A stretch of DNA of 64,000 nucleotides from Escherichia coli (GTDB lineage: Bacteria; Pseudomonadota; Gammaproteobacteria; Enterobacterales; Enterobacteriaceae). The notes under the pieces are model-generated. The model saw only the letters and a list, made by a program, of their open reading frames with translations. It made no database searches and had not been told where the DNA came from. Numbering within the stretch: the first letter of the stretch is position 1; every line of letters starts with the position of its first letter. The stretch lies in NCBI RefSeq assembly GCF_048403405.1, contig NZ_CP183129.1; one strand, given 5' to 3'. This document shows positions 1 to 64,000 of this stretch, in pieces. The translations under genes and the position numbers were made by a program.

Positions 1-328
1 GCCAAAGACCTTTATTTGACACGAAACGCAGCGCTACCGCTTTATCGGCTTTACCCTTTGGCGGCGTCAATAAACAGTGTCCTGCCGTTAATGCCAGATT
101 GGGTGCAATCAGCGTCGCCGTACATAAATTGCCGCTGGCCGTTTCCAGTTGGCCAACCGCATCCCACGGTGATTGGGTCGTGTCATTCACTGGCACACGA
201 TCATCATGACCAAAAAACAGGGTGCTGACCTCATCGTTTGCCGATTTGGCAACGTCTGGTTTATCTGCAAACACAAAAGCAGACGTCAAACTAATTGCAC
301 CCAACACTACAGCAATGGTTGTACGCAT
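1..328 (-). CDS. ydgD: 5' portion of secreted trypsin-like serine protease (gene continues beyond window start)
   Basis: Reverse-strand translation from the ATG at 326-328 gives [21 protein letters not shown]... with a signal peptide and a TAGHC histidine active-site motif typical of S1 peptidases; position next to asr matches the K-12 neighbourhood. Not in the ORF track because it runs off the edge. Confidence 0.6.
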
Positions 329-603
329 ATCACACTCTGGTGGGTAATTATGATTATTAAAAGCAAACCCTCATAAATACTATAGACGGGACGGGATGAA
401 AGTGGGAGTAAAATCAGATAACTACGATCAGGAAAGATAAAAACGGGCGGCAATCAGTGCGCATAAAATAAGGATGATAAGAATGAACTCAAAGCGATAA
501 CGGCCCACCATACTACCCTCCGCTAAAGGCGGTGCTAAACGTTATCCGCTTAGCACCGTAATTTTCAGGCGCGAGGGGGCGCGCCAGCATTACTATTGAT
601 AAC

Positions 604-912
604 TTACGCTGCGGGTTGTGCAGCAGGTTTTGCCGGTTGCTGATGGCTGTGTTTCTTGGCGTGTTTCTTCGCTGCCTGCGCTTTTTGTTCAGGAGCTTTC
701 TGTTCAGCTTTGGCATTTTTATGATGCTTTTTAGCCGCCTGCGCTTTCTGGGCAGGTGCTGCTTTATGCTGTTTTTTATGATGTGTGGTTTTCGCCGGCG
801 CTGCTTTGGTGGTCGTCGCAGTCGGAGCAGGTGTGGTCGCAGTCTCTGCAGCAAAGGCAGCAGAAGACAGACCCATAGCAGCGGCAACAACCAGAGCTAA
901 TACTTTTTTCAT
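604..912 (-). CDS. asr: acid shock protein
   Basis: Track ORF 604..939; internal start [21 protein letters not shown] followed by Lys/Ala/His-rich repeats ([14 protein letters not shown]), 102 aa from that Met. Confidence 0.85.
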
Positions 913-1335
913 TGTCATACCCTCAATTTGTTTTTTCATTTAACCCCACTGCGGGGCCGTTGAAATAACTATATCCCTGGGAATGGCAGACTTCCGTGAG
1001 TGGTTGGTTTCAGCGTGTAACGATATGTACAAACGCTGAATAAATTACAGCGTTGATAATAACGTATTGTGACTTAAGGGAAATTTAGCTACCAATAATA
1101 GTAGTCTTGATCGGGTTAACTATTTTACTACTTACAAAGCGGTAGAATAACTGCGCATCAGTAATAAATGACACACAGCAAAATGAATCCGTTTATTTGG
1201 GTACTTATAATCCTGATGACACTAGATGCGCTGCGGGAATTGGCTGGCGCTTCGTCTATTTTAGGATGGCTATTAACGTTGGTTTGAGCAGACAATAAGT
1301 CCGGATGGGTATTTACCGCAGTCCGGACTTATTTT

Positions 1336-2589
1336 TCAGGCGTGCAGACGACGATGCAAACGCGTCCCGACCAGCAGAGCAATGACCAGCATCAGAGCAA
1401 TAAATGCGCCGACGCCGTTCCAGCCATAGTTATGCCAGAAAACACCACCCAGCGTCCCGGCAATACTCGACCCCAGATAGTAACTGAACAGATACAGCGA
1501 GGAGGCCTGGCCTTTAGCGCGTTTTGCTCGGGGGCCGATCCAGCTGCTGGCTACTGAGTGGGCTGCGAAGAATCCGGCTGAGAAGAGTAACATTCCGGCA
1601 AAGATCAGCCACAGCGAGCTAAATAAGGTCATCAGTAAACCAAACAGCATAACCCCCGTCGAAAACAACATCACCGGACCGCGCCCATAGCGGGTGGTCA
1701 TGGTTCCGGCTTTGGGTGAGCTCCATGTACCGGTCAAATAGGCCAGCGATAATAAGCCAACCACAGCCTGACTGACATGCCAGGGGGAGAGCATCAACCG
1801 ATAGCCGATGTAATTAAACAGCGTGACGAACGACCCCATCAGCAAAAAGCCTTCTGCGAACAATAACGGTAATCCCCGGTCACGCCAGTGCAGACGAAAG
1901 TTGATAAACAACGTCTTAGGTCGCAGCGAAGTCGGGCGAAAATGGCGTGATTCAGGGAGGATTTTCCAGAACATTAACGCCGAGGCCAGCGCGAAACAAC
2001 CGATTGCCGCCAGCGCAATTCGCCAGTTGAAAAAGTCCGTGAAGACACCGCTAATTAAGCGTCCGCTCATGCCGCCAATTGAGTTGCCGCTGATATACAA
2101 CCCCATCGAAAAGGCCACGAAACTGGGGTGGATTTCCTCACTAAGATAAGTCATGCCAACAGCTGCTACGCCACTTAACGAAAGCCCAATCAAGGCGCGC
2201 ATAATCAAAATGCCGTGCCAGCTGGTCATCATTGTTGAAAGTAATGTGCAAATGGAGGCCAACAGTAGCGCCGTTACCATCACTGGTTTGCGACCAATGG
2301 CATCGGATAGCGGGCCAGTAAACAGCAAACCGATAGCCAACATCGCCGTGGAAATGGACAGTGAAATACTACTGTTCGCGGGTGTTAAGCCAAACTCTTG
2401 TGAAAGCACCGGAAGGATAGGTTGCACACAATAGAGAAGTGCGAAGGTTGCCAGTCCGGCAGAGAACAGCGCCAGGGTGACGCGCATAAATTGCGGCGTA
2501 CCGCGTTTAATAAATTGATTTGGCTGAGAAATGCTTTGCTTGTCAGTGTCGCTTGCCGGAGCGCCATCAACAGTTGTAGTACGGCTCAC
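1336..2589 (-). CDS. ynfM: MFS transporter
   Basis: 417-aa ORF with about 12 hydrophobic segments and MFS-like loops; position matches ynfM. Confidence 0.85.
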   Translation of the reverse strand: MSRTTTVDGAPASDTDKQSISQPNQFIKRGTPQFMRVTLALFSAGLATFALLYCVQPILPVLSQEFGLTPANSSISLSISTAMLAIGLLFTGPLSDAIGRKPVMVTALLLASICTLLSTMMTSWHGILIMRALIGLSLSGVAAVGMTYLSEEIHPSFVAFSMGLYISGNSIGGMSGRLISGVFTDFFNWRIALAAIGCFALASALMFWKILPESRHFRPTSLRPKTLFINFRLHWRDRGLPLLFAEGFLLMGSFVTLFNYIGYRLMLSPWHVSQAVVGLLSLAYLTGTWSSPKAGTMTTRYGRGPVMLFSTGVMLFGLLMTLFSSLWLIFAGMLLFSAGFFAAHSVASSWIGPRAKRAKGQASSLYLFSYYLGSSIAGTLGGVFWHNYGWNGVGAFIALMLVIALLVGTRLHRRLHA

Positions 2590-2695
2590 TTGAAATCCTT
2601 GCTAAATATGCCTGTGGATCAGGCTTATGAATAGATTAGGAAAATCGAATTGTTCTGTCTAATATATTAATAATCTCAAATAAGATGTTTTAAAT

Positions 2696-3589
2696 ATGAA
2701 TATTGAACTTCGTCATCTGCGTTACTTTGTTGCGGTTGCAGAAGAGCTGCATTTCGGGCGCGCCGCTGCCCGCCTGAATATTTCGCAACCACCGCTAAGT
2801 CAACAGATTCAGGCGCTGGAGCAACAAATTGGTGCCCGACTGCTGGCACGGACCAATCGCAGTGTATTGCTGACGGCAGCAGGAAAACAGTTTCTTGTAG
2901 ATAGTCGGCAAATCCTGTCTATGGTGGATGATGCTGCCGCTCGCGCTGAAAGACTGCATCAGGGTGAAGCGGGGGAGTTGCGCATTGGTTTTACTTCGTC
3001 CGCTCCTTTTATTCGGGCGGTGTCCGATACGTTATCGCTGTTTCGCCGTGATTATCCCGATGTCCATTTACAAACCCGCGAAATGAACACTCGCGAGCAA
3101 ATCGCTCCGCTCATTGAAGGAACGCTGGATATGGGATTGCTGCGTAACACAGCGTTACCGGAGACGCTTGAACACGCAGTCATCGTCCATGAACCGCTTA
3201 TGGCGATGATCCCGCACGATCATCCCCTGGCAAATAACCCGAGTGTAACGCTGGCTGAACTGGCGAAAGAACCCTTTGTCTTTTTTGATCCGCACGTAGG
3301 GACAGGGCTGTATGACGATATTCTCGGGCTGATGCGACGTTACAATTTGACGCCCGTCATCACTCAGGAGGTGGGTGAGGCAATGACCATCATCGGTCTG
3401 GTTTCCGCTGGTCTGGGTGTTTCAATTTTGCCTGCGTCATTTAAACGTGTTCAGCTCAACGAAATGCGCTGGGTGCCGATTGCTGAAGAGGATGCGGTTT
3501 CTGAAATGTGGTTGGTCTGGCCGAAACACCATGAACAAAGTCCGGCTGCGCGTAACTTTCGTATTCATCTGCTGAATGCTCTCAGGTGA
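2696..3589 (+). CDS. ynfL: LysR-family transcriptional regulator
   Basis: N-terminal HTH MNIELRHLRYFVAVAEELHFGRAAARLNISQPPLSQQIQALE is the canonical LysR signature; divergent from ynfM. Confidence 0.88.
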   Translation: MNIELRHLRYFVAVAEELHFGRAAARLNISQPPLSQQIQALEQQIGARLLARTNRSVLLTAAGKQFLVDSRQILSMVDDAAARAERLHQGEAGELRIGFTSSAPFIRAVSDTLSLFRRDYPDVHLQTREMNTREQIAPLIEGTLDMGLLRNTALPETLEHAVIVHEPLMAMIPHDHPLANNPSVTLAELAKEPFVFFDPHVGTGLYDDILGLMRRYNLTPVITQEVGEAMTIIGLVSAGLGVSILPASFKRVQLNEMRWVPIAEEDAVSEMWLVWPKHHEQSPAARNFRIHLLNALR

Positions 3590-3723
3590 GGGAAATTTCA
3601 GCGAAAAAGCCCGAAAAATGTGCTGTTAATCACATGCCTAAGTAAAAATTTGACGACACGTATTGAAGTGCTTCACCATAGCCTACAGATTATTTCGGAG
3701 CGCGAAAATATAGGGAGTATGCG

Positions 3724-4944
3724 GTGGTTGCTGAAAATCAGCCTGGGCACATTGATCAAATAAAGCAGACCAACGCGGGCGCGGTTTATCGCCTGATTGA
3801 TCAGCTTGGTCCAGTCTCGCGTATCGATCTTTCCCGTCTGGCGCAGCTGGCTCCTGCCAGTATCACTAAAATTGTCCGTGAGATGCTCGAAGCACACCTG
3901 GTGCAAGAGCTGGAAATCAAAGAAGCGGGGAACCGTGGCCGTCCGGCAGTGGGGCTGGTGGTTGAAACTGAAGCCTGGCACTATCTTTCTCTGCGCATTA
4001 GTCGCGGGGAGATTTTCCTTGCTTTGCGCGATCTGAGCAGCAAACTGGTAGTGGAGGAGTCGCAGGAACTGGCGTTAAAAGATGATTCGCCATTGCTGGA
4101 TCGTATCATTTCCCATATCGATCAGTTTTTTATCCGCCACCAGAAAAAACTTGAGCGTCTGACTTCGATTGCCATTACCTTGCCGGGAATTATTGATACG
4201 GAAAATGGTATTGTACATCGCATGCCGTTCTACGAGGATGTAAAAGAGATGCCGCTCGGCGAGGCGCTGGAGCAGCATACCGGCGTACCGGTTTATATTC
4301 AGCATGATATCAGCGCATGGACGATGGCTGAGGCCTTGTTTGGTGCCTCACGCGGGGCGCGCGATGTGATTCAGGTAGTTATCGATCACAACGTGGGGGC
4401 GGGCGTCATTACCGATGGTCATCTGCTACACGCAGGCAGCAGTAGCCTCGTGGAAATAGGTCACACGCAGGTCGACCCGTATGGGAAACGCTGTTATTGC
4501 GGGAATCACGGCTGCCTCGAAACCATCGCCAGTGTGGACAGTATTCTTGAGCTGGCACAGCTGCGTCTTAATCAATCCATGAGCTCGATGTTACATGGAC
4601 AGCCGTTAACCGTGGACTCATTGTGTCAGGCGGCATTGCGCGGCGATCTACTGGCAAAAGACATCATTACCGGGGTGGGCGCGCATGTCGGGCGCATTCT
4701 TGCCATCATGGTGAATTTATTTAACCCACAAAAAATACTGATTGGCTCACCGTTAAGTAAAGCGGCAGATATCCTCTTCCCGGTCATCTCGGACAGCATC
4801 CGTCAGCAGGCCCTTCCTGCGTATAGTCAGCACATTAGCGTTGAGAGTACTCAGTTTTCTAACCAGGGCACGATGGCAGGCGCTGCGCTGGTAAAAGACG
4901 CGATGTATAACGGTTCTTTGTTGATTCGTCTGTTGCAGGGTTAA
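3724..4944 (+). CDS. mlc: ROK-family global repressor Mlc (DgsA)
   Basis: 406 aa; N-terminal winged-helix domain and ROK sugar-kinase-like core with the Zn motif CYCGNHGCLE. Confidence 0.9.
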   Translation: MVAENQPGHIDQIKQTNAGAVYRLIDQLGPVSRIDLSRLAQLAPASITKIVREMLEAHLVQELEIKEAGNRGRPAVGLVVETEAWHYLSLRISRGEIFLALRDLSSKLVVEESQELALKDDSPLLDRIISHIDQFFIRHQKKLERLTSIAITLPGIIDTENGIVHRMPFYEDVKEMPLGEALEQHTGVPVYIQHDISAWTMAEALFGASRGARDVIQVVIDHNVGAGVITDGHLLHAGSSSLVEIGHTQVDPYGKRCYCGNHGCLETIASVDSILELAQLRLNQSMSSMLHGQPLTVDSLCQAALRGDLLAKDIITGVGAHVGRILAIMVNLFNPQKILIGSPLSKAADILFPVISDSIRQQALPAYSQHISVESTQFSNQGTMAGAALVKDAMYNGSLLIRLLQG

Positions 4945-5068
4945 CATTTTTTAACTGTTCTACCAAAATTTGCGCTATCTCAATTTGGGCCAGGAAAGCA
5001 TAACTTAGACTTTCAAGGTTAATTATTTTCCTGGTTTATATTTGTGAAGCATAACGGTGGAGTTAGTG

Positions 5069-5764
5069 ATGCTGAAGCGTTTCTTTATTACCGGTACAGA
5101 CACTTCTGTAGGGAAAACGGTGGTTTCCCGCGCATTGCTACAAGCGTTAGCCTCCCAGGGAAAAACGGTTGCGGGATATAAACCCGTAGCGAAGGGGAGC
5201 AAAGAGACACCCGAAGGGCTGCGTAATAAAGATGCCCTGGTGTTGCAGAGTGTTTCAACCATCGAACTGCCTTATGAAGCAGTGAATCCTATCGCGTTAA
5301 GCGAAGAAGAAAGTAGCGTGGCGCACAGTTGCCCAATCAATTACACCCTCATTTCAAACGGCCTGGCAAACCTGACCGATAAAGTCGATCATGTGGTGGT
5401 AGAAGGGACTGGCGGCTGGCGCAGTCTGATGAATGATTTGCGTCCGCTCTCTGAATGGGTGGTGCAGGAACAACTGCCGGTGTTGATGGTTGTCGGTATT
5501 CAGGAAGGTTGCATTAACCATGCACTGCTAACAGCTCAGGCGATCGCCAACGACGGGCTACCGCTCATTGGCTGGGTGGCTAACCGAATCAACCCAGGAC
5601 TTGCGCATTATGCGGAAATCATTGATGTGCTCGGTAAAAAACTTCCGGCACCGCTCATTGGTGAACTGCCTTATCTGCCGCGCGCCGAACAGCGTGAACT
5701 GGGGCAATACATCCGCTTAGCTATGCTTCGCAGTGTGCTGGCGGTAGATAGAGTCACGGTGTAA
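5069..5764 (+). CDS. ynfK: dethiobiotin synthetase paralog (BioD-like ATPase)
   Basis: P-loop [12 protein letters not shown] near the N-terminus; 231 aa from the MLKRFF start; located between mlc and clcB. Confidence 0.85.
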
Positions 5765-6973
5765 CGTCCGCGAAATTACCGACGCAATTACGCAGGCAAT
5801 CAATAAACCGGGGAGTAGCTGATACTCCCCGGTCATTTCACATATCATCAACGTCGACATAATCGGCGCGTGCGTGGTTGCCGCCAACAGTGTCGCCATC
5901 CCGGTCAATCCGAGTAAAAGCGTAATTTCTTCGCCATCAGGGAACCATAATCCCAGGCTACGACCATACAACATGCCAATGGCAAGACCGATAAATAGCG
6001 TCGGTGTAAAGACACCACCGGGCGCGCCAGAACCACTACTCGCCAGCACGGCAAACAGTTTACAGAGGAAGATCCCGGCAATGATCATTAACAGTGGCGG
6101 AGCGGTTAAAAAGGATTGTACGGTGCTATAGCCGTTGCCCCACACTGCAGGTGTGAACAGGGAAAGCAGACCCACGATCAACCCGCCCAGTGCCAGTTGC
6201 CAGGGCGGCGCAAGCTTGAGACTTACAAATTCACGATGACAGGCGTTCATCAACGTTAACAACAGTGGTCCGCACAGACCTGCCAGCACACCTGTACTGA
6301 TAATCAGCGCATAGTCACGAGCCTGAACCGTCACTGAGAGTTGTACACTGTAGAGTAACGCGTCGCTATGATTAATCAGATTGCTAACCAGCAATGCCAC
6401 GACGGCGGAAATAATCACCGGGCCGAGAGAGGCCAACATCATAGTGCCAAACAGCACTTCGGCTATAAATAAACTGCCAGCAAGCGGGGCGCGATAGGCC
6501 GCAGCCATTCCCGCCGCAGCTCCACAGGCGATCCATAATTTCCACTCCTGGCGTGGCGTAAAACGTTGGGCAAAACAGGAGGCGGCAAGGGCAGCTAAAA
6601 GAATCATCGCACCTTCGCGACCAATTGCACTGCCGCTGGTTACTACCAGCAGAGAGGCAAGGGATTTAACCAGGCTTGCTGCGTAATCAAACTGCCCATC
6701 GGTTTGCAACGCTTCCATGTAATCGGTCGGCGCATGAGGGCGTTGCTGGGTAAATTTCTGCCAGCCCATCAGCAACAAACCCGCCGCCAGTCCGCCGAGC
6801 GCCGGAGTTAGCAGCCGTCGCCAGGGGGAAAGATTTGTCGCTGCATTGACCAGACTGCCCGAGTCATTATTGAGGAACAACCACTCCAGTAGCAGCATTG
6901 CATGACGAAACCCGGCAACGGCAAAGGCCGCAAGAATACCGACGACTGTTGCGATAAGCAGACGGCGGAACAT
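5717..6973 (-). CDS. clcB: ClC-family voltage-gated chloride channel
   Basis: Polytopic membrane protein with ClC selectivity motifs (GSAIGREGA, GxFxP-type GVFTPT); 418 aa from the [12 protein letters not shown] start. Confidence 0.88.
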
Positions 6974-7166
6974 AGTGCGCAGATCCGGATAGATGTGTAG
7001 ATGATGCATGAGCAGAAATGGGCAATGAAATACGGGCGACTATTTTGCGGCAAAAGAAGCCAGACGCAAAAGCAGTGCGTGCTTTAAGAGATAAAAAACG
7101 TGACACTGTAACCTATTATTGCCGAATTGCGCCTAATCGACACCATCCGGCAATATTACGGTGATC

Positions 7167-7781
7167 CTATCGAAAGAGTGGTTTAACCGCGACAGGAATT
7201 AACAGTTGTGATTGCCATTGCGCCAGCGTTAAGCGAGCCAGTTCACCCAGTGCACGGTAGAAAGGGTGTTCTGCTTTTTCGATAAAAACGTCAAGAAAAC
7301 GTGTTGACCACGGAAAAAGGTGCCATGCCAGCAATTCTTCGCATTCTGTCTGGCGACCATTCTCCGCCAACCACGCAGCCATCAACAGCAGTGAACCAAA
7401 ATGATCTTCCGGTTCGTTTTGCTTCATTTCAAACTGAATGCCTTTCTCGCGCATCCACTGACGAAGTGCCAATGTTGAATCGCCAAACAGCACAGATTCG
7501 CGATCCAGCCAGACCGACCCCCACGGCGGTGATGGCAGAGCCCACGGACCGACAAACAAACGCTGCCAGGCCTGGGCGCGAGTCTCTTCACTCTGTGCCT
7601 GAAAAGCCGTCACCAGCGGCGCTAATGACGCTTCTGGTAGAGGCCACTGAGTTTCCCAGCCGTCACGGGTGAGTACCGCAACCAGAGGTGCGGCTTCCGC
7701 ACTCTCTGGAGCGTAATAAAACAGCGCGCCCAACACGCGCGCCGCGACAGAAAAATTATCTTGCTGTGAAAAATGGGTCAT
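7167..7781 (-). CDS. dmsD: Tat proofreading chaperone DmsD
   Basis: 204-aa TorD/DmsD-family protein directly downstream of the ynfEFGH operon. Confidence 0.88.
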   Translation of the reverse strand: MTHFSQQDNFSVAARVLGALFYYAPESAEAAPLVAVLTRDGWETQWPLPEASLAPLVTAFQAQSEETRAQAWQRLFVGPWALPSPPWGSVWLDRESVLFGDSTLALRQWMREKGIQFEMKQNEPEDHFGSLLLMAAWLAENGRQTECEELLAWHLFPWSTRFLDVFIEKAEHPFYRALGELARLTLAQWQSQLLIPVAVKPLFR

Positions 7782-7823
7782 TCCTAACATCCTGAAATGT
7801 GCGGGTTGCCCCGCACCAATTTG

Positions 7824-8678
7824 TTAACCTGCAATAGCCATTCCTACCGTCATGTGCAGGCCATAAAAGAGCACACGCCCGATCATCTCACCGCCAAGTA
7901 TGAGGATTAGCCCCAGAACAAGTCCGGCAACGTGAGGTTCACGGCGACGAATGAGCGGACAAAGCCAGCATCCTAGACCTGCGCATAACAATACCACACG
8001 CCAGACCTGTAAGGAGGCGTAATCTGGTACCAGTGCGCTGGCTTGTTGTACGGATGAGTGAATAGACGCCAGAGACAAACCTTGCAGCACAATCACCCCG
8101 GCACAAGCGATCAGCGCCAGAACGCTAATGATGGCAAAGGGTGTGGTATTAAATGTAATGCGGGCTGCCCGCAGAATTGCGGCAGCAAGTATTGGACCGC
8201 TCAACAATACTGTCAGGAAGAAAGCCAGCGTAGTGTAACCGTTATGCCAGGTTGGCACTGTGTCGATTTGATACACGCAGGTCATCATCCAGACGAAAAT
8301 GACGCCGAGCGCCATGCTGACAAGTAACCAGAGTTTCCCCAACGCTTGCGGCATTTTACCGATGACTGCCACCAGCCACCATAATCCGCCAACGGCAAAA
8401 AATATTGAACCGGCAGCAATTTCGTTACTCAGACCAGAAGCACCGATTCGATTCAGCGAGTTAAACGCTCGCAGTGGCGATCCCAGGTGCATGACAGAGG
8501 CAATAAACCCGATGCCCATCAACAGCCAGAGGAAAAACATGCCACGGACAATACGCTGACGGTCTGCGTCATTATTGGCGGCGAACCAGCCAATTCCGCT
8601 AACAATCAGCGCGCCTACTACGCATTGACCCAATACGGTAAAGATAACCAGTGGCCATTCATGCCATCCATTTCCCAT
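7824..8678 (-). CDS. ynfH: DMSO-reductase-type membrane anchor subunit
   Basis: 284-aa hydrophobic DmsC-like protein starting MGNGWHEWPLVIF; overlaps the ynfG stop. Confidence 0.88.
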   Translation of the reverse strand: MGNGWHEWPLVIFTVLGQCVVGALIVSGIGWFAANNDADRQRIVRGMFFLWLLMGIGFIASVMHLGSPLRAFNSLNRIGASGLSNEIAAGSIFFAVGGLWWLVAVIGKMPQALGKLWLLVSMALGVIFVWMMTCVYQIDTVPTWHNGYTTLAFFLTVLLSGPILAAAILRAARITFNTTPFAIISVLALIACAGVIVLQGLSLASIHSSVQQASALVPDYASLQVWRVVLLCAGLGCWLCPLIRRREPHVAGLVLGLILILGGEMIGRVLFYGLHMTVGMAIAG

Positions 8679-8679
8679 T

Positions 8680-9297
8680 TTACACTTCCTCCGGATTAGC
8701 CAGATAACCAGTGGTATCGCCGGTCGGGCGGCTATTGGCGTTAGGTTTGATAACGATATTGGGTTTTGTGAAATGCGCGCGCGGCAGTGGCGCGACGGCA
8801 GCCAGAGTGCCGTGCTTCTGGCGCAGCTCTTCAATTGGACCGAACTCAAGTGCACGCAGCGGGCAGGATTCGACACATATGGGTTGTTTCCCCTCGGCGA
8901 CGCGCGAATAACAACCATCGCACTTCGTCATGTGCCCTTTTTCAGCATTGTACTGTGGCGCGCCGTACGGACAAGCCATGTGGCAGTAGCGGCAGCCGAT
9001 ACAAACATCTTCATCAACCACCACAAAGCCATCTTCACGCTTATGCATTGCGCCGCTGGGGCAGACTTTTGTACATGCGGGGTCATCGCAATGGTTACAG
9101 GAGATGGAGAGATAATAAGCGAACACGTTCTGGTGCCAGACGCCATTATCTTCCTGCCAGTCGCCGCCAGCATATTCATAAATACGGCGGAAACTGACTT
9201 CCGGGCCAAGATCTTTAAAATCTTTGCACGCCAGTTCGCAGGTTTTACAGCCAGTACAGCGGCTGGAATCGATAAAAAATCCATATTGTGTGGTCAT
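8680..9297 (-). CDS. ynfG: 4Fe-4S ferredoxin-type electron-transfer subunit (DmsB-like)
   Basis: 205 aa with four CxxCxxCxxxCP ferredoxin clusters. Confidence 0.9.
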   Translation of the reverse strand: MTTQYGFFIDSSRCTGCKTCELACKDFKDLGPEVSFRRIYEYAGGDWQEDNGVWHQNVFAYYLSISCNHCDDPACTKVCPSGAMHKREDGFVVVDEDVCIGCRYCHMACPYGAPQYNAEKGHMTKCDGCYSRVAEGKQPICVESCPLRALEFGPIEELRQKHGTLAAVAPLPRAHFTKPNIVIKPNANSRPTGDTTGYLANPEEV

Positions 9298-9307
9298 GGG
9301 CTACTCC

Positions 9308-11731
9308 TTAAACCTTTTCGATCTGGACAAGATTGCTGTGCGACGGGTTTCCCTTTGCCAGCGGTGAAGGGCGGTGAGAGGTCAGAATATTGATACTGCC
9401 GCCGTGATCGACCCGGTCACCAAACATATCCGCTTTAAGCCACGCACCTTGCCCGATGGCGGTAACGCCAGGCAGAATACGCGGAGTCACTTTTGCGGCA
9501 ATCAGCATTTCTCCATTATTGTTAAATACCCGCACGGTATCGCCATGACGGATACCGCGTGCCTGAGCATCAATAGGGTTGATCCACACCTCTTGTGGGC
9601 AGGCCTGCTGTAACACATCAATATTGCCGTAGCTGGAGTGGGTACGCGCTTTGTAGTGGAAGCCCGTTAGCTGCAGTGGATAGGTTTTCCGCAGGGGATC
9701 GTCCCAGCCATCAAAACCTGGGGTATACGCAGGAAGGGGATGAATAATTTCATCTTTTTTCAATTCCCAGGTATCCGCAATCGTCGCCAGTCGTTCAGAA
9801 TAAATTTCGATTTTCCCCGAAGGTGTTTTCAACGGGTTTGCCTGTGGATCTTCACGGAATGCGCGGAAAGCGACGTAGTGTTCTTCCGGGCATTTTTTCT
9901 TAAAGATCCCGGTCGTTTTCATCTCCTCGTAGTCGGGCATCTCAGGGTTACGTTCCTTCGTTTTCGCATGGAGATATTTGATCCATTCATGCTGACTGCG
10001 ACCTTCAGTAAAGGTTTGATAAACGTCTGGTCCTAAGCGTTTGGCGACTTCGCTCAGCATCCAGTAGATGGGTTTGCGTTCAAATTTTGCTGAGGTTGCG
10101 GGTTGGGCGAGGATCACATAGCCCATATTCCCGGCAGATTCGTGAGAGATAAGGTCTTCTTGCTCTGTTGGCATCAGGTCGGGCAACAGGATATCGCAAT
10201 ACTTAGCCGAGGCCGTCATGAAGTGGTCAATGCCAACAATCATCTCGCACTTGCTGTCATCCTGAAGCACCTCATGGGTGTGATTGATGTCGCCATGTTG
10301 ATTGATCAATGTGTTACTGGCGTAGCACCATAAAAACTTGATGGGGACATCCAGTTTTTCTTTTCCACGAACACCATCACGGGTCGCGGTCATTTCCGTA
10401 CCATGGTCGATGGCATCTGTCCATGTAAAGACGGAAATCTGCGTTTTAACAGGATTCTCAAGCATCGGGAACCATTCTACCCCCAGATCCCAGCTACCTT
10501 CGCGTACACCTGAGTTGCCGCCGTTTATGCCGACGTTACCGGTGAGAACGGAAAGCATGGCAATAGCGCGGGACGTTTGCTCGCCGTTGGAGTGTCGTTG
10601 TGGCCCCCAACCCTGACAAATATAAGCAGGTTTTGCTGAACCGATCTCTCGTGCCAACTGGATAATTTTTTCTGCCGGGATGCTGGTGATTTTTGCTGCC
10701 CATTCCGGCGTTTTAGCTATGCCGTCAGGCCCTTCGCCCAGAATATAGGCTTTATAATGCGCGTTACGTGGTGCGTTGGCGGGCAGCGTTTTTTCATCGT
10801 AACCAACACAATATTTGTCGAGAAATGGCTGATCGACCATGTTTTCAGTAATCAGTACCCAGGCAATCGCACAGGCCAGTGCGCCATCGGTGCCTGGGCG
10901 AATGGGCAGCCATTCATCTTCACGCCCGGCAGCAGTGTCGTTATAACGTGGATCGATGACGATCATGCGTGCGTTTGAACGTTCTCGGGCTTGCTCGACG
11001 TAGTAAGTGACACCACCGCCGCTCATCCGGGTTTCTGCCGGGTTATTTCCGAACATAACGACCAGTTTCGTATTGGCTATATCATCCGGGCTGTTGCCAT
11101 CATTGGCACCGAACATATAACTCATTGCGGCACTGATTTGAGCGGTACTGTAGCTGCCATAGCGACTGAGAAAACCACCGCAAGAGTTCATCAGACGGTA
11201 CGGGACGTTCGAGTTGGTGATGTTTCCGCCATCTACGCCTGTTCCGTACAGGACATGTACAGCCTCATTGCCGTATTCTTTCAGGATCCGCCGAAGATTA
11301 TCACTGATGGTATCCAGGGCTTCATCCCAACTTATCCGTTCAAATTTACCTTCACCGCGCTTGCCGACGCGCTTCATGGGATATTTCAACCTGTCAGGAT
11401 GATTCATCCGTCGGCGGATAGAGCGCCCGCGTAAACACGCCCGAACCTGATGATTACCGTAGACGTCGTCACCTGTCGTATCAGACTCCACCCAGTACAC
11501 GGTGTCATCTTTCACATGCAAACGTAACAGACAGCGGCTCCCGCAGTTAACGGTGCAGGAACTCCAGACCGCTTTCTCTTCTACCGGTGCCTCTGCCGCT
11601 CGGACCATTTGGGAAAATGGCAGAGTGAAAGCACTGCTTGCCAGCGCAAGACTGCCAAGTGCGGAGGTTTTCATCAGACTTCTACGGCTGATTTCAGCCT
11701 TCATGAGCGCCTCTGTGATATGGATTTTCAT
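9308..11731 (-). CDS. ynfF: molybdopterin oxidoreductase catalytic subunit (DmsA paralog)
   Basis: About 807 aa; twin-arginine signal SRRSLMKTSALGSLALA; Mo-bisMGD oxidoreductase domains. Confidence 0.9.
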   Translation of the reverse strand: MKIHITEALMKAEISRRSLMKTSALGSLALASSAFTLPFSQMVRAAEAPVEEKAVWSSCTVNCGSRCLLRLHVKDDTVYWVESDTTGDDVYGNHQVRACLRGRSIRRRMNHPDRLKYPMKRVGKRGEGKFERISWDEALDTISDNLRRILKEYGNEAVHVLYGTGVDGGNITNSNVPYRLMNSCGGFLSRYGSYSTAQISAAMSYMFGANDGNSPDDIANTKLVVMFGNNPAETRMSGGGVTYYVEQARERSNARMIVIDPRYNDTAAGREDEWLPIRPGTDGALACAIAWVLITENMVDQPFLDKYCVGYDEKTLPANAPRNAHYKAYILGEGPDGIAKTPEWAAKITSIPAEKIIQLAREIGSAKPAYICQGWGPQRHSNGEQTSRAIAMLSVLTGNVGINGGNSGVREGSWDLGVEWFPMLENPVKTQISVFTWTDAIDHGTEMTATRDGVRGKEKLDVPIKFLWCYASNTLINQHGDINHTHEVLQDDSKCEMIVGIDHFMTASAKYCDILLPDLMPTEQEDLISHESAGNMGYVILAQPATSAKFERKPIYWMLSEVAKRLGPDVYQTFTEGRSQHEWIKYLHAKTKERNPEMPDYEEMKTTGIFKKKCPEEHYVAFRAFREDPQANPLKTPSGKIEIYSERLATIADTWELKKDEIIHPLPAYTPGFDGWDDPLRKTYPLQLTGFHYKARTHSSYGNIDVLQQACPQEVWINPIDAQARGIRHGDTVRVFNNNGEMLIAAKVTPRILPGVTAIGQGAWLKADMFGDRVDHGGSINILTSHRPSPLAKGNPSHSNLVQIEKV

Positions 11732-11791
11732 CATTACTCACTTATTGCTTTTCAAACAAAATGTCATGTCAGAATTTATGGTTGTAGTGGG

Positions 11792-14218
11792 TTATATTTT
11801 TTCGATCTCGACCAGATTAGTGTGCTGCGGGTTTCCCTTCGCCAGTGGTGAAGGGCGCAGAGTGGTTAGCGTATTCACACAGCCGCCGTGGTCGATTTTA
11901 TCGCCAGACATATTGGCCTCGTGCCAGGCTCCCTGGCCCATAGCGCTAACCCCAGGGAGAATGCGTGGTGTTACTTTGGCTGGTAGCCGAACTTCGCCAC
12001 GATGGTTAAACACCCGCACCATATCGCCGTTGGCAATCCCACGTTTCTGTGCATCTATAGGGTTGATCCACACCTCCTGACGGCAGGCTGCCTTCAGGAC
12101 ATCAATATTGCCGTAGGTCGAGTGGGTACGGGATTTGTAATGGAAACCAAACAGTTGCAGTGGGAAGGTTCTACGTTCAGGGGAGTCCCAGCCTTCAAAG
12201 GTTGAGGCATAAACTGGCAGTGGGCTTATCACTTCATCTTTTTCCAGTTCCCAGGTACGGGCAATTTCCGCCAGCTTGCTGGAATAAATTTCAATCTTAC
12301 CGGAAGGCGTTTTAAGTGGATTTTCCTCGGGGTCGTCACGAAATGCTTTGTAGGCGACAAAATGACCATTGGGATCTTTACGCTTATAGATACCCATTTT
12401 TTTCAGTTCGTCGTAAGACGGTAACGCCGGATCTTTGGCAAGCATTTTGGCGTACAGATGTTGTAACCATTGTTCCTGCGTGCGACCTTCTGTGAACTTT
12501 TGATAGACGTCAGGTCCAAGACGTTTCGCGACCTCACTCAGGATCCAGTAAATCGGTTTGCGTTCGAATTTTTCGCTGGTGACTGGCTGGAGGAAAATGA
12601 GATATCCCATGTTACCGGCGTAGTCGTTAGGAATTATATCTTCCTGCTCAACGGTCATCAGGTCTGGCAGCAGAATGTCGGCATATTTTGCCGATGAGGT
12701 CATAAAGTTTTCGATGACCACAATCATTTCGCATTTCGATTCGTCCTGCAGAATTTCATGCGTTTTGTTGATGTCAGAATGCTGATTAACCAGGGTATTT
12801 CCCGCGTAGTTCCAGATGAACTTAATGGGCACATCCAGTTTATCTTTGCCCCGGACGCCGTCGCGGATTGCCGTCATTTGCGGGCCATGATCGATAGCAT
12901 CTGTCCAGCTGAAGCAGGAGATTGACGTTTTGACCGGATTATCCAGCACCGGTAGGCGTTCTATGGTAATGGTATAGGTCGATTCACGCGCGCCACTATT
13001 CCCGCCGCTGATGCCGACATTGCCCGTCAAAATAGGCAACATAGCAATAGCGCGTGCGGTCAGCTCACCGTTTGCCTGGCGTTGCGGCCCCCAACCCTGG
13101 CAGATATAAGCGGGTTTTGCTGTGCCAATTTCACGCGCCAGTTTGATGATACGGTCCACCGGGATACCGGTAATTTGCGAAGCCCACTGCGGCGTTTTCG
13201 CTGTTTTATCGTCACCTTCACCAAGAATATAGGCTTTATAGTGACCATTTTTTGGTGCATCTGCGGGTAAGGTTTTTTCGTCATAGCCGACGCAGTATTT
13301 ATCGAGAAAAGGTTGATCAACGAGATTTTCGTTAATCAATACCCAGGCAATACCCGCAACCAGCGCGGCATCGGTGCCCGGGCGAATAGGTAGCCATTCG
13401 TCTTCACGACCAGCAGCTGTATCGGTATATCGCGGATCGATAACAATCATTTTTGCGTTCGATTTCTCGCGCGCTTTTTCAAGAAGATAAGTGATGCCAC
13501 CGCCGCTCATGCGGGTTTCTGCCGGGTTGTTACCAAACATCACGACCAGCTTGCTGTTTTCAATATCCGTGGTGCTGTTGCCATCATTACTGCCGTAGGT
13601 GTAGGGCATGGCACAGGAAATTTGCGCGGTGCTGTAGGAGCCATACTGGTTGAGTGAACCGCCGTAGCAGTTCATCAGGCGTTTGACCGCCGAGGCGGAT
13701 GGCGAAGAGCGGGTCATATTGCCGCCAACGATCCCTGAAGAGTACTGAATATATACAGCCTCATTGCCATATTGTTCGACGGTTTTTTTCAGGCTACTGG
13801 CGATAGTATCCAGGGCTTCATCCCAGCTAATCCGTTCGAATTTGCCTTCGCCGCGTTTGCCCACGCGTTTCATTGGGTAATTCAAGCGATCGGGATGATT
13901 AATACGCCGACGGATGGAGCGACCGCGCAAACAGGCACGTACTTGATGATTGCCATACTCGTCGTTGCCGGTGTTGTCAGTTTCCACCCAGGTCACTTCA
14001 TTATCTTTAACATGCAGACGAAGTGCACAGCGGCTACCACAGTTGACGGAACAGGCACCCCAGACCACTTTCTCGCTGGCCTGCTGTACCGCTGCCGCTG
14101 CACTGCGCAGGGTGAACGGTAAAGAAAAACCGCCTGCAGCCAGCGCCAGAGAACCTATCGCGGTAGATTTAACGAGTGTTCTGCGGCTGATGCCCACCAT
14201 TTGTTCATTTTTGGACAT
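11792..14218 (-). CDS. ynfE: molybdopterin oxidoreductase catalytic subunit (DmsA paralog)
   Basis: 808 aa; Tat signal SRRTLVKSTAIGSLALAAG; highly similar to the adjacent ynfF product (tandem paralogs). Confidence 0.9.
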   Translation of the reverse strand: MSKNEQMVGISRRTLVKSTAIGSLALAAGGFSLPFTLRSAAAAVQQASEKVVWGACSVNCGSRCALRLHVKDNEVTWVETDNTGNDEYGNHQVRACLRGRSIRRRINHPDRLNYPMKRVGKRGEGKFERISWDEALDTIASSLKKTVEQYGNEAVYIQYSSGIVGGNMTRSSPSASAVKRLMNCYGGSLNQYGSYSTAQISCAMPYTYGSNDGNSTTDIENSKLVVMFGNNPAETRMSGGGITYLLEKAREKSNAKMIVIDPRYTDTAAGREDEWLPIRPGTDAALVAGIAWVLINENLVDQPFLDKYCVGYDEKTLPADAPKNGHYKAYILGEGDDKTAKTPQWASQITGIPVDRIIKLAREIGTAKPAYICQGWGPQRQANGELTARAIAMLPILTGNVGISGGNSGARESTYTITIERLPVLDNPVKTSISCFSWTDAIDHGPQMTAIRDGVRGKDKLDVPIKFIWNYAGNTLVNQHSDINKTHEILQDESKCEMIVVIENFMTSSAKYADILLPDLMTVEQEDIIPNDYAGNMGYLIFLQPVTSEKFERKPIYWILSEVAKRLGPDVYQKFTEGRTQEQWLQHLYAKMLAKDPALPSYDELKKMGIYKRKDPNGHFVAYKAFRDDPEENPLKTPSGKIEIYSSKLAEIARTWELEKDEVISPLPVYASTFEGWDSPERRTFPLQLFGFHYKSRTHSTYGNIDVLKAACRQEVWINPIDAQKRGIANGDMVRVFNHRGEVRLPAKVTPRILPGVSAMGQGAWHEANMSGDKIDHGGCVNTLTTLRPSPLAKGNPQHTNLVEIEKI

Positions 14219-14416
14219 AACTCACTCCCTGTTCTTTATCGTTATATAAAAGTTTATATATTGAATATTTAGCGCGCTAACAATAGAGGGAGTCTACCTA
14301 TTTTGGGTTAAGAATTATTAATCCATATCAATAGAAGGGTATGAGTAATAAGGTGGGATTATGTTGTATGTTCAAATCGCCGGATGTGTCGTATCCGGCG
14401 TGCAGTCGATAATGTA

Positions 14417-14722
14417 TTACTGCGGTTCGGCAGGCGCGCCATCCTGGGTAGACTGCGCGGGAGCAGAGACGTTACCGCTGGTGGTGCGGGTGTAGAGAAT
14501 TTTATGCGTATCATTAGCGCAATGCCCGACGACCTGGGAATCAGGCTGATCAACCTGGTCATTGGGTACAATACTTAACGTGAAGCTGCTTTCGGGAACG
14601 CCATTATTGATAATGCGCTGTGATATATCGCTCTGTATGCGCTCACAGGATCCCGGCGCGGCGAGTACCGCGGGTGAGGCGAGGGCGAGCAGAAGCGCGG
14701 CACAGCAGGTTGAGAGTTTCAT
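14417..14722 (-). CDS. ynfD: small secreted protein (DUF1161)
   Basis: 101 aa from MKLSTCCAALLLALASPAVLA, which carries a signal peptide. Confidence 0.8.
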   Translation of the reverse strand: MKLSTCCAALLLALASPAVLAAPGSCERIQSDISQRIINNGVPESSFTLSIVPNDQVDQPDSQVVGHCANDTHKILYTRTTSGNVSAPAQSTQDGAPAEPQ

Positions 14723-14829
14723 CATAAGCTCCTTACGCGAAGATAACTTCTTTAAGCATAGCATTTAACGTGTAAAGTACTGTATTTGCTACTATGATTG
14801 AGAATCATCTCTACTCTCTGGTGACTGTT

Positions 14830-15540
14830 GTGAAATACAAATTACTGCCATGCTTACTCGCGATATTCCTCACAGGATGTGACCGCACAGAGGTAACACT
14901 TTCATTTACCCCTGAGATGGCCAGTTTCTCTAATGAATTCGATTTTGATCCGCTGCGTGGTCCGGTAAAAGATTTCACTCAGACATTAATGGATGAGCAA
15001 GGTGAAGTGACGAAACGTGTTTCGGGGACTTTGTCGGAAGAAGGCTGTTTTGATTCACTCGAATTACTGGATCTGGAAAATAATACCGTGGTCGCTCTGG
15101 TACTGGACGCCAATTATTACCGTGATGCCCAGACACTGGAGAAAAGAGTTCGTTTGCAGGGAAAATGCCAGCTTGCTGAATTACCTTCTGCCGGGGTGAG
15201 CTGGGAAACCGATGATAATGGCTTTGTGATTAAAGCCAGCAGCAAACAGATGCAGATGGAATATCGCTATGATGATCAGGGGTATCCGCTGGGTAAAACC
15301 ACGAAAAGTAACGACAAAACATTATCTGTCAGCGCCACGCCATCAACGGATCCGATCAAAAAATTAGATTACACAGCGGTTACTTTACTGAATAATCAAC
15401 GGGTTGGTAATGTAAAACAGAGCTGCGAATATGACAGTCACGCCAATCCCGTGGACTGTCAGCTAATCATTGTTGATGAAGGAGTAAAACCCGCCGTCGA
15501 ACGGGTTTACACCATCAAAAATACTATCGATTATTATTAA
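14830..15540 (+). CDS. ynfC: UPF0257 lipoprotein
   Basis: Likely GTG start giving VKYKLLPCLLAIFLTGCD with lipobox LTGC; 236 aa. Confidence 0.8.
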   Translation: MKYKLLPCLLAIFLTGCDRTEVTLSFTPEMASFSNEFDFDPLRGPVKDFTQTLMDEQGEVTKRVSGTLSEEGCFDSLELLDLENNTVVALVLDANYYRDAQTLEKRVRLQGKCQLAELPSAGVSWETDDNGFVIKASSKQMQMEYRYDDQGYPLGKTTKSNDKTLSVSATPSTDPIKKLDYTAVTLLNNQRVGNVKQSCEYDSHANPVDCQLIIVDEGVKPAVERVYTIKNTIDYY

Positions 15541-15542
15541 TG

Positions 15543-16103
15543 CTATTGTGCGGTCGGCTTCAGTAGAGTCTGACCCGGTGTTTTGTGCTCTGCCAGATAC
15601 TGATGCTGGAATATGCACATGCGAATGGCATTACGATATTGACCATTAATAAAGAACTCGTGCATCAATTCACCTTCAACCGTAAAGCCAAGCTTGCGGT
15701 AAATGTGAATCGCTTTTTCATTCTCTTTATCGACGATCAGATACAGCTTATAGAGATTAAGAACGGTGAAGCCATAGTCCATTGCTAATTTTGCGGCACG
15801 CGTTGCCAGACCTTTCCCCTGATATTCCGGGGAGATAATTATCTGAAATTCTGCGCGGCGATGAACATGGTTAATTTCCACCAGCTCCACCAGACCGGCT
15901 TTTTCGCCGTCACATTCCACCACAAAGCGCCGTTCGCTCTGATCGTGAATATGCTTATCGTACAGATCAGAGAGTTCAACAAAGGCTTCGTAGGGTTCCT
16001 CAAACCAGTAACGCATCACACTGGCGTTATTGTCGAGTTGATGTACATAGCGTAAATCTTCACGCTCCAGCGGGCGTAGCTTAACACTGTGGGCGCTTGG
16101 CAT
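15543..16103 (-). CDS. speG: spermidine N1-acetyltransferase
   Basis: 186-aa GNAT acetyltransferase, [26 protein letters not shown]... Confidence 0.92.
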
Positions 16104-16137
16104 AACGTGTCCTTACATTCCTTAAATCAATAACAGG

Positions 16138-16479
16138 TTAGGGGGTAATAACGCGGCCAGTTCGACGGTCCAGGCAGCGCAAAGTATTTGGCTCCCAGTA
16201 GGCATTGATGTTGGCGCTTTGCTCACATTTATCGCGGTTATCAAAAGCGGCGTCGGCTTTATCCCACTCTTTTTCAGTGCGTTTATTCACTTTCTGGCGC
16301 AGATTGCGCGTGTCATTCCATTGCTCTTTTTCCATAGCGGCGTGCTGGCGGCTTTGTGCACTGTCGCCAGACTCAATCACCAGTTTGTTAGTTTCGGCAT
16401 GAACAGTTGTGCTCAATGCCAGTGTGCAAGGCAGCAGAAAAGCGAGCAGGCCAATTCGTTTGCTGAGAGTAATTTTCAT
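16138..16479 (-). CDS. ynfB: DUF1283 secreted protein
   Basis: 113 aa with signal peptide [28 protein letters not shown]. Confidence 0.8.
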
Positions 16480-16613
16480 AATTCATTCCCTATGTGAATG
16501 ATTAAAGGTGATTCTACACCATCCACTGCGAACGCAAAACGTACCAGGAGGATGTTTATATTGATGATATTATGTCGTCCTATAACTATACATGATGTCA
16601 ATAAGTGACAAAG

Positions 16614-16940
16614 ATGATTAAAACAACGTTACTATTTTTTGCTACTGCGCTGTGTGAAATTATTGGATGCTTTCTGCCCTGGTTGTGGTTAAAACGAAAC
16701 GCCAGTATCTGGCTGTTGCTTCCGGCGGGGATTTCTCTGGCACTGTTTGTCTGGTTGTTAACGTTGCATCCTGCGGCGAGTGGGCGTGTTTACGCGGCTT
16801 ATGGTGGCGTTTATGTCTGCACGGCGTTGATTTGGCTGCGCGTTGTGGATGGCGTGAAACTGAGTCTTTATGACTGGACGGGGGCGTTGATTGCGCTTTG
16901 CGGCATGTTGATCATTGTTGCGGGCTGGGGGCGCGCGTAA
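16614..16940 (+). CDS. ynfA: UPF0060 small inner-membrane protein
   Basis: 108 aa, four hydrophobic helices. Confidence 0.8.
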
Positions 16941-17145
16941 GGACATAAATCCATTTTATCAATAAGATACGAGGAAGTGTCAGCTGACAAAAGGTATTCT
17001 ATTTCATCTTTTGTCAACCATTCACGGCGTAAATATACGCCTTTTTTTGTGATCACTCCGGCTTTTTTTGATCTTCATACTTGTATGGTAGTAGCTCAGT
17101 TGCGTAGATTTCATGCATCACGACAAGCGATGCAAGGAATCGAAC

Positions 17146-18360
17146 ATGAAGATCGTAAAGGCTGAAGTTTTTGTTACCTGTCCGGGGCGTAATTTCGTCA
17201 CATTAAAAATCACCACTGAGGACGGTATTACGGGCCTTGGGGATGCCACCCTCAATGGACGTGAGCTTTCCGTGGCCTCTTATTTGCAGGATCACCTTTG
17301 TCCGCAGCTTATTGGTCGCGATGCACACCGTATCGAAGATATCTGGCAGTTTTTCTATAAAGGAGCTTACTGGCGTCGCGGCCCGGTGACGATGTCGGCC
17401 ATTTCAGCGGTTGATATGGCGCTGTGGGATATTAAAGCCAAAGCTGCCAACATGCCGCTTTACCAGTTACTCGGCGGCGCGTCTCGTGAAGGGGTGATGG
17501 TTTATTGCCATACCACCGGTCACAGTATTGATGAAGCTCTGGATGATTATGCTCGTCATCAGGAGCTGGGATTCAAAGCCATCCGCGTGCAGTGCGGAAT
17601 CCCTGGTATGAAAACCACCTACGGCATGTCGAAAGGTAAAGGTCTGGCTTATGAACCCGCAACCAAAGGACAGTGGCCGGAAGAGCAGCTGTGGTCGACG
17701 GAGAAATACCTCGATTTCATGCCGAAATTGTTTGACGCGGTACGTAACAAGTTTGGTTTTAATGAACATTTGCTGCATGACATGCACCATCGCTTAACGC
17801 CTATTGAAGCGGCGCGCTTTGGTAAAAGCATTGAAGATTATCGCATGTTCTGGATGGAAGACCCGACGCCTGCGGAAAACCAGGAATGCTTCCGTCTCAT
17901 TCGCCAACATACCGTCACACCCATCGCGGTGGGTGAAGTCTTCAACAGCATCTGGGACTGCAAGCAACTGATTGAAGAGCAACTTATCGATTATATCCGC
18001 ACCACGCTGACCCATGCAGGCGGAATTACCGGTATGCGCCGGATTGCCGATTTTGCTTCGTTGTATCAGGTACGTACTGGCTCACACGGTCCTTCCGATT
18101 TGTCACCAGTCTGCATGGCTGCGGCGCTGCACTTTGATCTGTGGGTCCCCAATTTCGGTGTTCAGGAGTACATGGGTTATTCCGAACAAATGCTTGAAGT
18201 CTTCCCGCACAACTGGACTTTCGATAACGGCTATATGCATCCGGGAGACAAACCGGGTCTTGGCATCGAATTCGATGAAAAGCTGGCGGCGAAATATCCC
18301 TATGAACCTGCTTATCTGCCAGTCGCACGTCTGGAAGATGGCACGCTGTGGAACTGGTAA
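17146..18360 (+). CDS. rspA: starvation-sensing protein RspA (enolase superfamily, mannonate dehydratase-like)
   Basis: 404 aa from [22 protein letters not shown]; enolase-superfamily fold. Confidence 0.9.
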
Positions 18361-18371
18361 GGAGTAAGATA

Positions 18372-19391
18372 ATGAAAAGCATTTTAATTGAAAAACCGAA
18401 TCAACTGGCAATTATCGAACGCGAAATACCCACCCCGTCAGCGGATGAAGTACGAGTAAAAGTGAAACTTGCCGGAATTTGTGGTTCGGATAGCCATATT
18501 TATCGTGGGCATAATCCTTTTGCGAAATATCCGCGCGTCATTGGTCATGAATTCTTTGGCGTCATTGATGCAGTGGGTGAAGGCGTGGAAAGCGCCAGAG
18601 TCGGTGAACGCGTTGCTGTCGATCCGGTGGTCAGCTGTGGGCATTGCTATCCGTGCTCTATAGGTAAGCCGAACGTTTGTACAACACTGGCTGTATTAGG
18701 TGTGCACGCTGACGGTGGTTTCAGTGAATATGCCGTGGTTCCGGCAAAAAATGCGTGGAAAATTCCTGAAGCAGTGGCCGATCAATATGCGGTGATGATC
18801 GAACCTTTTACCATTGCGGCGAACGTAACCGGTCATGGTCAACCGACTGAAAATGATACCGTTCTGGTTTACGGTGCCGGTCCAATCGGCCTGACGATCG
18901 TTCAGGTATTAAAAGGCGTCTATAACGTTAAAAATGTGATTGTTGCCGATCGCATTGATGAACGACTGGAAAAAGCGAAAGAGAGCGGGGCTGACTGGGC
19001 GATTAATAACAGCCAGACACCGCTTGGCGAGATTTTCGCTGAAAAAGGCATAAAGCCGACATTAATTATCGATGCGGCTTGCCATCCTTCAATCCTGAAA
19101 GAAGCCGTAACGCTGGCTTCTCCGGCGGCACGTATTGTATTGATGGGCTTCTCCAGTGAACCGTCTGAAGTGATTCAGCAAGGAATTACCGGAAAAGAAC
19201 TCTCTATTTTCTCTTCACGCTTAAATGCAAATAAATTCCCGGTCGTTATCGACTGGTTAAGTAAAGGGTTAATTAAACCAGAAAAATTAATTACCCATAC
19301 GTTTGATTTCCAGCATGTTGCTGATGCCATTAGTTTATTTGAACAGGATCAAAAACATTGCTGCAAAGTCTTACTCACTTTTTCTGAATAA
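18372..19391 (+). CDS. rspB: Zn-dependent alcohol dehydrogenase-family oxidoreductase RspB
   Basis: 339 aa; GHEFFG Zn-ADH motif and GAGPIG Rossmann motif; overlaps the rspA stop. Confidence 0.9.
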   Translation: MKSILIEKPNQLAIIEREIPTPSADEVRVKVKLAGICGSDSHIYRGHNPFAKYPRVIGHEFFGVIDAVGEGVESARVGERVAVDPVVSCGHCYPCSIGKPNVCTTLAVLGVHADGGFSEYAVVPAKNAWKIPEAVADQYAVMIEPFTIAANVTGHGQPTENDTVLVYGAGPIGLTIVQVLKGVYNVKNVIVADRIDERLEKAKESGADWAINNSQTPLGEIFAEKGIKPTLIIDAACHPSILKEAVTLASPAARIVLMGFSSEPSEVIQQGITGKELSIFSSRLNANKFPVVIDWLSKGLIKPEKLITHTFDFQHVADAISLFEQDQKHCCKVLLTFSE

Positions 19392-19448
19392 TACCAATAA
19401 CGGCGAGTAAGTAGTACGCATCTTACCTCTTTTTTAGAGATAACCATT

Positions 19449-19556
19449 ATGACAATAGAAAAACACGAAAGAAGCACTAAGGATTTGGTGAAAGCAGCAG
19501 TATCGGGATGGCTGGGCACAGCGCTTGAATTTATGGATTTCAAGAGTCATGCGTGT
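19449..19556 (+). pseudogene. ydfJ: 5' fragment of an MHS-family transporter gene interrupted by prophage insertion
   Basis: ATG at 19449 encodes MTIEKHERSTKDLVKAAVSGWLGTALEFMDF (metabolite:H+ symporter N-terminal G-x-x-LE-F/W-x-DF motif), then the frame ends within a few codons next to the integrase gene. Confidence 0.55.
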
Positions 19557-19578
19557 TAACTGTTTGATAAATATTAAA

Positions 19579-20874
19579 TTAATTTTTCATTGCTTCGTTA
19601 TGGGGCATGGTTGGGGCAAACTCGCTTAACTGTGTATTTAACAAAGCTACCTGTGCATTATTGTTTTCAGACATCCATTTTCCGTATACCTGAAATACCA
19701 TTTGCGCATCTGCATGGCCCATCTGGTTTGCTATAAATGCCGGGTTAGCACCAGCTGTCAGCGACCAGCAGGCATAAGTATGTCTCGACTGATATGATTT
19801 TCGATGGCGGAGTCCGGCACGTTTTATCGCTGCGTCCCACATCTGCCTTATTGAGTCAACGGTAAAATGGTCACCATAATTTTTTACTCTCGCTGACACT
19901 TCAGGTTGAAAAACAAAGGTGCATTTTTGTTTTTCTGTTCTGCCATACTCTCTGAGGTGAACATCAATGATATGCTCTTTGCTCAGTCTCGTTAATGTCA
20001 TCTGACTCCGGAGAGCGTCGATTGCTGGCTTAATAAGATGAATGACCCGATTGGTTCCCGCCTGTGTTTTTGGTACCGTGAAACGGTCTTTTGCTAAATT
20101 TCTCCTGATCATCATTGTTCCATTTTTCAGATCTATGTCCTCCCATCCAAGTGCACACAGCTCACCAGGGCGAACGCCAGTATAAACAGAAACACACCAT
20201 AAATTTTTGGCTTGCTGATTTCTGCACGCATCGATAAGACGGATGAATTCCTCCCGCGAAAGAGGATCCGGAATGGTTCTTGATTCCTTTAATGGCGAGA
20301 TCCCCTTAAACGGATTATCTGCCAGGTAACCGTTATCAACACCAAACTGGAACACGGCGTTAAGATTTGTCATGTAATTATTTACAGTTACAGCCGATCT
20401 CCCTGGTTGTGTAACAATATAGTTACTTTTGGGGATCTGGTATCCAGTCAGTAGCTCTTTACGAACCTCCAGTAATTTTTCTTTATTAATCGATGAGGCA
20501 AGATTTTTTTCACCGATTATGCTCAGGATATTTTTGATGACGGCACGGTATGTGTTGAGTGATGTTTTGGCGACTTCAGTTTCTTTCAGTGCCAGAAATT
20601 TTTCAGCCAGTTCTTTTATGGTTAAATCTTGTCGGGCCTCACCAAATTTTTCCAGATTGCGTGAGGAGGGAAACTGTTTTGCATAGTCGAAAACACCAGT
20701 TTTTATTGCGTAACAAACAGAGGAGCGTAGTTCACCTGCAACGCGCCTGTTTTTTGCTGTGTCAGGAACCCCCAGATTTTCCCTGACTCTTACGCCTTTA
20801 TAAACAAACCAGATACGTAATTTCCCTCCATGGTTTTCCACGCCTGTCGGATATTTCATTTCAACTTCTCTCAT
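19579..20874 (-). CDS. phage integrase (tyrosine recombinase)
   Basis: 431 aa; C-terminal catalytic region with RHTYACWSLTAGANPAFIANQMGHADAQMVFQVYGKW (R..H..Y signature). Confidence 0.88.
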   Translation of the reverse strand: MREVEMKYPTGVENHGGKLRIWFVYKGVRVRENLGVPDTAKNRRVAGELRSSVCYAIKTGVFDYAKQFPSSRNLEKFGEARQDLTIKELAEKFLALKETEVAKTSLNTYRAVIKNILSIIGEKNLASSINKEKLLEVRKELLTGYQIPKSNYIVTQPGRSAVTVNNYMTNLNAVFQFGVDNGYLADNPFKGISPLKESRTIPDPLSREEFIRLIDACRNQQAKNLWCVSVYTGVRPGELCALGWEDIDLKNGTMMIRRNLAKDRFTVPKTQAGTNRVIHLIKPAIDALRSQMTLTRLSKEHIIDVHLREYGRTEKQKCTFVFQPEVSARVKNYGDHFTVDSIRQMWDAAIKRAGLRHRKSYQSRHTYACWSLTAGANPAFIANQMGHADAQMVFQVYGKWMSENNNAQVALLNTQLSEFAPTMPHNEAMKN

Positions 20875-20893
20875 TAGTTAGTGTGGCTTTTAG

Positions 20894-21145
20894 TCAAGTA
20901 AGATGACGTCTTGGTCTCGCTGATGCCTGGCGCTCAATCCAGCGATCAATTTCTTCCAGGTTGTAAAAGCATGGACTGTTATCCCATGGCATACCGTCAT
21001 GAGCGACATGCTTATATTCCCTTCCTTCCATAAACGATTTTTCCCGGGCCTTTTTTAACGTACCTTTTTTTATTCCTTTCAGCGCAATTAACTGCTCTTC
21101 GGATACCCATTTGCCGGGAGAGACAATCATGATTACTTCGCTCAT
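20894..21145 (-). CDS. excisionase-like small DNA-binding protein
   Basis: 83-aa ORF immediately upstream of the integrase on the same strand; basic HTH-like core. Confidence 0.55.
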   Translation of the reverse strand: MSEVIMIVSPGKWVSEEQLIALKGIKKGTLKKAREKSFMEGREYKHVAHDGMPWDNSPCFYNLEEIDRWIERQASARPRRHLT

Positions 21146-21217
21146 CGATTTCTTTATCTCTTACATCAGACGAGCGCCGGTTGCAGAATACCAGTCACAA
21201 CCGGCGACAGTTGAACA

Positions 21218-23689
21218 TTAAGAATCAGCCTGACTCGGGATCAGTTTTTGCCAGATAACTGAAACGTATTTTGCCTGGTAACGGGCGTCATCAAGTGCAT
21301 TATGGCGCTCACCTTCGAATGGAATAGCCGTTCTGGCATCGAAGTCTATGGCTTTCCCCAGCTCAACGATTGTGCGTACATCGCGATCGTTGTAGTAACG
21401 CCACGGGCAGGGGATCCCCTGCCGTTCGTATGAACGGCGCAAAATCGTGTTGTCGAAGTTGGCTCCATTTCCCCAAACCTGAACAAAAAATTCACCGGAG
21501 TTTTCGTCGATAAATTCCCGCAATTGTAACAGTGCATCATCTAACGGGATTTCATCGGTCATAATGGCAGATTGCGCTTCGCGTGATTGCTTAAGCCACC
21601 ATTTAATGGTGTCCCGATCAATGACTCCGCCAGCAGTTTCCAGATCGATAGTCTTACTAAATTCCGGTCCCATATCTCCGGTTTGCGGATCGAAAAATAT
21701 TGCACCTATTGAGATGATCGGGGCATCAGGATTTTTTCCCATGGTTTCAAGGTCGATCATTAGATGGTCACACGTCCTGCTGGTGGATGTGATTTCGTGA
21801 TGACCGTTCACCTTAATTGGGTGATCTGCCGTCTCGCCAGTTTCATTATCGCTATTGTGATGCTGATTGCCGCCAGTGTTCTCCTTGTGTGGATGTTCAG
21901 CGCCTTCCATTTCCTCCGGATCATCTTCCTGAACTTCAACCTGATACTCTTCATCGAATGTTTCTTGGTATGTTGCGTCGCCCATCACCGCGCCACAATC
22001 AGGGCAGTTGCCGCCGCCGGTCTGACCGCAGGCGGTGCAGGCTTTTTCCACTTCCTGTTGCGCCACTGGTTCAGGCTGTTTCGTTTCTGGCTCGTTTTGT
22101 AACGCATTTGGACTGTTTTGTTCCGCTTTTTGGTAGTTCCGTTCCGATTCATGCTGGTTCTGGTTCACAGAATCGCGGGTCTGGATCCCCTTAACCCATT
22201 TCGGATCATTCGGGTCACTAATCCCTTCAACAAATTCACCACGTGATGCAGCAAGCAACTTATCGGCGTCAGGCTGGCTGATATTGGCTGCCTGCATAAT
22301 TTTGTTTACTTCGTCAGCGGTAACTTTTATCGGCTCTGGTTGTTCTGAATCTTCAGCGGTATCTACATTTTGCGGTAAGCCCGTGTATGTGCCATTTTTT
22401 CGGGCAAAATATTCTTCTTTTGTGATTTCAGTGGCGCCAGCAGCCAGTGCCTTATCCAGACCAGAAAGTTTGTTTGCGCGACCGTATTTTTCTCCGTCCT
22501 TATCTGCGAAGAGGAAATAGAACGGCCCCTCACGCTCTACAGATGGTTCAGTTTCCGGCGCGGTTTCATTTTTTGGGATATCAGATACCTCAGTTTCCAC
22601 TGCATCAGTTTGTGTTTCTGATGACTGGAGAACAGCAACAGTGCCCAGGTCTGTTTCTTCATTCTCAAACACGCCCTTTGTCGTCAGGTATTCGCAGATA
22701 TATTTGTTCAGTGCTACGGGATCTTTGTGAATGTCGATCGGACGCTCACGGACAAGGCCAAAAATAGTTTGGCGGTCGTAGCGAAGGGCATCAGGCTGTT
22801 TGCGTATTGATGCCGAGATACGCTTCCAGTCTTCGCGGTCGTTGTCGATAACTTCTTTTTTTGCCCAGCGATGGATGCTGCCGTCAATGTTTCCGGCATC
22901 CACATCACCAGGCCAGAGAGCGTAGGCCAGTTCGTCATCCAGTGTTTTCCATGTCTGCTTGTATTCGCGATGAATGGCAGCAATGACCGAGCTGATTTTT
23001 CCTGTTGAATTTTCAGTGTACTGTTGATTGGCTCTGGCGCGGGCGAGATCAACAACAGACGTGTATTTTCCGGTTTCCTTGCGTTCACCTTCGCGACGTT
23101 TTTTCCAGATGCGCATCTCTGCCTGAATTTCGGGCCATTTAGCACCAGGAATACATTTATGCTTAACCCACCCAATGGCGTGCAACTTAAGCTCCGGATA
23201 CATGGCGTTAACTTCTGGCATTTTCATCAACGCTTCAACGATATGTCCGTCGAATGTTGCCATGTCTTCCTGCAACAATTCCTGTGCGCTAATAACCATA
23301 TCAACGGTGATGTTTTCACATGTGTCGAACTTAACCATGACAGCGTTCTGTACTTCAGGGGCCAGCTTGTCAAAAGTGACGTTCATCGGATCGGATTCAG
23401 TCTCAACCGGGACAAAAGAAGCAGACTCCTCATCCCAGCGGTTTTCCTGCATATATTCAGCATCCCATGAATCGAGGGCAGGGCGGGGTATGCCAGGTTT
23501 ATCCTCGCAGACAATAAATTTATAAGCGCAGTCCTGAGCAGCCGGATAATGTTCCAGGAATTGCCAGTGAAATTTTGCTCGAGCACGGCGTTCGTCGCCA
23601 GCTTCAATGGCTGTGGCTACAGCCACAGCGCCTTCTTCCCTTGTTGCCAGTTCGTCAGGAATAGCGGCGCAAATAAAGACTTTACTCAT
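21218..23689 (-). CDS. large early protein with C-terminal DnaQ-like DEDDh 3'-5' exonuclease domain (full-length counterpart of the truncated K-12 ydfE)
   Basis: 823 aa; C-terminal motifs MIDLETMG (Exo I), WGNGANFDNTIL (Exo II), HNALDDARYQAKYV (Exo III); central acidic low-complexity region and a CxxC...CxxC zinc ribbon (ACTACGQTGGGNCPDCG). Confidence 0.7.
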   Translation of the reverse strand: MSKVFICAAIPDELATREEGAVAVATAIEAGDERRARAKFHWQFLEHYPAAQDCAYKFIVCEDKPGIPRPALDSWDAEYMQENRWDEESASFVPVETESDPMNVTFDKLAPEVQNAVMVKFDTCENITVDMVISAQELLQEDMATFDGHIVEALMKMPEVNAMYPELKLHAIGWVKHKCIPGAKWPEIQAEMRIWKKRREGERKETGKYTSVVDLARARANQQYTENSTGKISSVIAAIHREYKQTWKTLDDELAYALWPGDVDAGNIDGSIHRWAKKEVIDNDREDWKRISASIRKQPDALRYDRQTIFGLVRERPIDIHKDPVALNKYICEYLTTKGVFENEETDLGTVAVLQSSETQTDAVETEVSDIPKNETAPETEPSVEREGPFYFLFADKDGEKYGRANKLSGLDKALAAGATEITKEEYFARKNGTYTGLPQNVDTAEDSEQPEPIKVTADEVNKIMQAANISQPDADKLLAASRGEFVEGISDPNDPKWVKGIQTRDSVNQNQHESERNYQKAEQNSPNALQNEPETKQPEPVAQQEVEKACTACGQTGGGNCPDCGAVMGDATYQETFDEEYQVEVQEDDPEEMEGAEHPHKENTGGNQHHNSDNETGETADHPIKVNGHHEITSTSRTCDHLMIDLETMGKNPDAPIISIGAIFFDPQTGDMGPEFSKTIDLETAGGVIDRDTIKWWLKQSREAQSAIMTDEIPLDDALLQLREFIDENSGEFFVQVWGNGANFDNTILRRSYERQGIPCPWRYYNDRDVRTIVELGKAIDFDARTAIPFEGERHNALDDARYQAKYVSVIWQKLIPSQADS

Positions 23690-23782
23690 TTTGTTTTAAC
23701 CTCATGACAGATTTAAGGATGAACAAATCCCTGCCATTGCTGGAATATAAGAATGAAACCGGATATTTATTACGGAACTGTT

Positions 23783-23974
23783 TTAAAGACCTGCCGGGAT
23801 TTCGATATTATCCTGGTGAATAACTTTATCGACCGGGTAACAGTTACCGGGAATTTTCTGTTCGGTTGCTGCAGTCATACACTCCTGCATTGTCCTGTGA
23901 ACACTGACTGCAATATCAACTGGCACTCCGGAAACAAGAAAAACTGTCAGAACAAGCGCAAATGCTGAATTCAT
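23783..23974 (-). CDS. ydfD: small membrane-targeted lysis/toxic protein
   Basis: 63 aa from MNSAFALVLTVFLVSGVPVDIAVSVH..., N-terminal hydrophobic segment; directly downstream of dicB. Confidence 0.7.
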   Translation of the reverse strand: MNSAFALVLTVFLVSGVPVDIAVSVHRTMQECMTAATEQKIPGNCYPVDKVIHQDNIEIPAGL

Positions 23975-24159
23975 TGTGCACATCCTTTTGGCATCAGACG
24001 TAAACGAGCCAGCATTGAAACAATGCATATTTTATTTAATAGCTCCCGTTCTTGTTTTCTCTTGTTAATGGCATCTTCAGTAAATACAGGGTTACTGATA
24101 GTGACACCAATTTCAAAACAACCTTCAGACGTATTAACGTTTGGTAATAACGTTTTCAT
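23971..24159 (-). CDS. dicB: cell-division inhibitor DicB (MinC-dependent FtsZ-ring inhibitor)
   Basis: 62 aa, MKTLLPNVNTSEGCFEIGVTISNPVFTEDAINKRKQERELLNKICIVSMLARLRLMPKGCAQ; immediately downstream of dicF. Confidence 0.8.
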   Translation of the reverse strand: MKTLLPNVNTSEGCFEIGVTISNPVFTEDAINKRKQERELLNKICIVSMLARLRLMPKGCAQ

Positions 24160-24333
24160 TATCGCGTCCTCAACAATGAATTTTGTGATGCAGTGCCTGG
24201 TGCCTCCAGGTGACGTTAACCAGTTAACAATTAACGTCGGATACAGAGAATCCACCCATAACACTGTTTTTGGTTTTAACTGTTCCGCGTGCGCTTAGCC
24301 GCATTCACCGCATCACAAAATTCACTTTAAAAA

Positions 24334-24386
24334 CGGCGGCAGAGCAGTCACGGAGTAAAACTGATACCGCCAAACGTCACCAGAAA
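24334..24386 (-). ncRNA. dicF: DicF small regulatory RNA (antisense inhibitor of ftsZ mRNA)
   Basis: Minus strand reads ...UUUCUGGUGACGUUUGGCGGUAUCAGUUUUACUCCGUGACUGCUCUGCCGCCG followed by a U tract, matching my recollection of the 53-nt DicF sequence except at the last two bases. Confidence 0.8.
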
Positions 24387-24663
24387 ATTGATAACAGAGG
24401 GCGTTGCAGCGGGGTTGTCACTTAAGCGTATGGTCAACCTGACAACTCGGTGTCCTCAACGGGGAAGGAATAACCCCGCCATACTTACCGCCGCGCCATT
24501 TTGCGGGTTGCCACAACCGGAAGCGCACGGTCGAATTAAATTTAACGACACCGTACAGTGAGACGAACTTCGCCGTGCGCTTTCGTGTTGTGTGCCTGCT
24601 TTTAACCACGTCAGGCGAGGTGGTATCCTTAAAATCACCACAGTTTTAAGGATTCATTAAGCA

Positions 24664-24984
24664 ATGTCGCAACCACCAATAAATCCGCTTAAGAACATGA
24701 AAATTGATTACTGGTATAAAGCGCTTACAGTTGTTGGCGCTGCGTTGTTTGTCTTTAATGGAACGTCTTTTTTTGACAGATATCCCGTTGTTCCATTGGG
24801 TTTTTTGTCCTCCGGCATCTTTTTTATTGGTTTGGGGGAGTGGATTAATCACCCTCTCAAAGTGAGATTTATTGGTCCTGGAGTTTGGACTCGTGGATAT
24901 AATCGTTCTTCGTGCGCACTCGGTATCATCTTCGACATACTTGGTTGTTTCCTGATTGTTACAGGAGTCGTCAAGTTCTTCTGA
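24664..24984 (+). CDS. hypothetical small membrane protein (3 predicted TM helices)
   Basis: ATG preceded by AAGGA at -8; hydrophobic segments YKALTVVGAALFVF, GFLSSGIFFIGLGEWI, ALGIIFDILGCFLIVTGVV. Overlaps a long minus-strand ORF, so the assignment is ambiguous. Confidence 0.35.
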   Translation: MSQPPINPLKNMKIDYWYKALTVVGAALFVFNGTSFFDRYPVVPLGFLSSGIFFIGLGEWINHPLKVRFIGPGVWTRGYNRSSCALGIIFDILGCFLIVTGVVKFF

Positions 24985-24989
24985 TGTAA

Positions 24990-25221
24990 AACCGCAAATG
25001 GGGCACGTAACGGGAATTTTGAAAAGCGTTTCTCCGGGTTCCAGAACAAAATTTTCTGCGGTCTGATTTTGCTTCTCATATTTGTGCTCCGCGTCATTGT
25101 GAGAGCACATTCTTATTCTGAGTGCCTGTTTAAACTCACTGAAGCTGAGAGCTTCTTCGCCTTCGGCAAGGCCTTCGAAGTATTCTTCGTAAGCCTTTTC
25201 CATGATTGTGTCGAAATCCAT
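24990..25221 (-). CDS. hypothetical acidic early protein with CxxC motif (ydfB/ydfC position); 3' boundary uncertain
   Basis: N-terminal part of minus ORF 24646..25263: MDFDTIMEKAYEEYFEGLAEGEE...TCPICGF looks protein-like; the remainder of the ORF is antisense to the plus-strand membrane ORF and looks spurious. Confidence 0.3.
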
Positions 25222-25222
25222 A

Positions 25223-25378
25223 TCACTCACCTGAGTTTCTTTCCAGCCAGCGACGGGCACCATTTTCGGTTTTAAACGTTTTGCTTTTGGTATACGTCAT
25301 CGCGGTGAACGTGCCGTCCTGGTTGGGGAACACGCCACATACCAGAGATTCGCTGTTGCCAAGATCGATAGTATCCAT
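25223..25378 (-). CDS. hypothetical small early protein (ydfA-like, 51 aa)
   Basis: Internal Met of ORF 25223..25432: MDTIDLGNSESLVCGVFPNQDGTFTAMTYTKSKTFKTENGARRWLERNSGE; first gene downstream of dicA, as ydfA is in Qin. Confidence 0.4.
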   Translation of the reverse strand: MDTIDLGNSESLVCGVFPNQDGTFTAMTYTKSKTFKTENGARRWLERNSGE

Positions 25379-25491
25379 GCTGACCTCATTTCCCCTTAAC
25401 GCCGGGGTCGCGGAACTGTTTGCTGAGAACACCGTGCGGTGTCTTGATGGAAAGTAATTTAGAATAACCTAACATGAGAGGCAAGTGTTTT

Positions 25492-25511
25492 TTGTTAGAT
25501 TGATCTAACAA
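25492..25511. promoter_or_regulatory. candidate operator (OL-like) - near-perfect palindrome TTGTTAGATTGATCTAACAA
   Basis: 8-bp inverted arms TTGTTAGA/TCTAACAA just downstream of dicA; the TTAGA...TCTAA half-site recurs in the dicA-dicC intergenic region. Confidence 0.5.
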
Positions 25512-25546
25512 AAAGAGTGGGCGCAACTAATCACTTGAAAAGAATG

Positions 25547-25954
25547 TTATTTTATTGATTTATTTTTACGCGCTTTAAGCATTTCTTCGAAGAGTTTGTT
25601 GAAGTTTTCTACTCTTGCGCGCATTTCAGACAGCAAGGCTTCCTGCTCGGAAGATGGAAGAGCATCGAATAATTCGATCAATTCTTTGTGGTTGGGAGTT
25701 AGCTCTGTTTCCACATGAAGTTCTTGTGCAGGCACTGGTGCCTTGTCTTCGTCACCAAACATTAGCCATGTAGGTGAGCACTTCAGAGCATCCGCTAAAG
25801 CAAACAATCGTTTTCCGACTGGCTGGGTTTCGTCTCTTTCCCATTGTGAAATTGTGACGTGAGCAACTCCAGCGAGGCGCGCAGCTTCTCGTTGTGTTAA
25901 GCGTAATTCTTTTCGTCGCGCCAGAACTCGCTGGCCTAGGGTTCTTGTATCCAT
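25547..25954 (-). CDS. dicA: immunity repressor, HTH_XRE family (DicA-like)
   Basis: 135 aa; HTH LTQREAARLAGVAHVTISQWERDETQP; divergent from a Cro-like gene. Confidence 0.75.
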   Translation of the reverse strand: MDTRTLGQRVLARRKELRLTQREAARLAGVAHVTISQWERDETQPVGKRLFALADALKCSPTWLMFGDEDKAPVPAQELHVETELTPNHKELIELFDALPSSEQEALLSEMRARVENFNKLFEEMLKARKNKSIK

Positions 25955-25955
25955 A

Positions 25956-26025
25956 GTTAGGTAATTCTAATTTTTCTTGACTTAGGTATCCCGCGCACAA
26001 TAATGTTAGAAAAGTCTAACAAGAG
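25956..26025. promoter_or_regulatory. divergent promoter/operator region between dicA and dicC (OR-like)
   Basis: Inverted repeats TTAGGTAATTCTAA (25956-25969) and TGTTAGAAAAGTCTAACA (26004-26021) plus a TTGACT -35-like hexamer between the divergent repressor genes. Confidence 0.5.
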
Positions 26026-26034
26026 GGGGCTTTG

Positions 26035-26262
26035 ATGCTTAAAGTTGACGCAATTACTTTTTTTGGCAGCAAAACAAAGCTTGCCAATGCCGCAGGAGTG
26101 AGACTGGCAAGTGTTGCTGCTTGGGGGATACTGGTTCCTGAAGGTCGCGCGATGCGTCTACAGGAGGCATCTGGCGGGGAGCTTCAGTATGATCCCAAAG
26201 TTTATGACGAATATCGTAAGACGAAGCGGGCGGGGCGGTTGAACAATGAAAATCACTCCTGA
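26035..26262 (+). CDS. dicC: Cro-like small HTH regulator (DicC-like)
   Basis: About 76 aa, HTH KTKLANAAGVRLASVAAWG; good RBS (AGAGGGGGC) before the ATG. Confidence 0.7.
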   Translation: MLKVDAITFFGSKTKLANAAGVRLASVAAWGILVPEGRAMRLQEASGGELQYDPKVYDEYRKTKRAGRLNNENHS

Positions 26263-26767
26263 ACAGGCTCGTGAGGCTCTGGATGCCTGGATATGTCGAC
26301 CAGGAATGACACAGGAGCAGGCGACGATATTAATCACTGAAGCATTCTGGGCTTTGAAAGAGCGCCCGAACATCGATGTTCAGCGTGTCACATATGAAGG
26401 TGGCGCGGTTGATCAGCGAGCGCTTAGCGTTAATCGAGTGAAGATATTCGAACGCTGGAAGGCTATCGACACCAGGGATAAGCGTGAAAAGTTCACAGCG
26501 CTAGTGCCTGCAATTATGGAGGCTATCCGGATTAGTGATTTCAGGTTGTATCGTGAGATCAGTGATGGAAAAAGTATTACGTACATGATCGCCGGGTTAA
26601 ATAAAGAATATGGCGATGTGGTGGAATCCGGACTGCTTTTTGCAGATCCTGCCGTTGTAGATCGTGAAACTGACGAACTTATAGAAAAAGCAATTGCTTT
26701 CAAGCTTGCGTATCGACAGCAATACCAACAAAAAGCTGGATGGAATTATGAGTCTTCTTTTTGCTGA
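26246..26767 (+). CDS. hypothetical early protein (cII/YdaT-like position)
   Basis: 173-aa ORF between the cro-like and replication genes; no recognisable catalytic motif. Confidence 0.5.
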   Translation: MKITPEQAREALDAWICRPGMTQEQATILITEAFWALKERPNIDVQRVTYEGGAVDQRALSVNRVKIFERWKAIDTRDKREKFTALVPAIMEAIRISDFRLYREISDGKSITYMIAGLNKEYGDVVESGLLFADPAVVDRETDELIEKAIAFKLAYRQQYQQKAGWNYESSFC

Positions 26768-27713
26768 ACGCCCACTGGTTATAAACACGCAGCTGGCAAT
26801 GAAAATCGGCTTAAACGAAGCCATTGTTTTGCAACAACTGCACTACTGGTTGAGAGATACCAACTCCGGTATGGAATGTGATGGTGTTCGCTGGATTTAT
26901 AACACAACGGAACAATGGCTGGAACAGTTCCCATTCTGGTCAGAGTCAACGTTAAAGCGCGCGTTTGCAAGTCTGAAAACGCTGGGGCTTTTGCGTTGTG
27001 AAAAGCTCAATAAATCAAAGCGCGATATGACCAATTTCTACACGATCAACTATGGGAGCGAGCTTTTAGATGGTGGCAAATTGAACGAATCCATCGGTTC
27101 AAAATGCGCCGCTCCATCAGGTCAAAATGACACGATGGAAGAGGTCAAAATGAAACGCTCCATTGGTTCAAAACGACCCAATGTCATCGGGTCAAAATGG
27201 CCTGATGATCTTACAGAGAATACAACAGAGATTACTACAGAGAATAAAAACACTTTTCGTCCGGAAGCTTCGCAACCGGACCCGCAGACGACTGAACAGG
27301 ATTTTTTAACCCGGAACCCCGACGCGGTTGTGTTTAGTGTGAAAAAACGCCAGTGGGGTAGCAGGGAGGATTTGGCGTGTGCGCAGTGGATTTGGGGGCG
27401 GATCGTGAACCTTTACGAACAGGCTGCCAGCGACGATGGAGAGATCATGCGACCAAAAGAGCCTAACTGGACAGCCTGGGCCAATGACGTGCGCACAATG
27501 CGGATGCTGGATGGCAGAAGCCACAGACAAATTTGCGAAATGTTTGGTCGGGTACAGCGGGATCCATTCTGGGTAAAAAACATCATGAGCCCGTCAAAAC
27601 TCCGCGAAAAATGGGACGAACTGGTCATCCGCCTGGGACGTTCACCTGTACAGCGTTGTGTTAATCATATTTCTGAACCGGATACAGAAATTCCGCCTGG
27701 TTTCAGGGGATAA
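26748..27713 (+). CDS. phage replication initiator / replisome organiser (O-like) with internal origin
   Basis: N-terminal winged-helix-like region; the mid-gene DNA carries five iterons, so the protein shows the periodic IGSK/IGSKW motif. Confidence 0.7.
   Translation: MSLLFAERPLVINTQLAMKIGLNEAIVLQQLHYWLRDTNSGMECDGVRWIYNTTEQWLEQFPFWSESTLKRAFASLKTLGLLRCEKLNKSKRDMTNFYTINYGSELLDGGKLNESIGSKCAAPSGQNDTMEEVKMKRSIGSKRPNVIGSKWPDDLTENTTEITTENKNTFRPEASQPDPQTTEQDFLTRNPDAVVFSVKKRQWGSREDLACAQWIWGRIVNLYEQAASDDGEIMRPKEPNWTAWANDVRTMRMLDGRSHRQICEMFGRVQRDPFWVKNIMSPSKLREKWDELVIRLGRSPVQRCVNHISEPDTEIPPGFRG
27090..27200 (+). repeat. origin iterons: five direct repeats of ~TCGGTTCAAAATG spaced 23-25 bp
   Basis: ATCGGTTCAAAATG (27091), ATCAGGTCAAAATG (27115), GAGGTCAAAATG (27141), ATTGGTTCAAAACG (27162), ATCGGGTCAAAATG (27186), followed by an A+T-rich repeat-containing stretch to about 27270. 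Confidence 0.75.
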
Positions 27714-27753
27714 GTGTTGATTTCAGGTCATGAGATAATTTTAAGGGGGACTT

Positions 27754-28155
27754 GTGGCAAAAGTTTTTACACAAGAAGAGCGGGAAAAAATTAAAGGGCA
27801 GGTTGTTGAACTCGTACGCCGGAGTGGGCGTGAGACGTTACGGCAACTGGAAGTCAAGACAGGTGCGACAAGATATCTGATGAGCGTTCTCGCAAGAGAG
27901 CTGGTTGCCAGCGGCGATGTATACAACTCTGGTTACGGGTTATTCCCGTCTGAACAGGCGCGTAAGGACTGGCAAAATGCCCGTAAAAAGCTCTCAAGGG
28001 CAAAGCTGAAGAAACCATCTGCGGTTGATCCGGACCTTATCTGGTCATTACCTGACGGAGAAATACGTCGCTACGACAGGCGTCAGAACATAATCTGCCG
28101 CGAGTGCCGGAAGAGTGAAGTTATGCAGCGCATACTGGCATTTTATCAGGGATAA
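27754..28155 (+). CDS. hypothetical protein
   Basis: 133-aa ORF with RBS; basic, contains CRECRK; immediately upstream of the AT-rich island. Confidence 0.45.
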   Translation: MAKVFTQEEREKIKGQVVELVRRSGRETLRQLEVKTGATRYLMSVLARELVASGDVYNSGYGLFPSEQARKDWQNARKKLSRAKLKKPSAVDPDLIWSLPDGEIRRYDRRQNIICRECRKSEVMQRILAFYQG

Positions 28156-28636
28156 TGTTAGGTATTTTAGACGTTACTAGATTAAAAAGCATTAGTTCAG
28201 GAGTGAATTGACATTCTCATTTTTCATGGCACAGGGTAGATCTGGCGTGGTTGTCCGCTTTGTGCCAACAGCGGACGTTACTAACGAAACTGTGAGTTAA
28301 AAACGGGAGCTGGTCACCTCCATCCCGCGAAATGGAATTCAAAAATGCCCTCATGTACGGTACTTCTAGTCTGATGTGAGCATTTTCGTGGATTTTTTCG
28401 AGCCACTCCAACGAATGATTACATTCAGTTTCGGGCACTAAAACGTCATAAATCCGCAAGTTGAGGAGTAGCGATCAGCCAATTGGTTAAAAAACAGCTT
28501 TAATTCCCTTTTTCAAGCAGGCTCCTTGTCGCACGTCTGGTGCATCCAATTCATTTCAGTTACCCTGATGCCATACTGGCACGGACTAGCTCTCTTAATT
28601 GGCGCTGGTTTGTTAACCTTGTCCGCTGTCGGGTCT

Positions 28637-28667
28637 TTGTAAGTTGTAATTCCTAAACTAGCATAAT
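28637..28667 (+). promoter_or_regulatory. candidate sigma70 promoter for the RelA/SpoT-domain gene
   Basis: TTGTAA (28637-28642), 19-bp spacer, CATAAT (28662-28667), about 20 bp upstream of the ATG at 28689. Confidence 0.35.
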
Positions 28668-28688
28668 TTTATTATAAGGCCTCTTACT

Positions 28689-29714
28689 ATGCACATTTTA
28701 TCTGTTTCAAAAAAGGAAGTTGGAAGAGCTGGGGATAGATTAGTTTCTCAGTTTGGTACAGGTGAAAAATATAAAGAGGAAGATGTACAAATTCTTCATG
28801 AGTGGAGGATGTTGCATTTATATCCTTTAAGTAAAATACAATTTTATATGGAAAGAGAGGCTATTTCCTTAAACAAAAATGCGTTACTATCCTCTAGAAT
28901 TAAGAGGATGCCTTCCATTGTTACTAAGCTTTCTAGATTTCCTGATATGAAGTTAAATAAGATGCAGGATCTTGGTGGGTGCCGGGCTATTTTAAATAAT
29001 CTGGATCAAGTGTATGATTTAGTTAATAAAATAAAATCATCTAAATTCTCACATGAACTAGTTAGAATGGATGATTACATGATAGACGTGAAAGATTCTG
29101 GTTATAGAAGCTTTCATATGGTCTATTCATTCCAAAATAAAAAATTTCCATCTTTAAATGGGTTGCGCATTGAAATGCAAATAAGAACAGCTATTCAACA
29201 TAGCTGGGCTACAGCAGTTGAAATGGTTGGTTTGTTTCGAAAGGAATCATTGAAATCTGGTTTTGGTGATGCAAGATGGCTTAGGTTTTTTGAATTGGTA
29301 TCAGAGCTTTTTTATAAACTTGAGTATGAAAAAGAACCATCTGGGAGTTATATAAAAATATCAGAAGAATTAAGTTATTTATCCGTCGAGTTGAATGTTT
29401 TCGATATATTAGCTGCTTACAATGCCGTAGTTAGCCATATTGAGGGTAGCAAAAAATATGATAAAGGACTTTGCATAATTGTTGTTGATACCATAAAGCG
29501 GAATATAAATATAAAGAGCTTCGAAAATCACAATCATGCGAAGGCGGCAGAAGCTTATGTCGAGTCTGAAAAATACTGCGCGGAAAATAAAGGCTGTGAA
29601 GTGGCTATGGTTTCTGTTAGTTCAATTAGTGAATTAAAAAATGCATATCCTGCTTACTTTTTAGATACGAAAACTTTTTTAAATTATCTCAGTAGGTATG
29701 TTTTTATAAAATAA
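28689..29714 (+). CDS. RelA/SpoT-domain nucleotidyltransferase (small-alarmone-synthetase / toxSAS-like) with uncharacterised C-terminal domain
   Basis: 341 aa. All synthetase-fold motifs present in order: RIKRMPSIVTK, DLGGCRAIL, YRSFHMVY, EMQIRTAIQHSWATAVE. C-terminal ~150 aa unrecognised. The gene lies in a conspicuously AT-rich island. Confidence 0.8.
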   Translation: MHILSVSKKEVGRAGDRLVSQFGTGEKYKEEDVQILHEWRMLHLYPLSKIQFYMEREAISLNKNALLSSRIKRMPSIVTKLSRFPDMKLNKMQDLGGCRAILNNLDQVYDLVNKIKSSKFSHELVRMDDYMIDVKDSGYRSFHMVYSFQNKKFPSLNGLRIEMQIRTAIQHSWATAVEMVGLFRKESLKSGFGDARWLRFFELVSELFYKLEYEKEPSGSYIKISEELSYLSVELNVFDILAAYNAVVSHIEGSKKYDKGLCIIVVDTIKRNINIKSFENHNHAKAAEAYVESEKYCAENKGCEVAMVSVSSISELKNAYPAYFLDTKTFLNYLSRYVFIK

Positions 29715-30448
29715 AAAATGTTATCTGGAGTGGTCTGAATTCTACTAACTTAGTTTTTTCAGACCGCTTCTGACCACAATGGCCTGTGAGGTTCTGCTGC
29801 TAGTCAACATAAAATAACAAAGCCGGCAGGTGGTGGTTGTTGTAAAGTTATTCAATGACATTCATGGAGGCTTAAGCGAATTATTTGTCCCTGGTCGGTA
29901 TGGTGGCAACAGCTTGTTGCGAGAATTTGGCTAATTTGGACTGACTTCCGCTCCTTGCTCAAAGCGGACTAGAAGGTTAGCTTGTGTCGGACTTTGCGTA
30001 TTAAAAGAAGTGCTGGTGGTGACTAGTGGTTGAGCCCCATTTCCACAGAAAAAATCAGAGAAACTATACCCAATAGTTGTATTGAATCACTGACGAGACA
30101 GCCTCATATTCATCAGGACTGGTGTACGTCCAATACAGGAGGTTGTGGTGCTGGTTCTCAAATGTGCGCTGGCTATTACGGCTGTAATGGCGATTTATTG
30201 TCTTGCTATTGTTCTTATGGATCGCCTTTCTGACTGATTTCATATTGGCGAGGTAAAGGTAGTTAAGTAGAATGGCTGCGGGTGCTTGAGGCTATCTGCC
30301 TCGGGCATGAACACCAAAGGCAGATAGAGAAAAGCCCCAGTTAACATTACGCGTCCTGCAAGACGCTTAACATTAATCTGAGGCCAATTTCATGCTAGAC
30401 ACATGTAGGTTAGCCTCTTACGTGCCGGAAGGCAAGGAGAAGCAGGCT

Positions 30449-30604
30449 ATGAAGCAGCAAAAGGCGATGTTAATCGCCCTGATCGTCATCTGTTTAACCG
30501 TCATAGTGACGGCACTGGTAACGAGGAAAGACCTCTGCGAGGTACGAATCCGAACCGGCCAGACGGAGGTCGCTGTCTTCACAGCTTACGAACCTGAGGA
30601 GTAA
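30449..30604 (+). CDS. hokD: Hok/Gef-family membrane toxin (type I toxin)
   Basis: 51 aa, MKQQKAMLIALIVICLTVIVTALVTRKDLCEVRIRTGQTEVAVFTAYEPEE; embedded in a longer mok-like upstream ORF (30392..). Confidence 0.85.
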   Translation: MKQQKAMLIALIVICLTVIVTALVTRKDLCEVRIRTGQTEVAVFTAYEPEE

Positions 30605-30672
30605 GAGACCCGGCGAGGGAGAAATCCCTCGCCACCTCTGATGTGGCAGGCATCCTCAACGCACCCGCACTT

Positions 30673-30699
30673 AACCCGCTTCGGCGGGTTTTTGTTTTT
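30673..30699 (+). terminator. intrinsic terminator downstream of hok
   Basis: AACCCGCTTCGGCGGGTT hairpin followed by TTTTGTTTTT. Confidence 0.7.
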
Positions 30700-30820
30700 A
30701 TTTTCAACGCGTTTGAAGTTCTGGACGGTGCCGGAATAGAATCAAAAATACTTAAGTAGCGCGCAGGGATAAGAGGGATGGTCCCTTAAAGGGGAGAGCT
30801 AATTATCCGGAAGAATTCTG

Positions 30821-31072
30821 ATGATGAACATCGAAGAACTGCGTAAAATTTTTTGTGAAGATGGCCTCTATGCTGTGTGCGTTGAAAATGGAAATCTTGT
30901 TAGTCATTACCGCATTATGTGTTTGCGAAAGAATGGGGCTGCGTTAATTAATTTTGTGGATGGTCGAGTGACAGACGGATTTATCTTGCGCGAAGGTGAG
31001 TTTGTCACTTCATTACAGGCACTGAAAGAGATCGGAATAAAAGCAGGCTTTTCAGCTTTTGCAGAAGAATAA
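30821..31072 (+). CDS. hypothetical 83-aa protein (position and length of Qin rem)
   Basis: 83-aa ORF with RBS; between hok and the DUF968 gene, as rem is in Qin. Confidence 0.5.
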   Translation: MMNIEELRKIFCEDGLYAVCVENGNLVSHYRIMCLRKNGAALINFVDGRVTDGFILREGEFVTSLQALKEIGIKAGFSAFAEE

Positions 31073-31138
31073 ACTCATCTACAATCTTGCGCGGGGCTGA
31101 ACTCCCGCTGAGTAACACCGTGCCACCGGAGAAAACCG

Positions 31139-31417
31139 ATGGCACGCAACGTAAAATATTACAATTCTGATAATTCGCCCGTTCTTGCCTGCACGCACGG
31201 GCGGTATTCTCACGCATTCAAGTCTGAATGGTTCCAGCACCCTCCATGCACTGCAGAACAGGCCGAATGGCTGATTCATTCTTACCGCAGGCGCGGGTTC
31301 GAGGTTAAGAAAGCTCTCAGTCTCGACTATCGGCACTGGATAATCTCTGTCAGGCTGCCTTATTCCGAACGCCCACCACGTGCGTCCCGCACTTTCCAGC
31401 AACGGATCTGGAGGTAA
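31139..31417 (+). CDS. hypothetical protein
   Basis: 92-aa ORF with GGAG RBS; its stop abuts the GTG start of the next gene. Confidence 0.5.
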   Translation: MARNVKYYNSDNSPVLACTHGRYSHAFKSEWFQHPPCTAEQAEWLIHSYRRRGFEVKKALSLDYRHWIISVRLPYSERPPRASRTFQQRIWR

Positions 31418-31418
31418 C

Positions 31419-32468
31419 GTGCGGGTATTACTTAGACCTGTTCTGGTGCCTGAGCTTGGGCTGGTGGTCCTTAAGCCGGGCCGTGAATCCATACAGATAT
31501 TTCATAATCCTCGAGTGCTGGTGGAACCGGAACCAAAAAGCATGCGTAATCTGCCATCCGGAGTCGTTCCTGCCGTTCGCCAGCCGCTGGCGGAAGACAA
31601 AACATTGCTGCCGTTTTTTAGTAACGAACGGGTGATTCGTGCTGCTGGCGGCGTTGGCGCATTGTCTGACTGGCTATTACGTCATGTTACATCCTGCCAG
31701 TGGCCTAATGGCGATTACCATCACACTGAAACAGTCATTCACCGTTATGGTACCGGCGCAATGGTGTTGTGCTGGCACTGCGACAACCAACTGCGTGACC
31801 AGACATCGGAATCACTGGAGCTGCTTGCTCAACAAAATCTGACAGCATGGGTGATTGACGTCATCCGTCACGCAATAAGCGGTACGCAGGAGCGGGAATT
31901 ATCTTTGGCTGAATTATCCTGGTGGGCGGTCTGCAATCAGGTGGTGGATGCACTACCTGAGGCTGTATCGCGTCGTTCGCTGGGATTACCAGCGGAAAAA
32001 ATCTGCTCGGTGTACCGCGAAAGCGACATCGTACCGGGAGAGCAGACCGCCACCAGCATATTGAAACAACGCACAAAAAATCTTGCACCGTTGCCTTACG
32101 CCCACCAGCAACAAAAACCACCACAGGAAAAGACGGTGGTAAGCATCAACGTTGATCCAGAGTCTCCGGAATCTTTCATGAAGCTGCCTAAACGTCGCCG
32201 CTGGGTTAAGGAGAAATACACTCGTTGGGTTAAGACACAGCCGTGTGCTTGCTGCGGTATGCCAGCCGACGATCCGCATCATCTGATTGGTCACGGGCAG
32301 GGCGGAATGGGAACAAAAGCACATGATCTCTTTGTGTTGCCTTTGTGCAGAAAGCATCACAACGAGCTGCATACGGATACAGTGGCATTTGAAGAGAAGT
32401 ATGGCTCCCAACTGGAGCTGATATTTCGTTTTATCGATCGCGCGCTGGCAACTGGCGTACTGGCGTAA
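31419..32468 (+). CDS. DUF968-family protein with HNH-like motif (YdfU-like)
   Basis: 349 aa from a GTG start with GGAGG RBS; C-terminal CACCGMPADDPHHLIGHG...CRKHHNELH Zn/HNH-like motif; located just upstream of Q. Confidence 0.7.
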   Translation: MRVLLRPVLVPELGLVVLKPGRESIQIFHNPRVLVEPEPKSMRNLPSGVVPAVRQPLAEDKTLLPFFSNERVIRAAGGVGALSDWLLRHVTSCQWPNGDYHHTETVIHRYGTGAMVLCWHCDNQLRDQTSESLELLAQQNLTAWVIDVIRHAISGTQERELSLAELSWWAVCNQVVDALPEAVSRRSLGLPAEKICSVYRESDIVPGEQTATSILKQRTKNLAPLPYAHQQQKPPQEKTVVSINVDPESPESFMKLPKRRRWVKEKYTRWVKTQPCACCGMPADDPHHLIGHGQGGMGTKAHDLFVLPLCRKHHNELHTDTVAFEEKYGSQLELIFRFIDRALATGVLA

Positions 32469-32481
32469 GTGGAGAACGAGC

Positions 32482-33234
32482 ATGAACCTTGAAGCCTTAC
32501 CAAAATATTACTCCCCAAAATCTCTAAAATTGAGCGATGACGCTCCAGCGACAGGCACCGGTTGTTTAACAATTACGGATGTAATGGCAGCGCAGGGGAT
32601 GGTGCAGTCGAAAGCACCACTTGGGTTGGCCTTATTTCTGGCAAAAGTTGGTGTTCAGGACCCTCAGTTTGCGATTGAAGGCCTGCTAAATTACGCGATG
32701 GCACTGGATAACCCGACATTGAACAAATTGAGTGAAGAAAGCCGGTTACAGATTATTCCTTACCTCGTGAATTTTGCCTTTGCTGATTACTCCAGGTCTG
32801 CGGCAAGTAAGGCTCGCTGTGAGCATTGTTCAGGTACGGGATTTTATAATGTATTGCGCGAAGTGGTGAAACACTACAGACGCGGGGAATCTGTAATCAA
32901 GGAAGAATGGGTAAAGGAACTATGTCAGCATTGCCATGGTAAGGGCGAAGTCAGCACAGCGTGCAGAGGGTGTAAGGGTAAAGGGATTGTTCTGGATGAA
33001 AAAAGAACCCGGTTTCATGGCGTACCGGTATATAAGATTTGTGGGCGTTGTAATGGAAACCGGTTTAGTCGTTTACCGACCACGCTGGCACGACGTCATG
33101 TCCAGAAGCTGGTACCAGACCTGACCGATTATCAGTGGTATAAGGGGTATGCGGACGTCATTGATAAACTGGTAACAAAGTGCTGGCAGGAAGAAGCATA
33201 CGCGGAAGCGCAATTGAGGAAGGTGACGAGATAA
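32482..33234 (+). CDS. late-gene antitermination protein Q
   Basis: 250 aa; zinc-binding CxxC clusters ([34 protein letters not shown]) typical of Q antiterminators. Confidence 0.8.
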
Positions 33235-33341
33235 ATGATTTTTGCTGAAGATGGCGACATGATGTTTGCATTTTTCAAAAAACATGGATAAGATTTTCTC
33301 AACGATGGGCTTTGTGTATCCGACGTTTAGAAAAAAGTAGA

Positions 33342-33367
33342 AAACCCGCTTATAAGCGGGTTTTTGT
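33342..33367 (+). terminator. intrinsic terminator (tR'-like) about 110 bp downstream of Q
   Basis: AAACCCGCT-TATA-AGCGGGTTT hairpin plus T tract. Confidence 0.6.
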
Positions 33368-33404
33368 GCTTTAAATGGGGCAATAGAGATATTGAATCTC
33401 ATCC

Positions 33405-33589
33405 CGGGATAAACATTGGCAGTTGAAGGTCCACGCGAACCATTTATCCGGCAAAATTCCACGCGTAATCCTGTGGTAATTTCTTCTGCATCTCGAAGAT
33501 TGAGAGCTGAAACGTGAAGCTGGGCATCGATACGCCATCGGATGGGAATATAAGACCTTTGCTGCTTTTGTAGTCAAAGTTTTTGACAA
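33405..33589 (-). pseudogene. degraded cold-shock protein gene (cspF-like remnant)
   Basis: Minus-strand frame encodes ...[42 protein letters not shown] (Csp C-terminal half) but the N-terminus is in another frame and no stop follows the expected end. Confidence 0.5.
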
Positions 33590-33909
33590 TTCCTGTCATT
33601 TTAGGGGACAGAAAAACTCCTTAATACTGATAACCTGGTGCACCATACACACGTTCCTGGAGAAAACTACTTTTTTGATAGGGTTGAAGGTGGCTGGATG
33701 TCTAAAATAAACATTGCTTCATATGTTCAACTATGAGTTAATGACTGCGTCGGTTTGAAGAACAGACGATATACGAAGTAGTTTACTAAAGCAGTTCTCA
33801 TTTCAGGTGTTATTCACTTATTCCTTCTTTGAGTCTCTCCAATTAAGTACGAAGTCGTTTCTGTTATGCAAACCATTTATGCCGAAAGGCTCAAGTTAAG
33901 GAATGTAGA

Positions 33910-34125
33910 ATGTCAAATAAAATGACTGGTTTAGTAAAATGGTTTAACGCTGATAAAGGTTTCGGCTTTATTTCTCCTGTTGATGGTAGTAAAGATGTGT
34001 TTGTGCATTTTTCTGCGATTCAGAATGATAATTATCGAACCTTATTTGAAGGTCAAAAGGTTACCTTCTCTATAGAGAGTGGTGCTAAAGGTCCTGCAGC
34101 AGCAAATGTCATCATTACTGATTAA
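33910..34125 (+). CDS. cspB: cold-shock protein (CspA family)
   Basis: 71 aa, [38 protein letters not shown]... with RNP1/RNP2 motifs; long 5' leader typical of csp genes. Confidence 0.8.
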
Positions 34126-34406
34126 AATTCATCGCTCGTCTGTATACGATAACGAAGAAGGCTGATGCCTGAGTAGAGATACGGACAGAGTAGTGAATAT
34201 TGGATCTCTTTAATAAAAAGTAAGGAGGTCCAATACATGAAACAATGGCCAGCATATTTGGCAAAATCTTAATCAGGAAAAGTATGCTAACCATTGTGGT
34301 GAAGTGCAGGTTTGCTGCATGAATAGTTTCACAGCAGAAGCTAACTGCTGGCATCGCAAAACAAAGTGCGTAAGTGGATGACTCCCACAAAAAGCACCAC
34401 AATCTC

Positions 34407-34430
34407 AAACCCGCTCAGGCGGGTTTTTTA
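34407..34430 (+). terminator. intrinsic terminator downstream of the csp gene
   Basis: AAACCCGC-TCAG-GCGGGTTT followed by TTTTTATT. Confidence 0.7.
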
Positions 34431-34488
34431 TTATCTGCTTTAAATATATTATTAAAATATAAAAAATACTTGTTACTAATAAAATCAA

Positions 34489-34659
34489 TCAGGCTACAGC
34501 TTTAAGATTTGTCTGGAATACTTTGTTGCAATGAGGGCAGATCAAAAGGGCACCTTTTTGTACTCTTGAAAAACTGTGTTCTGACTCTTGGGTGCAGTTT
34601 GGGCAGGAACATTTAACGAGATAATTACGGCGTGATTTTGAGTCTTTACGTTCTGACAT
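34489..34659 (-). CDS. small C4 zinc-ribbon protein
   Basis: 56 aa from MSERKDSKSRRNYLVKCSCPNCTQESEHSFSRVQKGALLICPHCNKVFQTNLKAVA; strong RBS (AGGAAAAG) before this Met. Confidence 0.5.
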   Translation of the reverse strand: MSERKDSKSRRNYLVKCSCPNCTQESEHSFSRVQKGALLICPHCNKVFQTNLKAVA

Positions 34660-34878
34660 AGGCTTTTCCTGTATAAATGGCCGTATACAGTACACTAAAT
34701 ATGAAAACATTTCTCGTATTATTATTTTATATGTGACTTTCTTTCAAAATAATTACCCACATTTTTAATGTGTATGTTTTTTTAGCGCCGTTGAGAACAA
34801 CGTGTGCTGTCAAAACTACCCCGTAGACTCCGATCTTTTCAAACATATTGCACCATCCGTGTACATCGGGGTGAGGAT

Positions 34879-35094
34879 ATGAAATCAATGGATAAGTTAA
34901 CAACAGGTGTTGCCTATGGCACATCGGCGGGTAATGCTGGTTTCTGGGCATTGCAGTTACTCGATAAAGTAACTCCGTCACAGTGGGCTGCAATCGGTGT
35001 GCTGGGTAGCCTGGTTTTTGGCCTGCTGACGTATCTGACAAATCTTTATTTCAAGATTAAAGAAGACAGGCGTAAGGCTGCGAGAGGAGAGTAA
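34879..35094 (+). CDS. essQ: class II pinholin (phage 21 S-like) with dual-start motif
   Basis: [71 protein letters not shown]; two TM helices; Met1/Met4 dual start. Confidence 0.85.
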
Positions 35095-35098
35095 TCCA

Positions 35099-35650
35099 AT
35101 GACTCAAGACTATGAACTGGTTGTGAAAGGAGTCCGTAATTTTGAGAATAAAGTTACGGTAACTGTAGCCTTACGGGACAAAAAACACTTTGACGGTGAA
35201 ATTTTTGACCTGGACATCTCGCTGGACCGTGTTGAAGGTGCCGCGCTGGAGTTTTATGAGGCAGCAGCCAGAAGGAGCATCAGACAGGTCTTCCTGGATG
35301 TTGCTGCCGGGTTATGTGAAGGGGATGAGCAGTCGCCGGAAAAGCGCCCCATAATTTTAGAGGCGCAGAATGTGTGGATAACCTACAAAGGAAAGCTACC
35401 GGGAAGAATTACTGGTTCTCTGAAGACGCCACCGACGGCATTGCGGTCAGAAAAAGATGATATTGAATCGCCCATTGAAAAACTGGAGGGCAGCGTCGCT
35501 GATCTGAATAAAAAATTGTCGGTGCTGATTCCTTCTGAAGATGAAAAAAAACGCCGCGATGAGCAGTTTGCGGCGTTTTACGATTATTGCATTGAAGTTA
35601 CTCGCAGGAATTTTGTGAAGATTTTTGAGGAGGGTAAATCTCTTCAGTAA
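35099..35650 (+). CDS. hypothetical protein inserted between holin and endolysin
   Basis: 183-aa ORF with GAGGAG RBS directly after the holin stop; no recognisable motif. Confidence 0.55.
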   Translation: MTQDYELVVKGVRNFENKVTVTVALRDKKHFDGEIFDLDISLDRVEGAALEFYEAAARRSIRQVFLDVAAGLCEGDEQSPEKRPIILEAQNVWITYKGKLPGRITGSLKTPPTALRSEKDDIESPIEKLEGSVADLNKKLSVLIPSEDEKKRRDEQFAAFYDYCIEVTRRNFVKIFEEGKSLQ

Positions 35651-35858
35651 GCTTATTGGCGGACGCTGCAATTAATTCAGGAAGGTCCGCAAGGTCATCT
35701 GTCAGTGGATATGATGAAAAATCGGCGGCAGTTCTGTTAAGAAGCGCTTTAACTAATTCCTTTTCCTTCTCCGGCAACAAGTTGATTAGAGCTACGACTG
35801 CTTGCCTGAGTGCGATTAAATCAGCAAAAGTTTGTTTAGGTAGATTTGTGTAATCCAT
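35598..35858 (-). CDS. hypothetical protein, convergent to the lysis operon
   Basis: 86-aa ORF with GAGG RBS 8 nt upstream of its ATG; helical, acidic; overlaps the previous gene's 3' end by 53 nt. Confidence 0.45.
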   Translation of the reverse strand: MDYTNLPKQTFADLIALRQAVVALINLLPEKEKELVKALLNRTAADFSSYPLTDDLADLPELIAASANKLTEEIYPPQKSSQNSCE

Positions 35859-35971
35859 AGTCGCCTCTGTGTTTATCAGATTGACATCCTCCTCCCGCCA
35901 GTGCCCATCACTGGTGAGGTAAGATTTAACATATCCGGGGATTTGAAGCCGATAAATCCTGATAAATATCC

Positions 35972-36999
<1,028 letters not shown>

Positions 37000-37362
37000 A
37001 TTAATATTAAATCGGATTATTTTTAGCGCTGAATGTGAAATTTAAATAAAAAGGACTCTTCCATGAGTCAAAATCCTTGAAATCTTAAGGGTAAGATAAA
37101 AGGTCATTAGACAGAATGACACGTTTTATTAATAAATAAAGCTATTGTTTCATTCGTGTGTTTTTCTTTACAAAAGTAATCCTTGCTATGGTTGGTTAAT
37201 CATGCGTTAATGGTGTTCTGGTTTGTTACAAAATTATCTGAAGCAGTCATTGTTATAATTTTATTATTTGTACCTCTTGAGATTTCCTTGTTGGTTTTTC
37301 TCTCTGATATTTTTTTTCGGACCATTCTGCCCAAGGGCTAACTTCTTCAAAAGGTAATAATG

Positions 37363-37575
37363 ATGTCTAACAAAATGACTGGTTTAGTGAAATGGTTTAA
37401 CCCTGAAAAAGGTTTTGGTTTCATCACGCCGAAAGATGGTAGCAAAGATGTGTTTGTCCATTTCTCAGCTATTCAGAGCAACGATTTCAAAACGTTAACT
37501 GAGAATCAGGAAGTCGAATTTGGTATTGAGAACGGACCTAAAGGCCCCGCGGCTGTTCATGTTGTGGCACTTTGA
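37363..37575 (+). CDS. cold-shock protein (CspA family; cspI-like position after the lysis cassette)
   Basis: [45 protein letters not shown]... Confidence 0.8.
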
Positions 37576-37779
37576 GGTAGATAATATTACAAACCATATT
37601 CACTTTAGATGCCCGTGTTGCCATGGTTCTCAGTATAGAACATCATCTTTTGATGTTTCTGACAGGAATCCTTTCGGGGCAAAATGTATCTTTTGTAAAT
37701 CAATGATGATTACATTTGATAATATTTCACAATACTTAAATGTTAGCCGTCTATCGTTAGATTTAAGAAAGTGAAAATG

Positions 37780-37804
37780 AAGGCTCCTTCGGGAGCTTTT
37801 TTTC
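37780..37804 (+). terminator. intrinsic terminator
   Basis: AAGGCTCC-TTCG-GGAGCTT followed by TTTTTTT. Confidence 0.65.
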
Positions 37805-37846
37805 TTAGTGTCTAGTCGATGGATACTCACATAATACGGTAACATT

Positions 37847-38077
37847 ATGAAAAAAATAATAGTTTTTTTTAACTCTGAACCAGCAATGGTAGTGCCAGTG
37901 ATGACCGGAGTTAACACCATCATGCGTGAATATCCAAATGGCGAAACAACACACCTCACTGTAATGGCTGCAGGGTTTCCATCTCTGACCGGAGATCATA
38001 AAATCATTTATGTAGCAGCGGATCGACATGTAACTTCAGAAGAAATTCTGGAAGCAGCAATGAGACTCTTGAATTGA
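37847..38077 (+). CDS. hypothetical protein (moron region)
   Basis: 76-aa ORF in an AT-rich region between csp and gnsB. Confidence 0.45.
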   Translation: MKKIIVFFNSEPAMVVPVMTGVNTIMREYPNGETTHLTVMAAGFPSLTGDHKIIYVAADRHVTSEEILEAAMRLLN

Positions 38078-38249
38078 TTTGATTCTAATGCATTGATAAT
38101 AAATGATAATCATCTTTATCTGTTTGTGTGAAATTTAGACCGTCGTATGTTGATTATTGCGATGTTTCATCTTATCTTTTATACGTTTGCTCCATATAAT
38201 TGACACTACTGTGTACCAGGAAAGTCATAACAGACTAAAAGAGGAAATG

Positions 38250-38423
38250 ATGAACATTGAAGAGTTAAAAACAAAAACAGAAGCAGATATTTCTGAATAT
38301 ATAACAAAAAAAATCATTGAGCTTAAGAAAAAGACCGGGAAAGAAGTTACCAGTATCCAGTTTACTGCACGGGAAAAAATGACTGGTCTTGAAAGCTATG
38401 ATATCAAGATTGATTTAATCTAG
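38250..38423 (+). CDS. gnsB: GnsA/GnsB-family protein
   Basis: 57 aa, MNIEELKTKTEADISEYITKKIIELKKKTGKEVTSIQFTAREKMTGLESYDIKIDLI; RBS AAAGAGGAAA. Confidence 0.7.
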   Translation: MNIEELKTKTEADISEYITKKIIELKKKTGKEVTSIQFTAREKMTGLESYDIKIDLI

Positions 38424-38716
38424 TCTGTTTAGTATTAGCATCAATTTCTCATCAGATGCTATTCAACAATACAAATTACCCATAAACCTCGTTTTTACGG
38501 GGTTTTGTTATATTTAAACATTACCGAATAGGTATAAATCTCGATTGTCGATGGTATTGGTTGTGTGACAATACCTAGTCTTTCCGGTATGCCTGATGAG
38601 AATACAAACGACAGATTATGTAAGGGAAACGCGCTGAATCTTTAACTCTTTCATGCTGAGTGATTTGACGTTATATTTTTAGCCGTAAGTGAAGAGCAAA
38701 CGCATGGAGCGACAAA

Positions 38717-38923
38717 ATGCATAAAGATCAATACACTGATGCCCCCTCCCAGGAGCAGGTTCGTGTAAAAACTATGCTTAATAGCACCATTTCGATGGGT
38801 TACCCGGATGTTGTAATTGCATGTATAGAACATCAAGTGTCTCTGGAAGCATTCAGGGCAATTGAGGCCGCGTTAGTAAAGCACGATAAGAATACGAAGG
38901 ATTATTCCCTGGTGGTTGACTGA
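38717..38923 (+). CDS. hypothetical protein
   Basis: 68-aa ORF; weak support. Confidence 0.3.
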
Positions 38924-39284
38924 TCACCATAACTGCTAACCATTCTGACCATTTCACAAGTGACAGAGTCAATATCGTATTCTGTCACTGTCAGGCTAAT
39001 ACAGCAATGCAATTCAACTACAGCAATGCCTCGTATTTAGGTGAATTTACAATATCGTCCAGTTCGGATGCCGGCTGCATTTCTGAAGATAAGGCATTTC
39101 GGTTCTCGTATTTTCCCCTCATGCTCGTCAGTCCTGCGCGTAGTAAGAAACAGGACACTCACACTAATTTGTGTGGGCATGCTGTGATGTCCTTCTGAAT
39201 TATCCCCATGCCATTATGTAAAGCTCTGTTAAAGATGCTCGTCACGGTTGTCAGGCTGTCGGGTCCTCCCAGTGGGGGGCCCTG

Positions 39285-39310
39285 CCACGGGGCGGGAGCG
39301 TCGCGGAAAA
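39285..39310. other. candidate cos site (cosN-like) upstream of the terminase genes
   Basis: ACGGGGCGGGAGCGTCGCGG closely resembles the lambda cosN region ACGGGGCGGCGACCTCGCGG as I recall it; about 180 bp upstream of the small terminase gene. Confidence 0.55.
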
Positions 39311-39485
39311 AGGCTAGTTTTTGCATTTCCATGGCGGCGGCAGCATGTTTGGTAATTTATTGATAATTAAAAGTTATTTCCCTTTTCACCTGTACAATAT
39401 TTTTTTCTTCCTGTCATTAGACCAGTTTGCAATTAATTGAAATATATAAATAAACCTGATTTTCACCTGCCAGATGGAGTTGCTT

Positions 39486-40013
39486 ATGTCAAATGTGAGC
39501 GGGATCGGTGATGCTTATTACTGGAGTGTTTTTAAAATCGCCGAGGCCTTTGGGCTTCACCGGGACACAGTAAAAAAACGGCTCCTCGCGGCCAACACTC
39601 CTGTGGCTGCGACTGTCAGGGGGAACCCCGTTTACGCCCTGCAGCATGTCGGGCCCGCCCTGTTTAGTGTGAAGCATGAGGCAGCAGACTCTGTTCATGA
39701 TCCATCCCGTATGGAGCCGAAAGAGAGAAAGGACTGGTACCAGTCTGAAAATGAAAGGATCAAGCTGGAAAAGGAGCAGCGAAAACTCATCCCAGTTGAT
39801 GAAGTAGTCATCGTCTATTCGTCCATGAGAAAGGCTGTCGTCCAGGTTCTGGAGACAATTCCGGATGTTCTTGAACGCGATTGCGCTCTGACTCCTCAGG
39901 CCGTCGGCGTTGTACAGCAGGCCATTGATGACCTGCGATACACTCTTCAGGAAAAATCCTACGAGGCTTGTGCTGCTGAATTAATTCCTGATGAGGAAGG
40001 AGAGAGTCTCTAG
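39486..40013 (+). CDS. terminase small subunit (Nu1-like)
   Basis: N-terminal winged-HTH SVFKIAEAFGLHRDTVKKRL; immediately upstream of the large terminase. Confidence 0.75.
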   Translation: MSNVSGIGDAYYWSVFKIAEAFGLHRDTVKKRLLAANTPVAATVRGNPVYALQHVGPALFSVKHEAADSVHDPSRMEPKERKDWYQSENERIKLEKEQRKLIPVDEVVIVYSSMRKAVVQVLETIPDVLERDCALTPQAVGVVQQAIDDLRYTLQEKSYEACAAELIPDEEGESL

Positions 40014-40021
40014 GAGGAATA

Positions 40022-42121
40022 ATGGGTTTTTCATCAGCCCGAAATTTGGGAAGGGACATATCGGCAGGATTTTCCCCACCACGTCGCATGCCGATTTCGG
40101 AGGCTGTTAAAAAATTCATGCGTGTTCCCAAGGGGGCTGGTAACTCGGTGCCATGGGATCCTGAACTGACACCCTACATCATTGAGCCCATGAACTGCCT
40201 GGCATCGCGTGAATACGATGCGGTGATTTTTGTTGGTCCTGCGCGAACAGGGAAGACCATTGGTCTGATCGATGGATGGATTGTCTATACCATCGTTTGC
40301 GATCCTTCGGACATGCTCGTTGTGCAGATGACCGAAGATAAGGCCCGCGAGCATTCTAAAAAGCGCCTCGACAGAACGTTCAGAAGCAGTGCGGCGGTAA
40401 AGAAAAGAATGAGTCCACGTCGTAACGACAATAATGTCCATGATAAGACGTTCAGGGATGGCTCGTTCCTTAAAATTGGTTGGCCCTCGGTCAACATTAT
40501 GTCGTCGTCGGATTACCGGTTTGTCGCCTTAACCGATTACGACCGTTTTCCGGAGAATATCGACAGCGAGGGTGATGGTTTCTCCCTGGCCTCAAAACGT
40601 ACCACCACATTTATGTCCGCCGGGATGACTCTGGTGGAGAGCTCGCCGGGACGTGACATCTGCGACAGCAAATGGCGACGTAAGTCGCCTCATGAAGCGC
40701 CACCGACGACTGGTATTCTTTCCCTTTACAATCGTGGTGACCGCCGCCGCTGGTACTGGCCATGTCCGCACTGCGGTGAATATTTTCAGCCAGCTATGGA
40801 TGCCATGACCGGCTACCGTAATGAACCGGATCCCTTTAAAGCCAGTGAGGCGGCGTATCTACTTTGCCCGCACTGCAGCGGCATTATCACTGCGGAGAAA
40901 AAGCGTGAGCTCAATAGTGCAGGAGTCTGGTTGCGTGAAGGTCAGGTCATTGATCGTAACGGCAACGTTTCCGGTGAACCGCGCCGCTCCCGTATCGCCA
41001 GTTTCTGGATGGAAGGGCCAGCTGCTGCGTATCAGACCTGGGCGCAACTGGTTTACAAATTACTGACTGCAGAACAGGAGTATGAAGCGACAGGAAGCGA
41101 AGAAACACTCAGGGCGGTTATCAACACCGACTGGGGATTGCCTTATCTTCCTCGTGCCAGCATGGAGCAACGAAAAAGTGAACTGCTTGAGCAGCGGGCA
41201 GAGCCAGTTCCTTCCTGCAGTGTGCCGGATGGCGTTAATTTCCTTGTGGCGACAGTGGATGTGCAGGCGGGACGTCATCGCCGTTTTGTGGTTCAGGTAA
41301 CTGGCTATGGCAGTCGTGGCGAACGCTGGATTATTGATCGTTACAATATCACGCAGTCATTGCGCAGTGACTGCGACGGGGAGAGCCAGCGAATTGATCC
41401 GGCCAGCTATCCGGAAGACTGGGATGTCCTGCTGACGGATGTTTTTCATAAAAGCTGGCCGCTGGCCTCCGATCCTTCTCAACAAATGCGACTGATGGCA
41501 ATGGCGGTGGACTCCGGCGGTGAAGACGGGGTCACTGATAATGCCTATAAATTCTGGCGTCGTTGCCGTCGTGATGGCCTTGGTAAACGTATTTACCTGT
41601 TTAAGGGCGACAGCATCCGGCGCGCAAAACTGATCACCCGTACATTCCCTGATAACACCGGACGAACGGGCCGACGGGCGCAGGCCGCAGGTGATGTGCC
41701 GCTCTGGCTTCTTCAGACGGATGCACTGAAAGACCGGGTGAATAACGCGTTATGGCGTGACTCGCCAGGTCCCGGCTATGTGCATTTCCCTGACTGGCTG
41801 GGGAGCTGGTTTTACGACGAACTGACGTATGAAGAGCGGAGCAGTGACGGGAAATGGAGTAAGCCGGGTCGCGGTGCCAACGAAGCTTTTGACCTGATGG
41901 TGTATGCCGAGGCTCTGGTCATTCTGCATGGATACGAAAAGATCCGCTGGCCGGATGCACCGGAGTGGGCGAGCCGGGAAACCTGGCTGGAGTGTGTCCC
42001 GGACAGTACCGAACCGTCACCCTCACCGGAACCGGTATCCACGCCTGTTAAAAAACAAAAACGGAAGAAAACAGTAACTGACGATGTTAACCCCTGGCTG
42101 ACTTCCGGAGGATGGTTATGA
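40022..42121 (+). CDS. terminase large subunit (GpA-like)
   Basis: 699 aa; Walker A VIFVGPARTGKT; AGGAGG RBS. Confidence 0.88.
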   Translation: MGFSSARNLGRDISAGFSPPRRMPISEAVKKFMRVPKGAGNSVPWDPELTPYIIEPMNCLASREYDAVIFVGPARTGKTIGLIDGWIVYTIVCDPSDMLVVQMTEDKAREHSKKRLDRTFRSSAAVKKRMSPRRNDNNVHDKTFRDGSFLKIGWPSVNIMSSSDYRFVALTDYDRFPENIDSEGDGFSLASKRTTTFMSAGMTLVESSPGRDICDSKWRRKSPHEAPPTTGILSLYNRGDRRRWYWPCPHCGEYFQPAMDAMTGYRNEPDPFKASEAAYLLCPHCSGIITAEKKRELNSAGVWLREGQVIDRNGNVSGEPRRSRIASFWMEGPAAAYQTWAQLVYKLLTAEQEYEATGSEETLRAVINTDWGLPYLPRASMEQRKSELLEQRAEPVPSCSVPDGVNFLVATVDVQAGRHRRFVVQVTGYGSRGERWIIDRYNITQSLRSDCDGESQRIDPASYPEDWDVLLTDVFHKSWPLASDPSQQMRLMAMAVDSGGEDGVTDNAYKFWRRCRRDGLGKRIYLFKGDSIRRAKLITRTFPDNTGRTGRRAQAAGDVPLWLLQTDALKDRVNNALWRDSPGPGYVHFPDWLGSWFYDELTYEERSSDGKWSKPGRGANEAFDLMVYAEALVILHGYEKIRWPDAPEWASRETWLECVPDSTEPSPSPEPVSTPVKKQKRKKTVTDDVNPWLTSGGWL

Positions 42122-42330
42122 ACCAGAATGATATCGAAGCCATGATTCAGCGTTATACGGAAGCTGAAATGGCGGTGCTGGACGGAAAATCCGTCACCTT
42201 TAATGGTCAGCAGATGACCATGGAAAACTTATCTGAGATCCGGCAGGGACGGCAGGAGTGGGAGCGCCGCCTTGCGGCTCTGATTACACGACGACGGGGG
42301 CATCCCGGGTACCGGCTGGCGAGGTTCTGA
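42118..42330 (+). CDS. head-tail joining protein (gpW-like)
   Basis: About 70 aa between terminase and portal; overlaps both neighbours. Confidence 0.7.
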   Translation: MNQNDIEAMIQRYTEAEMAVLDGKSVTFNGQQMTMENLSEIRQGRQEWERRLAALITRRRGHPGYRLARF

Positions 42331-43838
42331 TGGCAATTCTTGATGATGTGATTGGCGTTTTTTCACCAGGATGGAAAGCGGCAAGGCTGCGTTCCCGGGC
42401 GGTGATCCAGGCTTATGAGGCCGTAAAAACGACGCGGACACACAAAGCCCGGCGGGAAAACCGAACTGCCGACCAGTTAAGCCTCTACGGGGCCGTGTCG
42501 TTACGTGAGCAGGCCCGTTACCTTGATAACAACCACGATCTGGTCATTGGTGTATTTGACAAGCTGGAAGAACGGGTGGTGGGGAAAAACGGGATTATTG
42601 TCGAGCCACATCCGGTATTACGCAATGGGGCCATTGCCCGTGATCTGGCAGCGGAGATACGCACCCGATGGAGTGAATGGTCTGTCAGTCCGGAAGTTAC
42701 CGGGCAGTTTACCCGTCCGATGCTGGAACGTCTGATGCTGCGTACCTGGCTGCGCGATGGTGAGGTGTTTGCCCAGATGGTTTCCGGGCGCATAAACAGC
42801 CTGACGCCTTCTGCCGGTGTTCATTTCTGGCTGGAGGCACTCGAGCCAGACTTTATTCCCATGACCAGTGATGAGAGCAACAGGCTGAATCAGGGCGTGT
42901 TTGTTGATGACTGGGGGCGTCCCGAAAAATATCTGGTGTATAAAAGTCGTCCTGTATCCGGACGGCAGATGGAAACCAAAGAAGTGGATGCAGAGCGAAT
43001 GCTGCATCTTAAATTTGTTCGCCGTCTGCACCAGATGCGCGGGACGTCTTTATTGTCCGGTGTGCTGATCCGCCTCAGTGCCCTGAAAGAATATGAAGAT
43101 TCTGAGCTGACTGCAGCAAGGATCGCTGCTGCTCTGGGGATGTACATCCGCAAAGGCGACGGACAGAGCTATGAAACGGATGGTAATGACAGCAAGGAGA
43201 ATGAACGCGAGCTTACCATTCAGCCAGGCATTATTTACGACGATCTGAAACCCGGCGAAGAAATCGGAATGGTGAAGTCGGATCGCCCCAATCCTAACCT
43301 TGAAACTTTTCGTAATGGTCAGTTGCGTGCCGTGGCGGCGGGCAGTCGTCTGAGTTTTTCCAGTACAGCGCGCAACTATAACGGCACTTACAGCGCCCAG
43401 CGTCAGGAGCTGGTTGAATCCACTGATGGCTACCTGATCCTGCAGGACTGGTTTATTGGTGCCGTCACCCGCCCGATGTATCGTGCCTGGCTGAAACAGG
43501 CTGTGGCATCCGGTGTTATCAGGCTACCCCGCGATCTTGACCGTTCTTCACTGTATACCGCGGTGTATTCCGGACCGGTGATGCCGTGGATTGACCCTGT
43601 TAAGGAGGCTGAGGCCTGGAAAATTCAGATTCGTGGTGGAGCGGCGACAGAATCAGACTGGGTACGTGCAGGTGGTCGTAATCCGGATGATGTCAAACGT
43701 CGGCGCAAGGCAGAAATTGATGAAAACCGCAAGCTGGATCTGGTATTTGATACCGATCCGGCCAGTGATAAAGGAGGCAGCAGTGCCGCAACGAAACGAC
43801 AGGAGCCGCAGCACACCGACGACCAGTCCGAAGAATAA
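42330..43838 (+). CDS. portal protein
   Basis: About 500 aa starting MAILDDVIGVFSPGWKAARLRSRAV; lambda-B-like position and size. Confidence 0.85.
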   Translation: MAILDDVIGVFSPGWKAARLRSRAVIQAYEAVKTTRTHKARRENRTADQLSLYGAVSLREQARYLDNNHDLVIGVFDKLEERVVGKNGIIVEPHPVLRNGAIARDLAAEIRTRWSEWSVSPEVTGQFTRPMLERLMLRTWLRDGEVFAQMVSGRINSLTPSAGVHFWLEALEPDFIPMTSDESNRLNQGVFVDDWGRPEKYLVYKSRPVSGRQMETKEVDAERMLHLKFVRRLHQMRGTSLLSGVLIRLSALKEYEDSELTAARIAAALGMYIRKGDGQSYETDGNDSKENERELTIQPGIIYDDLKPGEEIGMVKSDRPNPNLETFRNGQLRAVAAGSRLSFSSTARNYNGTYSAQRQELVESTDGYLILQDWFIGAVTRPMYRAWLKQAVASGVIRLPRDLDRSSLYTAVYSGPVMPWIDPVKEAEAWKIQIRGGAATESDWVRAGGRNPDDVKRRRKAEIDENRKLDLVFDTDPASDKGGSSAATKRQEPQHTDDQSEE

Positions 43839-43851
43839 TTCCTGGTTCAGG

Positions 43852-45810
43852 ATGCAGGCTGGTCACCAGAGTGACGCGGATATTTATATTTATGACGAGA
43901 TTGGTTTCTGGGGTGTTACAGCGAAGCAGTTTATCAGTGATCTGAATGCACTGGGCGATATCACCCACATTAATCTCCATATCAATTCACCGGGTGGCGA
44001 TGTCTTTGAAGGCATCGCCATTTTTAATGCGCTGAAAACACATGGTGCGTCCATTACCGTTTATGTCGACGGTGTGGCGGCGTCAATGGCGTCGGTCATT
44101 GCGATGGTGGGAAACCCGGTCATTATGCCGGAAAACACCTTCATGATGATTCATAAACCATTTGGCTTTACGGGCGGTGATGCGGAGGACATGCGCACCT
44201 ATGCCGACCTGCTCGATAAGGTTGAGGCGGTTCTGTTACCCGCTTATGCACAGAAAACCGGGAAAACCACCGATGAAATTGCTGCCATGCTGGCGGATGA
44301 GACCTGGATGTCCGGTGCCGAATGTCTGGCACATGGATTTGCTGATCAGGTGACGCCAGCCGTTAAGGCAATGGCATGTATTCAGTCAAAACGTACAGAG
44401 GAATTTAAAAAGATGCCGGAATCCATTCGAAACATGATTACTCCGCCACGCAACAGTGCTCCACGCGTACAGGATGATGAACCTGCAGCCTCCCGGACGC
44501 CAGTGCAGGCAGCAGCACCCGTGGTGGATGAAAACAGTATCCGTGCGCAGGTACTGGCAGAGCAAAAAGCGCGTGTAAACGGTATTAATGATCTGTTTGC
44601 CATGTTTGGCGGGCGTTATCAGACGCTGCAGGCTCAGTGTCTTGCCGATCCTGAGTGTTCGCTGGAGCAGGCCCGCGAAAAGCTGTTGAACGAGATGGGG
44701 CGCGAGTCCACGCCATCCAATAAAAATACACCGGCTCATATTTATGCTGGTAACGGTAATTTTGTGGGGGACGGGATCCGCCAGGCGCTGATGGCGCGTG
44801 CCGGATTTGAAAAAACCGAACGTGATAATGTCTACAACGGGATGACCCTGCGTGAATATGCCCGTATGTCACTGACTGAACGGGGTATTGGGGTTTCCGG
44901 TTATAACCCGATGCAGATGGTCGGTGCGGCGTTCACCCACAGTACGTCTGACTTCGGTAATATTCTGCTGGATGTTGCGAACAAAGCCATTCTGCAGGGC
45001 TGGGAAGATGCTCCTGAAACCTATGAACAATGGACGCGGAAAGGTCAGTTGTCTGATTTTAAAATTGCCCATCGTGTGGGTATGGGGGGCTTCAGTGCTC
45101 TGCGTCAGGTGCGTGAAGGGGCGGAATATAAATACGTCACCACCGGAGATAAACAGGCCACTATTGCACTGGCGACCTATGGCGAGCTGTTCAGTATCAC
45201 CCGTCAGGCCATTATCAATGATGATCTGAATATGCTGACCGATGTCCCGATGAAACTGGGCCGTGCGGCGAAATCCACTATTGCCGATCTGGTTTATGCC
45301 ATTCTGACGTCTAACCCGAAAATCTCCACAGATAATGTAAGTCTGTTCGATAAAGCGAAACATGCAAACGTACTGGAGAGCGCTGCAATGGACGTGGCAT
45401 CGCTGGATAAAGCCCGCCAGTTGATGCGCGTTCAGAAAGAGGGGGAGCGTCATCTGAATATTCGTCCTGCGTTCGTACTGGTACCGACGGCGATGGAGTC
45501 TGTTGCTAACCAGGTCATTCGCTCCTCAAGTGTCAAGGGGGCTGACATTAACGCCGGTATTATTAACCCGGTGAAAGATTTTGCGACCGTTATTGCAGAG
45601 CCTCGTCTTGATGATAACAGCCAGACCACCTTCTACCTGGCTGCGTCAAAAGGCTCCGATACGATTGAAGTGGCTTATCTCAACGGTGTGGATACGCCAT
45701 ATATTGATCAGATGGAGGGCTTCAGTGTGGATGGCGTGACAACGAAAGTGCGTATTGACGCCGGTGTCGCGCCAGTTGATCACCGCGGTCTGGTGAAATG
45801 TACGGCGTAA
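43852..45810 (+). CDS. fused prohead protease (ClpP/S49-like) - scaffold - major capsid protein
   Basis: N-terminal ClpP-like domain (YIYDEIGFWGVT...INSPGGDVFEGIAIFNAL...ASMASVIAMVG), a middle Ala/Gln-rich region and a C-terminal capsid-like domain in one 652-aa frame. Confidence 0.8.
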   Translation: MQAGHQSDADIYIYDEIGFWGVTAKQFISDLNALGDITHINLHINSPGGDVFEGIAIFNALKTHGASITVYVDGVAASMASVIAMVGNPVIMPENTFMMIHKPFGFTGGDAEDMRTYADLLDKVEAVLLPAYAQKTGKTTDEIAAMLADETWMSGAECLAHGFADQVTPAVKAMACIQSKRTEEFKKMPESIRNMITPPRNSAPRVQDDEPAASRTPVQAAAPVVDENSIRAQVLAEQKARVNGINDLFAMFGGRYQTLQAQCLADPECSLEQAREKLLNEMGRESTPSNKNTPAHIYAGNGNFVGDGIRQALMARAGFEKTERDNVYNGMTLREYARMSLTERGIGVSGYNPMQMVGAAFTHSTSDFGNILLDVANKAILQGWEDAPETYEQWTRKGQLSDFKIAHRVGMGGFSALRQVREGAEYKYVTTGDKQATIALATYGELFSITRQAIINDDLNMLTDVPMKLGRAAKSTIADLVYAILTSNPKISTDNVSLFDKAKHANVLESAAMDVASLDKARQLMRVQKEGERHLNIRPAFVLVPTAMESVANQVIRSSSVKGADINAGIINPVKDFATVIAEPRLDDNSQTTFYLAASKGSDTIEVAYLNGVDTPYIDQMEGFSVDGVTTKVRIDAGVAPVDHRGLVKCTA

Positions 45811-45832
45811 ACGTCGCAGACAACAACTCTGA

Positions 45833-45853
45833 TGGCCCGTAAGGGCTTTTTTT
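45833..45853 (+). terminator. intrinsic terminator after the capsid gene
   Basis: GGCCCGTAAGGGC followed by TTTTTTT. Confidence 0.6.
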
Positions 45854-45896
45854 GTACCTGAAATCAGCCCCTGAACGGGGCTGTGCGGAGACAGTT

Positions 45897-46220
45897 ATGG
45901 CAAAGAATTTTGTAGAAGAAGGAAAAACGGTGGCGATTGTTGCCAGTGCAGCCATCAGCAGCGGAGAGCTGGTGCAGGTGGGTGATGTTTTTGCGGTGGC
46001 GCTGACCGATATTCCACAGGGTGAAACAGGCGACGGCATGACCGAAGGTGTGTTTATGCTGCCTAAGCTGAAAACGGATGACATGAAAACGGGTAAGAAG
46101 GTTTATCTGAAGTCCGGAAAAGTTCAGCTGACTAACAGCGGCTCTGATCCGCTGGTCGGGGTTGTCTGGGCAGATGCCGGAACCAGTGCAGAAGAAGTGC
46201 CGGTAAAACTCAATGTCTGA
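45897..46220 (+). CDS. head completion / decoration-like protein (DUF2190-like)
   Basis: About 107 aa from MAKNFVEEGKTVAIVASAAISSGELVQVGDVFAVAL... Confidence 0.6.
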   Translation: MAKNFVEEGKTVAIVASAAISSGELVQVGDVFAVALTDIPQGETGDGMTEGVFMLPKLKTDDMKTGKKVYLKSGKVQLTNSGSDPLVGVVWADAGTSAEEVPVKLNV

Positions 46221-46488
46221 TCCCTTTTCCCGGCTGGCAGCGCGTATGGATGCGATCACGGTCAGAAAGATGGGAAAGACAGCCTCGATTAATGATGTCG
46301 ATATGACTGTGATCCCGGGAGAAACACTGGCAGAGCTGAATGCTCTGTCCGGACCTGCGGTCTCTCTGGTGGTGTTTTCTTCGGGATACCGCCCACGGCG
46401 CGGGGATCGCGTTGTTTATGACGGACAACAATGGACGGTCACACGGCATGAACGCTTTAACGGTAAGCCAATGATCTTTATTGAGTAA
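46213..46488 (+). CDS. head-tail connector (gpFII-like)
   Basis: 91 aa; gene-order position. Confidence 0.6.
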   Translation: MSDPFSRLAARMDAITVRKMGKTASINDVDMTVIPGETLAELNALSGPAVSLVVFSSGYRPRRGDRVVYDGQQWTVTRHERFNGKPMIFIE

Positions 46489-46499
46489 AGAGGTGTGGG

Positions 46500-47090
46500 A
46501 TGAAGGGGCTTGAGAATGCCATCCGCAATCTGAACAGCCTTGATACCCGTATGGTGCCACAGGCCAGCGCATGGGCGATAAACCGTGTGGCACAGAAAGC
46601 GGTCTCGGTTGCCACCCGGCAGGTTGCCGGGAATATCGTTGCGGGAGATAACCAGGTGAAAGGGATCCCCCTGAAACTGGTACGTCAGCGTGTCCGGGTG
46701 TTTAAAGCCAGTCCGTCAGGAAAAATGACGGCCAGGATCCGCGTTAACCGGGGCAATCTGCCCGCCATCAAACTGAACACAACACGGCGGCGTGCTGGTG
46801 AAGGACTGAGAGTGGGAAAATACTTTTTCCGGGGGGCATTTGTTCAGCAACTGGCGAATGGCCGCTGGCATGTTCTGAGGCGTCTTCCTGAAGCGCGTTT
46901 TGCAACAGGGCATGACCATCAGGGCAGGCCAAGAAAAAATCGTCTTCCTGTGGAGGTAGTGAAAATCCCGCTGTCCGGACCGCTGACACAGGCATTTGAA
47001 GATGCCCGCGACCACATCATTGCTGCGGAAATGCCGAAACAGCTGGGGTATGCACTGAAACAACAACTGAGGTTATGGCTGACCCGATGA
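46500..47090 (+). CDS. tail completion protein (gpZ-like)
   Basis: 196 aa; position and size match lambda Z. Confidence 0.7.
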   Translation: MKGLENAIRNLNSLDTRMVPQASAWAINRVAQKAVSVATRQVAGNIVAGDNQVKGIPLKLVRQRVRVFKASPSGKMTARIRVNRGNLPAIKLNTTRRRAGEGLRVGKYFFRGAFVQQLANGRWHVLRRLPEARFATGHDHQGRPRKNRLPVEVVKIPLSGPLTQAFEDARDHIIAAEMPKQLGYALKQQLRLWLTR

Positions 47091-47488
47091 ACCGACATAC
47101 ACAAATCCGCCAGGTCGTACTGGCACGCCTTCGGGAACAGTGTGGAGACAGCGCCACGTTTTTTGACGGGCTTCCGGCATTTATTGATGCGCAGGAACTG
47201 CCTGCCGTGGCGGTGTGGCTGAGTGATGCTCAGTACACCGGAAAAATGACGGATGAAGATGACTGGCAGGCTGTTCTGCATATTGCCGTCTTCATCCGGG
47301 CACAGGCACCGGATTCAGAGCTGGATATGTGGATGGAGAGCACCATTTTTCCGGCCCTGAATGATGTACCGGCACTTTCCGGACTCATCGACACCCTGAA
47401 CCCACTCGGTTTTAACTATCAACGTGATAATGAGATGGCCACCTGGGCGATGGCGGAAATCACGTACCAGATCACGTACACGAATTAA
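47087..47488 (+). CDS. tail terminator protein (gpU-like)
   Basis: Lambda U-like core ATFFDG.PAF.D....PAVAVWL.......DSELDMWMES. Confidence 0.8.
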   Translation: MNRHTQIRQVVLARLREQCGDSATFFDGLPAFIDAQELPAVAVWLSDAQYTGKMTDEDDWQAVLHIAVFIRAQAPDSELDMWMESTIFPALNDVPALSGLIDTLNPLGFNYQRDNEMATWAMAEITYQITYTN

Positions 47489-47498
47489 GGAGGTGGTA

Positions 47499-48242
47499 AT
47501 GACCACACCAAATCCACTGGCAAAGACGAAAGGTGCGGGGACGACGTTCTGGATGTATACCGGCAACGGCGATGCGTTTGCGAACCCTTTGTCGGACACT
47601 GACTGGCTGCGTCTTGCGATGGTGAAGGATCTGCAACCTGGCGAAATGACCGCTGATGCAGAAGATGACACTTATCTCGATGATGAAGATGCAGACTGGA
47701 AAACGACAACCCAGGGGCAGAAATCCGTTGGTGATACTTCGGCGACGCTGGCCTGGCGTCCGGGTGACAGCGGGCAGAAAAAACTGGTTCAGTTGTTCGA
47801 CTCCGGTGAAGTCTGCGCGTTTCGTATCAAATATCCCAACGGCACTGTTGATGTTTTCCGTGGCTGGCTGAGCTCACTGGGTAAAACCATTGCCTCAAAA
47901 GACGTGATGACCCGCACTGTGAAAATCAGCGGTGTGGGGCGTCCGTATCTGGCAGAGGAAGGCACTGAAACCGTGAGCGTTACCGGGCTGACAGTATCAC
48001 CGGCGTCTGCCAGTGTAAAAGTGGGAGCAACCACCACGCTGACCTTTACAGTAAAACCTGACGGAGCCAGTGACAAAGCGATCAGTGTGCATTCGTCAGA
48101 TCCACAGACTGCCACGGTTACCCTGAACGGACTTGTGGCCACGGTAAAAGGCGTGAAGCAGGGCAGTGTCAGCATTGTGGGCATGACCGCTGACGGGAAT
48201 TTTGTGGCTGTGACTGCGGTGACTGTCAGCGCAGCAGGTTAA
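47499..48242 (+). CDS. major tail protein (gpV-like) with C-terminal Ig-like domain
   Basis: MTTPNPLAKTKGAGTTFWMYTGNGDAFANPLSDTDW...; C-terminal Big_2-like region. Confidence 0.88.
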   Translation: MTTPNPLAKTKGAGTTFWMYTGNGDAFANPLSDTDWLRLAMVKDLQPGEMTADAEDDTYLDDEDADWKTTTQGQKSVGDTSATLAWRPGDSGQKKLVQLFDSGEVCAFRIKYPNGTVDVFRGWLSSLGKTIASKDVMTRTVKISGVGRPYLAEEGTETVSVTGLTVSPASASVKVGATTTLTFTVKPDGASDKAISVHSSDPQTATVTLNGLVATVKGVKQGSVSIVGMTADGNFVAVTAVTVSAAG

Positions 48243-48262
48243 CAGGACGATACTCATCATTT

Positions 48263-48286
48263 GCCCCGGTTATGCGGGGCTTTTTT
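48263..48286 (+). terminator. hairpin with U tract between V and G (possible attenuator)
   Basis: GCCCCG-GTTAT-GCGGGGC followed by TTTTTT. Confidence 0.5.
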
Positions 48287-48299
48287 GCAGGTGGAGAAC

Positions 48300-48689
48300 A
48301 TGATGTTTCTGAAACAGGACACGTTTAATTATGAAAAACAGTCCGTGGTGCTCAGTGAGCTGTCCGGGCTGCAGAGAATTGAATATCTGACGTTTGTTCA
48401 GCAGCGAACGGCAAAGTTTGATGCCGTGGAGGGAGAACTGCCGGAGGCTGAACGACAGATTGCTTTTCTGCGGATGGGGATGGATATCAATGCCTGGCTG
48501 GTTTCCCGCTCACTGTGGAATGCGGATCAGTCTAAGGATGTAGAGACGCTTTGCGCATCCGTTATTACAACATGGTCGTATGATGCCCTGGGTGCGGGGG
48601 CGGAGATGGTTCTGTCGCTGAGCGGTATGGGGGCCATTGATAATGCCGTGGATGATGAGCATGAGGCGCTGACGCCGGAAAAGTCCTGA
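48300..48689 (+). CDS. tail assembly chaperone (gpG-like)
   Basis: About 130 aa from MMFLKQDTFNYEKQSVVLSELSGLQRIEYL. Confidence 0.85.
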   Translation: MMFLKQDTFNYEKQSVVLSELSGLQRIEYLTFVQQRTAKFDAVEGELPEAERQIAFLRMGMDINAWLVSRSLWNADQSKDVETLCASVITTWSYDALGAGAEMVLSLSGMGAIDNAVDDEHEALTPEKS

Positions 48690-49027
48690 CGCGGGAAATG
48701 CAGTTTGTCATGCGGCTTGCCCGGGAGTTCCGGCGGGCAGACTGGCGGCGGATGCTGTCGGAAATGTCGGCCACTGAGCTTGGTGAGTGGGGCGATTATT
48801 TCCGGATGCAGAGCTTCAGTGATGTGTGGATGGATGCGCAGTTTGCCTCGCTGAAGGCATTGATCGTGAGAATGGTGTCCGGCAGCAGTGATGCTGCGGT
48901 GGCTGATTTCAGCCTTTTACCGGAAGAGAACGGGATACCGGAGCGAACGGACGAAGAACTGATGCATCTTGGGGAAGGTATTTCCGGAGGTGTGCGTTAT
49001 GGACCAGATAGCCAACCTGGTCATTGA
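48677..49027 (+). CDS. gpT-like extension, expressed as a G-T fusion by programmed -1 frameshift
   Basis: Heptamer GGAAAAG (48677-48683) at the end of G; the -1 frame is open from here to the stop at 49027. Confidence 0.65.
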   Translation, partial: GKVLTREMQFVMRLAREFRRADWRRMLSEMSATELGEWGDYFRMQSFSDVWMDAQFASLKALIVRMVSGSSDAAVADFSLLPEENGIPERTDEELMHLGEGISGGVRYGPDSQPGH

Positions 49028-52000
49028 TTTGGGGATTGATGCGGCAGAGTTTAAAAATGAAATTCCCCGTATCAAAAACCTTCTGAATGGTGCAGCCAGC
49101 GATGCAGAACGGTCTTCTGCCCGTATGCAGCGTTTTATGGAGCGTCAGACTCAGGCCGCCCGGCAGACAACGCAGGCAGCTTCTTCGGCTGCAACAGCCG
49201 CATCCGTCCATGCGCAGACGGTGGAGAAGAACGCACAGGCTCATGAACGCATGGCCCGCGAGGTGGAGAAAACCCGCCAGCGCATGGAGGCACTGAGCCA
49301 GAAAATGCGCGAGGAACAGGCGCAGGCCATCGCTCTGGCGGAGGCTCAGGATAAAGCGGCTGCTGCGTTTTATCGTCAGATTGACAGTGTGAAACAGGCC
49401 AGTGCGGGGCTGCAGGAATTACAGCGTATTCAGCAGCAGATCCGACAGGCCAGAAACAGTGGCGGGATTGGTCAGCAGGATTATCTGGCGCTGATTTCTG
49501 AGGTTACGGCGAAAACCCGTGTTCTTACGCAGGCTGAGGCAGAGGCTACCCGACAGAAAGTGGCGTTTATCCGTCAGCTTAAAGAGCAGGCAACCCGCCA
49601 GAATCTTTCTTCTTCTGAGTTGCTTCGTGCCAGGGCTGCCCAGCTGGGGGTAAGCAGTGCTGCAGAAGTGTATATCCGCAAAATGGAGCGGGCAGGAAAA
49701 GCCACGCATTCGCTGGGTCTGAAAAGTGCAGCGGCCCGCCAGGAGATAGGCGTTCTGATAGGTGAACTGGCCCGCGGCAATTTAGGGGCGCTGAGGGGAT
49801 CCGGGATAACGCTGGCTAACCGTGCCGGATGGATAGACACACTGATGTCACCGAAAGGCATGATGCTGGGCGGGGTTATTGGCGGTATTACCGCGGCCGT
49901 CTATGGTCTGGGTAAAGCCTGGTATGACGGTCAGAAGGAGGGGGAAGAATTTAACCGCCAGCTGTCGCTGACGGGGCATTATGCCGGAGTCACTGCCGGG
50001 CAACTGTGGACGCTCAGTCGTGCTATTTCCGGGAATGGTATCACGCAACATGCTGCAGCCGGTGCGCTGGCTCAGGTGGTGGGGAGTGGTGCATTTCGTG
50101 GAAACGATATCGGTATGGTGGCGAGAGCTGCCGCACAGATGGAGCGATCGGTTGGCCAGTCGGTCAGCGATACCATAAATCAGTTTAAGCGGCTGAAGGA
50201 TGATCCTGTAAATGCCGCGAAGTCTCTGGACAATGAGCTGCATTTTCTTACTGCCACTCAGCTTGAGCAGATACGCGTCCTTGGAGAGCAGGGGCGGTCC
50301 AGTGATGCGGCACGGATAGCCATGTCTGCACTGGCAGAGGAAACCGGTCGGCGTACTGCGGATATTGATAATAACCTCAATGCGCTGGGCAGTACGCTGC
50401 AAACTTTGTCTGACTGGTGGAAGCAGTTCTGGGATGCGGCCATGAATATTGGTCGTGAAGATTCGCTGGATGCGCAGATTGCCACTTTGCAGGAGAAAGT
50501 GTCGCGGGCGAAAAGACTCCCCTGGACGGCATCATCTTCTCAGGTTGAATACGATCAGCAGCGTCTTAACGATCTTCAGGAGAAAAAACGCCAGAAGGAT
50601 TTGCAGGATGCAAAAGAGCAGGCAGAGCGGAATTATCAGGAGCAACAGAAACGCCGTAATGCTGAAAATGCTGCACTGAACCGGATGAATGAAACGGAAG
50701 CTGCACGACATCAGCGTGAAATTGCGCGTATTAATGCCATGCAGTACGCCGATCAGGCTGTCAGGGATGCGGCGATACAACGTGAAAATGAACGTTACGA
50801 GAAAGCCCTGGCATCCGGTAAGAAAAAAACACGCGAAACCCGTAATGATGAGGCCACCCGGTTATTGCTGCAGTACAGTCAGCAACAGGCACAGGTGGAA
50901 GGACAGATTGCTGCTGCCAGACAGTCAGCAGGCATTGCCACGGAAAGGATGACAGAAGCGCATAAACAGCTCCTGGCTCTGCAGCAGCGCATCAGCGACC
51001 TGGACGGGAAAAAACTGACGGCAGATGAAAAGAGTGTGCTGGCCCGTAAAGATGAACTGATTCAGGCACTGACGCTGCTGGATGTAAAACAGCAGGAGCT
51101 TCAGAAACAGACGGCACTCAACGAGCTGAAGAAAAAAACAATTCAGCTGACCAGTCAACTGGCTGAAGAAGAGCGCGCTCAGCGTCAGCAACATGACCTG
51201 GATATCGCCACGGTGGGTATGGGTGATCAGCAGCGACAGCGATATCAGGTACAACTGAGTCTTCGCCAGAAATACCAGCAACAGCTGGAGCAGTTGAGGC
51301 GGGATAGTGAGCAGAAAGGGACATATAACACGGATGACTACAGAAAGGCCGAGCAGGCGCTGACGGAGAGCCTGAACCGACAACTGAATGAGAATCGCCG
51401 TTACTGGCAACAGCTTGAAGTTGTGCAGGGTAACTGGAAAAACGGAGTCCTGCGTGCATTTCAGGATTTTACCGTGGATGCAGATAATACGGCAGAAACA
51501 GCAGAACAGGTGTTCTCGTCAGCCTTCAGCAACATGGGAAATGGCCTGGCAACTTTTGTCACTACCGGCAAACTCAATTTCAAATCCTTCACCTCTTCTG
51601 TGCTGTCAGATATGGCGAAAATCCTGGCGCAGGCAACCATGATGAAATCGATAAAAGGGATTGGCAGTGTACTGGGATTTGATCTCAGCAGCCTTTCCCT
51701 GAATGCCAATGGGGGGATTTATCAGTCTGCTGATTTGAGTCGTTACAGTGGCACGGTGGTTAACCGTCCGACGTTTTTTGCTTTTGCAAAAGGCGCGGGT
51801 GTGATGGGGGAAGCGGGACCTGAAGCCATTCTGCCATTGCGTCGTGGTGCTGACGGTAAGCTGGGGGTTGTGGCGGATATTGGGGGTTCAGGTATGGCGA
51901 TGTTTTCCCCGCAGTACAACATCGAGATCAATAACGATGGCACGAACGGGCAGATAGGTCCGGCTGCCCTGAAGGCGGTTTATGACCTCGGGAAAAAAGC

Positions 52001-52064
52001 GGCAGCGGACTTTATGCAACAGCAGGCCCGTGATGGTGGTCGGTTAAGTGGAGCATATCGGTAA
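48999..52064 (+). CDS. tail tape measure protein (gpH-like)
   Basis: About 1020 aa, long coiled-coil Ala/Gln-rich protein with a C-terminal Gly-rich region. Confidence 0.88.
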   Translation: MDQIANLVIDLGIDAAEFKNEIPRIKNLLNGAASDAERSSARMQRFMERQTQAARQTTQAASSAATAASVHAQTVEKNAQAHERMAREVEKTRQRMEALSQKMREEQAQAIALAEAQDKAAAAFYRQIDSVKQASAGLQELQRIQQQIRQARNSGGIGQQDYLALISEVTAKTRVLTQAEAEATRQKVAFIRQLKEQATRQNLSSSELLRARAAQLGVSSAAEVYIRKMERAGKATHSLGLKSAAARQEIGVLIGELARGNLGALRGSGITLANRAGWIDTLMSPKGMMLGGVIGGITAAVYGLGKAWYDGQKEGEEFNRQLSLTGHYAGVTAGQLWTLSRAISGNGITQHAAAGALAQVVGSGAFRGNDIGMVARAAAQMERSVGQSVSDTINQFKRLKDDPVNAAKSLDNELHFLTATQLEQIRVLGEQGRSSDAARIAMSALAEETGRRTADIDNNLNALGSTLQTLSDWWKQFWDAAMNIGREDSLDAQIATLQEKVSRAKRLPWTASSSQVEYDQQRLNDLQEKKRQKDLQDAKEQAERNYQEQQKRRNAENAALNRMNETEAARHQREIARINAMQYADQAVRDAAIQRENERYEKALASGKKKTRETRNDEATRLLLQYSQQQAQVEGQIAAARQSAGIATERMTEAHKQLLALQQRISDLDGKKLTADEKSVLARKDELIQALTLLDVKQQELQKQTALNELKKKTIQLTSQLAEEERAQRQQHDLDIATVGMGDQQRQRYQVQLSLRQKYQQQLEQLRRDSEQKGTYNTDDYRKAEQALTESLNRQLNENRRYWQQLEVVQGNWKNGVLRAFQDFTVDADNTAETAEQVFSSAFSNMGNGLATFVTTGKLNFKSFTSSVLSDMAKILAQATMMKSIKGIGSVLGFDLSSLSLNANGGIYQSADLSRYSGTVVNRPTFFAFAKGAGVMGEAGPEAILPLRRGADGKLGVVADIGGSGMAMFSPQYNIEINNDGTNGQIGPAALKAVYDLGKKAAADFMQQQARDGGRLSGAYR

Positions 52065-52393
52065 TGGAGACGTTTCACTGGAAAGTGCGCCCGGATATGA
52101 ATGTGGTATCAGAGCCGAAAGTGGTGACAGTGAAGCTGGGCGATGGTTATGAACAGCGTCGTGCGGCGGGACTGAATAACCAGTTGTCGACTTACAGCGT
52201 GACGATACGTGTTCGTAAATGTGAACACCCATCTTTAAAAGCCTTTCTGGAACGGCACGGTGGCGTCCGTGCATTTCAGTGGACGCCACCTTATGACTGG
52301 AAACCGATCAGGGTGGTTTGTCGTAAATGGTCGGCAAGCGTGGGGGCGCTGTGGGTAACCATAACGGCAGATTTTGAACAGGTCGTGGCATAG
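52064..52393 (+). CDS. minor tail protein M
   Basis: 109 aa, METFHWKVRPDMNVVSEPKVVTVKLGDGYEQRRAAGLN. Confidence 0.88.
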   Translation: METFHWKVRPDMNVVSEPKVVTVKLGDGYEQRRAAGLNNQLSTYSVTIRVRKCEHPSLKAFLERHGGVRAFQWTPPYDWKPIRVVCRKWSASVGALWVTITADFEQVVA

Positions 52394-52402
52394 GAGGCTC
52401 TG

Positions 52403-53101
52403 ATGCAGGATATTCCACAGGAAACACATCATGAGACGACACGCCTCACTCAGTCAGCCCAGGTGGTGCTCTGGGAAATCGATCTGACAGAGGTCGGTGG
52501 TGAACGTTATTTTTTCTGTAATGAGCAGAACGAAAAAGGTGAGCCGGTTACCTGGCAGGGGCGGCAGTATCAGGCATACCCCATTCAGGGGACGGGATTT
52601 GAACTGAACGGCAAGGGCAGTGCTGCCCGTCCGACACTGACGGTTTCTAACCTGCACGGAATGGTCACCGGGATGGCGGAAGACCTGCAGAGTCTGGTCG
52701 GCGGAACGGTGGTCAGGCGTAAGGTTTACGCCCGTTTTCTGGATGCGGTGAACTTCGTCAACGGAAACAGTGACGCCGATCCGGAGCAGGAGGTGATCAG
52801 CCGCTGGCGCATCGAGCAGTGCAGCGAACTGAGCGCGGTCAGTGCCTCTTTTGTACTGTCCACGCCGACGGAAACGGACGGTGCTGTTTTTCCGGGGCGC
52901 ATCATGCTGGCTAATACCTGCACCTGGACCTATCGCGGTGATGAGTGCGGTTATCACGGTCCGGCGGTCGCGGATGAATATGACCAGCCGACGTCCGATA
53001 TCACGAAGGATAAATGCAGCAAATGCCTGAGTGGTTGTAAGTTTCGCAATAACGTCGGCAACTTTGGCGGCTTCCTTTCCATTAACAAACTTTCGCAGTG
53101 A
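52403..53101 (+). CDS. minor tail protein L
   Basis: 232 aa; C-terminal cysteine cluster CSKCLSGCKFRNN. Confidence 0.88.
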   Translation: MQDIPQETHHETTRLTQSAQVVLWEIDLTEVGGERYFFCNEQNEKGEPVTWQGRQYQAYPIQGTGFELNGKGSAARPTLTVSNLHGMVTGMAEDLQSLVGGTVVRRKVYARFLDAVNFVNGNSDADPEQEVISRWRIEQCSELSAVSASFVLSTPTETDGAVFPGRIMLANTCTWTYRGDECGYHGPAVADEYDQPTSDITKDKCSKCLSGCKFRNNVGNFGGFLSINKLSQ

Positions 53102-53850
53102 ATCCCATGACAGAGACAGAATCAGCGATTCTGGCGCACGCCCGGCGATGTGCGCCAGCGGAGTCGTGCGGCTTCGTGGTGAGAACACCGGAGGGGGAAA
53201 GATATTTTCCCTGCGTGAATATCTCCGGTGAGCCGGAGGAGTATTTCCGGATGTCGCCGGAGGACTGGCTGCGGGCAGAGATGCAGGGTGAGATTGTGGC
53301 GCTGGTCCACAGCCACCCCGGTGGTATGCCCTGGCTGAGTGAGACCGACCGGCGGCTGCAGGTGCAGAGTGATTTGCCGTGGTGGCTGGTTTGCCGGGGA
53401 GCGATTCACAAGTTCCGCTGTGTGCCACATCTTTCCGGGCGGCGCTTTGAGCACGGGGTGACGGACTGTTACACGCTGTTCCGGGATGCTTACCATCTGG
53501 CGGGGATTGAGATGCCGGATTTTCATCGCGAGGATGACTGGTGGCGTAACGGTCAGAATCTCTATCTGGATAATCTGGAGGCCACAGGGCTGTATCAGGT
53601 GCCGTTGTCAGCGGCGCAGCCGGGCGATGTGCTGCTGTGCTGTTTTGGTTCATCGGTGCCGAATCATGCCGCCATTTACTGTGGTGACAGCGAGCTGCTG
53701 CACCATATTCCTGAACAACTGAGCAAACGAGAGAGGTACACCGACAAATGGCAGCGACGCACACACTCCCTCTGGCGTCACCGGGCATGGCACGCATCTG
53801 CCTTTACGGGGATTTACAACGATTTGGCCGTCGCATCGACCTTCGAGTGA
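53098..53850 (+). CDS. tail assembly protein K (MPN/JAB plus NlpC/P60 peptidase)
   Basis: JAMM motif HSHPGG; NlpC/P60-like Cys-His region. Confidence 0.85.
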   Translation: MNPMTETESAILAHARRCAPAESCGFVVRTPEGERYFPCVNISGEPEEYFRMSPEDWLRAEMQGEIVALVHSHPGGMPWLSETDRRLQVQSDLPWWLVCRGAIHKFRCVPHLSGRRFEHGVTDCYTLFRDAYHLAGIEMPDFHREDDWWRNGQNLYLDNLEATGLYQVPLSAAQPGDVLLCCFGSSVPNHAAIYCGDSELLHHIPEQLSKRERYTDKWQRRTHSLWRHRAWHASAFTGIYNDLAVASTFE

Positions 53851-54395
53851 AAACGGGGTCCGAAGCCATCCGGGCGCTGGCCATGCAGATCCCGGCGTTT
53901 CGTCAGAAACTGAGCGACGGCTGGTACCAGGTACGCATTGCCGGGCGTGATGCCGGTGAAACCGAATTGTCTGCCCGTCTTAATGAGCCGCTGGCAAATG
54001 GTGCCGTGATCCACATCGTGCCGCGTCTGGCGGGAGCTAAAAGTGGCGGTGTGTTTCAGGTGGTGCTGGGGGCGGCGCTGATTGCGGTGGCATGGTGGAA
54101 CCCTGTGGGCTGGCTGGGAGCCGCGGCTGTATCGGGTATGTATGCGGCAGGGGCCAGTATGATCCTGGGCGGAGTGGCGCAGATGCTGGCACCGAAAGCC
54201 AGGACGCCCACGGCAGCAAGTACAGATAACGGCAAACAGAACACCTATTTCTCCTCACTGGATAACATGGTTGCCCAGGGCAATGTTCTGCCCGTTCTGT
54301 ACGGTGAAATGCGCGTGGGGTCGCGGGTGGTCTCTCAGGAGATCAGCACGGCAGACGAAGGGGATGGTGGTCAGGTTGTGGTGATTGGTCGCTGA
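53748..54395 (+). CDS. tail assembly protein I
   Basis: MAATHTLPLASPGMARICLYGDLQRFGRRIDLRVKTG...; overlaps the K 3' end. Confidence 0.85.
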   Translation: MAATHTLPLASPGMARICLYGDLQRFGRRIDLRVKTGSEAIRALAMQIPAFRQKLSDGWYQVRIAGRDAGETELSARLNEPLANGAVIHIVPRLAGAKSGGVFQVVLGAALIAVAWWNPVGWLGAAAVSGMYAAGASMILGGVAQMLAPKARTPTAASTDNGKQNTYFSSLDNMVAQGNVLPVLYGEMRVGSRVVSQEISTADEGDGGQVVVIGR

Positions 54396-54398
54396 TGA

Positions 54399-57850
<3,452 letters not shown>

Positions 57851-57868
57851 ATTTTATAACCCATATAC

Positions 57869-57893
57869 GGGCGCCAGAAATGGCGCCTTTTTT
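57869..57893 (+). terminator. intrinsic terminator after J
   Basis: GGCGCC-AGAAAT-GGCGCC followed by TTTTTT. Confidence 0.75.
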
Positions 57894-57917
57894 ATTGCAG
57901 AAAAGCGAGAGGTAATT

Positions 57918-58517
57918 ATGCGTAAAGTTTGTGCAGCCATTTTGTCCGCAGCCATCTGTCTGTCCGTATCCGGTGCGCCTGCATGGGCATCTGAACATCA
58001 GTCCACGCTGAGCGCGGGGTATCTTCATGCCTCGACGAACGTTCCCGGCAGCGATGATCTTAACGGGATTAACGTGAAATACCGTTATGAGTTTACGGAC
58101 ACACTGGGGCTGGTGACGTCATTCAGCTATGCAGGAGACAAGAATCGCCAGCTTACCCGTTACAGCAATACCCGCTGGCATGAAGATTCCGTGCGTAACC
58201 GCTGGTTCAGCGTGATGGTGGGGCCGTCTGTGCGCGTGAATGAATGGTTCAGCGCGTATGCGATGGCGGGTATGGCTTACAGCCGTGTGTCGACCTTCTC
58301 CGGGGATTATCTCCGCGTAACTGACAACAAGGGGAAAACGCACGATGTGCTGACCGGAAGTGATGACGGTCGCCACAGCAACACGTCTCTGGCGTGGGGG
58401 GCTGGCGTGCAGTTTAACCCGACCGAATCCGTGGCCATTGACCTTGCTTATGAAGGTTCCGGCAGTGGTGACTGGCGCACTGACGGTTTCATCGTGGGTG
58501 TCGGTTATAAATTCTGA
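57918..58517 (+). CDS. lom: Ail/Lom-family outer-membrane protein
   Basis: Signal peptide [24 protein letters not shown]; beta-barrel repeats ending [10 protein letters not shown]. Confidence 0.88.
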
Positions 58518-58543
58518 TTAGCCAGGTAACACAGTGTTATGAC

Positions 58544-58571
58544 AGCCCGCCGGTTCAGGCGGGCTTTTTTG
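58544..58571 (+). terminator. intrinsic terminator after lom
   Basis: AGCCCGCC-GGTTC-AGGCGGGCT followed by TTTTTT. Confidence 0.75.
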
Positions 58572-58581
58572 TGGAGTGGAT

Positions 58582-60987
58582 ATGGCAGCAGTAAAAATCT
58601 CAGGTGTGCTGAAAGATGGTGCGGGAAAACCAATACAGAACTGCACTATTCAACTGAAGGCAAAGCGTAACAGCACCACGGTACTGGTGAACACGGTGGC
58701 CTCTGAAAATCCGGATGAAGCCGGGCGTTACAGCATGGATGTTGAGTATGGCCAGTACAGCGTTATCCTGCTTGTTGAAGGTTTTCCGCCTTCACATGCC
58801 GGAACCATTACCGTCTATGAAGGTTCCAGACCAGGTACGCTGAATGATTTTCTCGGTGCCATGACGGAAGATGATGTCATGCCGGAGGCATTGCGTCGTT
58901 TTGAGGAAATGGTGGAAGAAGCGGCACGCAACGCCGAAGCCGCCTCTCAGAGCGCAGCGGCGGCAAAGAAATCCGAAACTGCAGCGGCATCATCAAAGAA
59001 CGCGGCGAAAACCTCAGAAACGAATGCAGCTAATAGTGCACAGGCGGCAGCGACCTCAAAGACTGCATCGGCAAACTCCGCGACAGCAGCCAAAAAATCA
59101 GAAACCAACGCGAAAAATAGCGAGACAGCCGCAAAGACGAGCGAAACCAACGCAAAGTCCAGCCAGACGGCAGCGAAAACCAGCGAAACGAATGCCAAAG
59201 CCAGTGAAACTGCGGCAAAAAACAGCCAGGTTGCAGCAGCCCAAAGCGAGAGCGCGGCAGCCGGTTCTGCGACTTCAGCAGCTGGATCAGCAACTGCTGC
59301 GGCTAACAGCCAGAAAGCTGCGAAGACGAGTGAAACTAACGCAAAGTCCAGCCAGACGGCAGCGAAGACCAGCGAAACGAATGCCAAAGCCAGTGAAACT
59401 GCGGCGAAAAGCAGTCAGGATGCAGCGGCCCAAAGCGAGAGTGCCGCAGCCAGTTCTGCAAGCGCGGCGGCTGCTTCTGCCACTGCATCAGCTAACAGTC
59501 AAAAAGCAGCAAAAACCAGTGAAACCAACGCAAAGGCGAGCGAGACTGCGGCGGCGAACTCGGCGCAAGCATCGGCAGCAAGCCAGACAGCAGCTAAAGC
59601 AAGTGAAGACGCAGCCAGAGAGTATGCAAGCCAGGCAGCGGAGCCGTATAAACAAGTTTTGCAGCCGTTGCCCGATGTGTGGATACCGTTTAATGATTCA
59701 CTGGATATGATTACGGGCTTTTCGCCATCATATAAAAAAATTGTTATTGGCGACGATGAAATAACAATGCCTGGCGACAAGATTGTAAAGTTTAAACGCG
59801 CATCGAAAGCAACTTACATTAATAAATCTGGTGTGCTGACAGAGGCTGCCATTGACGAGCCACGATTTGAACGTGATGGCCTGCTTATTGAGGGGCAAAG
59901 AACTAACCTGCTAATCAATTCAACAAATCCGACTAAATGGAACAAGTCGTCAAATATGATCTTAAGTGCATCAGGTGTAGATGATTTCGGATTCCAGTAC
60001 GCAAAATTTACATTAAAACCAGAAATGGTAGGGCAAATTTCAGCGATTAACATAGTAACCGTTTCCGGCAGTAAAGGTTTTGATGTAACAGGCGGAGAAA
60101 AGTATGTAACCATATCATGCAGGGTGCAAAGTGGCACTCCAAATTTAAGATGCCGATTACGATTTGAAAACTATGATGGTTCTACCTACACATTCTTAGG
60201 TGACGCTTACTTAAATACGACAGATTTATCTATTGATAAGACGGGTGGTGCCGCTAATCGCATTACTGCAAGGGCTGTTAAAGATGAAGCAAGCAAATGG
60301 ATCTTTTTTGAGGCGACAATTAAGGCACTTGATACAGAAAATATGATAGGTGGAATGGTTCAGTATGCCCCGGCAAAAGGAGTGGGCACTGGCGCGGATG
60401 ATTATATTTATATTGCGACCCCTCAAGTTGAAGGTGGGGCGTGCGCTTCATCGTTTATTATAACAGGCGCATCCCCTGTAACACGCGCCAGCGATATTGT
60501 AACGGTCCCCATTTCTCTAAATTGGTGCAATCCCGCTATTAGTTCATTAGCAGAAGTTAATACCAATTGGGATGAATCGCCAAACAAAGAAGGTAGCGCA
60601 CGTATTCTTAATATTTCCACTACGGGAGATACAACTGAAATTGCAGATGAAAGTTATATGTATTTGGGGTATACATCTTTGGGAGCACGCGCAATCATTA
60701 CAAATGGTAAAGGCACTAAAATAGAATATAAAAGCGTTATAGAACGACCAGAGAGAAAAAGCATTATCGGCTTTAGATTCACAGAAAGTCGAGAATTGTG
60801 TGTTGTGGTTAACGGTAATATTGGTGCTAAGGTAGTTTCTCCTTATAAAAAACACAAATATACAGGAGGCTTCATTAATATTGGTGGTCAATCATCATCC
60901 GGCAACCGTCACCTATTTGGACACGTTCGAAATCTGCGTATTTGGCACAAGGCATTGACTGATGCTCAGATGGGGGAGTCAATCTAA
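58582..60987 (+). CDS. side tail fibre protein (lambda Stf-like N-terminus, Ala/Ser/Thr-rich repeat shaft, divergent AT-rich C-terminal receptor-binding region)
   Basis: N-terminus MAAVKISGVLKDGAGKPIQNCTIQLKAKRNSTT...; repeat shaft; C-terminal ~430 aa from an AT-rich segment ending ...GHVRNLRIWHKALTDAQMGESI (lectin/LamG-like ending). Confidence 0.85.
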   Translation: MAAVKISGVLKDGAGKPIQNCTIQLKAKRNSTTVLVNTVASENPDEAGRYSMDVEYGQYSVILLVEGFPPSHAGTITVYEGSRPGTLNDFLGAMTEDDVMPEALRRFEEMVEEAARNAEAASQSAAAAKKSETAAASSKNAAKTSETNAANSAQAAATSKTASANSATAAKKSETNAKNSETAAKTSETNAKSSQTAAKTSETNAKASETAAKNSQVAAAQSESAAAGSATSAAGSATAAANSQKAAKTSETNAKSSQTAAKTSETNAKASETAAKSSQDAAAQSESAAASSASAAAASATASANSQKAAKTSETNAKASETAAANSAQASAASQTAAKASEDAAREYASQAAEPYKQVLQPLPDVWIPFNDSLDMITGFSPSYKKIVIGDDEITMPGDKIVKFKRASKATYINKSGVLTEAAIDEPRFERDGLLIEGQRTNLLINSTNPTKWNKSSNMILSASGVDDFGFQYAKFTLKPEMVGQISAINIVTVSGSKGFDVTGGEKYVTISCRVQSGTPNLRCRLRFENYDGSTYTFLGDAYLNTTDLSIDKTGGAANRITARAVKDEASKWIFFEATIKALDTENMIGGMVQYAPAKGVGTGADDYIYIATPQVEGGACASSFIITGASPVTRASDIVTVPISLNWCNPAISSLAEVNTNWDESPNKEGSARILNISTTGDTTEIADESYMYLGYTSLGARAIITNGKGTKIEYKSVIERPERKSIIGFRFTESRELCVVVNGNIGAKVVSPYKKHKYTGGFINIGGQSSSGNRHLFGHVRNLRIWHKALTDAQMGESI
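59141..59518 (+). repeat. tandem direct repeat, 2 x 189 bp (63-aa unit), within the tail-fibre shaft region
   Basis: 59141-59329 and 59330-59518 are nearly identical (GAAAC-AACGCAAAGTCCAGCCAGACGGCAGCGAA-ACCAGCGAAACGAATGCCAAAGCCAGTGAAACTGCGGC...); a partial third copy follows. Confidence 0.8.
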
Positions 60988-61268
60988 TGAAAGATTTAAC
61001 ACTCAAATTTGCCGACAGGGCCGACTTTTCGGCCTTTATGGGAAGTATTGGCTATTATAATGACGAGTCGATGCAGGATGATATTCTGATTGATGTGATA
61101 GGTAACGTGTACAAAGAAACCGGAGAGCTGACTGAAGATGGCGAACCGGTATGTGTTAAGGAAGATGGATATTTTGTAAACGTGCGCATCATTAAGGATA
61201 CGCAAATATCGTCATTATTCGATGAATACGTGGTTGCTGTTGAGCATCAACTTCGTGGCTGGATGTGA
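60987..61268 (+). CDS. hypothetical protein (tail-fibre assembly chaperone position)
   Basis: 93-aa ORF overlapping the stf stop by 1 nt (TAATG); AT-rich. Confidence 0.45.
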   Translation: MKDLTLKFADRADFSAFMGSIGYYNDESMQDDILIDVIGNVYKETGELTEDGEPVCVKEDGYFVNVRIIKDTQISSLFDEYVVAVEHQLRGWM

Positions 61269-61277
61269 GGAAGAAAA

Positions 61278-62318
61278 ATGGCTACATCGACAGTAATTCC
61301 TGATGACATCAAAACGCTAAAATCCGACGTTAGCAAATTAAAAAACGATCAAGGAAGCTACGCAACAAAATTATATGTAGACAGCAAAGATGAAATCGTT
61401 GGTGACTGGTCTGCTTCATGGTATCAGCAGGTATTGCCAACTAGCGGAGCTATATTTGGGAGAAAACTCCGCTCAACTCACAGGACGGCAGGTGTTGAGG
61501 ATGCGTATTGCGAACTATACCTCAAAAAATGGATAGACAGTCCAGGTAACGCAATGGCGCGCCTTAACCTGAACGATAACGGGACAAACATTTGCTGGGA
61601 CTTTACCAACCTTTATGGCGGTACGATGATTTTTCCCGGTGACAGCGGATACCTCAAAATGGGTAACTGCCTTATGTCATACAGCAAGCGTGGAAGTAAC
61701 GCGCTTATTAAATTTGATTACACCGACACATTACAGATCAAATATGCCAATCATGGGTCAACCATGACATTAAACACACAGGGAACCGCTTATGCTGGTG
61801 TTACTGCTCAATTGTGGGGCAACTCCAGCCGTCCTGTTGTTTATGAAGTCGGTGTTGATGGTGGCGCTTATATGTTCTATGCGCAAAAAAATACCGATAA
61901 CACCTATATGTTAAGCGTTAATGGTGCATGTCATGCCACCGCATTTAACCAGCATTCCGACCGGGATCTGAAAGACAACATTCAGGTGATCGATAATGCA
62001 ACCGACCGCATCCGTAAAATGAACGGCTATACATACACGCTTAAAGAAAACGGTATGCCCTATGCTGGTGTCATTGCACAGGAAGCTCTGGAAGCAATCC
62101 CAGAAGTTGTAGGTTCCGCAATGAAATATCAGGACGGCGCAAGCGGATCGGAAGGTGAAGAAGGTGAACGTTATTACACAGTAGATTATTCTGGTGTTAC
62201 TGGCTTGCTTGTTCAGGTAGCCAGAGAGTCAGACGACAGAATAACAGCACTGGAAGAAGAAAACGCAGAATTAAGACAAAGATTATCTGCAATTGAGGCG
62301 GCGCTTGCGTCTAAATAA
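61278..62318 (+). CDS. second tail fibre / tail spike protein with C-terminal intramolecular chaperone (peptidase S74-like) domain
   Basis: 346 aa; C-terminus ...SDRDLKDNIQVIDNATDRIRKMNGYTYTLKEN...GVIAQEALEAIPEVV... plus a terminal coiled coil, typical of the auto-cleaving chaperone domain of phage fibres. Confidence 0.7.
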   Translation: MATSTVIPDDIKTLKSDVSKLKNDQGSYATKLYVDSKDEIVGDWSASWYQQVLPTSGAIFGRKLRSTHRTAGVEDAYCELYLKKWIDSPGNAMARLNLNDNGTNICWDFTNLYGGTMIFPGDSGYLKMGNCLMSYSKRGSNALIKFDYTDTLQIKYANHGSTMTLNTQGTAYAGVTAQLWGNSSRPVVYEVGVDGGAYMFYAQKNTDNTYMLSVNGACHATAFNQHSDRDLKDNIQVIDNATDRIRKMNGYTYTLKENGMPYAGVIAQEALEAIPEVVGSAMKYQDGASGSEGEEGERYYTVDYSGVTGLLVQVARESDDRITALEEENAELRQRLSAIEAALASK

Positions 62319-62324
62319 TATCAA

Positions 62325-62345
62325 GGGGCCGAGCGCCCCGTTTTA
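62325..62345 (+). terminator. intrinsic terminator after the second fibre gene
   Basis: GGGGCCGAGCGCCCCG followed by TTTTATT. Confidence 0.6.
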
Positions 62346-62354
62346 TTGGGTAGG

Positions 62355-62654
62355 ATGAAAATGGATATAACACCTTTCCTTCATGCGCTTTGTGCTGTGG
62401 CTGCGCAGCTACTGGTTGGTCTTTTTACCGGGAACTGGGCTTACGGGGCGATAGCCGGTTGTACGTTCTTCATTGCGCGTGAACACACCCAGGCGGAATA
62501 TCGCTGGATTGAAATGTTTGGGCATGGCAAGAGGATTAACATGCCGTGGTGGGGCGGTTTTGATCCGCGCGTGTGGGATGTGGCAAGCCTGATGGATTTT
62601 GCTGTGCCGGTGGTGGCGTGTCTGCTGGTCTGGCTGTTGGTTAATCGTGGGTGA
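62355..62654 (+). CDS. hypothetical small membrane protein
   Basis: About 100 aa with two hydrophobic helices (LHALCAVAAQLLVGLF, FAVPVVACLLVWLLV). Confidence 0.5.
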   Translation: MKMDITPFLHALCAVAAQLLVGLFTGNWAYGAIAGCTFFIAREHTQAEYRWIEMFGHGKRINMPWWGGFDPRVWDVASLMDFAVPVVACLLVWLLVNRG

Positions 62655-62881
62655 AAAAAGGTGAGCTGTATATGCAACGGAGGAAGAAACCCCGTTGCTG
62701 GAAGCCTGGAAAAAGTATCGGGTGTTGCTGAACCGTGTTGATACGTCAACTGCACAGGATATTGAATGGCCAGCACTGCCGTAGGGTAAAACATATAAAT
62801 TCTATAATTAGATGTATCTTTCCATTTACGGCAAGGAAGGGGGCTTGGAAGACGTAAAGCATCTCACACCGAGATTATTTT

Positions 62882-63472
62882 TTATATGTCAGGTGTCTGA
62901 AGTTTTGCTTTGGCTCTTAAAATGGTTTGCCGCGAGGTTTTGAATTCCCGGGCAATGGCACTTATACTTACACCTGACTTAATTCGTTCGAATACCACCT
63001 GTTTCTGTTCTTCATTTAACACAGGTGGTCGACCAAAACGTTTCCCTGCGCCCCGGGCTCTTACTATCCCGGAATGAGTGCGTTCAAGTAAAAGGTCTCG
63101 TTCAAATTCAGCGACTGCTGAAATTACTTGCATCATCATTTTTCCTGTTGGACTGGTCAGGTCAATGCCCCCCAATGCTAAGCAATGCACTCTGATACCT
63201 GTTTCGGTCAGTTGTTCCACTGTTTTCCTGATATCCATTGCATTACAACCAAGGCGATCCAGTTTTGTCACAATCAATTGATCACCACATTTCAGGCGAG
63301 CAAGCAACCGGTTAAAACCAGGACGCTCACTGGTTGCTGCTGAGCCGCTAATGTGTTCTTCGATTATTTGCTGAGGTTTGATTTTAAAACCTGCACTTTC
63401 GATTTCCCGGCGTTGATTTTCGGTGGTCTGATCCAGCGTTGATATCCGACAGTAAGCAAAAATTCGAGACAT
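62882..63472 (-). CDS. serine recombinase (DNA invertase/resolvase family)
   Basis: 196 aa; N-terminal catalytic motif YCRISTLDQ; C-terminal HTH; adjacent to the tail-fibre genes. Confidence 0.85.
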
Positions 63473-64000
63473 AGTGAGACTCTATACGAAATTGGTGTTC
63501 ATATCATAATGCATCTCAGAAAATAATTTTGATTATTTTTGTGCATGTTTGTATGTACACGTTCGAAAATAAACGAATGCGTATGCAACCCCGTAATTTT
63601 GGTGAGACCCAAAATCGATTTTGTGAAAAATGGCTTTAACTCGGTTTGTTTTTCGAGTTCCGGGCGGACTCAAGGAAGAAGAATAGTGTTGCGTGTTATT
63701 TTAACCAGATTTCAAGTTGTTTGGTCGTGGAAAAGTGGAGCAAAATGTTGTTAAAGTGGAAAAATGATAAAAAAGTAAGTTTATTATATTACATTTTACC
63801 ATTTAAATTTTGGTTGTCTTTAAGAACTGATATCGCTGTTTGTAATAATTCTTTGTTATCCAGCCATGACTTTTTCTTTATGTTTCCTTCAATGTAATCA
63901 AGCAATGTTCTGGTATTGATAGGTCTTCCCTGTTTTGCCACTTCCACGACAGCATCTCCCAGGATAATTCTGACTTCAGGAAGCTGCGCAGGGAACCACT

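Follow-up and report, generated by a model that had tools for sequence, protein, structure and literature searches.

Prophage setting and the Q gene

The window (the whole 64-kb stretch of DNA that was analysed) carries a lambdoid E. coli prophage that resembles Qin. The genes that frame the interval of interest, between the Q gene and the lysis genes, are:

30280-30604: hokD/sok, followed by rem, ydfU (DUF968) and the Q gene, in this order towards the cassette described below
32482-33234, + strand: Q antiterminator gene of the ydfT/quuQ type, 250 aa (Pfam PF03589, E 1e-54)
33409-33611, - strand: remnant of cspF, a pseudogene
33910-34125, + strand: cspB, between the terminator and the lysis genes
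34804-36999, + strand: holin (P21-type), ydfR-like ORF, endolysin (lysozyme) and spanin (Pfam/PHROG), the first late genes and putative targets of Q
from there to about 61 kb, + strand: genes for small and large terminase, portal, head protease/capsid, tape measure, J and tail fibre (Pfam/PHROG)

The Q protein matches the structures of λ Q (7ubm, E 9e-36 by phmmer; 4mo1, E 7e-25) and PHROG 127, "anti-termination protein Q-like" (2e-106). Its identity is 98% to K-12 YdfT, 95% to SfV Q, 41% to λ Q and 39% to φ80 Q. Pfam PF03589 represents the Qλ family, whereas Q21 and Q82 belong to PF06530 and PF06323, respectively (PMC9388147). The only Pfam matches of the protein are PF03589 and a DnaJ zinc-finger domain, and its structure matches are likewise to λ Q. 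By these matches it is a member of the Qλ family, and cassettes of the Q21 and Q82 types were rejected. The zinc-ribbon DNA-binding arm carries an insertion of about 43 aa relative to λ Q and has four CxxC motifs, two of them extra relative to λ; the insertion region is the source of the DnaJ match (DnaJ_CXXCXGXG). A comparable long arm with extra cysteines occurs in φ80 Q. Given the insertion, the geometry of DNA binding, or the reach to the DNA site, may differ from that of λ Q.

The late operon is complete, about 27 kb long and on the same strand as Q, and its lysis, terminase, portal, capsid and tail genes are long intact ORFs. Thus, Q occupies its canonical position. The order of Q, cspB (33910-34125) and the holin, endolysin and spanin genes (34804-36999) agrees with the sequence-only reading, which had placed a strong hairpin ahead of the csp and lysis genes.

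Several features of the flanking genes are recorded here. The cspF remnant carries a frameshift, and a deletion of about 258 bp relative to K-12 Qin and phage 2H10 (junction 33410/33411) has removed its stop codon. The deletion also takes out ynfS and lies 40 bp past the terminator described below; the identical junction is present in phage Tritos. A strong Rfam match to the cspA thermoregulator 5' UTR (158.8 bits; 33749-34141, + strand) spans the leader and gene of cspB; by this match, cspB has its own cold-inducible promoter and leader within the late transcription unit. The gene ynfU follows on the - strand, convergent with cspB, and the hairpin between the two (34407-34432, AAACCCGCTCAGGCGGGTTT plus a T run) looks like a bidirectional terminator. 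In the lysis cassette, the ydfR-like ORF has 183 aa compared with 103 aa in K-12 (35099-35858 region), and an additional ORF of 86 aa on the - strand (35598-35858) precedes the lysozyme gene. This suggests an insertion relative to K-12 and to E. coli strain AMSCJX02. Just downstream of hokD/sok there is a sub-threshold Rfam match to isrK (30613-30694, + strand; 25.7 bits, E 0.019, gathering score 50). At its end is a hairpin that looks like a terminator (30667-30695). In Salmonella Gifsy-1, IsrK is a prophage sRNA linked to antitermination.

Candidate promoter, putative pause element and terminator after Q

The sequence-only reading had noted a strong hairpin with a T tract (33342-33367) about 110 bp after Q. 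We confirmed it at this place: the stem extends from A33341 to T33364 and starts 107 bp past the Q stop, which ends at 33234. The stem has 10 pairs, with a G+C core of CCCGCT/AGCGGG at 33345-33360 and a TATA loop. The first four bases of the T run at 33361-33365 (33361-33364) close the stem, and the T-rich tail ends at 33372. A 76-nt stretch containing the hairpin (33300-33375) folds at -24 kcal/mol, compared with -13.9 ± 2.8 for dinucleotide shuffles (z -3.6), and one shuffle in 200 does as well. For the opposite strand of this stretch, z is -5.1 and none of 200 shuffles is as good. A consensus terminator scan also reported its site on the - strand, with the tail CTACTTTTTT, because the stem is extended through A/T pairs. 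Comparable sites with a hairpin and T run number 22 on the + strand of the window in a custom scan, about one per 2.9 kb, so the chance of encountering one within about 140 bp after Q is roughly 5%. On its own the hairpin is therefore suggestive rather than decisive, and the weight of the argument comes from conservation and from the other elements of the cassette:

33266-33271, + strand: candidate PR' -35 hexamer, TTGCAT; invariant in 29 of 29 cassette variants, the same as the annotated φ80 pR' -35, and aligned with λ TTGACT
33272-33288, + strand: 17-bp spacer, TTTTCAAAAAACATGGA, the putative Q-binding element (QBE); near-invariant in the 29 variants
33289-33294, + strand: candidate PR' -10 hexamer, TAAGAT; aligned with λ TAAATT and φ80 TAGATT
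33301-33309, + strand: predicted +1 (A33301) and putative σ70-dependent pause element, AACGAT plus GGG, AACGATGGG; identical to +1 to +9 of λ PR'
33341-33372 (+41 to +72), + strand: tR'-like intrinsic terminator; the hairpin occupies 33341-33364 and TTTTTGTGCTTT comes next; supported by fold, conservation and a K-12 3' end
33301-33369, + strand: predicted short leader RNA of about 69 nt, made without Q; C33369 is the equivalent of the K-12 3' end, and the 5' end is predicted

The candidate σ70 promoter, TTGCAT-17 bp-TAAGAT, begins 32 bp past the Q stop. Six bases (TTTCTC) lie between the -10 hexamer and AACGATGGG, which puts AACGAT at the same distance from the -10 as in λ. The nine-base element occurs once in the window, or once in 128 kb when both strands are counted. 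In λ, the first A of AACGAT is +1, and AACGAT is a -10-like element that σ70 rebinds (PMC5001585). The λ pause at +16/+17 is stabilised by the GGG at +7 to +9, which resembles a discriminator (Bird et al. 2016, PMC5001585). By homology with λ, we predict a transcription start at about A33301. Y-G steps are found here at +13/+14 and +15/+16, and conservation reaches +14; the sequence near the expected pause position is unlike that of λ, so the pause site is uncertain. A phage 82-type cassette was also considered and rejected: in phage 82 the pause is further downstream (+25), whereas here the pause element begins at +1, as in λ (PMC5001585).

The QBE lies between the -35 and -10 elements in λ (PMC9388147) and, according to the record annotation, in φ80. 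Position and conservation point to the spacer at 33272-33288 as a candidate Q-binding site.

Matches to the σ70 consensus are 3 of 6 for the -35 and 4 of 6 for the -10. With this total of 7 of 12, the site at 33266-33294 was not called by the consensus promoter scan. The annotated pR' of φ80 is no better by this measure, and we retained PR' as a promoter on homology rather than on consensus score.

Conservation of the cassette and RNA ends in K-12

A search for close relatives of the locus gave only sequences of at least 95% identity, and divergent cassettes were found by tblastn against phage genomes. The cassette set comprises 81 sequences (76 IMG/VR loci, four phage records and K-12), which reduce to 29 distinct versions of the 150 bp that follow Q. 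All 29 have TTGCAT, the near-invariant 17-bp spacer, TA[AG][AG]AT and AACGATGG, with one exception in the pause hexamer: the pause element is conserved in 28 variants and the remaining one reads AATGAT. A hairpin and U tract at +40 to +63 from the predicted start are present in every variant, and at least four different hairpin sequences occupy this position (CCCGCU/AGCGGG, CCUCGC/GCGGGG, ACCGC/GCGGU and forms with 6-nt loops). Each variant was folded on its own, as one of them is offset by a single column in the MAFFT alignment. Between about +15 and +40 the leader varies. A hairpin whose position is kept while its sequence is replaceable is the pattern expected under selection on the promoter, the pause or loading site, and the terminator.

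Similarity to SfV, mEp460, Ayreon, Salmonella phage 118970_sal3 and fifteen Stx2c phages begins at the start codon of Q and stops at 33365-33372, the end of the T tract. The DNA beyond is unrelated. Judged by these boundaries, the stretch from Q to the terminator moves as one unit among mosaic phages. Phage Tritos, a deposited genome of 46 kb, has the cassette of the window save for one base of the loop. Within E. coli, an 851-bp segment (33100-33950) is 100% identical in the chromosome of strain AMSCJX02 and is present essentially at full length in 1,461 of 5,426 complete genomes.

More distant phages retain the layout: in λ, P22 and φ80, as in the window, the -35 is followed by a 17-bp spacer, the -10, some 6 bp and then (T)AACGATGGG or a close form of it. 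In a multiple alignment with λ, P22, φ80, YeP3, Evi and SF10, TTG of the -35 and a TA...T form of the -10 are family-wide, and TGG just before the -10 is present in five of the seven aligned members. Most have (T)AACGATGGG, of which P22, φ80 and YeP3 have one-base variants. The cassette architecture is common to λ, P22, φ80 and other distant phages of the Qλ family (six of seven by an automatic check).

RNA ends mapped in K-12 bear directly on the terminator. In the curated MG1655 Term-seq data of Adams et al. 2021 (PMC7815308, supplementary file 1), a 3' end classed as "orphan" appears at 1642356 (-), on the Q-sense strand, under each of the three growth conditions. Its mean reads are 103,591 and 55,368 in two entries, apparently LB at OD 0.4 and 2.0 (PMC7815308). 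This position is the C of GUGC in ...GCGGGUUUUGUGC. The orthologous stem ends 8 nt before it, and the K-12 counterpart of the predicted +1 (1642422, -) lies 67 nt upstream. Thus, in vivo the orthologous hairpin terminates, or at least ends, an abundant RNA that runs in the direction from Q to the late genes.

Two other abundant Term-seq ends were seen in K-12 Qin. One, at 1641224/1641226 (-) (window about 34170-34240, + strand), has 6e5-1.2e6 reads and lies downstream of cspB and upstream of the cspB/ynfU terminator. It has no obvious hairpin and is possibly a processing product. The second, at NC_000913.3 1644572 (-), is an "orphan" end of about 5-6e4 reads, without annotation, in the rem-ydfU interval, upstream of ydfU; its equivalent in the window is at about 31130-31190.

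The better fold of the opposite strand (z -5.1), together with the scan call and its tail on that strand, could also mean that the hairpin is mainly, or additionally, the terminator of a convergent - strand cspF/ynfS unit, a bidirectional element and not a dedicated tR'. Ahead of the stem, Qin-type variants carry the A-rich run GAAAAAAGTAGAAAA; read on the - strand this is a U tract, and it is missing in variants without cspF; in the Qin-type variants the hairpin may therefore double as a cspF/ynfS terminator. The cspF remnant of the window also ends only about 45 bp from the hairpin. However, a hairpin is found at the same distance from Q in the cspF-less SfV, Ayreon, mEp460 and Stx2c phages, with a good U tract on the + strand only. 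In K-12 the hairpin is about 300 bp past the cspF stop and about 150 bp past ynfS, and no 3' end of the opposite strand is among the Term-seq entries at 164236x-164240x for any condition. The cspF gene of the window is itself a frameshifted, truncated pseudogene. We consider a bidirectional or mainly - strand terminator rather unlikely. Given the conservation without cspF, the lack of listed 3' ends for that strand in K-12 and the decay of cspF, a - strand role is at most secondary, and it is compatible with assignment of the hairpin as tR'.

A further alternative is that the hairpin simply ends the early-right transcript that includes Q, with no late promoter in 33235-33340 and a late start elsewhere, for example near the holin gene. 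The weak consensus match of PR', missed by the scan, would fit this. So would the K-12 start-site data: we found no 5' ends near 1642422 (older coordinate 1640446) in the Cappable-seq, SMRT-Cappable-seq and Kim 2012 supplements, and the K-12 3' end could thus stem partly from read-through of Q mRNA. There is also a σ70-like site (TTTATA-16-AATAAT, 9 of 12) at 34726-34753 (+), just upstream of the holin gene. This site lacks a pause element and lies in A+T-rich DNA, in a region that has five promoter-like sites compared with 7.5 in shuffles, and is probably a chance match. By contrast, identity to the nine-base λ pause element at exactly the λ distance from the -10, in a single occurrence per 128 kb, is improbable by chance. 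The promoter and pause block is present in 13 of 14 Qλ-family cassettes examined, and across the variants the -35 is invariant and the spacer nearly so, while the leader from +15 to +40 varies. A plain end of the Q transcript is, on this evidence, very improbable.

A probable λ-type late cassette and its possible roles

We conclude, with a probability of roughly 0.85, that the region is the PR'-qut-tR' late regulatory cassette of a Qin-like prophage, homologous to that of λ. The sequence-only reading had likewise proposed PR', qut and tR' at this place, and the proposal gains support from the λ-type elements recognised at the sequence level, in the expected order and spacing, and from the K-12 3' end. 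Of the features that define λ-type cassettes (PMC9388147), those identified are a Qλ-family gene upstream, a -10-like pause hexamer (at the sequence level), an intrinsic terminator, and late genes on the same strand; the promoter and the Q-binding element in its spacer are candidates. The conclusion is based on the elements themselves, their conservation, the homology with λ and φ80, and termination at the K-12 orthologue in vivo. From these we infer the start, the pause, the Q site and readthrough by Q.

The steps of the mechanism are drawn by homology with λ (PMC9388147, PMC5001585). RNA polymerase with σ70 would start at about A33301 from TTGCAT-17-TAAGAT. Region 2 of σ70 would then rebind the non-template AACGAT(GGG) at +1 to +9, and the complex would scrunch and pause in the mid-teens. 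Without Q, the polymerase is expected to escape and terminate at 33341-33372, yielding a leader of about 69 nt and leaving the lysis and morphogenesis genes silent. When Q is present, the 250-aa Qλ-family protein would bind the promoter spacer and engage the paused complex, with NusA as in λ. The modified polymerase would read through tR' and later terminators, among them that of cspB (34407-34432), and so transcribe the late operon of about 27 kb.

The cassette could instead be a relic, intact in sequence but not working here, for example with Q unexpressed or inactive and only the short RNA made constitutively. K-12 Qin is cryptic, the adjacent cspF has decayed, and the deletion of about 258 bp lies just 40 bp past the terminator. 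Against this, Q is full length and 95-98% identical to the Q of deposited phage genomes with the same cassette, and the downstream lysis, terminase, portal, capsid and tail genes are long intact ORFs. The Qin late region is also said to have rescued λ as the Q-independent hybrid λqin111, reportedly the basis on which Qin was originally defined, in work attributed to Espion et al. in 1983 (J Mol Biol 170:611; cited in PMC8835842). The 434B hybrid was considered as a Qin carrier and set aside, as it carries DLP12 instead. Overall, a non-working relic seems improbable.

The closest characterised relatives of the cassette are λ, with an identical pause element, and φ80, with an identical -35, a short leader and a long-arm Q. 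As in λ, a homologous Q gene (41%, E 9e-36) is followed directly by a promoter with a 17-bp spacer, +1 to +9 are AACGATGGG, an intrinsic terminator precedes the lysis genes, and the upstream region can be aligned (ATGATT...GATGGCRACAT). The λ PR' reads TTGACT, 17-bp spacer, TAAATT, TGACTC, AACGATGGG, compared with TTGCAT, 17 bp, TAAGAT, TTTCTC, AACGATGGG in the window. Unlike λ, whose leader (6S RNA) has 194 nt, the window has a predicted leader of about 69 nt. Six of the 17 spacer positions (the putative QBE) differ, the Q protein has the arm insertion of about 43 aa, and the interval from the terminator to the lysis genes contains csp moron genes.

For φ80 (gp17 is Q; NC_021190), the record annotates the pR' -35 and -10 with a Q-binding site in the spacer between them, and some 50 nt further on a terminator, the same layout as in the window. 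The -35 TTGCAT is identical, the 17-bp spacer ends in TGGA, the -10 is TAGATT and the pause element is TAACGCTGGG. The leader is similarly short, with a terminator hairpin at about +44 to +69. The Q proteins share 39% identity, and the pause hexamer is AACGCT in φ80 compared with AACGAT in the window. The upstream half of the spacer is TCGCGGA in φ80 (the annotated Q-binding site) and TTTCAAA in the window, which implies a different Q specificity.

The ydfT (quuQ)-cspF interval of K-12 Qin and SfV have the same cassette as the window: the promoter, the pause element and the place of the terminator correspond. K-12 Qin differs in its -10 (TAAAAT), one T fewer in the tract, and intact cspF and ynfS where the window has the deletion of about 258 bp. 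SfV has another loop, a longer T tract and unrelated downstream DNA.

The short transcript invites comparison with StxS, the short PR'-tR' RNA of Stx phages, which is an Hfq-dependent sRNA (PMC7547250). Those phages have another Q (144 aa) and a PR'-tR' interval of 258 nt, with processing to 74 nt, and the presence of StxS tracks the phylogeny of Q (PMC7547250). Shared with StxS would be a constitutive short transcript in lysogeny, from an antiterminated late promoter to its terminator, and the K-12 orthologue of the leader is abundant in Term-seq. The leader has an A-rich (ARN-like) stretch followed by the terminator and a U tail, and the "orphan" 3' end in K-12 has about 10^5 reads. The leader from +15 to +40 is poorly conserved among cassette variants, which argues against a family-wide sRNA role. 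A search of 30000-37000 against Rfam gave no known RNA family for the leader, only sub-threshold, terminator-driven matches (rnk_pseudo, 28 bits, gathering score 55; RsmY, 19 bits), and a literature search on quuQ/ydfT and small RNA returned nothing relevant. It is unlikely that the PR'-tR' leader of about 67-69 nt goes beyond a by-product of antitermination and is an abundant constitutive prophage sRNA acting in trans on host or phage mRNAs in the manner of StxS. If it were, K-12 and the roughly one quarter of E. coli genomes that have the cassette would gain a so far unannotated sRNA.

The cassette was previously unannotated, and its mechanism is textbook λ-type and unsurprising to a specialist. 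Among the records examined, none annotates the promoter or qut site: K-12 RefSeq has nothing, and the SfV and Ayreon records annotate only the hairpin, as a terminator. The value of the assignment lies mainly in annotation: it places the probable late promoter and pause/qut site, and tR', in a prophage cassette that is very common in E. coli and is present also in K-12 Qin, SfV, mEp460 and some Stx2c phages. It accounts for an abundant "orphan" 3' end in the K-12 Term-seq data. The cassette marks the point at which Q would control lysis; where Stx2c phages have this Q, expression of the toxin is probably controlled there as well.

What the first reader, a model, noticed from the sequence alone, without database searches (positions are those of the whole stretch)
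33405..34125. Degraded cold-shock gene remnant opposite an intact csp paralog
The minus strand at 33405-33589 encodes a recognisable Csp C-terminal half (...[37 protein letters not shown]) but with a frame break near the N-terminus and no stop after the expected end. An intact cspB-like gene and a second csp lie nearby, indicating csp family turnover within the prophage.
Basis: partly seen in the sequence, partly recalled or inferred. Interest (0 to 1): 0.3.

Follow-up and report, generated by a model that had tools for sequence, protein, structure and literature searches.

The report
Dead cspF gene in prophage
This is an ordinary broken copy (pseudogene) of the cold-shock-like gene cspF, sitting next to an intact cspB in a Qin-type lambdoid prophage of E. 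coli; the same broken copy occurs in about 4% of complete E. coli genomes and RefSeq already annotates it as a pseudogene.

Summary
Window 33410-33611 (minus strand) is the ortholog of E. coli K-12 cspF (b1558). It lies where cspF lies in K-12, between the antiterminator Q gene ydfT and a divergently transcribed cspB that is 100% identical to K-12.

Two lesions disable it:
- A 1-bp deletion at 33534|33535, in codon 26 of 70.
- A 258-bp deletion with its junction at 33409|33410. It removes codons 69-70, the stop codon and the downstream small gene ynfS.

These are not sequencing errors. The junction is in 211 and the frameshift in 213 of 5,426 complete E. coli genomes, at the same spacing wherever checked. 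ATCC 25922 carries both, and so does the plaque-forming LF82 phage Tritos. NCBI's PGAP pipeline already labels the locus "cspF, frameshifted; incomplete; missing C-terminus".

The remnant lies in a ~460-bp block that is about 9.5% diverged from K-12, between flanks that match K-12 exactly. For the repaired reading frame dN/dS is 0.37. So this was a functional, diverged cspF allele brought in by phage mosaic recombination, and it decayed later. No credible intact copy of this haplotype was found.

Intact cspB (33910-34125, with a cspA-type 5'UTR) and cspI (37363-37575) remain.

Verdict: real, ordinary and already known.

The parts
33410..33611 (-). cspF pseudogene: 202 bp homologous to codons 1-68 of K-12 cspF. 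The start position is CTG here and TTG in K-12.
   Evidence: Alignment with K-12 MG1655. PGAP annotates the identical sequence in NZ_CP031105 and NZ_CP120567 as 'cspF, frameshifted; incomplete; missing C-terminus', equivalent to window 33409-33611.
33534..33535 (-). Site of the 1-bp deletion (K-12 GATGGTCGTAT becomes GATGGCGTAT), a frameshift in codon 26.
   Evidence: The 48-mer spanning the site is found in 213 of 5,426 genomes.
33409..33410 (-). Junction of the 258-bp deletion (K-12 segment L002:6059-6316), which removed cspF codons 69-70, the stop codon, ynfS and its 3' flank.
   Evidence: The 48-mer spanning the junction is in 211 genomes. The deleted segment is present in about 1,405 other genomes.
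33444..33599 (-). Residual 51-codon ORF (55 codons if counted from CTG at 33611): 22 Csp-like residues followed by 29 out-of-frame residues.
   Evidence: No Pfam hit.
33341..33364 (.). GC-rich hairpin with an A-run on one side and a T-run on the other. It looks like a bidirectional terminator: the end of the cspF(-ynfS) unit on the minus strand, and a tR'-like terminator downstream of Q on the plus strand. It now lies 45 bp from the deletion junction.
   Evidence: minus-strand terminator call. The plus-strand T-run was read from the sequence. The hairpin is conserved in K-12.
33283..33745 (.). Diverged block: 44 substitutions, about 9.5% divergence from K-12. It covers the cspF promoter region, the cspF remnant and the terminator. 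The flanks match K-12 exactly in this alignment (215 columns on the cspB side, about 100 on the ydfT side).
   Evidence: mismatches per bin; cspB 100%, ydfT 99.2% nucleotide identity.
33749..33909 (+). cspB 5' untranslated leader of the cspA thermoregulator type.
   Evidence: Rfam RF01766 matches 33749-34141 at 158.8 bits (gathering score 78), E = 1.6e-42.
33910..34125 (+). Intact cspB (71 aa).
   Evidence: 100% nucleotide identity to K-12 cspB. Pfam CSD 109 bits.
37363..37575 (+). Intact cspI (70 aa), the second csp gene nearby.
   Evidence: 100% amino-acid and 95.8% nucleotide identity to K-12 cspI.
32482..33234 (+). ydfT/quuQ antiterminator Q gene, convergent with the cspF remnant.
   Evidence: Pfam Antiterm PF03589, 182.9 bits. 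99.2% nucleotide identity to K-12 ydfT.

Best explanation
Window 33410-33611 (minus strand) is a non-functional remnant of cspF, a cold-shock-domain 'moron' gene of Qin-type lambdoid prophages. It lies between the Q antiterminator gene and cspB.

Shown:
- A 1-bp deletion in codon 26 shifts the frame, so translation from the original start ends after 51-55 codons.
- An independent 258-bp deletion removed the last two codons, the stop codon and the downstream small-protein gene ynfS. What is left now abuts the hairpin terminator behind Q.
- The two lesions travel together in about 211 complete E. coli genomes and in the viable temperate phage Tritos.
- The allele sits in a ~460-bp block that is about 9.5% diverged from K-12, between flanks identical to K-12.

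Inferred:
- The block was imported by phage mosaic recombination as a functional, diverged cspF allele. The support is dN/dS of 0.37 with dS of 0.20.
- It was inactivated afterwards and has spread horizontally with the phage, because cspF is dispensable to both phage and host.
- The remnant has no function of its own.
For: - Synteny and nucleotide alignment with K-12 cspF define both lesions.
- PGAP annotates the identical sequence as a frameshifted, incomplete cspF pseudogene.
- The junction 48-mer is in 211 genomes and the frameshift 48-mer in 213, 125 bp apart as in the window, for example in NZ_CP075665.
- The cspF locus is in 1,622 genomes, of which about 1,405 keep the 258-bp segment.
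- The CSD domain is split across two frames: repaired 62.5 bits, C-terminal frame 31.4 bits, N-terminal ORF no hit.
- dN/dS is 0.37, and divergence is confined to 33283-33745. Neighbouring genes are 99-100% identical to K-12.
- No RefSeq complete genome has this haplotype with an intact frame or an undeleted 3' end.
- Phage Tritos carries both lesions. It forms virions and plaques, and cspB and cspI, but not cspF, are listed among its expressed morons (PMC9928086).
- Phage 2H10 carries an intact cspF.
Against: - The Shine-Dalgarno sequence (AAGGAG) and the upstream region are retained, and the same upstream haplotype drives intact cspF genes in MEI005-type strains. The remnant may therefore still be transcribed and yield a 51-55-aa peptide; expression was not tested.
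- One database protein (P0001, from CP123276.1) is an 'intact' version of this haplotype. However, that record is collinear with K-12 over 8.2 kb with 403 SNPs and only 8 gap positions, and its 258-bp segment is identical to K-12. It looks like a reference-guided consensus.
- The function of cspF itself is unknown (PMC6719143), so 'dispensable' is inferred from distribution only.
Confidence: 0.93

Rival explanations
1. The frame break and missing stop are sequencing or assembly errors, and the strain really has an intact 70-aa cspF.
For: Single-base indels are a common error class. One carrier genome (MSI001) has an extra 1-bp insertion nearby (GGTCTT to GGTCCTT) that may itself be an error.
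Against: The same 1-bp deletion is in 213 complete genomes and the same 258-bp deletion junction is in 211. These include several independent ATCC 25922 assemblies and phage Tritos. The frameshift site is not a homopolymer (GATGG|CGTAT). A 258-bp deletion is not a base-calling artefact.
Confidence: 0.01
2. The remnant has been put to a new use. One version: the conserved 51-55-codon ORF (a Csp N-terminal beta-hairpin plus a new tail) is an expressed small protein. The other: the cspF promoter now makes a short RNA that ends at the bidirectional terminator and converges on the late-operon leader downstream of Q, which lies just beyond that terminator.
For: The Shine-Dalgarno sequence and upstream region are retained. 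The allele is at least 99% conserved in 212 genomes and rides on an active phage. The deletion places the remnant 45 bp from the terminator hairpin.
Against: The conservation is explained by recent common descent and horizontal spread. The 51-aa product has no family match. The start is CTG, and the next in-frame ATG lies 17 nt from the Shine-Dalgarno sequence, so both are poor start signals. Nothing at this position is listed among the expressed Tritos morons. No selection signal can be measured, because the carrier alleles are nearly identical.
Confidence: 0.04
3. The gene is still functional through programmed frameshifting or as a two-piece (split) cold-shock protein.
For: Both halves of the CSD are still recognisable.
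Against: There is no slippery heptamer or homopolymer at the shift site. The second frame has no start or ribosome-binding site. It lacks its native C-terminus and stop, and would run about 110 extra codons antisense into ydfT. Intact single-ORF cspF is the rule in about 1,400 genomes.
Confidence: 0.01

Closest known systems
E. coli K-12 cspF (b1558), Qin cryptic prophage
   Same: Same position and orientation (ydfU, ydfT, then cspF on the opposite strand, then cspB, ynfU and the holin). 89.9% nucleotide identity over the remnant. 60 of 68 aligned codons give the same amino acid. Same Shine-Dalgarno sequence.
   Different: The window copy has CTG instead of TTG at the start, a 1-bp frameshift in codon 26, and lacks codons 69-70, the stop and the downstream ynfS. 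It belongs to a haplotype about 10% diverged from K-12.
RefSeq/PGAP pseudogene records, e.g. DUT84_RS24560 (NZ_CP031105.1) and P5707_RS13160 (NZ_CP120567.1)
   Same: 100% identical sequence (NZ_CP031105) or the same allele, annotated 'cold shock-like protein CspF; frameshifted; incomplete; missing C-terminus'.
   Different: Nothing material. This is the same feature, already annotated.
Escherichia phage Tritos (OV696610.1; prophage 3 of AIEC strain LF82)
   Same: 99.6% identity over 33236-34250 in one piece. It carries both lesions next to cspB. It is an active temperate phage with cspB and cspI as expressed morons (PMC9928086).
   Different: One SNP near the junction. The remnant is not annotated in the phage record. 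The window prophage is a mosaic relative, not the same phage.
cspH (b0989), the chromosomal paralog of cspF
   Same: Same CspF/CspH clade of aromatic-poor, Enterobacteriaceae-restricted Csp proteins of unknown function (PMC6719143).

Membership tests
cspF ortholog (Qin-type prophage locus) | Lies between the antiterminator Q gene (ydfT) and a divergent cspB, upstream of the lysis cassette. | tested here: met
   gene order is identical to K-12 Qin.
cspF ortholog (Qin-type prophage locus) | Sequence closer to CspF than to any other Csp paralog. | tested here: met
   the top hits are all CspF (86-90% identity), while CspH is 67%; 89.9% nucleotide identity to K-12 cspF.
Functional cold-shock domain protein (Pfam PF00313, about 70 aa, single ORF) | The complete CSD is encoded in one uninterrupted ORF with a start and a stop. 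| tested here: not met
   The domain is split between two frames at 33534|33535. The native stop is deleted. The 51-aa ORF has no CSD hit, and the C-terminal frame matches only profile positions 25-64.
Pseudogene (real, heritable inactivation) | Disabling lesions relative to intact orthologs, reproducible in independent assemblies. | tested here: met
   the frameshift is in 213 genomes and the deletion in 211, and both are in phage Tritos.
Pseudogene (real, heritable inactivation) | No transcript or protein with a function. | not testable with these tools
   No expression data for this locus could be analysed. The Tritos moron table lists cspB and cspI only, which is indirect evidence.
cspA-type cold-shock gene with thermoregulatory 5'UTR (applies to the neighbouring cspB) | A long structured 5'UTR that matches Rfam RF01766, followed by an intact CSD ORF. 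| tested here: met
   158.8 bits against a gathering score of 78; CSD 109 bits; 100% identical to K-12 cspB.

The most novel reading that the evidence does not exclude
The decayed cspF locus is not inert. Its retained promoter and Shine-Dalgarno sequence could express a lineage-specific 51-55-aa peptide (a Csp beta-hairpin fused to a new tail). Alternatively they could make a short RNA that ends at the bidirectional terminator behind Q and influences late-operon read-through in Tritos-like phages.
Probability: 0.03. Interest if true: 0.35.

Novelty: already known. Interest (0 to 1): 0.08.

Why it matters
It matters little in itself. It is a routine case of decay of an accessory ('moron') gene in a lambdoid prophage, and it is already flagged as a pseudogene in RefSeq.

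Three modest points follow from it:
- cspF and ynfS, both of unknown function, are dispensable for a plaque-forming phage (Tritos) and for about 211 host strains.
- The two lesions are a convenient marker of one phage-module lineage that has spread across distant E. coli backgrounds. Carriers include ATCC 25922, avian pathogenic (APEC) strains, Shiga-toxin-producing (STEC) strains and ECOR29.
- The only 'intact' database protein of this haplotype seems to come from a reference-guided assembly. That is a warning against using such entries as evidence of functional alleles.

Tried and rejected
1. Sequencing error. Rejected: both lesions are in about 211-213 complete genomes and in phage Tritos.

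2. An evolutionary intermediate carrying only one lesion. MSI001 looked like one, because PGAP calls it 'incomplete' but not 'frameshifted'. The alignment shows it has both lesions plus an extra +1 insertion 21 bp upstream that restores the frame. Because the counts are so close (211 and 213), the order of the two lesions cannot be resolved.

3. An intact copy of the window haplotype.
   - The protein search found P0001 at 99% identity.
   - Its source, CP123276.1 (4,641,690 bp), has the window's SNPs but K-12's indel states and a 258-bp segment identical to K-12. It is collinear with K-12 over 8.2 kb, with 403 SNPs and 8 gap positions. I judged it a reference-guided consensus.
   - Searches specific to this haplotype in RefSeq complete genomes found nothing: no intact frame and no undeleted 3' end at 99% identity or better.

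4. A deletion mediated by repeats or a mobile element. No direct or inverted repeats flank the 258-bp segment. The nearby CATGAG repeats do not sit at the breakpoints.

5. Divergence caused by post-inactivation drift. Rejected: the non-coding flanks inside the block are equally diverged, sequences outside it are identical to K-12, and dN/dS is 0.37. Mosaic recombination fits better. MEI005-type recombinants with a breakpoint inside cspF confirm that the two haplotypes exchange sequence.

6. The CTG start as a third lesion. Not accepted as such: MEI005-type genes with the same CTG and 5' haplotype are annotated as intact.

7. The weak Rfam hits (rnk leader, RsmY, Trp leader; E = 0.1-0.5, far below gathering scores) are terminator-hairpin look-alikes and were dismissed.

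Full report
**What is at the coordinates**

The minus strand of 33405-33620 holds two pieces of a cold-shock domain in two different frames.
- [22 protein letters not shown]... lies in an ORF at 33444-33599.
- ...[41 protein letters not shown] lies in another frame. That frame continues without a stop to about 33075, antisense into the upstream gene.

The plus-strand gene at 33910-34125 encodes a 71-aa Csp.

**Identity and context**

The surrounding genes are:
- ydfU (DUF968) at 31419-32468
- ydfT/quuQ, the antiterminator Q gene, at 32482-33234
- the remnant on the minus strand
- cspB at 33910-34125
- ynfU on the minus strand at 34489-34659
- a P21-type holin at 34879-35094
- a DUF1327 gene, a lysozyme gene and rzpQ
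- cspI at 37363-37575

The order is that of the Qin prophage of E. coli K-12. Here, however, it is part of a complete lambdoid prophage with integrase, immunity, terminase, portal and capsid genes. The best match in complete genomes covers 94% of a 25-kb query at 97% identity, so the window prophage is a mosaic relative of known ones.

Compared with K-12:

| Gene | Nucleotide identity to K-12 |
|---|---|
| cspB | 100% |
| holin | 100% |
| ydfT | 99.2% |
| ydfU | 99.3% |
| cspI | 95.8% (100% in amino acids) |

The cspB leader and ORF match the Rfam cspA thermoregulator family at 158.8 bits, against a gathering score of 78.

**The lesions**

Aligning the reverse complement of the window with K-12 MG1655 shows that 33410-33611 corresponds to cspF codons 1-68. 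There are three differences of note.

1. The start position is CTG, where K-12 has TTG. The AAGGAG Shine-Dalgarno sequence lies 5 nt upstream.
2. One base is missing: K-12 GATGGTCGTAT reads GATGGCGTAT here, between 33534 and 33535. This shifts the frame in codon 26. Translation from the original start gives 55 codons (51 from the internal ATG), of which only the first 22-26 are Csp sequence.
3. A 258-bp deletion has its junction at 33409|33410 and corresponds to K-12 L002:6059-6316. It removes codons 69-70 (Leu-Ser), the TGA stop, the 29-codon small gene ynfS and about 100 bp beyond it. ynfS is an experimentally detected small protein located between cspF and ydfT (PMC6001520).

The remnant now ends 45 bp from a GC-rich hairpin at 33341-33364. 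The hairpin has an A-run on one side and a T-run on the other. The scan calls it a terminator on the minus strand, and it also has a plus-strand T-tail. It lies just downstream of Q, where lambdoid phages have tR'. That last point rests on general knowledge of lambdoid late regulation and was not tested here.

No repeats flank the deletion, so its mechanism is unknown; it looks like illegitimate recombination.

On Pfam CSD (PF00313, cut-off 27 bits):

| Sequence | Score |
|---|---|
| Repaired remnant | 62.5 bits |
| K-12 CspF | 77.8 bits |
| C-terminal frame alone | 31.4 bits (profile positions 25-64) |
| 51-aa ORF | no hit |

**Not an error, and already annotated**

In 5,426 complete RefSeq E. 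coli genomes:
- The cspF locus is present in 1,622.
- The K-12-type 258-bp segment is present in about 1,405.
- A 48-mer that can only match across the deletion junction is in 211 genomes.
- A 48-mer that can only match across the frameshift is in 213 genomes.

In genomes listed in both searches the two sites are 125 bp apart, as in the window (for example NZ_CP075665). Carriers include ATCC 25922 (Seattle 1946), many avian pathogenic (APEC) and poultry isolates, Shiga-toxin-producing (STEC) strains and ECOR29. The allele is thus spread over distant backgrounds.

PGAP annotates the identical sequence as 'cspF ... frameshifted; incomplete; partial in the middle of a contig; missing C-terminus'.

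One apparent intermediate, MSI001, has both lesions plus a +1 insertion 21 bp upstream that restores the frame. It is either a compensating mutation or an assembly error.

**Origin of the allele**

Differences from K-12 are confined to window 33283-33745: 44 substitutions, about 9.5%. In this alignment there are no differences in the 215 columns on the cspB side or in about 100 columns on the ydfT side.

Within the repaired ORF there are 8.5 synonymous and 10.5 non-synonymous differences. This gives dS of 0.20, dN of 0.07 and dN/dS of 0.37. The divergence therefore built up mostly under purifying selection, in a functional allele of a different phage lineage. Mosaic recombination then placed it into a K-12-like backbone, and inactivation came later.

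Recombination between the two haplotypes can be seen directly. MEI005-type strains (77 genomes in the 90-95% identity band) have the window's upstream haplotype through codon 11, including the CTG start, joined to the K-12 haplotype downstream. These genes are annotated as intact cspF.

Its source, CP123276.1, is 4,641,690 bp. It has the window's SNPs but every K-12 indel state, and its 258-bp segment is identical to K-12. It is collinear with K-12 over 8.2 kb, with 403 SNPs and only 8 gap positions. I interpret it as a reference-guided consensus and not as a real intact allele.

Searches specific to the window haplotype found no RefSeq complete genome with the frame intact or with the 3' end undeleted. 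All other intact CspF proteins are 90% identical or less.

**Carriage by active phages**

Among sequenced phages, Escherichia phage Tritos (OV696610.1) matches 33236-34250 at 99.6% in a single piece and carries both lesions. The remnant is not annotated in that record.

Tritos is prophage 3 of the adherent-invasive strain LF82. It is spontaneously induced, forms siphovirus particles and plaques on MG1655 hsdR-. Its cspB and cspI are expressed 59-fold and 93-fold above the prophage background, and no cspF is listed (PMC9928086).

Phage 2H10 carries an intact K-12-type cspF. Viable phages thus exist with either state, so cspF (and ynfS) is dispensable for the phage.

The function of CspF and CspH is unknown. 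They form an aromatic-poor clade restricted to Enterobacteriaceae (PMC6719143). The presence of cspB and cspF varies among E. coli lineages (PMC2806823).

**Mechanistic conclusion**

Shown: the sequence is a cspF ortholog with a frameshift and a 3' truncation. Both lesions are heritable and widespread, and the neighbouring cspB and cspI are intact.

Inferred: the remnant has no function, it arose from a diverged functional allele, and it persists because it hitch-hikes on a mobile and otherwise functional phage.

Not excluded (about 3-4%): residual transcription from the retained upstream region yields a small peptide or a short RNA with some effect. Programmed frameshifting is very unlikely. 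There is no slippery site, and the second frame lacks its native end.

**Verdict**

The feature is ordinary and already annotated in public genomes. Interest is low.

Noticed in passing
window 34239-34274 (+): An 11-codon ORF (MKQWPAYLAKS) 114 bp downstream of cspB, preceded by a near-perfect Shine-Dalgarno sequence (TAAGGAGGT). It is exactly conserved in four related loci (L001, L003, L006, L007) but not exactly in K-12, and is not annotated in any record examined.
   Followed up: partly
window 35099-35650 (+) and 35598-35858 (-): The DUF1327 (ydfR-like) gene after the holin is 183 aa here, against 103 aa in K-12 and A0 34/86. Pfam covers only residues 1-112. Phage 2H10 has an ORF of the same 552-bp length at this position. 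An overlapping 86-aa minus-strand ORF has no Pfam hit. This accounts for the roughly 565 extra bp between cspB and rzpQ relative to A0 34/86.
   Followed up: partly
L005 (CP123276.1, 1637755-1645967): A GenBank 'complete genome' of nearly K-12 length. Over 8.2 kb it is collinear with K-12 with 403 SNPs but only 8 gap positions. It combines the window's SNPs with K-12's indel states, which is the signature of a reference-guided consensus. It puts a probably fictitious intact CspF variant (P0001) into protein databases.
   Followed up: partly
L007 (NZ_CP071259.1, strain MEI005), cspF 915-1127: An intragenic recombinant cspF: the window-type upstream region and first 11 codons (CTG start, MSPK...KNF) joined to a K-12-type remainder, annotated as intact. 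About 77 complete genomes fall in this 90-95% identity class. PGAP therefore accepts a CTG start for cspF.
   Followed up: partly
L003 (NZ_CP076645.1, strain MSI001), about 1640-1660: This carrier of both cspF lesions has an extra C (GGTCTT to GGTCCTT) 21 bp upstream of the frameshift. It restores the frame, so PGAP labels the gene only 'incomplete'. It is either a compensating mutation or an assembly error.
   Followed up: partly
K-12 L002:6123-6212 (ynfS); absent from the window: The deleted segment carried ynfS, a 29-aa, very hydrophobic small protein ([29 protein letters not shown]) whose synthesis has been verified by tagging (PMC6001520). Its function is unknown. About 211 genomes and phage Tritos lack it.
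   Followed up: no
window 37363-37575 (+): cspI is 100% identical to K-12 in protein but only 95.8% in nucleotides (all differences synonymous), whereas cspB is 100% identical in nucleotides. This is another sign of module-by-module mosaicism.
   Followed up: no

Follow-up and report, generated by a model that had tools for sequence, protein, structure and literature searches.

A mobile pair of interlocked, convergent coding modules occupies the junction between a YdfR-family gene and the SAR endolysin gene in the lysis cassette of a lambdoid prophage of Escherichia coli (GCF_048403405.1, NZ_CP183129.1). We analyzed one strand of a 64,000-nucleotide stretch of this genome, referred to here as the window, with positions counted from its first letter. 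The first module, hairpin A (or simply A), is the C-terminal part of a 183-aa protein, ORF183, and the second, B, is the 86-aa product of orf86 on the opposite strand. We lean, with modest confidence, toward an account in which ORF183 is a late-operon YdfR mosaic that carries this mobile A/B pair, with a putative action on RNase E and with orf86 as a moron-like gene expressed at the opposite time.

The region belongs to the late operon of a lambdoid prophage of the Qin type, which is complete and extends from an integrase gene (19579-20874) to tail genes past 60 kb. Upstream of the lysis genes lie cspB (33910-34125, + strand) and a ynfU-like gene (34489-34710, - strand). The cassette opens with an essQ/S21-type class II holin, a 71-aa pinholin with a dual start at Met1/Met4 (MKSM), at 34879..35094 on the + strand, which matches the phrog_9876/phrog_20 holins and is named essQ/essD in RefSeq on 99% identical DNA. 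Its TAA stop codon occupies 35092-35094 and the Shine-Dalgarno-bearing GAGGAGAG occupies 35083-35091, so that ORF183 (ATG, 35099..35650, + strand) starts 4 nt past the holin stop with a good Shine-Dalgarno sequence. The orf86 gene (ATG, 35598..35858, - strand) has the Shine-Dalgarno sequence AGAGG 5 nt 5' of its start codon and converges on ORF183, and the 3' ends of the two genes share 53 bp (35598-35650). A 113-nt spacer (35859-35971) leads to an rrrQ-type SAR endolysin of 177 aa with an N-terminal SAR-like segment (35972..36505, + strand; phrog_7 endolysin, E 1e-62; RefSeq rrrQ). It is followed by the Rz i-spanin gene rzpQ (DUF2514; 36502..36999, + strand; phrog_312 Rz-like spanin; K-12 annotation rzpQ/rzoQ), in which an rzoQ-type lipoprotein ORF (Rz1) with an LTSC lipobox is embedded at about 36695-36949, and by cspI from 37360 (+ strand). 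DNA 99% identical to this region is found in many E. coli chromosomes, with the annotation order essQ, YdfR family protein, hypothetical protein, rrrQ, and rzpQ. The initial annotation was thus correct on both ORFs, on where they start, on their Shine-Dalgarno sequences, and on their convergence, and the 3' overlap is an addition to it. Its identification of the flanking genes as pinholin and SAR endolysin also holds, the pinholin being of class II, phage-21 type.

The initial annotation had further taken both ORFs to be an insertion between two lysis genes that are usually adjacent, and for ORF183 this must be abandoned. Residues 1-112 of ORF183 match Pfam DUF1327 (PF07041; E 7.8e-43, model positions 1-92 of 93), its full length matches phrog_2091 (E 6e-112), and RefSeq names its homologs "YdfR family protein." In the Qin prophage of K-12, ydfR has essQ on one side and rrrQ on the other. 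Together, the family membership and the K-12 gene order make ORF183 a standard member of this cassette type rather than an insertion, placed as it is between the class II holin and the endolysin of a lambdoid lysis cassette. The same YdfR/DUF1327 gene is found at the holin-endolysin position in K-12 Qin, other E. coli prophages, and phages, in thousands of prophage copies. A search with query positions 1-126 recovered the linker portion of YdfR in 2,961 of the 5,426 complete E. coli genomes, at a median of two copies, and 100 phage records code for the N-domain of the family, among them those of H-19B, BP-4795, and phages that convert for Stx1a, Stx2, and Stx2c. The earlier statement that neither product carries a recognizable motif or function stands as far as function is concerned; however, ORF183 matches a Pfam family and both proteins match PHROG families. 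Both belong to families that are already catalogued, with no function assigned in either.

ORF183 itself is a mosaic of an N-domain, a conserved linker, and a swappable C-terminus, which here is hairpin A. Residues 1-72 (35099..35314, + strand) form the conserved YdfR/DUF1327 N-domain of three strands and a long helix, delimited by PF07041, by identity to K-12, and by an AlphaFold2 model (E5-14, E18-27, E34-43, and H50-73; pLDDT about 70-80). Residues 73-112 (35315..35434, + strand) align with a linker common to the 114- and 116-aa YdfR proteins, and residues 73-125 of the model have a pLDDT below 50, yet their sequence is conserved. Residues 113-183 (35435..35650, + strand) are defined as a helical-hairpin module by the model (H124-143 and H147-182; pLDDT about 55-65) and by homology to 73-aa proteins at two Salmonella loci described below. 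The mean pLDDT of the whole model is 57.8. Hairpin A is hydrophilic (GRAVY -0.79) and contains no membrane segment. YdfR homologs come in lengths of 103, 114, 116, 169, 176, 183, 211, 268, and 296 aa, and all of them share the N-domain. RefSeq/PGAP often flags the present ORF as a partial YdfR pseudogene "missing C-terminus." However, the 176- and 211-aa variants carry an in-frame deletion or insertion within the hairpin and keep the ...KSLQ tail, which indicates that the C-terminus of ORF183 is translated despite this flag. Hairpin A has no match in Pfam, NCBIfam, or PADLOC, a Foldseek comparison of the ORF183 model with the PDB gave no match at E <= 0.001, and a sequence search of the PDB returned nothing significant.

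Two sets of known YdfR proteins illustrate how the mosaic varies. K-12 YdfR (b1555, Qin; DUF1327/PF07041) resembles ORF183 in its essQ-rrrQ position, its start context, and its residues 1-72 (62/72 identical, 86%), but it is only 103 aa long, with a different middle and no hairpin, whereas the window has the common linker, hairpin A, and an overlapping antisense gene. The YdfR proteins of Stx phages and other E. coli prophages (114/116, 268, and 296 aa; phrog_406 and phrog_1085) share with ORF183 the N-domain, the linker, and the slot between pinholin and SAR endolysin. They differ at the C-terminus, where they have no further module, a hairpin with an additional domain, or just that domain, and in that their antisense gene is absent or unrelated. 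The unit that varies is the C-terminal third of ORF183 together with orf86 and the spacer (about 35435-35920), rather than two genes.

The antisense partner is a real protein-coding gene and a conserved accessory one. All 86 residues of the orf86 product match phrog_2572 (E 4.4e-53), and an exhaustive search recovered two diverged homologs, of 93 aa (P0139, 55% identity) and 89 aa (P0141, 41% identity). The former, of the Salmonella type, also matches phrog_2572 (E 3.5e-27). Pairwise pN/pS within E. coli is about 0.3 for orf86, and a 65-aa frame on the + strand gives the same value; this frame shares its third codon positions with orf86, so that dN/dS cannot pick the strand, and we instead compared BLOSUM scores of the frames on the distant homologs. 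The orf86 frame scored highest in all distant pairs (e.g., 155 versus <=95 and 221 versus <=163), in an alignment built in that frame. The positions of the start codon (ATG/GTG) and of the Shine-Dalgarno sequence are conserved among the homologs, the lineages differ by a seven-codon in-frame indel, and the minus-strand ORF is called by all annotation pipelines. AlphaFold2 predicts three helices (8-25, 30-48, and 59-74; pLDDT 72.5) for a product that is acidic (pI 4.6, charge -5.5), lacks a signal or membrane segment, and is predicted to be cytoplasmic. Beyond its own family, orf86 has no relative in Pfam, NCBIfam, PADLOC, or the PDB, and a fold search against AFDB50 returned only itself. The label "DUF1823" given to orf86 in some phage records rests on a nonsignificant match (E 0.18), and a 975-aa fungal TPR/CHAT protein (P0140) was dismissed as a relative, the match being driven by repeats.

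The accessory character of orf86 is borne out by its distribution, the gene being missing from most related cassettes. It is present in 313 of the 5,426 complete E. coli genomes, chromosomal every time, and at 13 of 85 sampled loci; 53 of the 85 have a 116-aa YdfR and no orf86. Eight phage records have it as well, some of them for induced phages plating on K-12 or E. coli C. With its loss from K-12, this is the pattern of a moron, present in some phages and absent from other close ones. The initial annotation had named a standard, conserved ORF183 and a nonconserved antisense ORF as the result that would speak against its reading; the first half of this was found and the second was not, as orf86 homologs 41-55% identical are kept with the same convergent partner.

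A and B form a mobile two-gene unit, found after Rz in Salmonella prophages and, at the holin-endolysin slot, as two diverged alleles of E. coli type. The YdfR N-domain of phage PhiR12_2 is a very different allele, and from about position 35440 of the window onward its hairpin, orf86, and spacer are close to those of the window, with an identical 53-bp overlap. A metagenomic locus (L092) has the order holin, YdfR, antisense gene, and endolysin, with a K-12-like YdfR middle; its hairpin and its orf86 homolog (41% identity) are diverged and overlap each other by 59 bp. Gifsy-like prophages of Salmonella enterica lack the YdfR N-domain, and their holins and endolysin are unrelated to those of the window. 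There, the order is Q, Phage_holin_8, Phage_holin_3_7, GH19 endolysin, Rz, a 73-aa gene, the convergent 93-aa orf86 homolog, DUF1441, and terminase. The 73-aa protein (L089/L093) is homologous to hairpin A, its start lies on the Rz stop codon, and its gene overlaps the antisense gene by 59 bp. For the stand-alone A, pN/pS is about 0.3, against about 0.5 for B; in a degraded Salmonella prophage, B is truncated. Over the three lineages, A and B have co-diverged to 30-50% identity with their arrangement kept.

The main rival to a functional pair is that A and B merely overlap physically. On this reading, which we consider somewhat unlikely, orf86 is a moron of separate origin that inserted into a YdfR gene of the 296-aa type, ORF183 is what remains of that gene, truncated and running 17 codons into foreign DNA, and the co-occurrence of A and B reflects overlap and hitchhiking. 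Homology to the 296-aa relative does run through the hairpin and end at about 35590-35625, just where orf86 ends on the opposite strand, and ORF183 reads the strand opposite the orf86 tail for its last 17 codons. The PGAP flag points the same way, as does the fact that YdfR genes of other lengths have unrelated antisense genes in this slot. In YdfR proteins of 296/305 aa, hairpin A is present with no B alongside, so the A-B linkage is frequent and not obligatory. What argues against mere overlap is the independent upkeep of A in Salmonella, where a gene of its own (73 aa) is coupled at its start to the Rz stop, has a low pN/pS, and still overlaps B. The co-divergence of both modules in three lineages with the arrangement intact and the retention of the tail in the in-frame indel variants likewise favor a conserved convergent pair.

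The mobile pair also offers a history for the K-12 gene, which is a deletion derivative that has lost A and B. In DNA comparisons, the window and K-12 are collinear from the holin to about codon 72 of ORF183, then diverge, and resume only at ATAAATATCCATG, the endolysin start. K-12 is, however, collinear with the L092-type locus until CGTCCTCATC, where it jumps to ATAAATATC just 5' of the endolysin start. Judged against the L092-type locus, the approximately 560 bp absent from K-12 held the hairpin, the orf86 homolog, and the spacer.

Beyond the A/B pair, the YdfR-endolysin junction is a recurrent slot for unrelated antisense genes. Across the 85 loci sampled for this survey, of which few were left unclassified, the 53 loci with a 116-aa YdfR have a 63-nt gap and no antisense gene, and the 13 with a 183-aa YdfR have orf86. 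A 114-aa YdfR is paired with a 90-aa antisense gene (phrog_2411) at 12 loci, including one where the ATG filter passed only a 72-aa antisense ORF, and a 268-aa YdfR is paired with a 104-aa gene (phrog_1853) at two. Four other loci comprise a 114-aa type with a 50-nt gap, a 296-aa type, and a locus where the YdfR is 116 aa long and the gap 1,241 nt; an antisense ORF, of 90 aa, is present only in the last of these. The 86-, 90-, and 104-aa antisense proteins show no mutual BLASTP similarity, and the 90- and 104-aa proteins have no match in PADLOC, Pfam, or NCBIfam. The final ~50 nt 5' of the endolysin ATG are conserved in all junction types.

This conserved leader contains a candidate promoter for orf86, a weak match to consensus on the - strand (35928..35956) composed of TTTATC (35956-35951), 17 nt, and TATGTT (35933-35928). 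Every orf86-family start is preceded, at 67-86 nt, by the element TTTATC-N17-TAT(G/T)(T/G)T. In the Salmonella loci this element is kept beside a degenerate copy of the endolysin start even though no endolysin follows, which suggests that the box serves orf86. The same box is also found upstream of endolysins without an antisense gene and may therefore serve the endolysin, and consensus promoter scans did not call it. No terminator was predicted between the convergent ORF183 and orf86 or for orf86 itself, and the overlap without a predicted terminator (35598..35650) recurs in PhiR12_2 (53 bp) and in the metagenomic and Salmonella loci (59 bp in each).

Timing can be proposed from this arrangement. 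orf86 may be a moron-like gene with a putative weak promoter in the endolysin leader, placed antisense to late transcription as lambda bor is. As no terminator is predicted to part the convergent genes, late transcription antiterminated by Q should shut orf86 off upon induction, and A and B would then be made at opposite times. ORF183 would be made together with the lysis proteins and may act on host RNA decay via RNase E, and B may counteract A. We regard as decidedly doubtful the more specific proposal that A/B is an undescribed, self-contained two-gene switch of lambdoid lysis cassettes. In such a switch, A would be a late effector and B an antagonist expressed in lysogeny, with expression made mutually exclusive by interlocked convergent transcription from a promoter in the endolysin leader. 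The same doubt applies to its general form, in which the junction is a dedicated slot that recruits the unrelated 86-, 90-, and 104-aa antisense genes, all using the same promoter.

The proposed link to RNA decay comes from the N-domain, which is homologous to the segment of K-12 YdfR reported to bind the catalytic half of RNase E. K-12 YdfR was picked up in a two-hybrid screen, and its residues 1-72 suffice for the interaction; the full-length protein gives a two-hybrid signal with RNase E 1-597 only, and RNase E 1-598 co-purifies with it (PMC13232886, 2026). The purified protein bears DNase-resistant nucleic acid, and RNA co-purification is reported (PMC13232886). Few transcripts were altered upon YdfR overproduction in K-12 (PMC13232886), which weighs against claiming a strong effect on RNase E. 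An earlier screen is cited in that paper as having tied ydfR to envelope integrity (Paradis-Bleau et al. 2014, cited in PMC13232886). Searches of the functional literature for DUF1327, the RefSeq accessions, the PHROG identifiers, and the H-19B lysis ORFs returned nothing beyond the RNase E paper.

These results attach a testable idea, that of a late phage protein engaging RNase E, to an uncharacterized family carried by many Stx phages and by more than half of the complete E. coli genomes. The textbook K-12 YdfR is a truncated form, which bears on how the recent RNase E interaction study is interpreted. Transcription at this point, where an antisense gene is interlocked with the late operon beside a SAR endolysin, bears directly on toxin release in Stx phages as well as on spontaneous lysis. 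Should the pair control either lysis or the decay of host RNA, a new accessory layer would be added to a well-studied lysis system. What we add to the existing family records is the breakdown of YdfR into mosaic parts, a convergent pair that is conserved, the deletion behind K-12 ydfR, and a junction that repeatedly takes up antisense genes.

The comparison of orf86 with lambda bor and other late-region morons rests on several shared traits. These genes are small, oppose late transcription, lie in or next to the lysis cassette, and occur only in some related phages. In lambda, bor lies between Rz and the terminase region, and the Salmonella orf86 homolog sits exactly there. Unlike Bor, however, orf86 has no signal peptide and no similarity to Bor, and it is interlocked with a partner on the late strand. 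Membership in the Bor family was rejected, as the orf86 product has neither a hydrophobic N-terminus nor a lipobox, and its sole match is phrog_2572.

Other functions for the pair were weighed against the late-effector account, and toxin-antitoxin, defense, and antiholin readings have no positive support. It is improbable that A and B form a toxin-antitoxin-like, abortive-infection, or phage-exclusion module, in which A would be a harmful late or induced effector and B an antidote guarding the lysogen from superinfection. Two small genes that are tightly linked and mobile between prophages would suit such a module, as would a moron-rich region with a candidate defense gene, PDC-S33, elsewhere in the same prophage. 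Some type I toxin-antitoxin loci also have a convergent, 3'-overlapping layout. A type I system does not fit, however, as A is hydrophilic with no membrane segment and B, by its conservation pattern, is a protein under purifying selection and not an RNA antitoxin. Nor does a type II system: its genes are co-oriented, whereas A and B are convergent, and the products of the pair have no match in Pfam, NCBIfam, or PADLOC. The fusion of A to YdfR in E. coli also speaks against the module as a whole. Against the known anti-phage defense systems in PADLOC-DB 2.0, there was no match for ORF183, orf86, or the 90- and 104-aa antisense proteins.

More improbable still is that orf86 encodes a cytoplasmic regulator of lysis timing, akin to T4 RIII or an antiholin cofactor, that binds the basic cytoplasmic tail of the holin or the SAR endolysin and prevents leaky late transcription from causing premature lysis. 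T4 RIII and the regulators of the Mu SAR endolysin are small, soluble, helical proteins encoded with lysis genes, as is orf86, and SAR endolysins are dangerous when leaky. The negative charge of the orf86 product and the constant location of its family in or at the end of lysis cassettes agree with such a role. However, the Salmonella cassettes combine unrelated holins (Phage_holin_8 and holin_3_7) with a GH19 endolysin and thus leave no common target for a lysis-timing orf86, and the pinholin already has its own dual-start antiholin. orf86 also has no homology to known lysis regulators; for the T4 and Mu proteins, no sequence or fold similarity was found, and orf86 differs from them in lying on the strand opposite the lysis genes.

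Finally, orf86 can hardly be a noncoding antisense RNA or transcriptional-interference element, or the shadow of a real 65-aa gene on the + strand (35656..35853): although that frame shares third codon positions and pN/pS with orf86 and is open in the Salmonella locus L089 too, its product would be basic, Ser/Ala/Arg-rich, and started by TTG, whereas the orf86 product gives a plausible amphipathic three-helix model and the frame comparison, the conserved start and Shine-Dalgarno positions, the in-frame indel, and the calls of all pipelines favor the minus-strand ORF.

Minor features were noted in and around the spacer. An Rfam scan returned nothing but the cspA thermoregulators that belong to the neighboring csp genes. 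In centroid folds of both strands, positions 35891..35919, which lie between the endolysin leader and the orf86 start, form a GC-rich hairpin (CCUC..CGCCAGUG-cccau-CACUGGUG-AGG); the spacer as a whole folds no better than shuffled sequences, with an overall z-score that is not significant. Among the other junction types, a related hairpin is found in the 104-aa type and different ones in the 90-aa type. The GC content is 0.415-0.43 over 35500-35900 versus 0.46-0.55 in the flanks, a small difference.

The YdfR gene of E. coli K-12 MG1655 (L002, 1640054-1640365) encodes 103 amino acids, and its comparison with L092, a metagenomic locus carrying YdfR, the helical hairpin and a diverged orf86 homolog, shows that the reference ydfR is a deletion derivative. 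Approximately 560 bp are absent from K-12 between CGTCCTCATC and ATAAATATC, a segment that comprises the hairpin-coding part of the gene, the orf86 homolog and a spacer. The N-domain of YdfR in L092 is itself frameshifted by an additional A within an A-run (GACAAAAAAACGC, approximately positions 1036-1050, flipped strand), which reflects a sequencing error or else marks a pseudogene. A Salmonella prophage in a degraded state (L096) has an orf86 homolog (5164-5415, minus strand) that is shortened at its 5′ end and lacks approximately the first 10 codons, while its 73-aa partner, a stand-alone hairpin gene, is intact. This locus illustrates how a hairpin/orf86-type pair decays.

Other E. coli prophages carry different antisense genes at the junction of YdfR and the endolysin, and these are unrelated to orf86 though they occupy the same slot. 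One is a 90-aa gene of phrog_2411 (L007, 1600-1872, minus strand), and the other is a 104-aa gene of phrog_1853 (L006, 2106-2420, minus strand) that is carried by the O104:H4 HUSEC2011 prophage. In the window, the endolysin leader is separated from the start of orf86 by a region containing a GC-rich hairpin (35891-35919) with the stem-loop CGCCAGTG cccat CACTGGTG, flanked by CCTC/GAGG; a U-tract is absent from both strands of this hairpin. Prophages with the other types of antisense gene have hairpins, related or different, at the equivalent place.

The stretch from Q to the holin contains two further small ORFs on the minus strand, one cspF-like and apparently truncated or frameshifted (33444-33599), the other a ynfU-like zinc-ribbon gene (34489-34710). 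Counting these, orf86 is the third antisense gene within the first part of this late operon. The lysis cassette is flanked by a cspB-like gene on one side and a cspI-like gene on the other, each with a full-length, plus-strand cspA-type thermoregulator 5′ leader (Rfam RF01766; 33749-34141, 158.8 bits, and 37205-37621, 112.8 bits, respectively). The late region therefore bears cold-shock morons on both sides of the cassette.

The same prophage encodes a candidate defense protein of 341 aa (28689-29714, plus strand), which matches the PADLOC candidate PDC-S33 (E value of 5e-119) and also phrog_4773; its gene has the replication genes on one side and that of the Q antiterminator on the other. Strain KK19-02 has a prophage (L001) that is otherwise similar, as judged from a comparison reaching only approximately 6 kb upstream of its lysis cassette, but there the gene preceding hokD carries the annotation anti-phage dCTP deaminase.

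Follow-up and report, generated by a model that had tools for sequence, protein, structure and literature searches.

Gene content of the slot between Rz and cos

What are the small genes that sit in AT-rich DNA between the lysis genes and the cohesive-end site of an Escherichia coli lambdoid prophage, and do they serve the bacterium, the phage or neither? At the locus considered here (positions 37800–39000 of the window, i.e., the whole 64,000-nucleotide stretch of DNA that was analyzed) there are three such accessory genes, all catalogued before, found at this place in numerous lambda-like prophages of E. coli and in that sense ordinary: ynfN (37847–38077), gnsB (38250–38423) and a 68-codon lambda-type gene (38717–38923). 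A first-pass annotation had described them as small ORFs in AT-rich DNA placed between Rz/csp and cos, and on these counts it was accurate: all three are on the + strand, they follow Rz (36502–36999) and cspI and precede a lambda-like cosN (39290–39301), and the GC content of 37800–39000 is 37.1%, versus 49.1% for the whole window, 49.2% for R–Rz and 53.5% for the terminase genes. A GC content this low is seen in merely ~3–5% of 1.2-kb segments. The true extent of the low-GC block is 37000–38716, with 34.8% GC.

Taking the term moron in the sense of Hendrix and Juhala, i.e., an autonomous accessory unit inside a phage operon, we find both that the base composition of the slot departs from that of the flanking phage genes, as the above figures show, and that the gene content between Rz and cos varies by presence and absence among lambda, Tritos, the K-12 Qin prophage, Citrobacter prophages and the window. 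The proposal of a moron cluster in a typical cargo location is thus upheld as far as cargo goes; it is not borne out as regards self-contained units, each ended by terminators of its own. On the + strand two intrinsic terminators were recovered (37779–37800 and 38484–38505) for four or five genes, and the promoter candidates described below were read by eye, none having passed a consensus scan, which on the + strand returned no promoter for ynfN, gnsB or the 68-codon gene. An Rfam scan of 35000–41000 at E-values up to 1 returned the cspA thermoregulator alone and no hidden RNA genes, and the repeats in 36900–39600 are nothing more than short chance-level matches.

We consider it very probable that the slot is composed of two parts, namely the distal half of a cold-shock cassette carried by the phage, which is a paralogue of the chromosomal cspG-ymcF-ymcE-gnsA locus, and a separate, lambda-conserved YbcW-family gene by cos, with expression from their own promoters in the lysogen. 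As part of the same explanation, and with the same high confidence, the region is the Rz–cos cargo slot of a lambdoid prophage of the Qin/Tritos/mEp460 type integrated beside rspB. The closest known arrangement in K-12 is that of Qin, with the order rzpQ–cspI–ynfQ–ynfR–ynfN–gnsB–(ydfO, ynfO)–nohA. The window has the same gene order and orientation after Rz, the same terminators and the same site beside rspB, and its proteins are 100% (CspI), 93% (GnsB) and ~91% (YnfN) identical to those of Qin. Unlike in Qin, ynfN is intact at 76 aa, the K-12 copy having lost one T of a T8 run to give a 51-aa product; ynfR has 12 codons; ydfO and ynfO are absent; a YbcW-type 68-aa gene precedes cos; and cos, terminase, head and tail genes are present, whereas K-12 has the tail-fiber genes stfQ and tfaQ directly after nohA. 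Ecol_316 is 99.5% identical solely over 34851–58051 (holin to tail gene J) and mosaic elsewhere, and was rejected as a map of the whole window on account of this limited match.

A cold-shock cassette ending in ynfN and gnsB

A cold-shock cassette begins at ~37183; ynfN and gnsB form its distal part, and the 68-aa gene is outside it. The earlier grouping of the three ORFs is sound as cargo but misplaced in extent, with the cassette beginning ~600 bp upstream of the cluster as drawn and the 68-aa gene being a separate entity. The order is: a candidate cspA-type promoter, a thermoregulator leader, cspI, ymcF/ynfQ, a terminator, ynfN and gnsB. The candidate promoter for cspI (37183–37211, + strand), as read from the sequence, has a −35 element TTGCTA (37183–37188), a 17-nt spacer and a −10 element TGcGTTAAT (37203–37211). 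Its region shares the block ATCATGCGTTAAT with the region upstream of K-12 cspG; it presumably resembles the cspA promoter and would give a leader of ~145 nt. It is followed by a cspA-type thermoregulator mRNA element on the + strand that takes in the 5′ leader and the cspI coding region (37205–37621), and that scores 112.8 bits with the full-length Rfam model RF01766, for which the gathering score is 78 (E 4e-29). In the Citrobacter and L011 loci, too, this element lies ahead of csp. The cassette opens with the gene cspI (37363–37575, +), which codes for a cold-shock-domain RNA chaperone (PF00313, E 2e-31, also given as 1.7e-31; PGAP), so that leader and gene together make up a cspA-type cold-shock unit. 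Next comes a gene for a ymcF/ynfQ-type small cold-shock protein of 62 aa with a CxxC…CxxC pattern (37586–37774, +; PF23641 YmcF-like, E 1.5e-32; PGAP), whose dN/dS is 0.14 versus Citrobacter. This ORF is annotated with an ATT start codon.

The cspI-ymcF unit is closed, upstream of ynfN, by the intrinsic terminator at 37779–37800 (+), which has a 9-bp stem, a UUCG loop and a T7 run (−14 kcal/mol, z −2.4). Its Citrobacter counterpart has other stem letters with the pairing kept (GGCCCC/GGGGCC versus GGCTCC/GGGAGC), and these paired changes indicate that the hairpin is conserved. The terminator nevertheless appears to be leaky. Over it lies a remnant of ynfR (37777–37815, +), flagged as “too short” by PGAP, with 12 codons in place of the 21 of K-12 following a TAT to TAG change; the small ORF is absent from Citrobacter. 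In K-12, where translation of YnfR runs across the hairpin, the protein is induced by cold shock (PMC6001520).

The K-12 chromosomal cspG-ymcF-ymcE-gnsA locus is paralogous to the phage cassette, with nucleotide-level homology that extends over the leader, csp, ymcF and gns, the corresponding proteins CspG, YmcF and GnsA being 79%, 68% and 63% identical. On the chromosome ymcE overlaps both of its neighbors, and its 5′ portion corresponds, in translated form, to the terminator/ynfR stretch; “YmcE” and “YnfR” are both translations of the terminator hairpin region. At the position of ymcE the phage cassette has ynfN and a 172-nt spacer with promoter-like elements of its own. Viewed in this way, the cassette is a textbook instance of a phage whose cargo duplicates a stress operon of the host, and there is little to be drawn from it beyond correct annotation.

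YnfN, a conserved component downstream of the terminator

The first-pass annotation had left the 76-aa ORF and the 68-aa ORF unnamed; names are available for both (YnfN in PGAP; YbcW/phrog_657). The full-length 76-aa YnfN (+ strand; PGAP “protein YnfN”) matches phrog_3425 end to end (E 2e-55, residues 1–76 of 76). An exhaustive HMMER search with YnfN of 1.84 billion representatives yielded 35 clusters of proteins of ~75 aa, full-length down to 37% identity, which form a small self-contained family without a link to any larger one. Across the family T48, G49, D50, H51, D59 and R60 are invariant (the TGDH and DR motifs), the N-terminal MKKxIVFFN is near-invariant, and MKKxIVFFNS is kept down to 37–59% identity. 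An AF2 model (pLDDT 88) has five strands and a C-terminal helix. Neither YnfN nor the 68-aa protein has a match in Pfam, NCBIfam or PADLOC, both fall in “unknown function” families of PHROGs, a PDB sequence search gave nothing significant for either and their structure models offer no functional lead. We take both to be genuine small proteins of the cytoplasm. The 51-aa YnfN of the K-12 reference, in turn, is the conserved 76-aa protein cut short by a frameshift.

One could regard these ORFs as decaying junk, i.e., remnants of old insertions that hitch-hike with the prophage. Parts of the slot do decay, as seen in the 12-codon ynfR, the frameshifted ynfN of K-12 and the presence or absence of ybcV, and YnfN and the 68-aa protein have no known biochemical function. 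Yet all three genes are under purifying selection, with dN/dS of 0.11 (ynfN), 0.07 (gnsB) and 0.17–0.41 (the 68-aa gene) at synonymous divergences of up to ~1–1.4; full-length YnfN is retained down to the lowest identities found, the AF2 models of both small proteins are confident and the Tritos lysogen has transcripts of the homologues. Between them, selection and expression already largely refute the junk reading, which we hold to be extremely unlikely. They bear equally on the two ways in which the first-pass annotation had thought its proposal might fail: the ORFs are conserved, with dN/dS in the range just given, and, to the extent that the Tritos homologues are a guide, they would also be expressed.

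The position of ynfN invites a more specific proposal. In each of the three loci examined it comes after a csp-ymcF unit, and one of these loci is outside prophage lysis modules. YnfN might be the dedicated distal member of a cold-shock operon that is carried by the phage and gates itself: ynfN mRNA would form solely through read-through of the 37779–37800 hairpin, possibly aided by an antiterminator activity of the Csp encoded upstream, such that CspI would set the dose of a cold or stress effector. We regard this as doubtful; if true, YnfN would be an effector of a novel type.

GnsB and the question of a toxin–antitoxin pair

The 57-aa product of gnsB (+ strand) matches PF08178 over profile positions 1–54 of 54 (E 2e-33, 114.4 bits versus a cutoff of 27) and phrog_2301 (E 2e-39), and it is related over residues 1–56 to the solved structure of GnsA (PDB 4XO2_A, E 7.9e-20). 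A preprint that cites Sugai 2001 (bioRxiv 10.1101/2024.03.27.586906) relates that overexpression of K-12 gnsA or gnsB raises unsaturated fatty acids and suppresses the defects of secG-null and fabA6 mutants, that plasmids with either gene rescue a low-temperature growth defect, and that 16:1 and 18:1 fatty acids return when gnsA is expressed; chromosomal GnsA and GnsB thus share an overexpression phenotype. The phenotypes of GnsB are known from overexpression only, and both Pfam and PGAP label the protein a “toxin”.

This label raises the possibility that ynfN-gnsB is a toxin–antitoxin pair serving addiction or abortive infection, with GnsB as the toxin and YnfN as the antitoxin, in the place that YmcE has by GnsA. 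“GnsA/GnsB toxin” is the title of PF08178, and in PGAP gnsB appears as an “addiction module toxin”; ymcE-gnsA is among the listed E. coli type II systems (PMC8484670), gnsB overexpression increases persisters and lowers ATP (bioRxiv 10.1101/310961), and ynfN is directly upstream of gnsB in Citrobacter too. However, YnfN and YmcE differ entirely in sequence and are not related, and it is with the terminator/ynfR stretch, not with ynfN, that the region of ymcE aligns. Typical toxin–antitoxin genes overlap or are tightly coupled, whereas here the 172-nt spacer is AT-rich and carries promoter-like elements. In LF82 the gnsB mRNA is 5–60-fold above that of ynfN and has a different condition profile, the opposite of what a protective antitoxin would need; K-12 has a frameshifted ynfN beside an intact gnsB and comes to no harm; homologues of YnfN also occur with csp and ymcF where gnsB is absent; and PADLOC has no match at the locus. 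We therefore hold a pairing of this kind to be very unlikely. A type II module of the GnsA–YmcE kind was likewise rejected, as no YmcE homologue adjoins gnsB and the mRNA of the supposed antitoxin is not at the level such a module calls for.

Returning to the cold-shock cassette, gnsB probably has a promoter of its own. From the sequence and alignments, two candidates can be proposed on the + strand within 38150–38200: TTGATT-17-TATCTT (38150–38178), which is kept in Citrobacter, and a perfect TATAAT (38195–38200), which is seen in E. coli only. The gene is followed by an intrinsic terminator (38484–38505, +) with a 9-bp stem and a T-run (−11 kcal/mol) that is unchanged in K-12, Tritos and HannyBb. 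By contrast, no stable structure is present on the 3′ side of ynfN (z +0.54).

The cos-proximal gene and the packaging end

The third gene (+ strand, 44% GC and thus above the cassette) is a separate, lambda-conserved cos-proximal gene. Its product matches phrog_657 over residues 1–68 of 68 (E 4.6e-48), just upstream of cos, and is 79% identical to the product of an unannotated lambda ORF (47738–47944) and 81% to Tritos YbcW, both at the syntenic position; at the nucleotide level there is 83% identity to lambda 47629–48090. The N-terminus is variable and dN/dS is 0.17 over codons 18–68, and an AF2 model (pLDDT 79) has three helices. Its 3′ side bears a hairpin without a T-run (38959–38989, +; −16.4 kcal/mol, z −3.2), whose stem GTGACAGAG/(C)TCTGTCAC is retained in lambda and Tritos while the loop differs.

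The resemblance to the right end of lambda thus comprises the Rz–cos slot itself, which is the classic moron slot, this gene, the downstream hairpin and the cosN architecture. The lambda slot shares only this gene, lambda being without csp, ymcF, ynfN and gnsB; its order is Rz–bor–unannotated ORF–cos, with bor on the opposite strand. The 12-nt cohesive-end sequence GGGCGGGAGCGT probably lies at 39290–39301, as judged by the lambda-like context ACG|GGGCGGGAGCGT|CGCGG and by the linear Tritos genome, which terminates exactly at the equivalent of 39289. The corresponding lambda context is ACG|GGGCGGCGACCT|CGCGG, and the two cohesive ends differ at 4 of 12 positions. The packaging genes differ as well: in place of Nu1/A of lambda there is a DUF1441 protein at the small-terminase position (39486–40013, +; PF07278, E 2e-44; PGAP), followed by a 699-aa large terminase, TerL (40022–42121, +; PGAP).

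Tritos, from the AIEC strain LF82 (PMC9928086), has 91.6% nucleotide identity across the slot and the same cos end. Unlike the window, it has ybcV (DUF1398) on the opposite strand between gnsB and ybcW, and it has a sequence that matches the FNR site reported for K-12 ybcW; ybcV is present in K-12 as well. In the window this site and the PdhR site of K-12 are both absent because ybcV and its spacer are missing, and for that reason we rejected the idea that FNR and PdhR control the gene here as they do in K-12. The promoter regions being different, expression of the Tritos ybcW type may not apply here.

Expression in the lysogen and the likely beneficiary

In the LF82 Tritos lysogen cspI, gnsB and ybcW are transcribed as autonomous morons while the flanking late genes are silent (PMC9928086). 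In the RNA-seq values of its S1 Table, given as log2(fpkm+5) with genes assigned by coordinates, cspI is at 9–12.7, gnsB at 7.6–12.3, ybcW at 4.7–10 and ynfN at 4.8–8.4, and Rz, endolysin and terminase at 2.3–4.5. There ynfN stays ~3–4.5 log2 units under cspI and peaks together with it, and the profiles of gnsB and ybcW differ. The independence of gnsB from cspI and ynfN in LF82 points to a gnsB promoter of its own, and cspI, ynfQ and ynfN of K-12 are co-regulated in two data sets (PMC7406224; PMC11228462), which show transcription from the resident Qin prophage as well. A published moron table attributes the strong gnsB signal to ynfN.

Based on these precedents, the following scheme can be proposed. 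In the lysogen the late promoter would be off and the cargo genes would rely on promoters of their own: cspI-ymcF would be turned on via the thermoswitch in its mRNA by cold and by other stresses that affect translation or DNA, some few per cent of its transcripts might pass the hairpin to give ynfN mRNA, and gnsB and the 68-aa gene would respond to independent promoters at the positions proposed. The two terminators would hold this transcription off cos and the head genes, and in lytic growth Q-modified RNA polymerase would presumably pass them as in the lambda late operon. CspI would melt RNA structure and raised GnsB would shift membrane phospholipids toward unsaturated fatty acids, with the likely net effect of better host fitness in cold or stress, and possibly better late expression of the phage.

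It is also conceivable that the genes serve the phage itself, as late-operon passengers transcribed mainly from pR′ after induction. CspI and YmcF would then tune host translation, GnsB the membranes or the 68-aa protein packaging at cos, and lysis would improve in timing or yield, especially in the cold. All of them are co-oriented with the late operon from Rz to cos, the 68-aa gene and its hairpin are kept beside cos in lambda, the cassette travels with functional phages (HannyBb, mEp460 as mEp460_ev081, 2H10 and Tritos), and GnsB affects membrane lipids, the membrane being the substrate of holin and spanin, which may link it to lysis. However, the homologues are strongly transcribed in an uninduced lysogen with silent late genes around them; the cassette, except for the frameshifted ynfN, is retained in the defective Qin of K-12, which makes no phage, and responds to host stresses; and the variability of the slot among similar phages implies that none of its genes is essential for lytic growth. 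While we consider such a role quite unlikely as the explanation of the locus, it is compatible with that of a host-directed cassette, and both may hold.

Beyond this prophage, 37000–39500 is 100% identical in nucleotide sequence to several E. coli chromosomes annotated with cspI/ymcF/ynfN/gnsB, and a match is present in 3359 of the 5426 complete E. coli genomes. The cassette is thus in more than half of these, and its cold- and stress-related genes cspI and gnsB are a widespread supplement to the physiology of E. coli that is acquired horizontally. In Citrobacter prophages csp-ymcF-ynfN-gnsB lies between Rz and a different (Nu1/GpA) terminase, and the 68-aa gene is absent.

A cold-shock cassette between the lysis and packaging genes

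The three small + strand ORFs described in the first-pass annotation are present in both the six-frame ORF list and the raw sequence: a 76-aa ORF (37847-38077), a 57-aa gene (38250-38423) nested in a longer TTG-started mechanical ORF, and a 68-aa ORF (38717-38923). Upstream lie genes for a lysozyme (35972-36505), an Rz-type DUF2514 protein (36502-36999), a cold-shock-domain protein (cspI, 37363-37575) and a 62-aa CxxC protein (ymcF/ynfQ, 37586-37774); downstream come a DUF1441 gene and one for a large terminase of 699 aa. The position claimed for the ORFs, after Rz/csp and before cos, and their low GC are likewise borne out: GC is 37.1% in 37800-39000 and 34.8% in 37000-38716 against 49.1% in the whole window, is higher in the flanks (R-Rz, 49.2%; terminase genes, 53.5%), and among 1.2-kb windows 37800-39000 falls in the bottom few per cent by GC. 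At 39287-39306 the sequence reads ACG-GGGCGGGAGCGT-CGCGG, a layout agreeing with that of lambda cosN, and the linear genome record of Tritos, a phage/prophage of the AIEC strain LF82, ends exactly at the equivalent of 39289; hence, the probable cohesive end is placed at 39290-39301. The prophage adjoins rspB, the Qin site.

The 57-aa protein is GnsB (PF08178, 114 bits against a cutoff of 27; E 8e-20 to the GnsA crystal structure 4XO2), with 93% identity to K-12 GnsB and 63% to GnsA. The 76-aa protein is YnfN, matching phrog_3425 end to end (E 2e-55) and bearing the PGAP name "protein YnfN". The 68-aa protein is a member of phrog_657 (E 5e-48), 81% identical to the product of the Tritos gene annotated YbcW and 79% to that of a lambda ORF (47738-47944) unannotated in the classic lambda record; the DNA of 38601-39068 shares 83% identity with lambda 47629-48090. 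The 1336 database "homologues" of the 68-aa protein are mostly copies of the lambda ORF full of errors, from ~3.5-kb contigs of ENA assemblies (P0085-P0172), which look like lambda control DNA from sequencing runs; they therefore inflate the apparent family size and add little real diversity. Several E. coli chromosomes carry the 2.5 kb of 37000-39500 at 100% identity, the phages HannyBb, mEp460_ev081 and 2H10 at 98-99% and Tritos at 91.6%, and the stretch is matched in 3359 of 5426 complete E. coli genomes (with at least 80% of the stretch covered in 1035 of those).

Our analysis indicates that the unit extends beyond the interval originally flagged (37800-39000): a full-length Rfam cspA thermoregulator spans 37205-37621, scoring 112.8 bits where the gathering threshold is 78, and the cassette runs leader, cspI, ymcF/ynfQ, hairpin terminator, ynfN, 172-nt spacer, gnsB, terminator. 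The cryptic prophage Qin of K-12 has the same gene order (rzpQ-cspI-ynfQ-ynfR-ynfN-gnsB), and the K-12 chromosomal operon cspG-ymcF-ymcE-gnsA is alignable to the cassette at the nucleotide level. Citrobacter prophages carry the same cassette (CSD, YmcF-like, 76-aa YnfN, GnsAB) between Rz and a Nu1/GpA terminase, which differs from that of the window. On a metagenome contig beside icd (L011), the gene for a YnfN of 59% identity is preceded by a cspA-type leader, a CSD gene and a YmcF-like ORF; a second paralogue, 37% identical, lies upstream, while lysis genes and gnsB are absent. Because csp-ymcF-ynfN occurs there without gnsB, ynfN is linked more tightly to the csp-ymcF unit than to gnsB. The two YnfN-family genes flank the cspA-leader-csp-ymcF unit (L011 2971-4228), and an STnc100 sRNA match lies at 1661-1835.

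The 68-aa gene is an entity separate from the cassette: its GC (44%) is above that of the cassette, it is common to lambda and it is missing in the Citrobacter version. Between the gnsB terminator and this gene, Tritos (3520-4100) and the window (38506-38600) differ by an indel comprising ybcV (DUF1398, opposite strand); a short sequence bordering ybcV on both sides in Tritos persists as one hybrid copy in the window. All genes of the slot already have annotations and catalogue entries, K-12 Qin and several sequenced phages share the arrangement, and transcription of the homologues in a lysogen is already published; the observation is genuine but ordinary.

Terminators and reading frames

A consensus scan of 36900-39600 returned five terminator-like sites against 1.5 expected, only two of the five on the + strand. 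The first (37779-37800; 9-bp stem, UUCG loop, T7 run, -14 kcal/mol) sits between ymcF/ynfQ and ynfN, and thus upstream of the latter; in Citrobacter the hairpin is kept with a different stem sequence and preserved pairing. The second (38484-38505; 9-bp stem, T-run, -11 kcal/mol) comes after gnsB. The proposal that each small ORF has its own terminators consequently lacks support: no stable structure was found in the 3′ flank of ynfN (z +0.54), and the hairpin 3′ of the 68-aa ORF (38959-38989; -16.4 kcal/mol, z -3.2) is without a T-run. The latter hairpin is common to the window, Tritos and lambda (about 47980-48010), with the stem GTGACAGAG/(C)TCTGTCAC and a variable loop, and may stabilise RNA, mark a processing site or bind a protein near cos.

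The ORFs are conserved, with pairwise Nei-Gojobori dN/dS of 0.07-0.41: 0.07 for gnsB and 0.11 for ynfN (dS 1.4) against Citrobacter, and, for the 68-aa gene against lambda, 0.41 overall and 0.17 over codons 18-68, codons 1-17 being essentially without constraint. YnfN residues 1-25 (MKKxIVFFNS...) are kept in homologues as low as 37-59% identity. The 51-aa YnfN of K-12 results from the loss of one T from a T8 run (37863-37870, ynfN codons 6-8), the resulting T7 (Qin locus L004, 3455-3690) frameshifting these 25 conserved codons. The native form is the 76-aa one, the K-12 reference protein being truncated. Tritos ynfN has an intact T8, yet is annotated in the 51-aa form.

The ynfR ORF starts two bases ahead of the 37779-37800 hairpin and continues through it; the window holds a 12-codon remnant overlapping it (37777-37815, TAT to TAG), and Citrobacter is without ynfR. 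The K-12 ymcE region aligns to this terminator/ynfR stretch, and the 5′ part of ymcE (L005, the cspG locus, 2348-2578; …RLPRGAFF…) is the translated homologous hairpin. Since these ORFs overlie the hairpin, with ynfR cut here and absent in Citrobacter, it is doubtful whether YmcE and YnfR are proteins under selection, and they may instead be read-through by-products. The annotated start of ymcF/ynfQ is ATT (37586-37588), 8 nt after a GAGG overlapping the cspI stop codon, as it also is in K-12 ymcF; in a cold-shock gene, a start codon this unusual hints at control through IF3.

Expression of the homologues

RNA-seq of LF82, which carries Tritos, provides transcript levels in log2(fpkm+5) (PMC9928086 S1 Table), mapped by LF82 coordinate = 1655117 minus Tritos coordinate. 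The gene labels in Table 1 and S1 of that paper are off by one gene, as judged from coordinates and lengths against Tritos 2921-4490 (window equivalents 37847-38923): LF82_0907 (174 nt), labelled "YnfN, 27-fold above background", is gnsB, as the paper's S4 table says, while LF82_3578 (156 nt) is ynfN, LF82_2579 ybcV and LF82_2580 ybcW, the last also so named in S4 (PMC9928086). With these assignments, the lysogen transcriptome suggested as a check in the first-pass annotation is available for this close relative: cspI ranges over 9.0-12.7, gnsB (174 nt) 7.6-12.3, ybcW (207 nt) 4.7-10.0 and ynfN (156 nt) 4.8-8.4, against 2.8-5.2 for ybcV (426 nt, opposite strand) and 2.3-4.5 for Rz, endolysin and terminases (PMC9928086).

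Transcripts of ynfN lie about 3-4.5 log2 units under those of cspI and peak with them at 1 h in macrophages (PMC9928086), as expected if a few per cent of transcription passes the 37779-37800 terminator. Levels of gnsB are highest at 6 h in DMEM, and those of ybcW rise in DMEM and macrophages (PMC9928086), differing profiles that argue for separate promoters. The FNR and PdhR sites reported for K-12 ybcW are located in the ybcV-ybcW spacer; in the window these sites are absent, as are ybcV and the spacer, and the LF82-type conditional expression of ybcW may therefore not apply here. In K-12, cspI, ynfQ and ynfN rise 6.5-, 5.9- and 5.8-fold after AZT and depend on SspA by 38-, 42- and 51-fold (PMC11228462), and ynfN and cspI levels track together in long-term stationary phase (PMC7406224). 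YnfR is cold-shock induced (PMC6001520), which requires transcripts reading through the hairpin.

Predicted functions and regulation

Expression of gnsA brings back 16:1 and 18:1 fatty acids, gnsB gives the same unsaturated-fatty-acid rise (Sugai 2001, as cited there), both suppress secG-null and fabA6 defects, and either gene on a plasmid lets a (p)ppGpp-deficient fadR mutant grow at low temperature (bioRxiv 10.1101/2024.03.27.586906); a preprint reports raised persister levels (bioRxiv 10.1101/310961). The published GnsB phenotypes are from overexpression. The "toxin" label of the Gns family derives from a proposed GnsA-YmcE pair (PMC8484670). We reject such a toxin-antitoxin role for this locus: it has no YmcE, YnfN is unrelated to YmcE and 172 nt off gnsB, and ynfN is expressed far below gnsB in LF82 (PMC9928086).

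Pfam, NCBIfam, PADLOC and PDB sequence searches yielded no function for YnfN or the 68-aa protein; the AF2 model of the latter is three-helical (pLDDT 79), with generic helical structural matches only. By its genomic linkage and co-regulation, YnfN probably belongs to the cold-shock and stress response; we consider it improbable that YnfN, whose fold lacks neighbours, acts as an effector gated by Csp within a phage-borne cold-shock operon.

A cspA-type promoter would drive the cassette in the lysogen; its candidate, TTGCTA-17-TGcGTTAAT (37183-37211, by inferred position), gives a ~145-nt leader. A promoter of its own within 38150-38200 would serve gnsB, with the candidates TTGATT-17-TATCTT, kept in Citrobacter, and a perfect TATAAT, kept in E. 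coli; a third, putative promoter would serve the 68-aa gene. Both terminators would halt lysogen transcription ahead of cos, and, by analogy with established lambda biology, Q-antiterminated polymerase from pR′ would pass them after induction. The host most likely gains fitness in cold or stress, and expression of phage genes at low temperature may benefit too.

Another AT-rich cold-shock island (33444-34125) precedes the holin: its cspB-like gene (33910-34125) is intact and encodes 71 aa with 72% identity to CspI, and its cspF-like ORF (33444-33599, minus strand) is truncated. K-12 Qin shares this arrangement, whereas the E. coli strain Ecol_316, otherwise near-identical, matches the window (99.5%) only from 34851 to 58051 and has other genes at the equivalent position.

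Follow-up and report, generated by a model that had tools for sequence, protein, structure and literature searches.

A probable lambda-like cohesive-end site upstream of a DUF1441-type small terminase gene in an Escherichia coli prophage at the Qin position

In lambda-like phages the 7-bp cosQ sequence is highly conserved (PMC4669245). The nick-flanking CG dinucleotides of cosN are conserved as well, while base pairs 7 to 12 of cosN vary naturally and can be mutated without loss of function (PMC4669245). Natural cosN variation across this group has been surveyed by Vahanian et al. in 2017, as cited in PMC9026076 and PMC12315714. Gifsy-1 is listed among the lambda-like phages (PMC4669245), and the R3 site of lambda itself is placed at bp 50–65 (PMC9026076). 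For phages of the mEp213/LLS type, a 2025 paper gives the cos as 'putative', on the basis of inference (PMC12315714). Work by Casjens that is cited in the same paper relates the type of virion end to the type of large terminase (PMC12315714). Tritos, a close relative of the prophage described here, corresponds to prophage 3 of E. coli LF82. It undergoes spontaneous induction, its particles are those of a siphovirus and it has been plaque-purified; the paper that describes it does not discuss cos (PMC9928086).

Analysis of the window, the whole 64-kb stretch of E. coli DNA considered here, suggests that the region at 39285–39310 is the cohesive-end site (cos) of a lambdoid prophage located next to rspB, at the Qin position. 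We give this reading a probability of roughly 0.88. An earlier note on this DNA, made from the sequence alone, had also taken the region for the packaging site, and the left half of cosN, its CG flanks, cosQ, the gpA family of the large terminase (TerL), an IHF consensus and the termini of the cdtI and Tritos records all agree with it. The cosN-like 20-mer, ACGGGGCGGGAGCGTCGCGG, is present as a single copy on the plus strand at 39287–39306. It lies inside the stretch flagged by the earlier note, whose coordinates for it (39288–39307) were off by one. The core of the proposed site consists of four elements.

39261–39267, plus strand: cosQ-like heptamer GGGTCCT, packaging-termination signal, identical to the lambda cosQ heptamer (lambda 48473–48479).
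39288–39303, plus strand: cosN, 16 bp, CG / GGGCGGGAGCGT / CG, with the CG flanks and bases 1–6 as in lambda.
39290–39301, plus strand: predicted 12-nt 5' cohesive end GGGCGGGAGCGT, from homology and the boundaries of deposited records.
39302–39328, plus strand: conserved block CGCGGAAAAAGGCTAGTTTTTGCATTT on the right side of the nick, sitting where the I2 segment does in lambda.

The core is followed by terminase genes and by a head module.

39486–40013, plus strand: terS, small terminase subunit, 175 aa (Pfam DUF1441, PF07278, E 2e-44; phrog_141, E 4e-65).
40022–42121, plus strand: terL, large terminase subunit of the gpA family, 699 aa (full-model matches to GpA_ATPase, E 7.5e-81, and GpA_nuclease, E 3e-86; phrog_15).
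42112–42330, plus strand: gpW-like adaptor (PHROG; PGAP annotation of the Ecol_316 region, 99.5% identical).
42330–43838, plus strand: portal (PHROG; PGAP annotation of the Ecol_316 region).
43591–45810, plus strand: ORF of a ClpP-protease/major-capsid fusion (PHROG; the PGAP homologue starts at 43783).

Translation of terS probably starts at ATG 39486, and the in-frame ATG at 39474 is less likely. A GGAG at 39477–39480 precedes ATG 39486, which is also the start used by the Tritos annotation and by PGAP on the identical Ecol_316 sequence. The distance of about 180 bp to the small terminase gene, as first estimated, is borne out at 184 bp to ATG 39474 and 196 bp to the better-supported ATG 39486. 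This gene had been described as Nu1-like, which is right as regards remote homology and function and wrong as regards family membership. DUF1441 was the sole Pfam match of TerS and Phage_Nu1 was not matched; BLASTP of TerS against lambda Nu1 detected no similarity (E 4.6), and a search for the TerS sequence in the PDB gave no match. However, hhalign of 12 DUF1441 TerS sequences against four Nu1-type sequences yields a probability of 88.7% (E 2.6e-6, 143 columns), with the N-terminal helix-turn-helix regions aligned (IAEAFGLHRDTVKKRL with LADIFGASIRTIQNWQ). Cross-matches in PHROG are reciprocal, the TerS of the window hitting phrog_57, the family of lambda Nu1, at 1e-9 and lambda Nu1 hitting phrog_141 at 6e-8. 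TerL itself is 24% identical to lambda gpA over about 600 residues (E 7e-22). The head module (42112–45810) is of the Gifsy-2/cdtI type, with the same genes cross-referenced in the Gifsy-2 and cdtI records, and the Gifsy-2/cdtI-type head and tail module downstream of the terminase genes is complete.

Comparison with the Ecol_316 prophage places these genes in a larger element. Positions 2256–21655 of the window are 99% identical to the ynfM...rspB region together with int and xis of Ecol_316, and positions 34851–58051 are 99.5% identical to the late region of its prophage. A stretch of 271 bp is 100% identical to Ecol_316, but the two are not colinear throughout, as the early/immunity region (approximately 25400–34800) is mosaic, matching Ecol_316 in patches only, at 89–95% identity. 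The int gene is found at approximately 19579–20859, xis is present, and the prophage adjoins rspB. Because of these matches at rspB, int, xis and the late region, we regard the element as a lambdoid prophage at the Qin site with full lysis, head and tail genes. Small accessory genes of the moron type occupy positions 37360–38923 between Rz and cos, namely cspI (37360–37575), a ymcF/ynfQ-like gene, ynfN, gnsB and a ybcW-like ORF (38717–38923). In Tritos, cspI and ynfN are expressed well above the prophage background in the lysogen (PMC9928086).

The integrity of this prophage has a bearing on whether its cos is still in use. Compared with Ecol_316, the tail-tip gene gpJ (54411–57850) carries a 1-bp deletion in a run of five C residues at approximately 57470, which splits it into ORFs 54411–57632 and 57569–57850. 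The deletion is either a real frameshift truncating the receptor-binding end or a sequencing error in the homopolymer. If it is real, this copy of the prophage may not yield infectious particles because of it, with cos cleavage unaffected. The cos could be an intact relic in a defective prophage, left uncut unless a related helper phage supplies terminase. The split of gpJ with respect to the 99.5% identical Ecol_316 prophage, the mosaic early region and the insertion at the Qin locus all point in this direction. The K-12 prophage at the Qin locus is cryptic. However, terS, terL, the portal, the capsid and all the tail genes except J are full-length, and int and xis are both present; the difference in J falls within a homopolymer and could be a sequencing error, and a defect in J would not in any case block cos cleavage or packaging. 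Tritos, moreover, is inducible and plaque-forming (PMC9928086). We consider a relic cos rather unlikely.

Evidence for the identity of the site comes from comparison with lambda, for which the right and left ends of J02459 were joined and set beside the window. The lambda cosN 20-mer, ACGGGGCGGCGACCTCGCGG, and ACGGGGCGGGAGCGTCGCGG share 16 of their 20 positions. Within the predicted cohesive end, 8 of the 12 positions of GGGCGGGAGCGT are identical to lambda GGGCGGCGACCT: positions 1–6 are the same, and positions 7, 8, 9 and 11 differ. Lambda and the window also share the ACG preceding the top-strand nick and the CGCGG following the bottom-strand one. The CG dinucleotides flanking both predicted nicks are conserved and stand 12 bp apart (aCG / GGGCGGGAGCGT / CGcgg). 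Two-fold symmetry covers 8 of the 16 bp of cosN in the window compared with 10 of 16 in lambda. Positions 1–6 of the cohesive end and the CG nick flanks are identical in the window, lambda, phi80, N15 and Gifsy-1. In the same alignment N15 differs from lambda at positions 9 and 12 and Gifsy-1 at positions 8, 9 and 11; these are the differences stated by Feiss et al. (PMC4669245), which confirms the register of our alignment. The cosN of the window fits the rule given in that paper exactly, all four of its differences being within positions 7–11. The cosQ heptamer ends 22 nt before the top-strand nick in the window and 23 nt before it in lambda, and it is kept in cdtI, Tritos, mEp213, mEp460, PhiR40_1, phi80, N15 and Gifsy-1. 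The comparison with the lambda and phi80 cos regions, which the earlier note had named as a check, hence shows cosQ, the CG flanks and positions 1–6 to be shared.

Based on the analogy with lambda, the top strand is predicted to be nicked at 39289/39290 and the bottom strand at 39301/39302. Homology and the boundaries of deposited records suggest a 12-nt 5' overhang for this prophage. The block at 39302–39328 is common to mEp460 and PhiR40_1 and is looser in mEp213, VT1-Sakai and Gifsy-2. By analogy with lambda I2 (PMC4669245), it may have a role in termination and nicking.

Deposited phage genomes place physical or assumed ends at this same position. Megablast of 38950–39500 against 50,697 phage records gave matches in 12 records. 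The first base of the cdtI record (AB285204 / NC_009514) corresponds to window position 39290. In the linear Tritos record (OV696610), the last base corresponds to 39289 (...CCACG) and the first base to 39290. Both records open with GGGCGGGAGCGTCGCGGAAAAAGG and close with ...CCTGCCACG. The termini of the two records thus coincide with the predicted top-strand nick, their boundaries having been either mapped or set by analogy with lambda. A cos feature is not annotated in record bases 1–3000 or the last 1000 bases of either of them.

Other collections were also inspected for ends. The left-end 26-mer has exact matches in at least 120 IMG/VR contigs, and none starts at the site among the 80 matches listed; these matches are uninformative on physical ends because most of the contigs appear to be prophage predictions. 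The virion-derived record of mEp460_4F5 (L007/L008, LR595868) is broken at a point 5 nt left of the predicted nick, and 3 nt are missing from its cosN; it has GGGCGGGAGCGCGG where mEp460 has GGGCGGGAGCGGCGCGG. This difference is possibly an assembly artefact at physical ends, and we set the record aside as evidence on ends, its reading as artefact or as real end being ambiguous. A 43,337-bp separate replicon record bearing this cos and terS was also found (NZ_CP174001.1, E. coli SZQ1; H60, 617–831). Its similarity to the window begins 4 nt before the nick, and it may represent an excised or circularised phage genome that was assembled separately.

A second alternative is that the site is a cos whose nicks lie off the lambda-equivalent positions, with an overhang that is not GGGCGGGAGCGT and that has another length or is shifted by a few bases. 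Such a shift might be expected from a TerL just 24% identical to lambda gpA, the related cores of VT1-Sakai (GGGCGGGCGGGCGCGG) and Gifsy-2 (GGTGGCTTCGGGCTCGCGG) are without a clean 12-nt register, and the ends in this subgroup have been called inferred (PMC12315714). However, the CG...CG flanks are exactly 12 bp apart, like those at the mapped ends of lambda, phi80 and N15, and the top-strand position equivalent to that of lambda is exactly where the cdtI and Tritos records are cut. Relatives also vary at two positions only: where the TerS is the same, most loci carry GGGCGGGAGCGT as their 12-mer, and the variants GGGCGGCAGCGG, GGGCGGGAGCGG and GGGCGGCAGCGT differ from it at positions 7 and 12. 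Displaced nicks are accordingly very improbable, and the lambda-equivalent positions are preferred.

The resemblance to the lambda cohesive-end region, as claimed from the start, is well above what composition alone would give. The 20-mer at 39287–39306 is the sole match to ACGGGGCGGCGACCTCGCGG at up to five mismatches on both strands of the 64 kb, and simulating the window 60 times with a first-order Markov model yielded no match to the lambda 20-mer at four mismatches or fewer. The composite pattern GGGTCCT-N15-27-CGGGGCGG-N6-CG has one occurrence in the window, at cos. The GC content is 0.65 at 39240–39349 and 0.27 at 39350–39473, compared with 0.49 for the whole window, in line with the GC-rich stretch flanked by AT-rich DNA described in the earlier note. 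That note had also called the GC-rich stretch structured, and this part does not hold. Modelled as single-stranded DNA, 39240–39350 folds no better than its shuffles (z = -0.50; 60 of 200 shuffles equal or better), and a structural role for the stretch was rejected for this reason. Two short ORFs run across cosQ and cosN, one on the plus strand (39208–39363, 51 aa) and the other on the minus strand (39159–39332, 57 aa). Some phage records, HannyBb for example, have 'hypothetical proteins' annotated across the equivalent stretch. The two ORFs are probably spurious calls over a non-coding packaging site.

The site is widespread. At least 80% of 39230–39500 is present in 881 of 5,426 complete E. 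coli genomes (approximately 16%), and part of the region in 2,121. A core of approximately 64 bp, made of cosQ, cosN and the I2-like block, is found at about 80–85% identity in mEp213, mEp043, VT1-Sakai, several Stx2 phages, CP-1639 and a Klebsiella phage, and the cosB part diverges among the phages that share it. One IMG/VR locus (L140, IMGVR_UViG_2541047735_000008) has two direct 80-bp copies of the core, at 6205–6284 and 9524–9603, which are 93% identical and 3,319 bp apart. Between the copies are a protease-capsid fusion ORF and a tail-assembly fragment; a primase and an SSB-like gene precede the pair, and a DUF1441-type terS follows it. The arrangement could represent tandem prophage remnants, or a cos-bearing satellite beside a prophage. 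A chance GC-rich resemblance in a phage that packages by the headful (pac) mode, for which nothing speaks except the small size of the motif, carries next to no weight, since no simulation came this close, the cosQ-spacer-cosN composite is unique in the window, about 64 bp are kept across many lambdoid phages while their flanks diverge, and TerL belongs to the gpA family and not to a headful-type terminase; together, the gpA-family TerL and the conserved cosQ-cosN core effectively refute headful packaging.

To the right of the core, the AT-rich DNA leading to terS contains candidate elements of cosB, in agreement with the suggestion that it could hold cosB and IHF sites.

39339–39354, unstranded: equivalent of lambda R3 (cos bp 50–65), GCAGCATGTTTGGTAA, an uncertain, degenerate candidate TerS site.
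39353–39365, minus strand: exact IHF consensus TATCAATAAATTA (WATCAANNNNTTR), cos bp 64–76, candidate analogue of lambda I1.
39383–39392, plus strand: TTTTCACCTG repeat A, candidate TerS-binding (R-like) site, cos bp 94–103.
39430–39442, minus strand: second IHF-like element, CAATTAATTGAAA on the plus strand, one mismatch to the consensus.
39460–39469, plus strand: TTTTCACCTG repeat B, candidate TerS-binding site adjoining the start of terS, cos bp 171–180.

The exact IHF consensus has seven matches in the 64 kb, one of which is the match at 39353–39365. The I1 site of lambda, at bp 79–91, has the same orientation but one mismatch to the consensus. Repeats A and B form an exact 10-mer direct repeat, 77 bp apart, which was found by a custom k-mer scan; the repeat finder with its default logic reported no direct repeats. 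The spacing from IHF-like element to repeat is 30 bp in both cases, from 39353–39365 to repeat A and from 39430–39442 to repeat B. We propose 39353–39365, 39430–39442 and the TTTTCACCTG repeats as candidate IHF and TerS sites, with the R3 equivalent uncertain.

Related loci help to judge these candidates. We collected 71 IMG/VR loci that encode relatives of the TerS of the window, and aligned 14 diverse upstream regions (alignment A1). In A1, cosQ, the nick flanks and CGCGGAAAA.GGCT..TTTTTGCATTT are conserved while the surrounding bases vary, and the CGCGGAAAAAGGCTAGTTTTTGCATTT block is nearly invariant even with relatives whose TerS is at 42–57% identity. Conservation at this level of TerS identity extends to the TCACCTG cores and to the consensus positions of the two IHF-like elements. 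At the exact IHF site, the consensus positions (TAA....TTGAT) are conserved and the N positions vary, and at 39430–39442 the TGA core is invariant. Most distinct relatives have repeat B at -23 relative to the start of terS. Over 43 distinct loci, the density of TCACCT within 185 bp upstream of terS is approximately 29 times that of the flanks, a figure that is indicative only because these loci are related and non-independent.

The position of the R3 equivalent is less clear. An inverted TCACCT at cos bp 50–65 in the window is a weak match, which we leave as uncertain, and one is present in L081–L083. In this clade there are four TCACCT copies, two inverted followed by two direct, with one of the inverted copies at approximately cos bp 57; L081 and L083 carry GCAGCAGGTGA, the reverse complement of the TCACCT core, at the R3-equivalent stretch. 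Our model of cosB is tentative because 39339–39354 matches the repeat core poorly. Separately, in VT1-Sakai the inverted repeats TCATCATCATC and GATGATGAT flank an IHF-like site, which suggests a different cosB specificity inside the same TerS family.

It is possible, though somewhat doubtful at present, that DUF1441-type small terminases recognise a cosB distinct in both architecture and specificity. It would be composed of two tandem modules 77 bp apart, each with an IHF or IHF-like site, 30 bp and TTTTCACCTG, with the R3 equivalent weak or absent. It would confer a packaging specificity unlike that of lambda, 21 or N15, and the cosQ-cosN core ahead of it would have remained lambda-like while TerL diverged to 24% identity. 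We found no dissection of such a cosB in the searchable literature, where a full-text search for 'DUF1441' returned unrelated phage papers only.

The elements described above can be combined into a scheme for packaging, in which we infer, by analogy with lambda, where exactly the nicks fall, how long the overhang is, that IHF binds and which repeats TerS recognises. After induction, the DUF1441-type small terminase would bind repeats in the AT-rich cosB, at approximately 39339–39470, and IHF would bend the DNA at 39353–39365. This assembly of TerS and IHF would position the gpA-family TerL on cosN, where it would nick the top strand at 39289/39290 and the bottom strand at 39301/39302. The product would be virion DNA with the 12-nt 5' single-stranded end GGGCGGGAGCGT. 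Packaging would run rightward via terS and terL and stop at the next cos in the concatemer, with the final cut directed by cosQ (39261–39267), cosN and the conserved block to the right.

The observation is correct yet unremarkable, and it is already known in the sense that the same sequence stands at the termini of two public phage genomes; a full-text search of the literature for GGGCGGGAGCGT returned unrelated eukaryotic papers only. For a very common family of E. coli prophages, the site fixes where packaging begins, which way it runs (rightward into terS and terL) and where the ends of the virion genome are likely to be. This is of use when phage genomes are to be re-oriented, or when cos-dependent transduction or satellite hijacking is to be predicted; beyond annotation it has little importance.

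In comparison with the described systems, the order and scale of elements in the window are those of lambda cos (cosQ-cosN-I2-R3-I1-R2-R1, with the start of Nu1 at bp 191). The two share the cosQ heptamer, the left half of a CG-flanked 12-bp cosN and a gpA-family TerL encoded downstream. The IHF site has the same orientation in both, at bp 79–91 in lambda and bp 64–76 in the window, and the start of terS is at bp 191 in lambda and bp 197 in the window. However, the two have no sequence relationship in the I2 region or in their R sequences (CGTTTCC in lambda, TCACCT in the window), and R2 is inverted in lambda whereas the two clear repeats of the window are both direct. The TerS of lambda belongs to Phage_Nu1 and that of the window to DUF1441, the TerL proteins are 24% identical, and the distance from cosQ to the nick is 23 nt in lambda and 22 nt in the window.

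The cohesive end of Gifsy-1, GGGCGGCAGCGT, differs from that of the window at position 7 only, and cosQ is present. The terS, terL and head genes of Gifsy-1, however, are of the lambda/21 type and its I2 is of the lambda type, in contrast to the Gifsy-2/cdtI-type module of the window. As for Gifsy-2 itself, its core (L018, 17990–18050), CACGGGTGGCTTCGGGCTCGCGG, is without GGGTCCT and has no clean 12-nt register, and the VT1-Sakai core (L011, approximately 1230–1330), ACGGGGCGGGCGGGCGCGG, likewise has no clean 12-nt register. The putative cos of mEp213 and LLS (GGGCGGCGCGCT), phages with Gifsy-2-type heads, is of the same core sub-type as the window, GGGTCCTCCCGG...CCTGCCACG / 12 nt / CGCGG.AA..GGCTAGTTTTT. 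These phages and the prophage of the window also have in common a head type with fused protease and capsid and an only distantly lambda-like TerL, but the right half of the 12-mer differs and their cosB is of the GTCATCATCATC type. cdtI and Tritos share with the window GGGCGGGAGCGT, cosQ, the I2-like block, the IHF site and the TTTTCACCTG repeats, together with terS (DUF1441), terL and the head module. They differ from it by a few substitutions, and in cdtI also by the DNA upstream of cosQ; identity to the window over the 191 bp of the left end is 97.4% for cdtI and 99.5% for Tritos.
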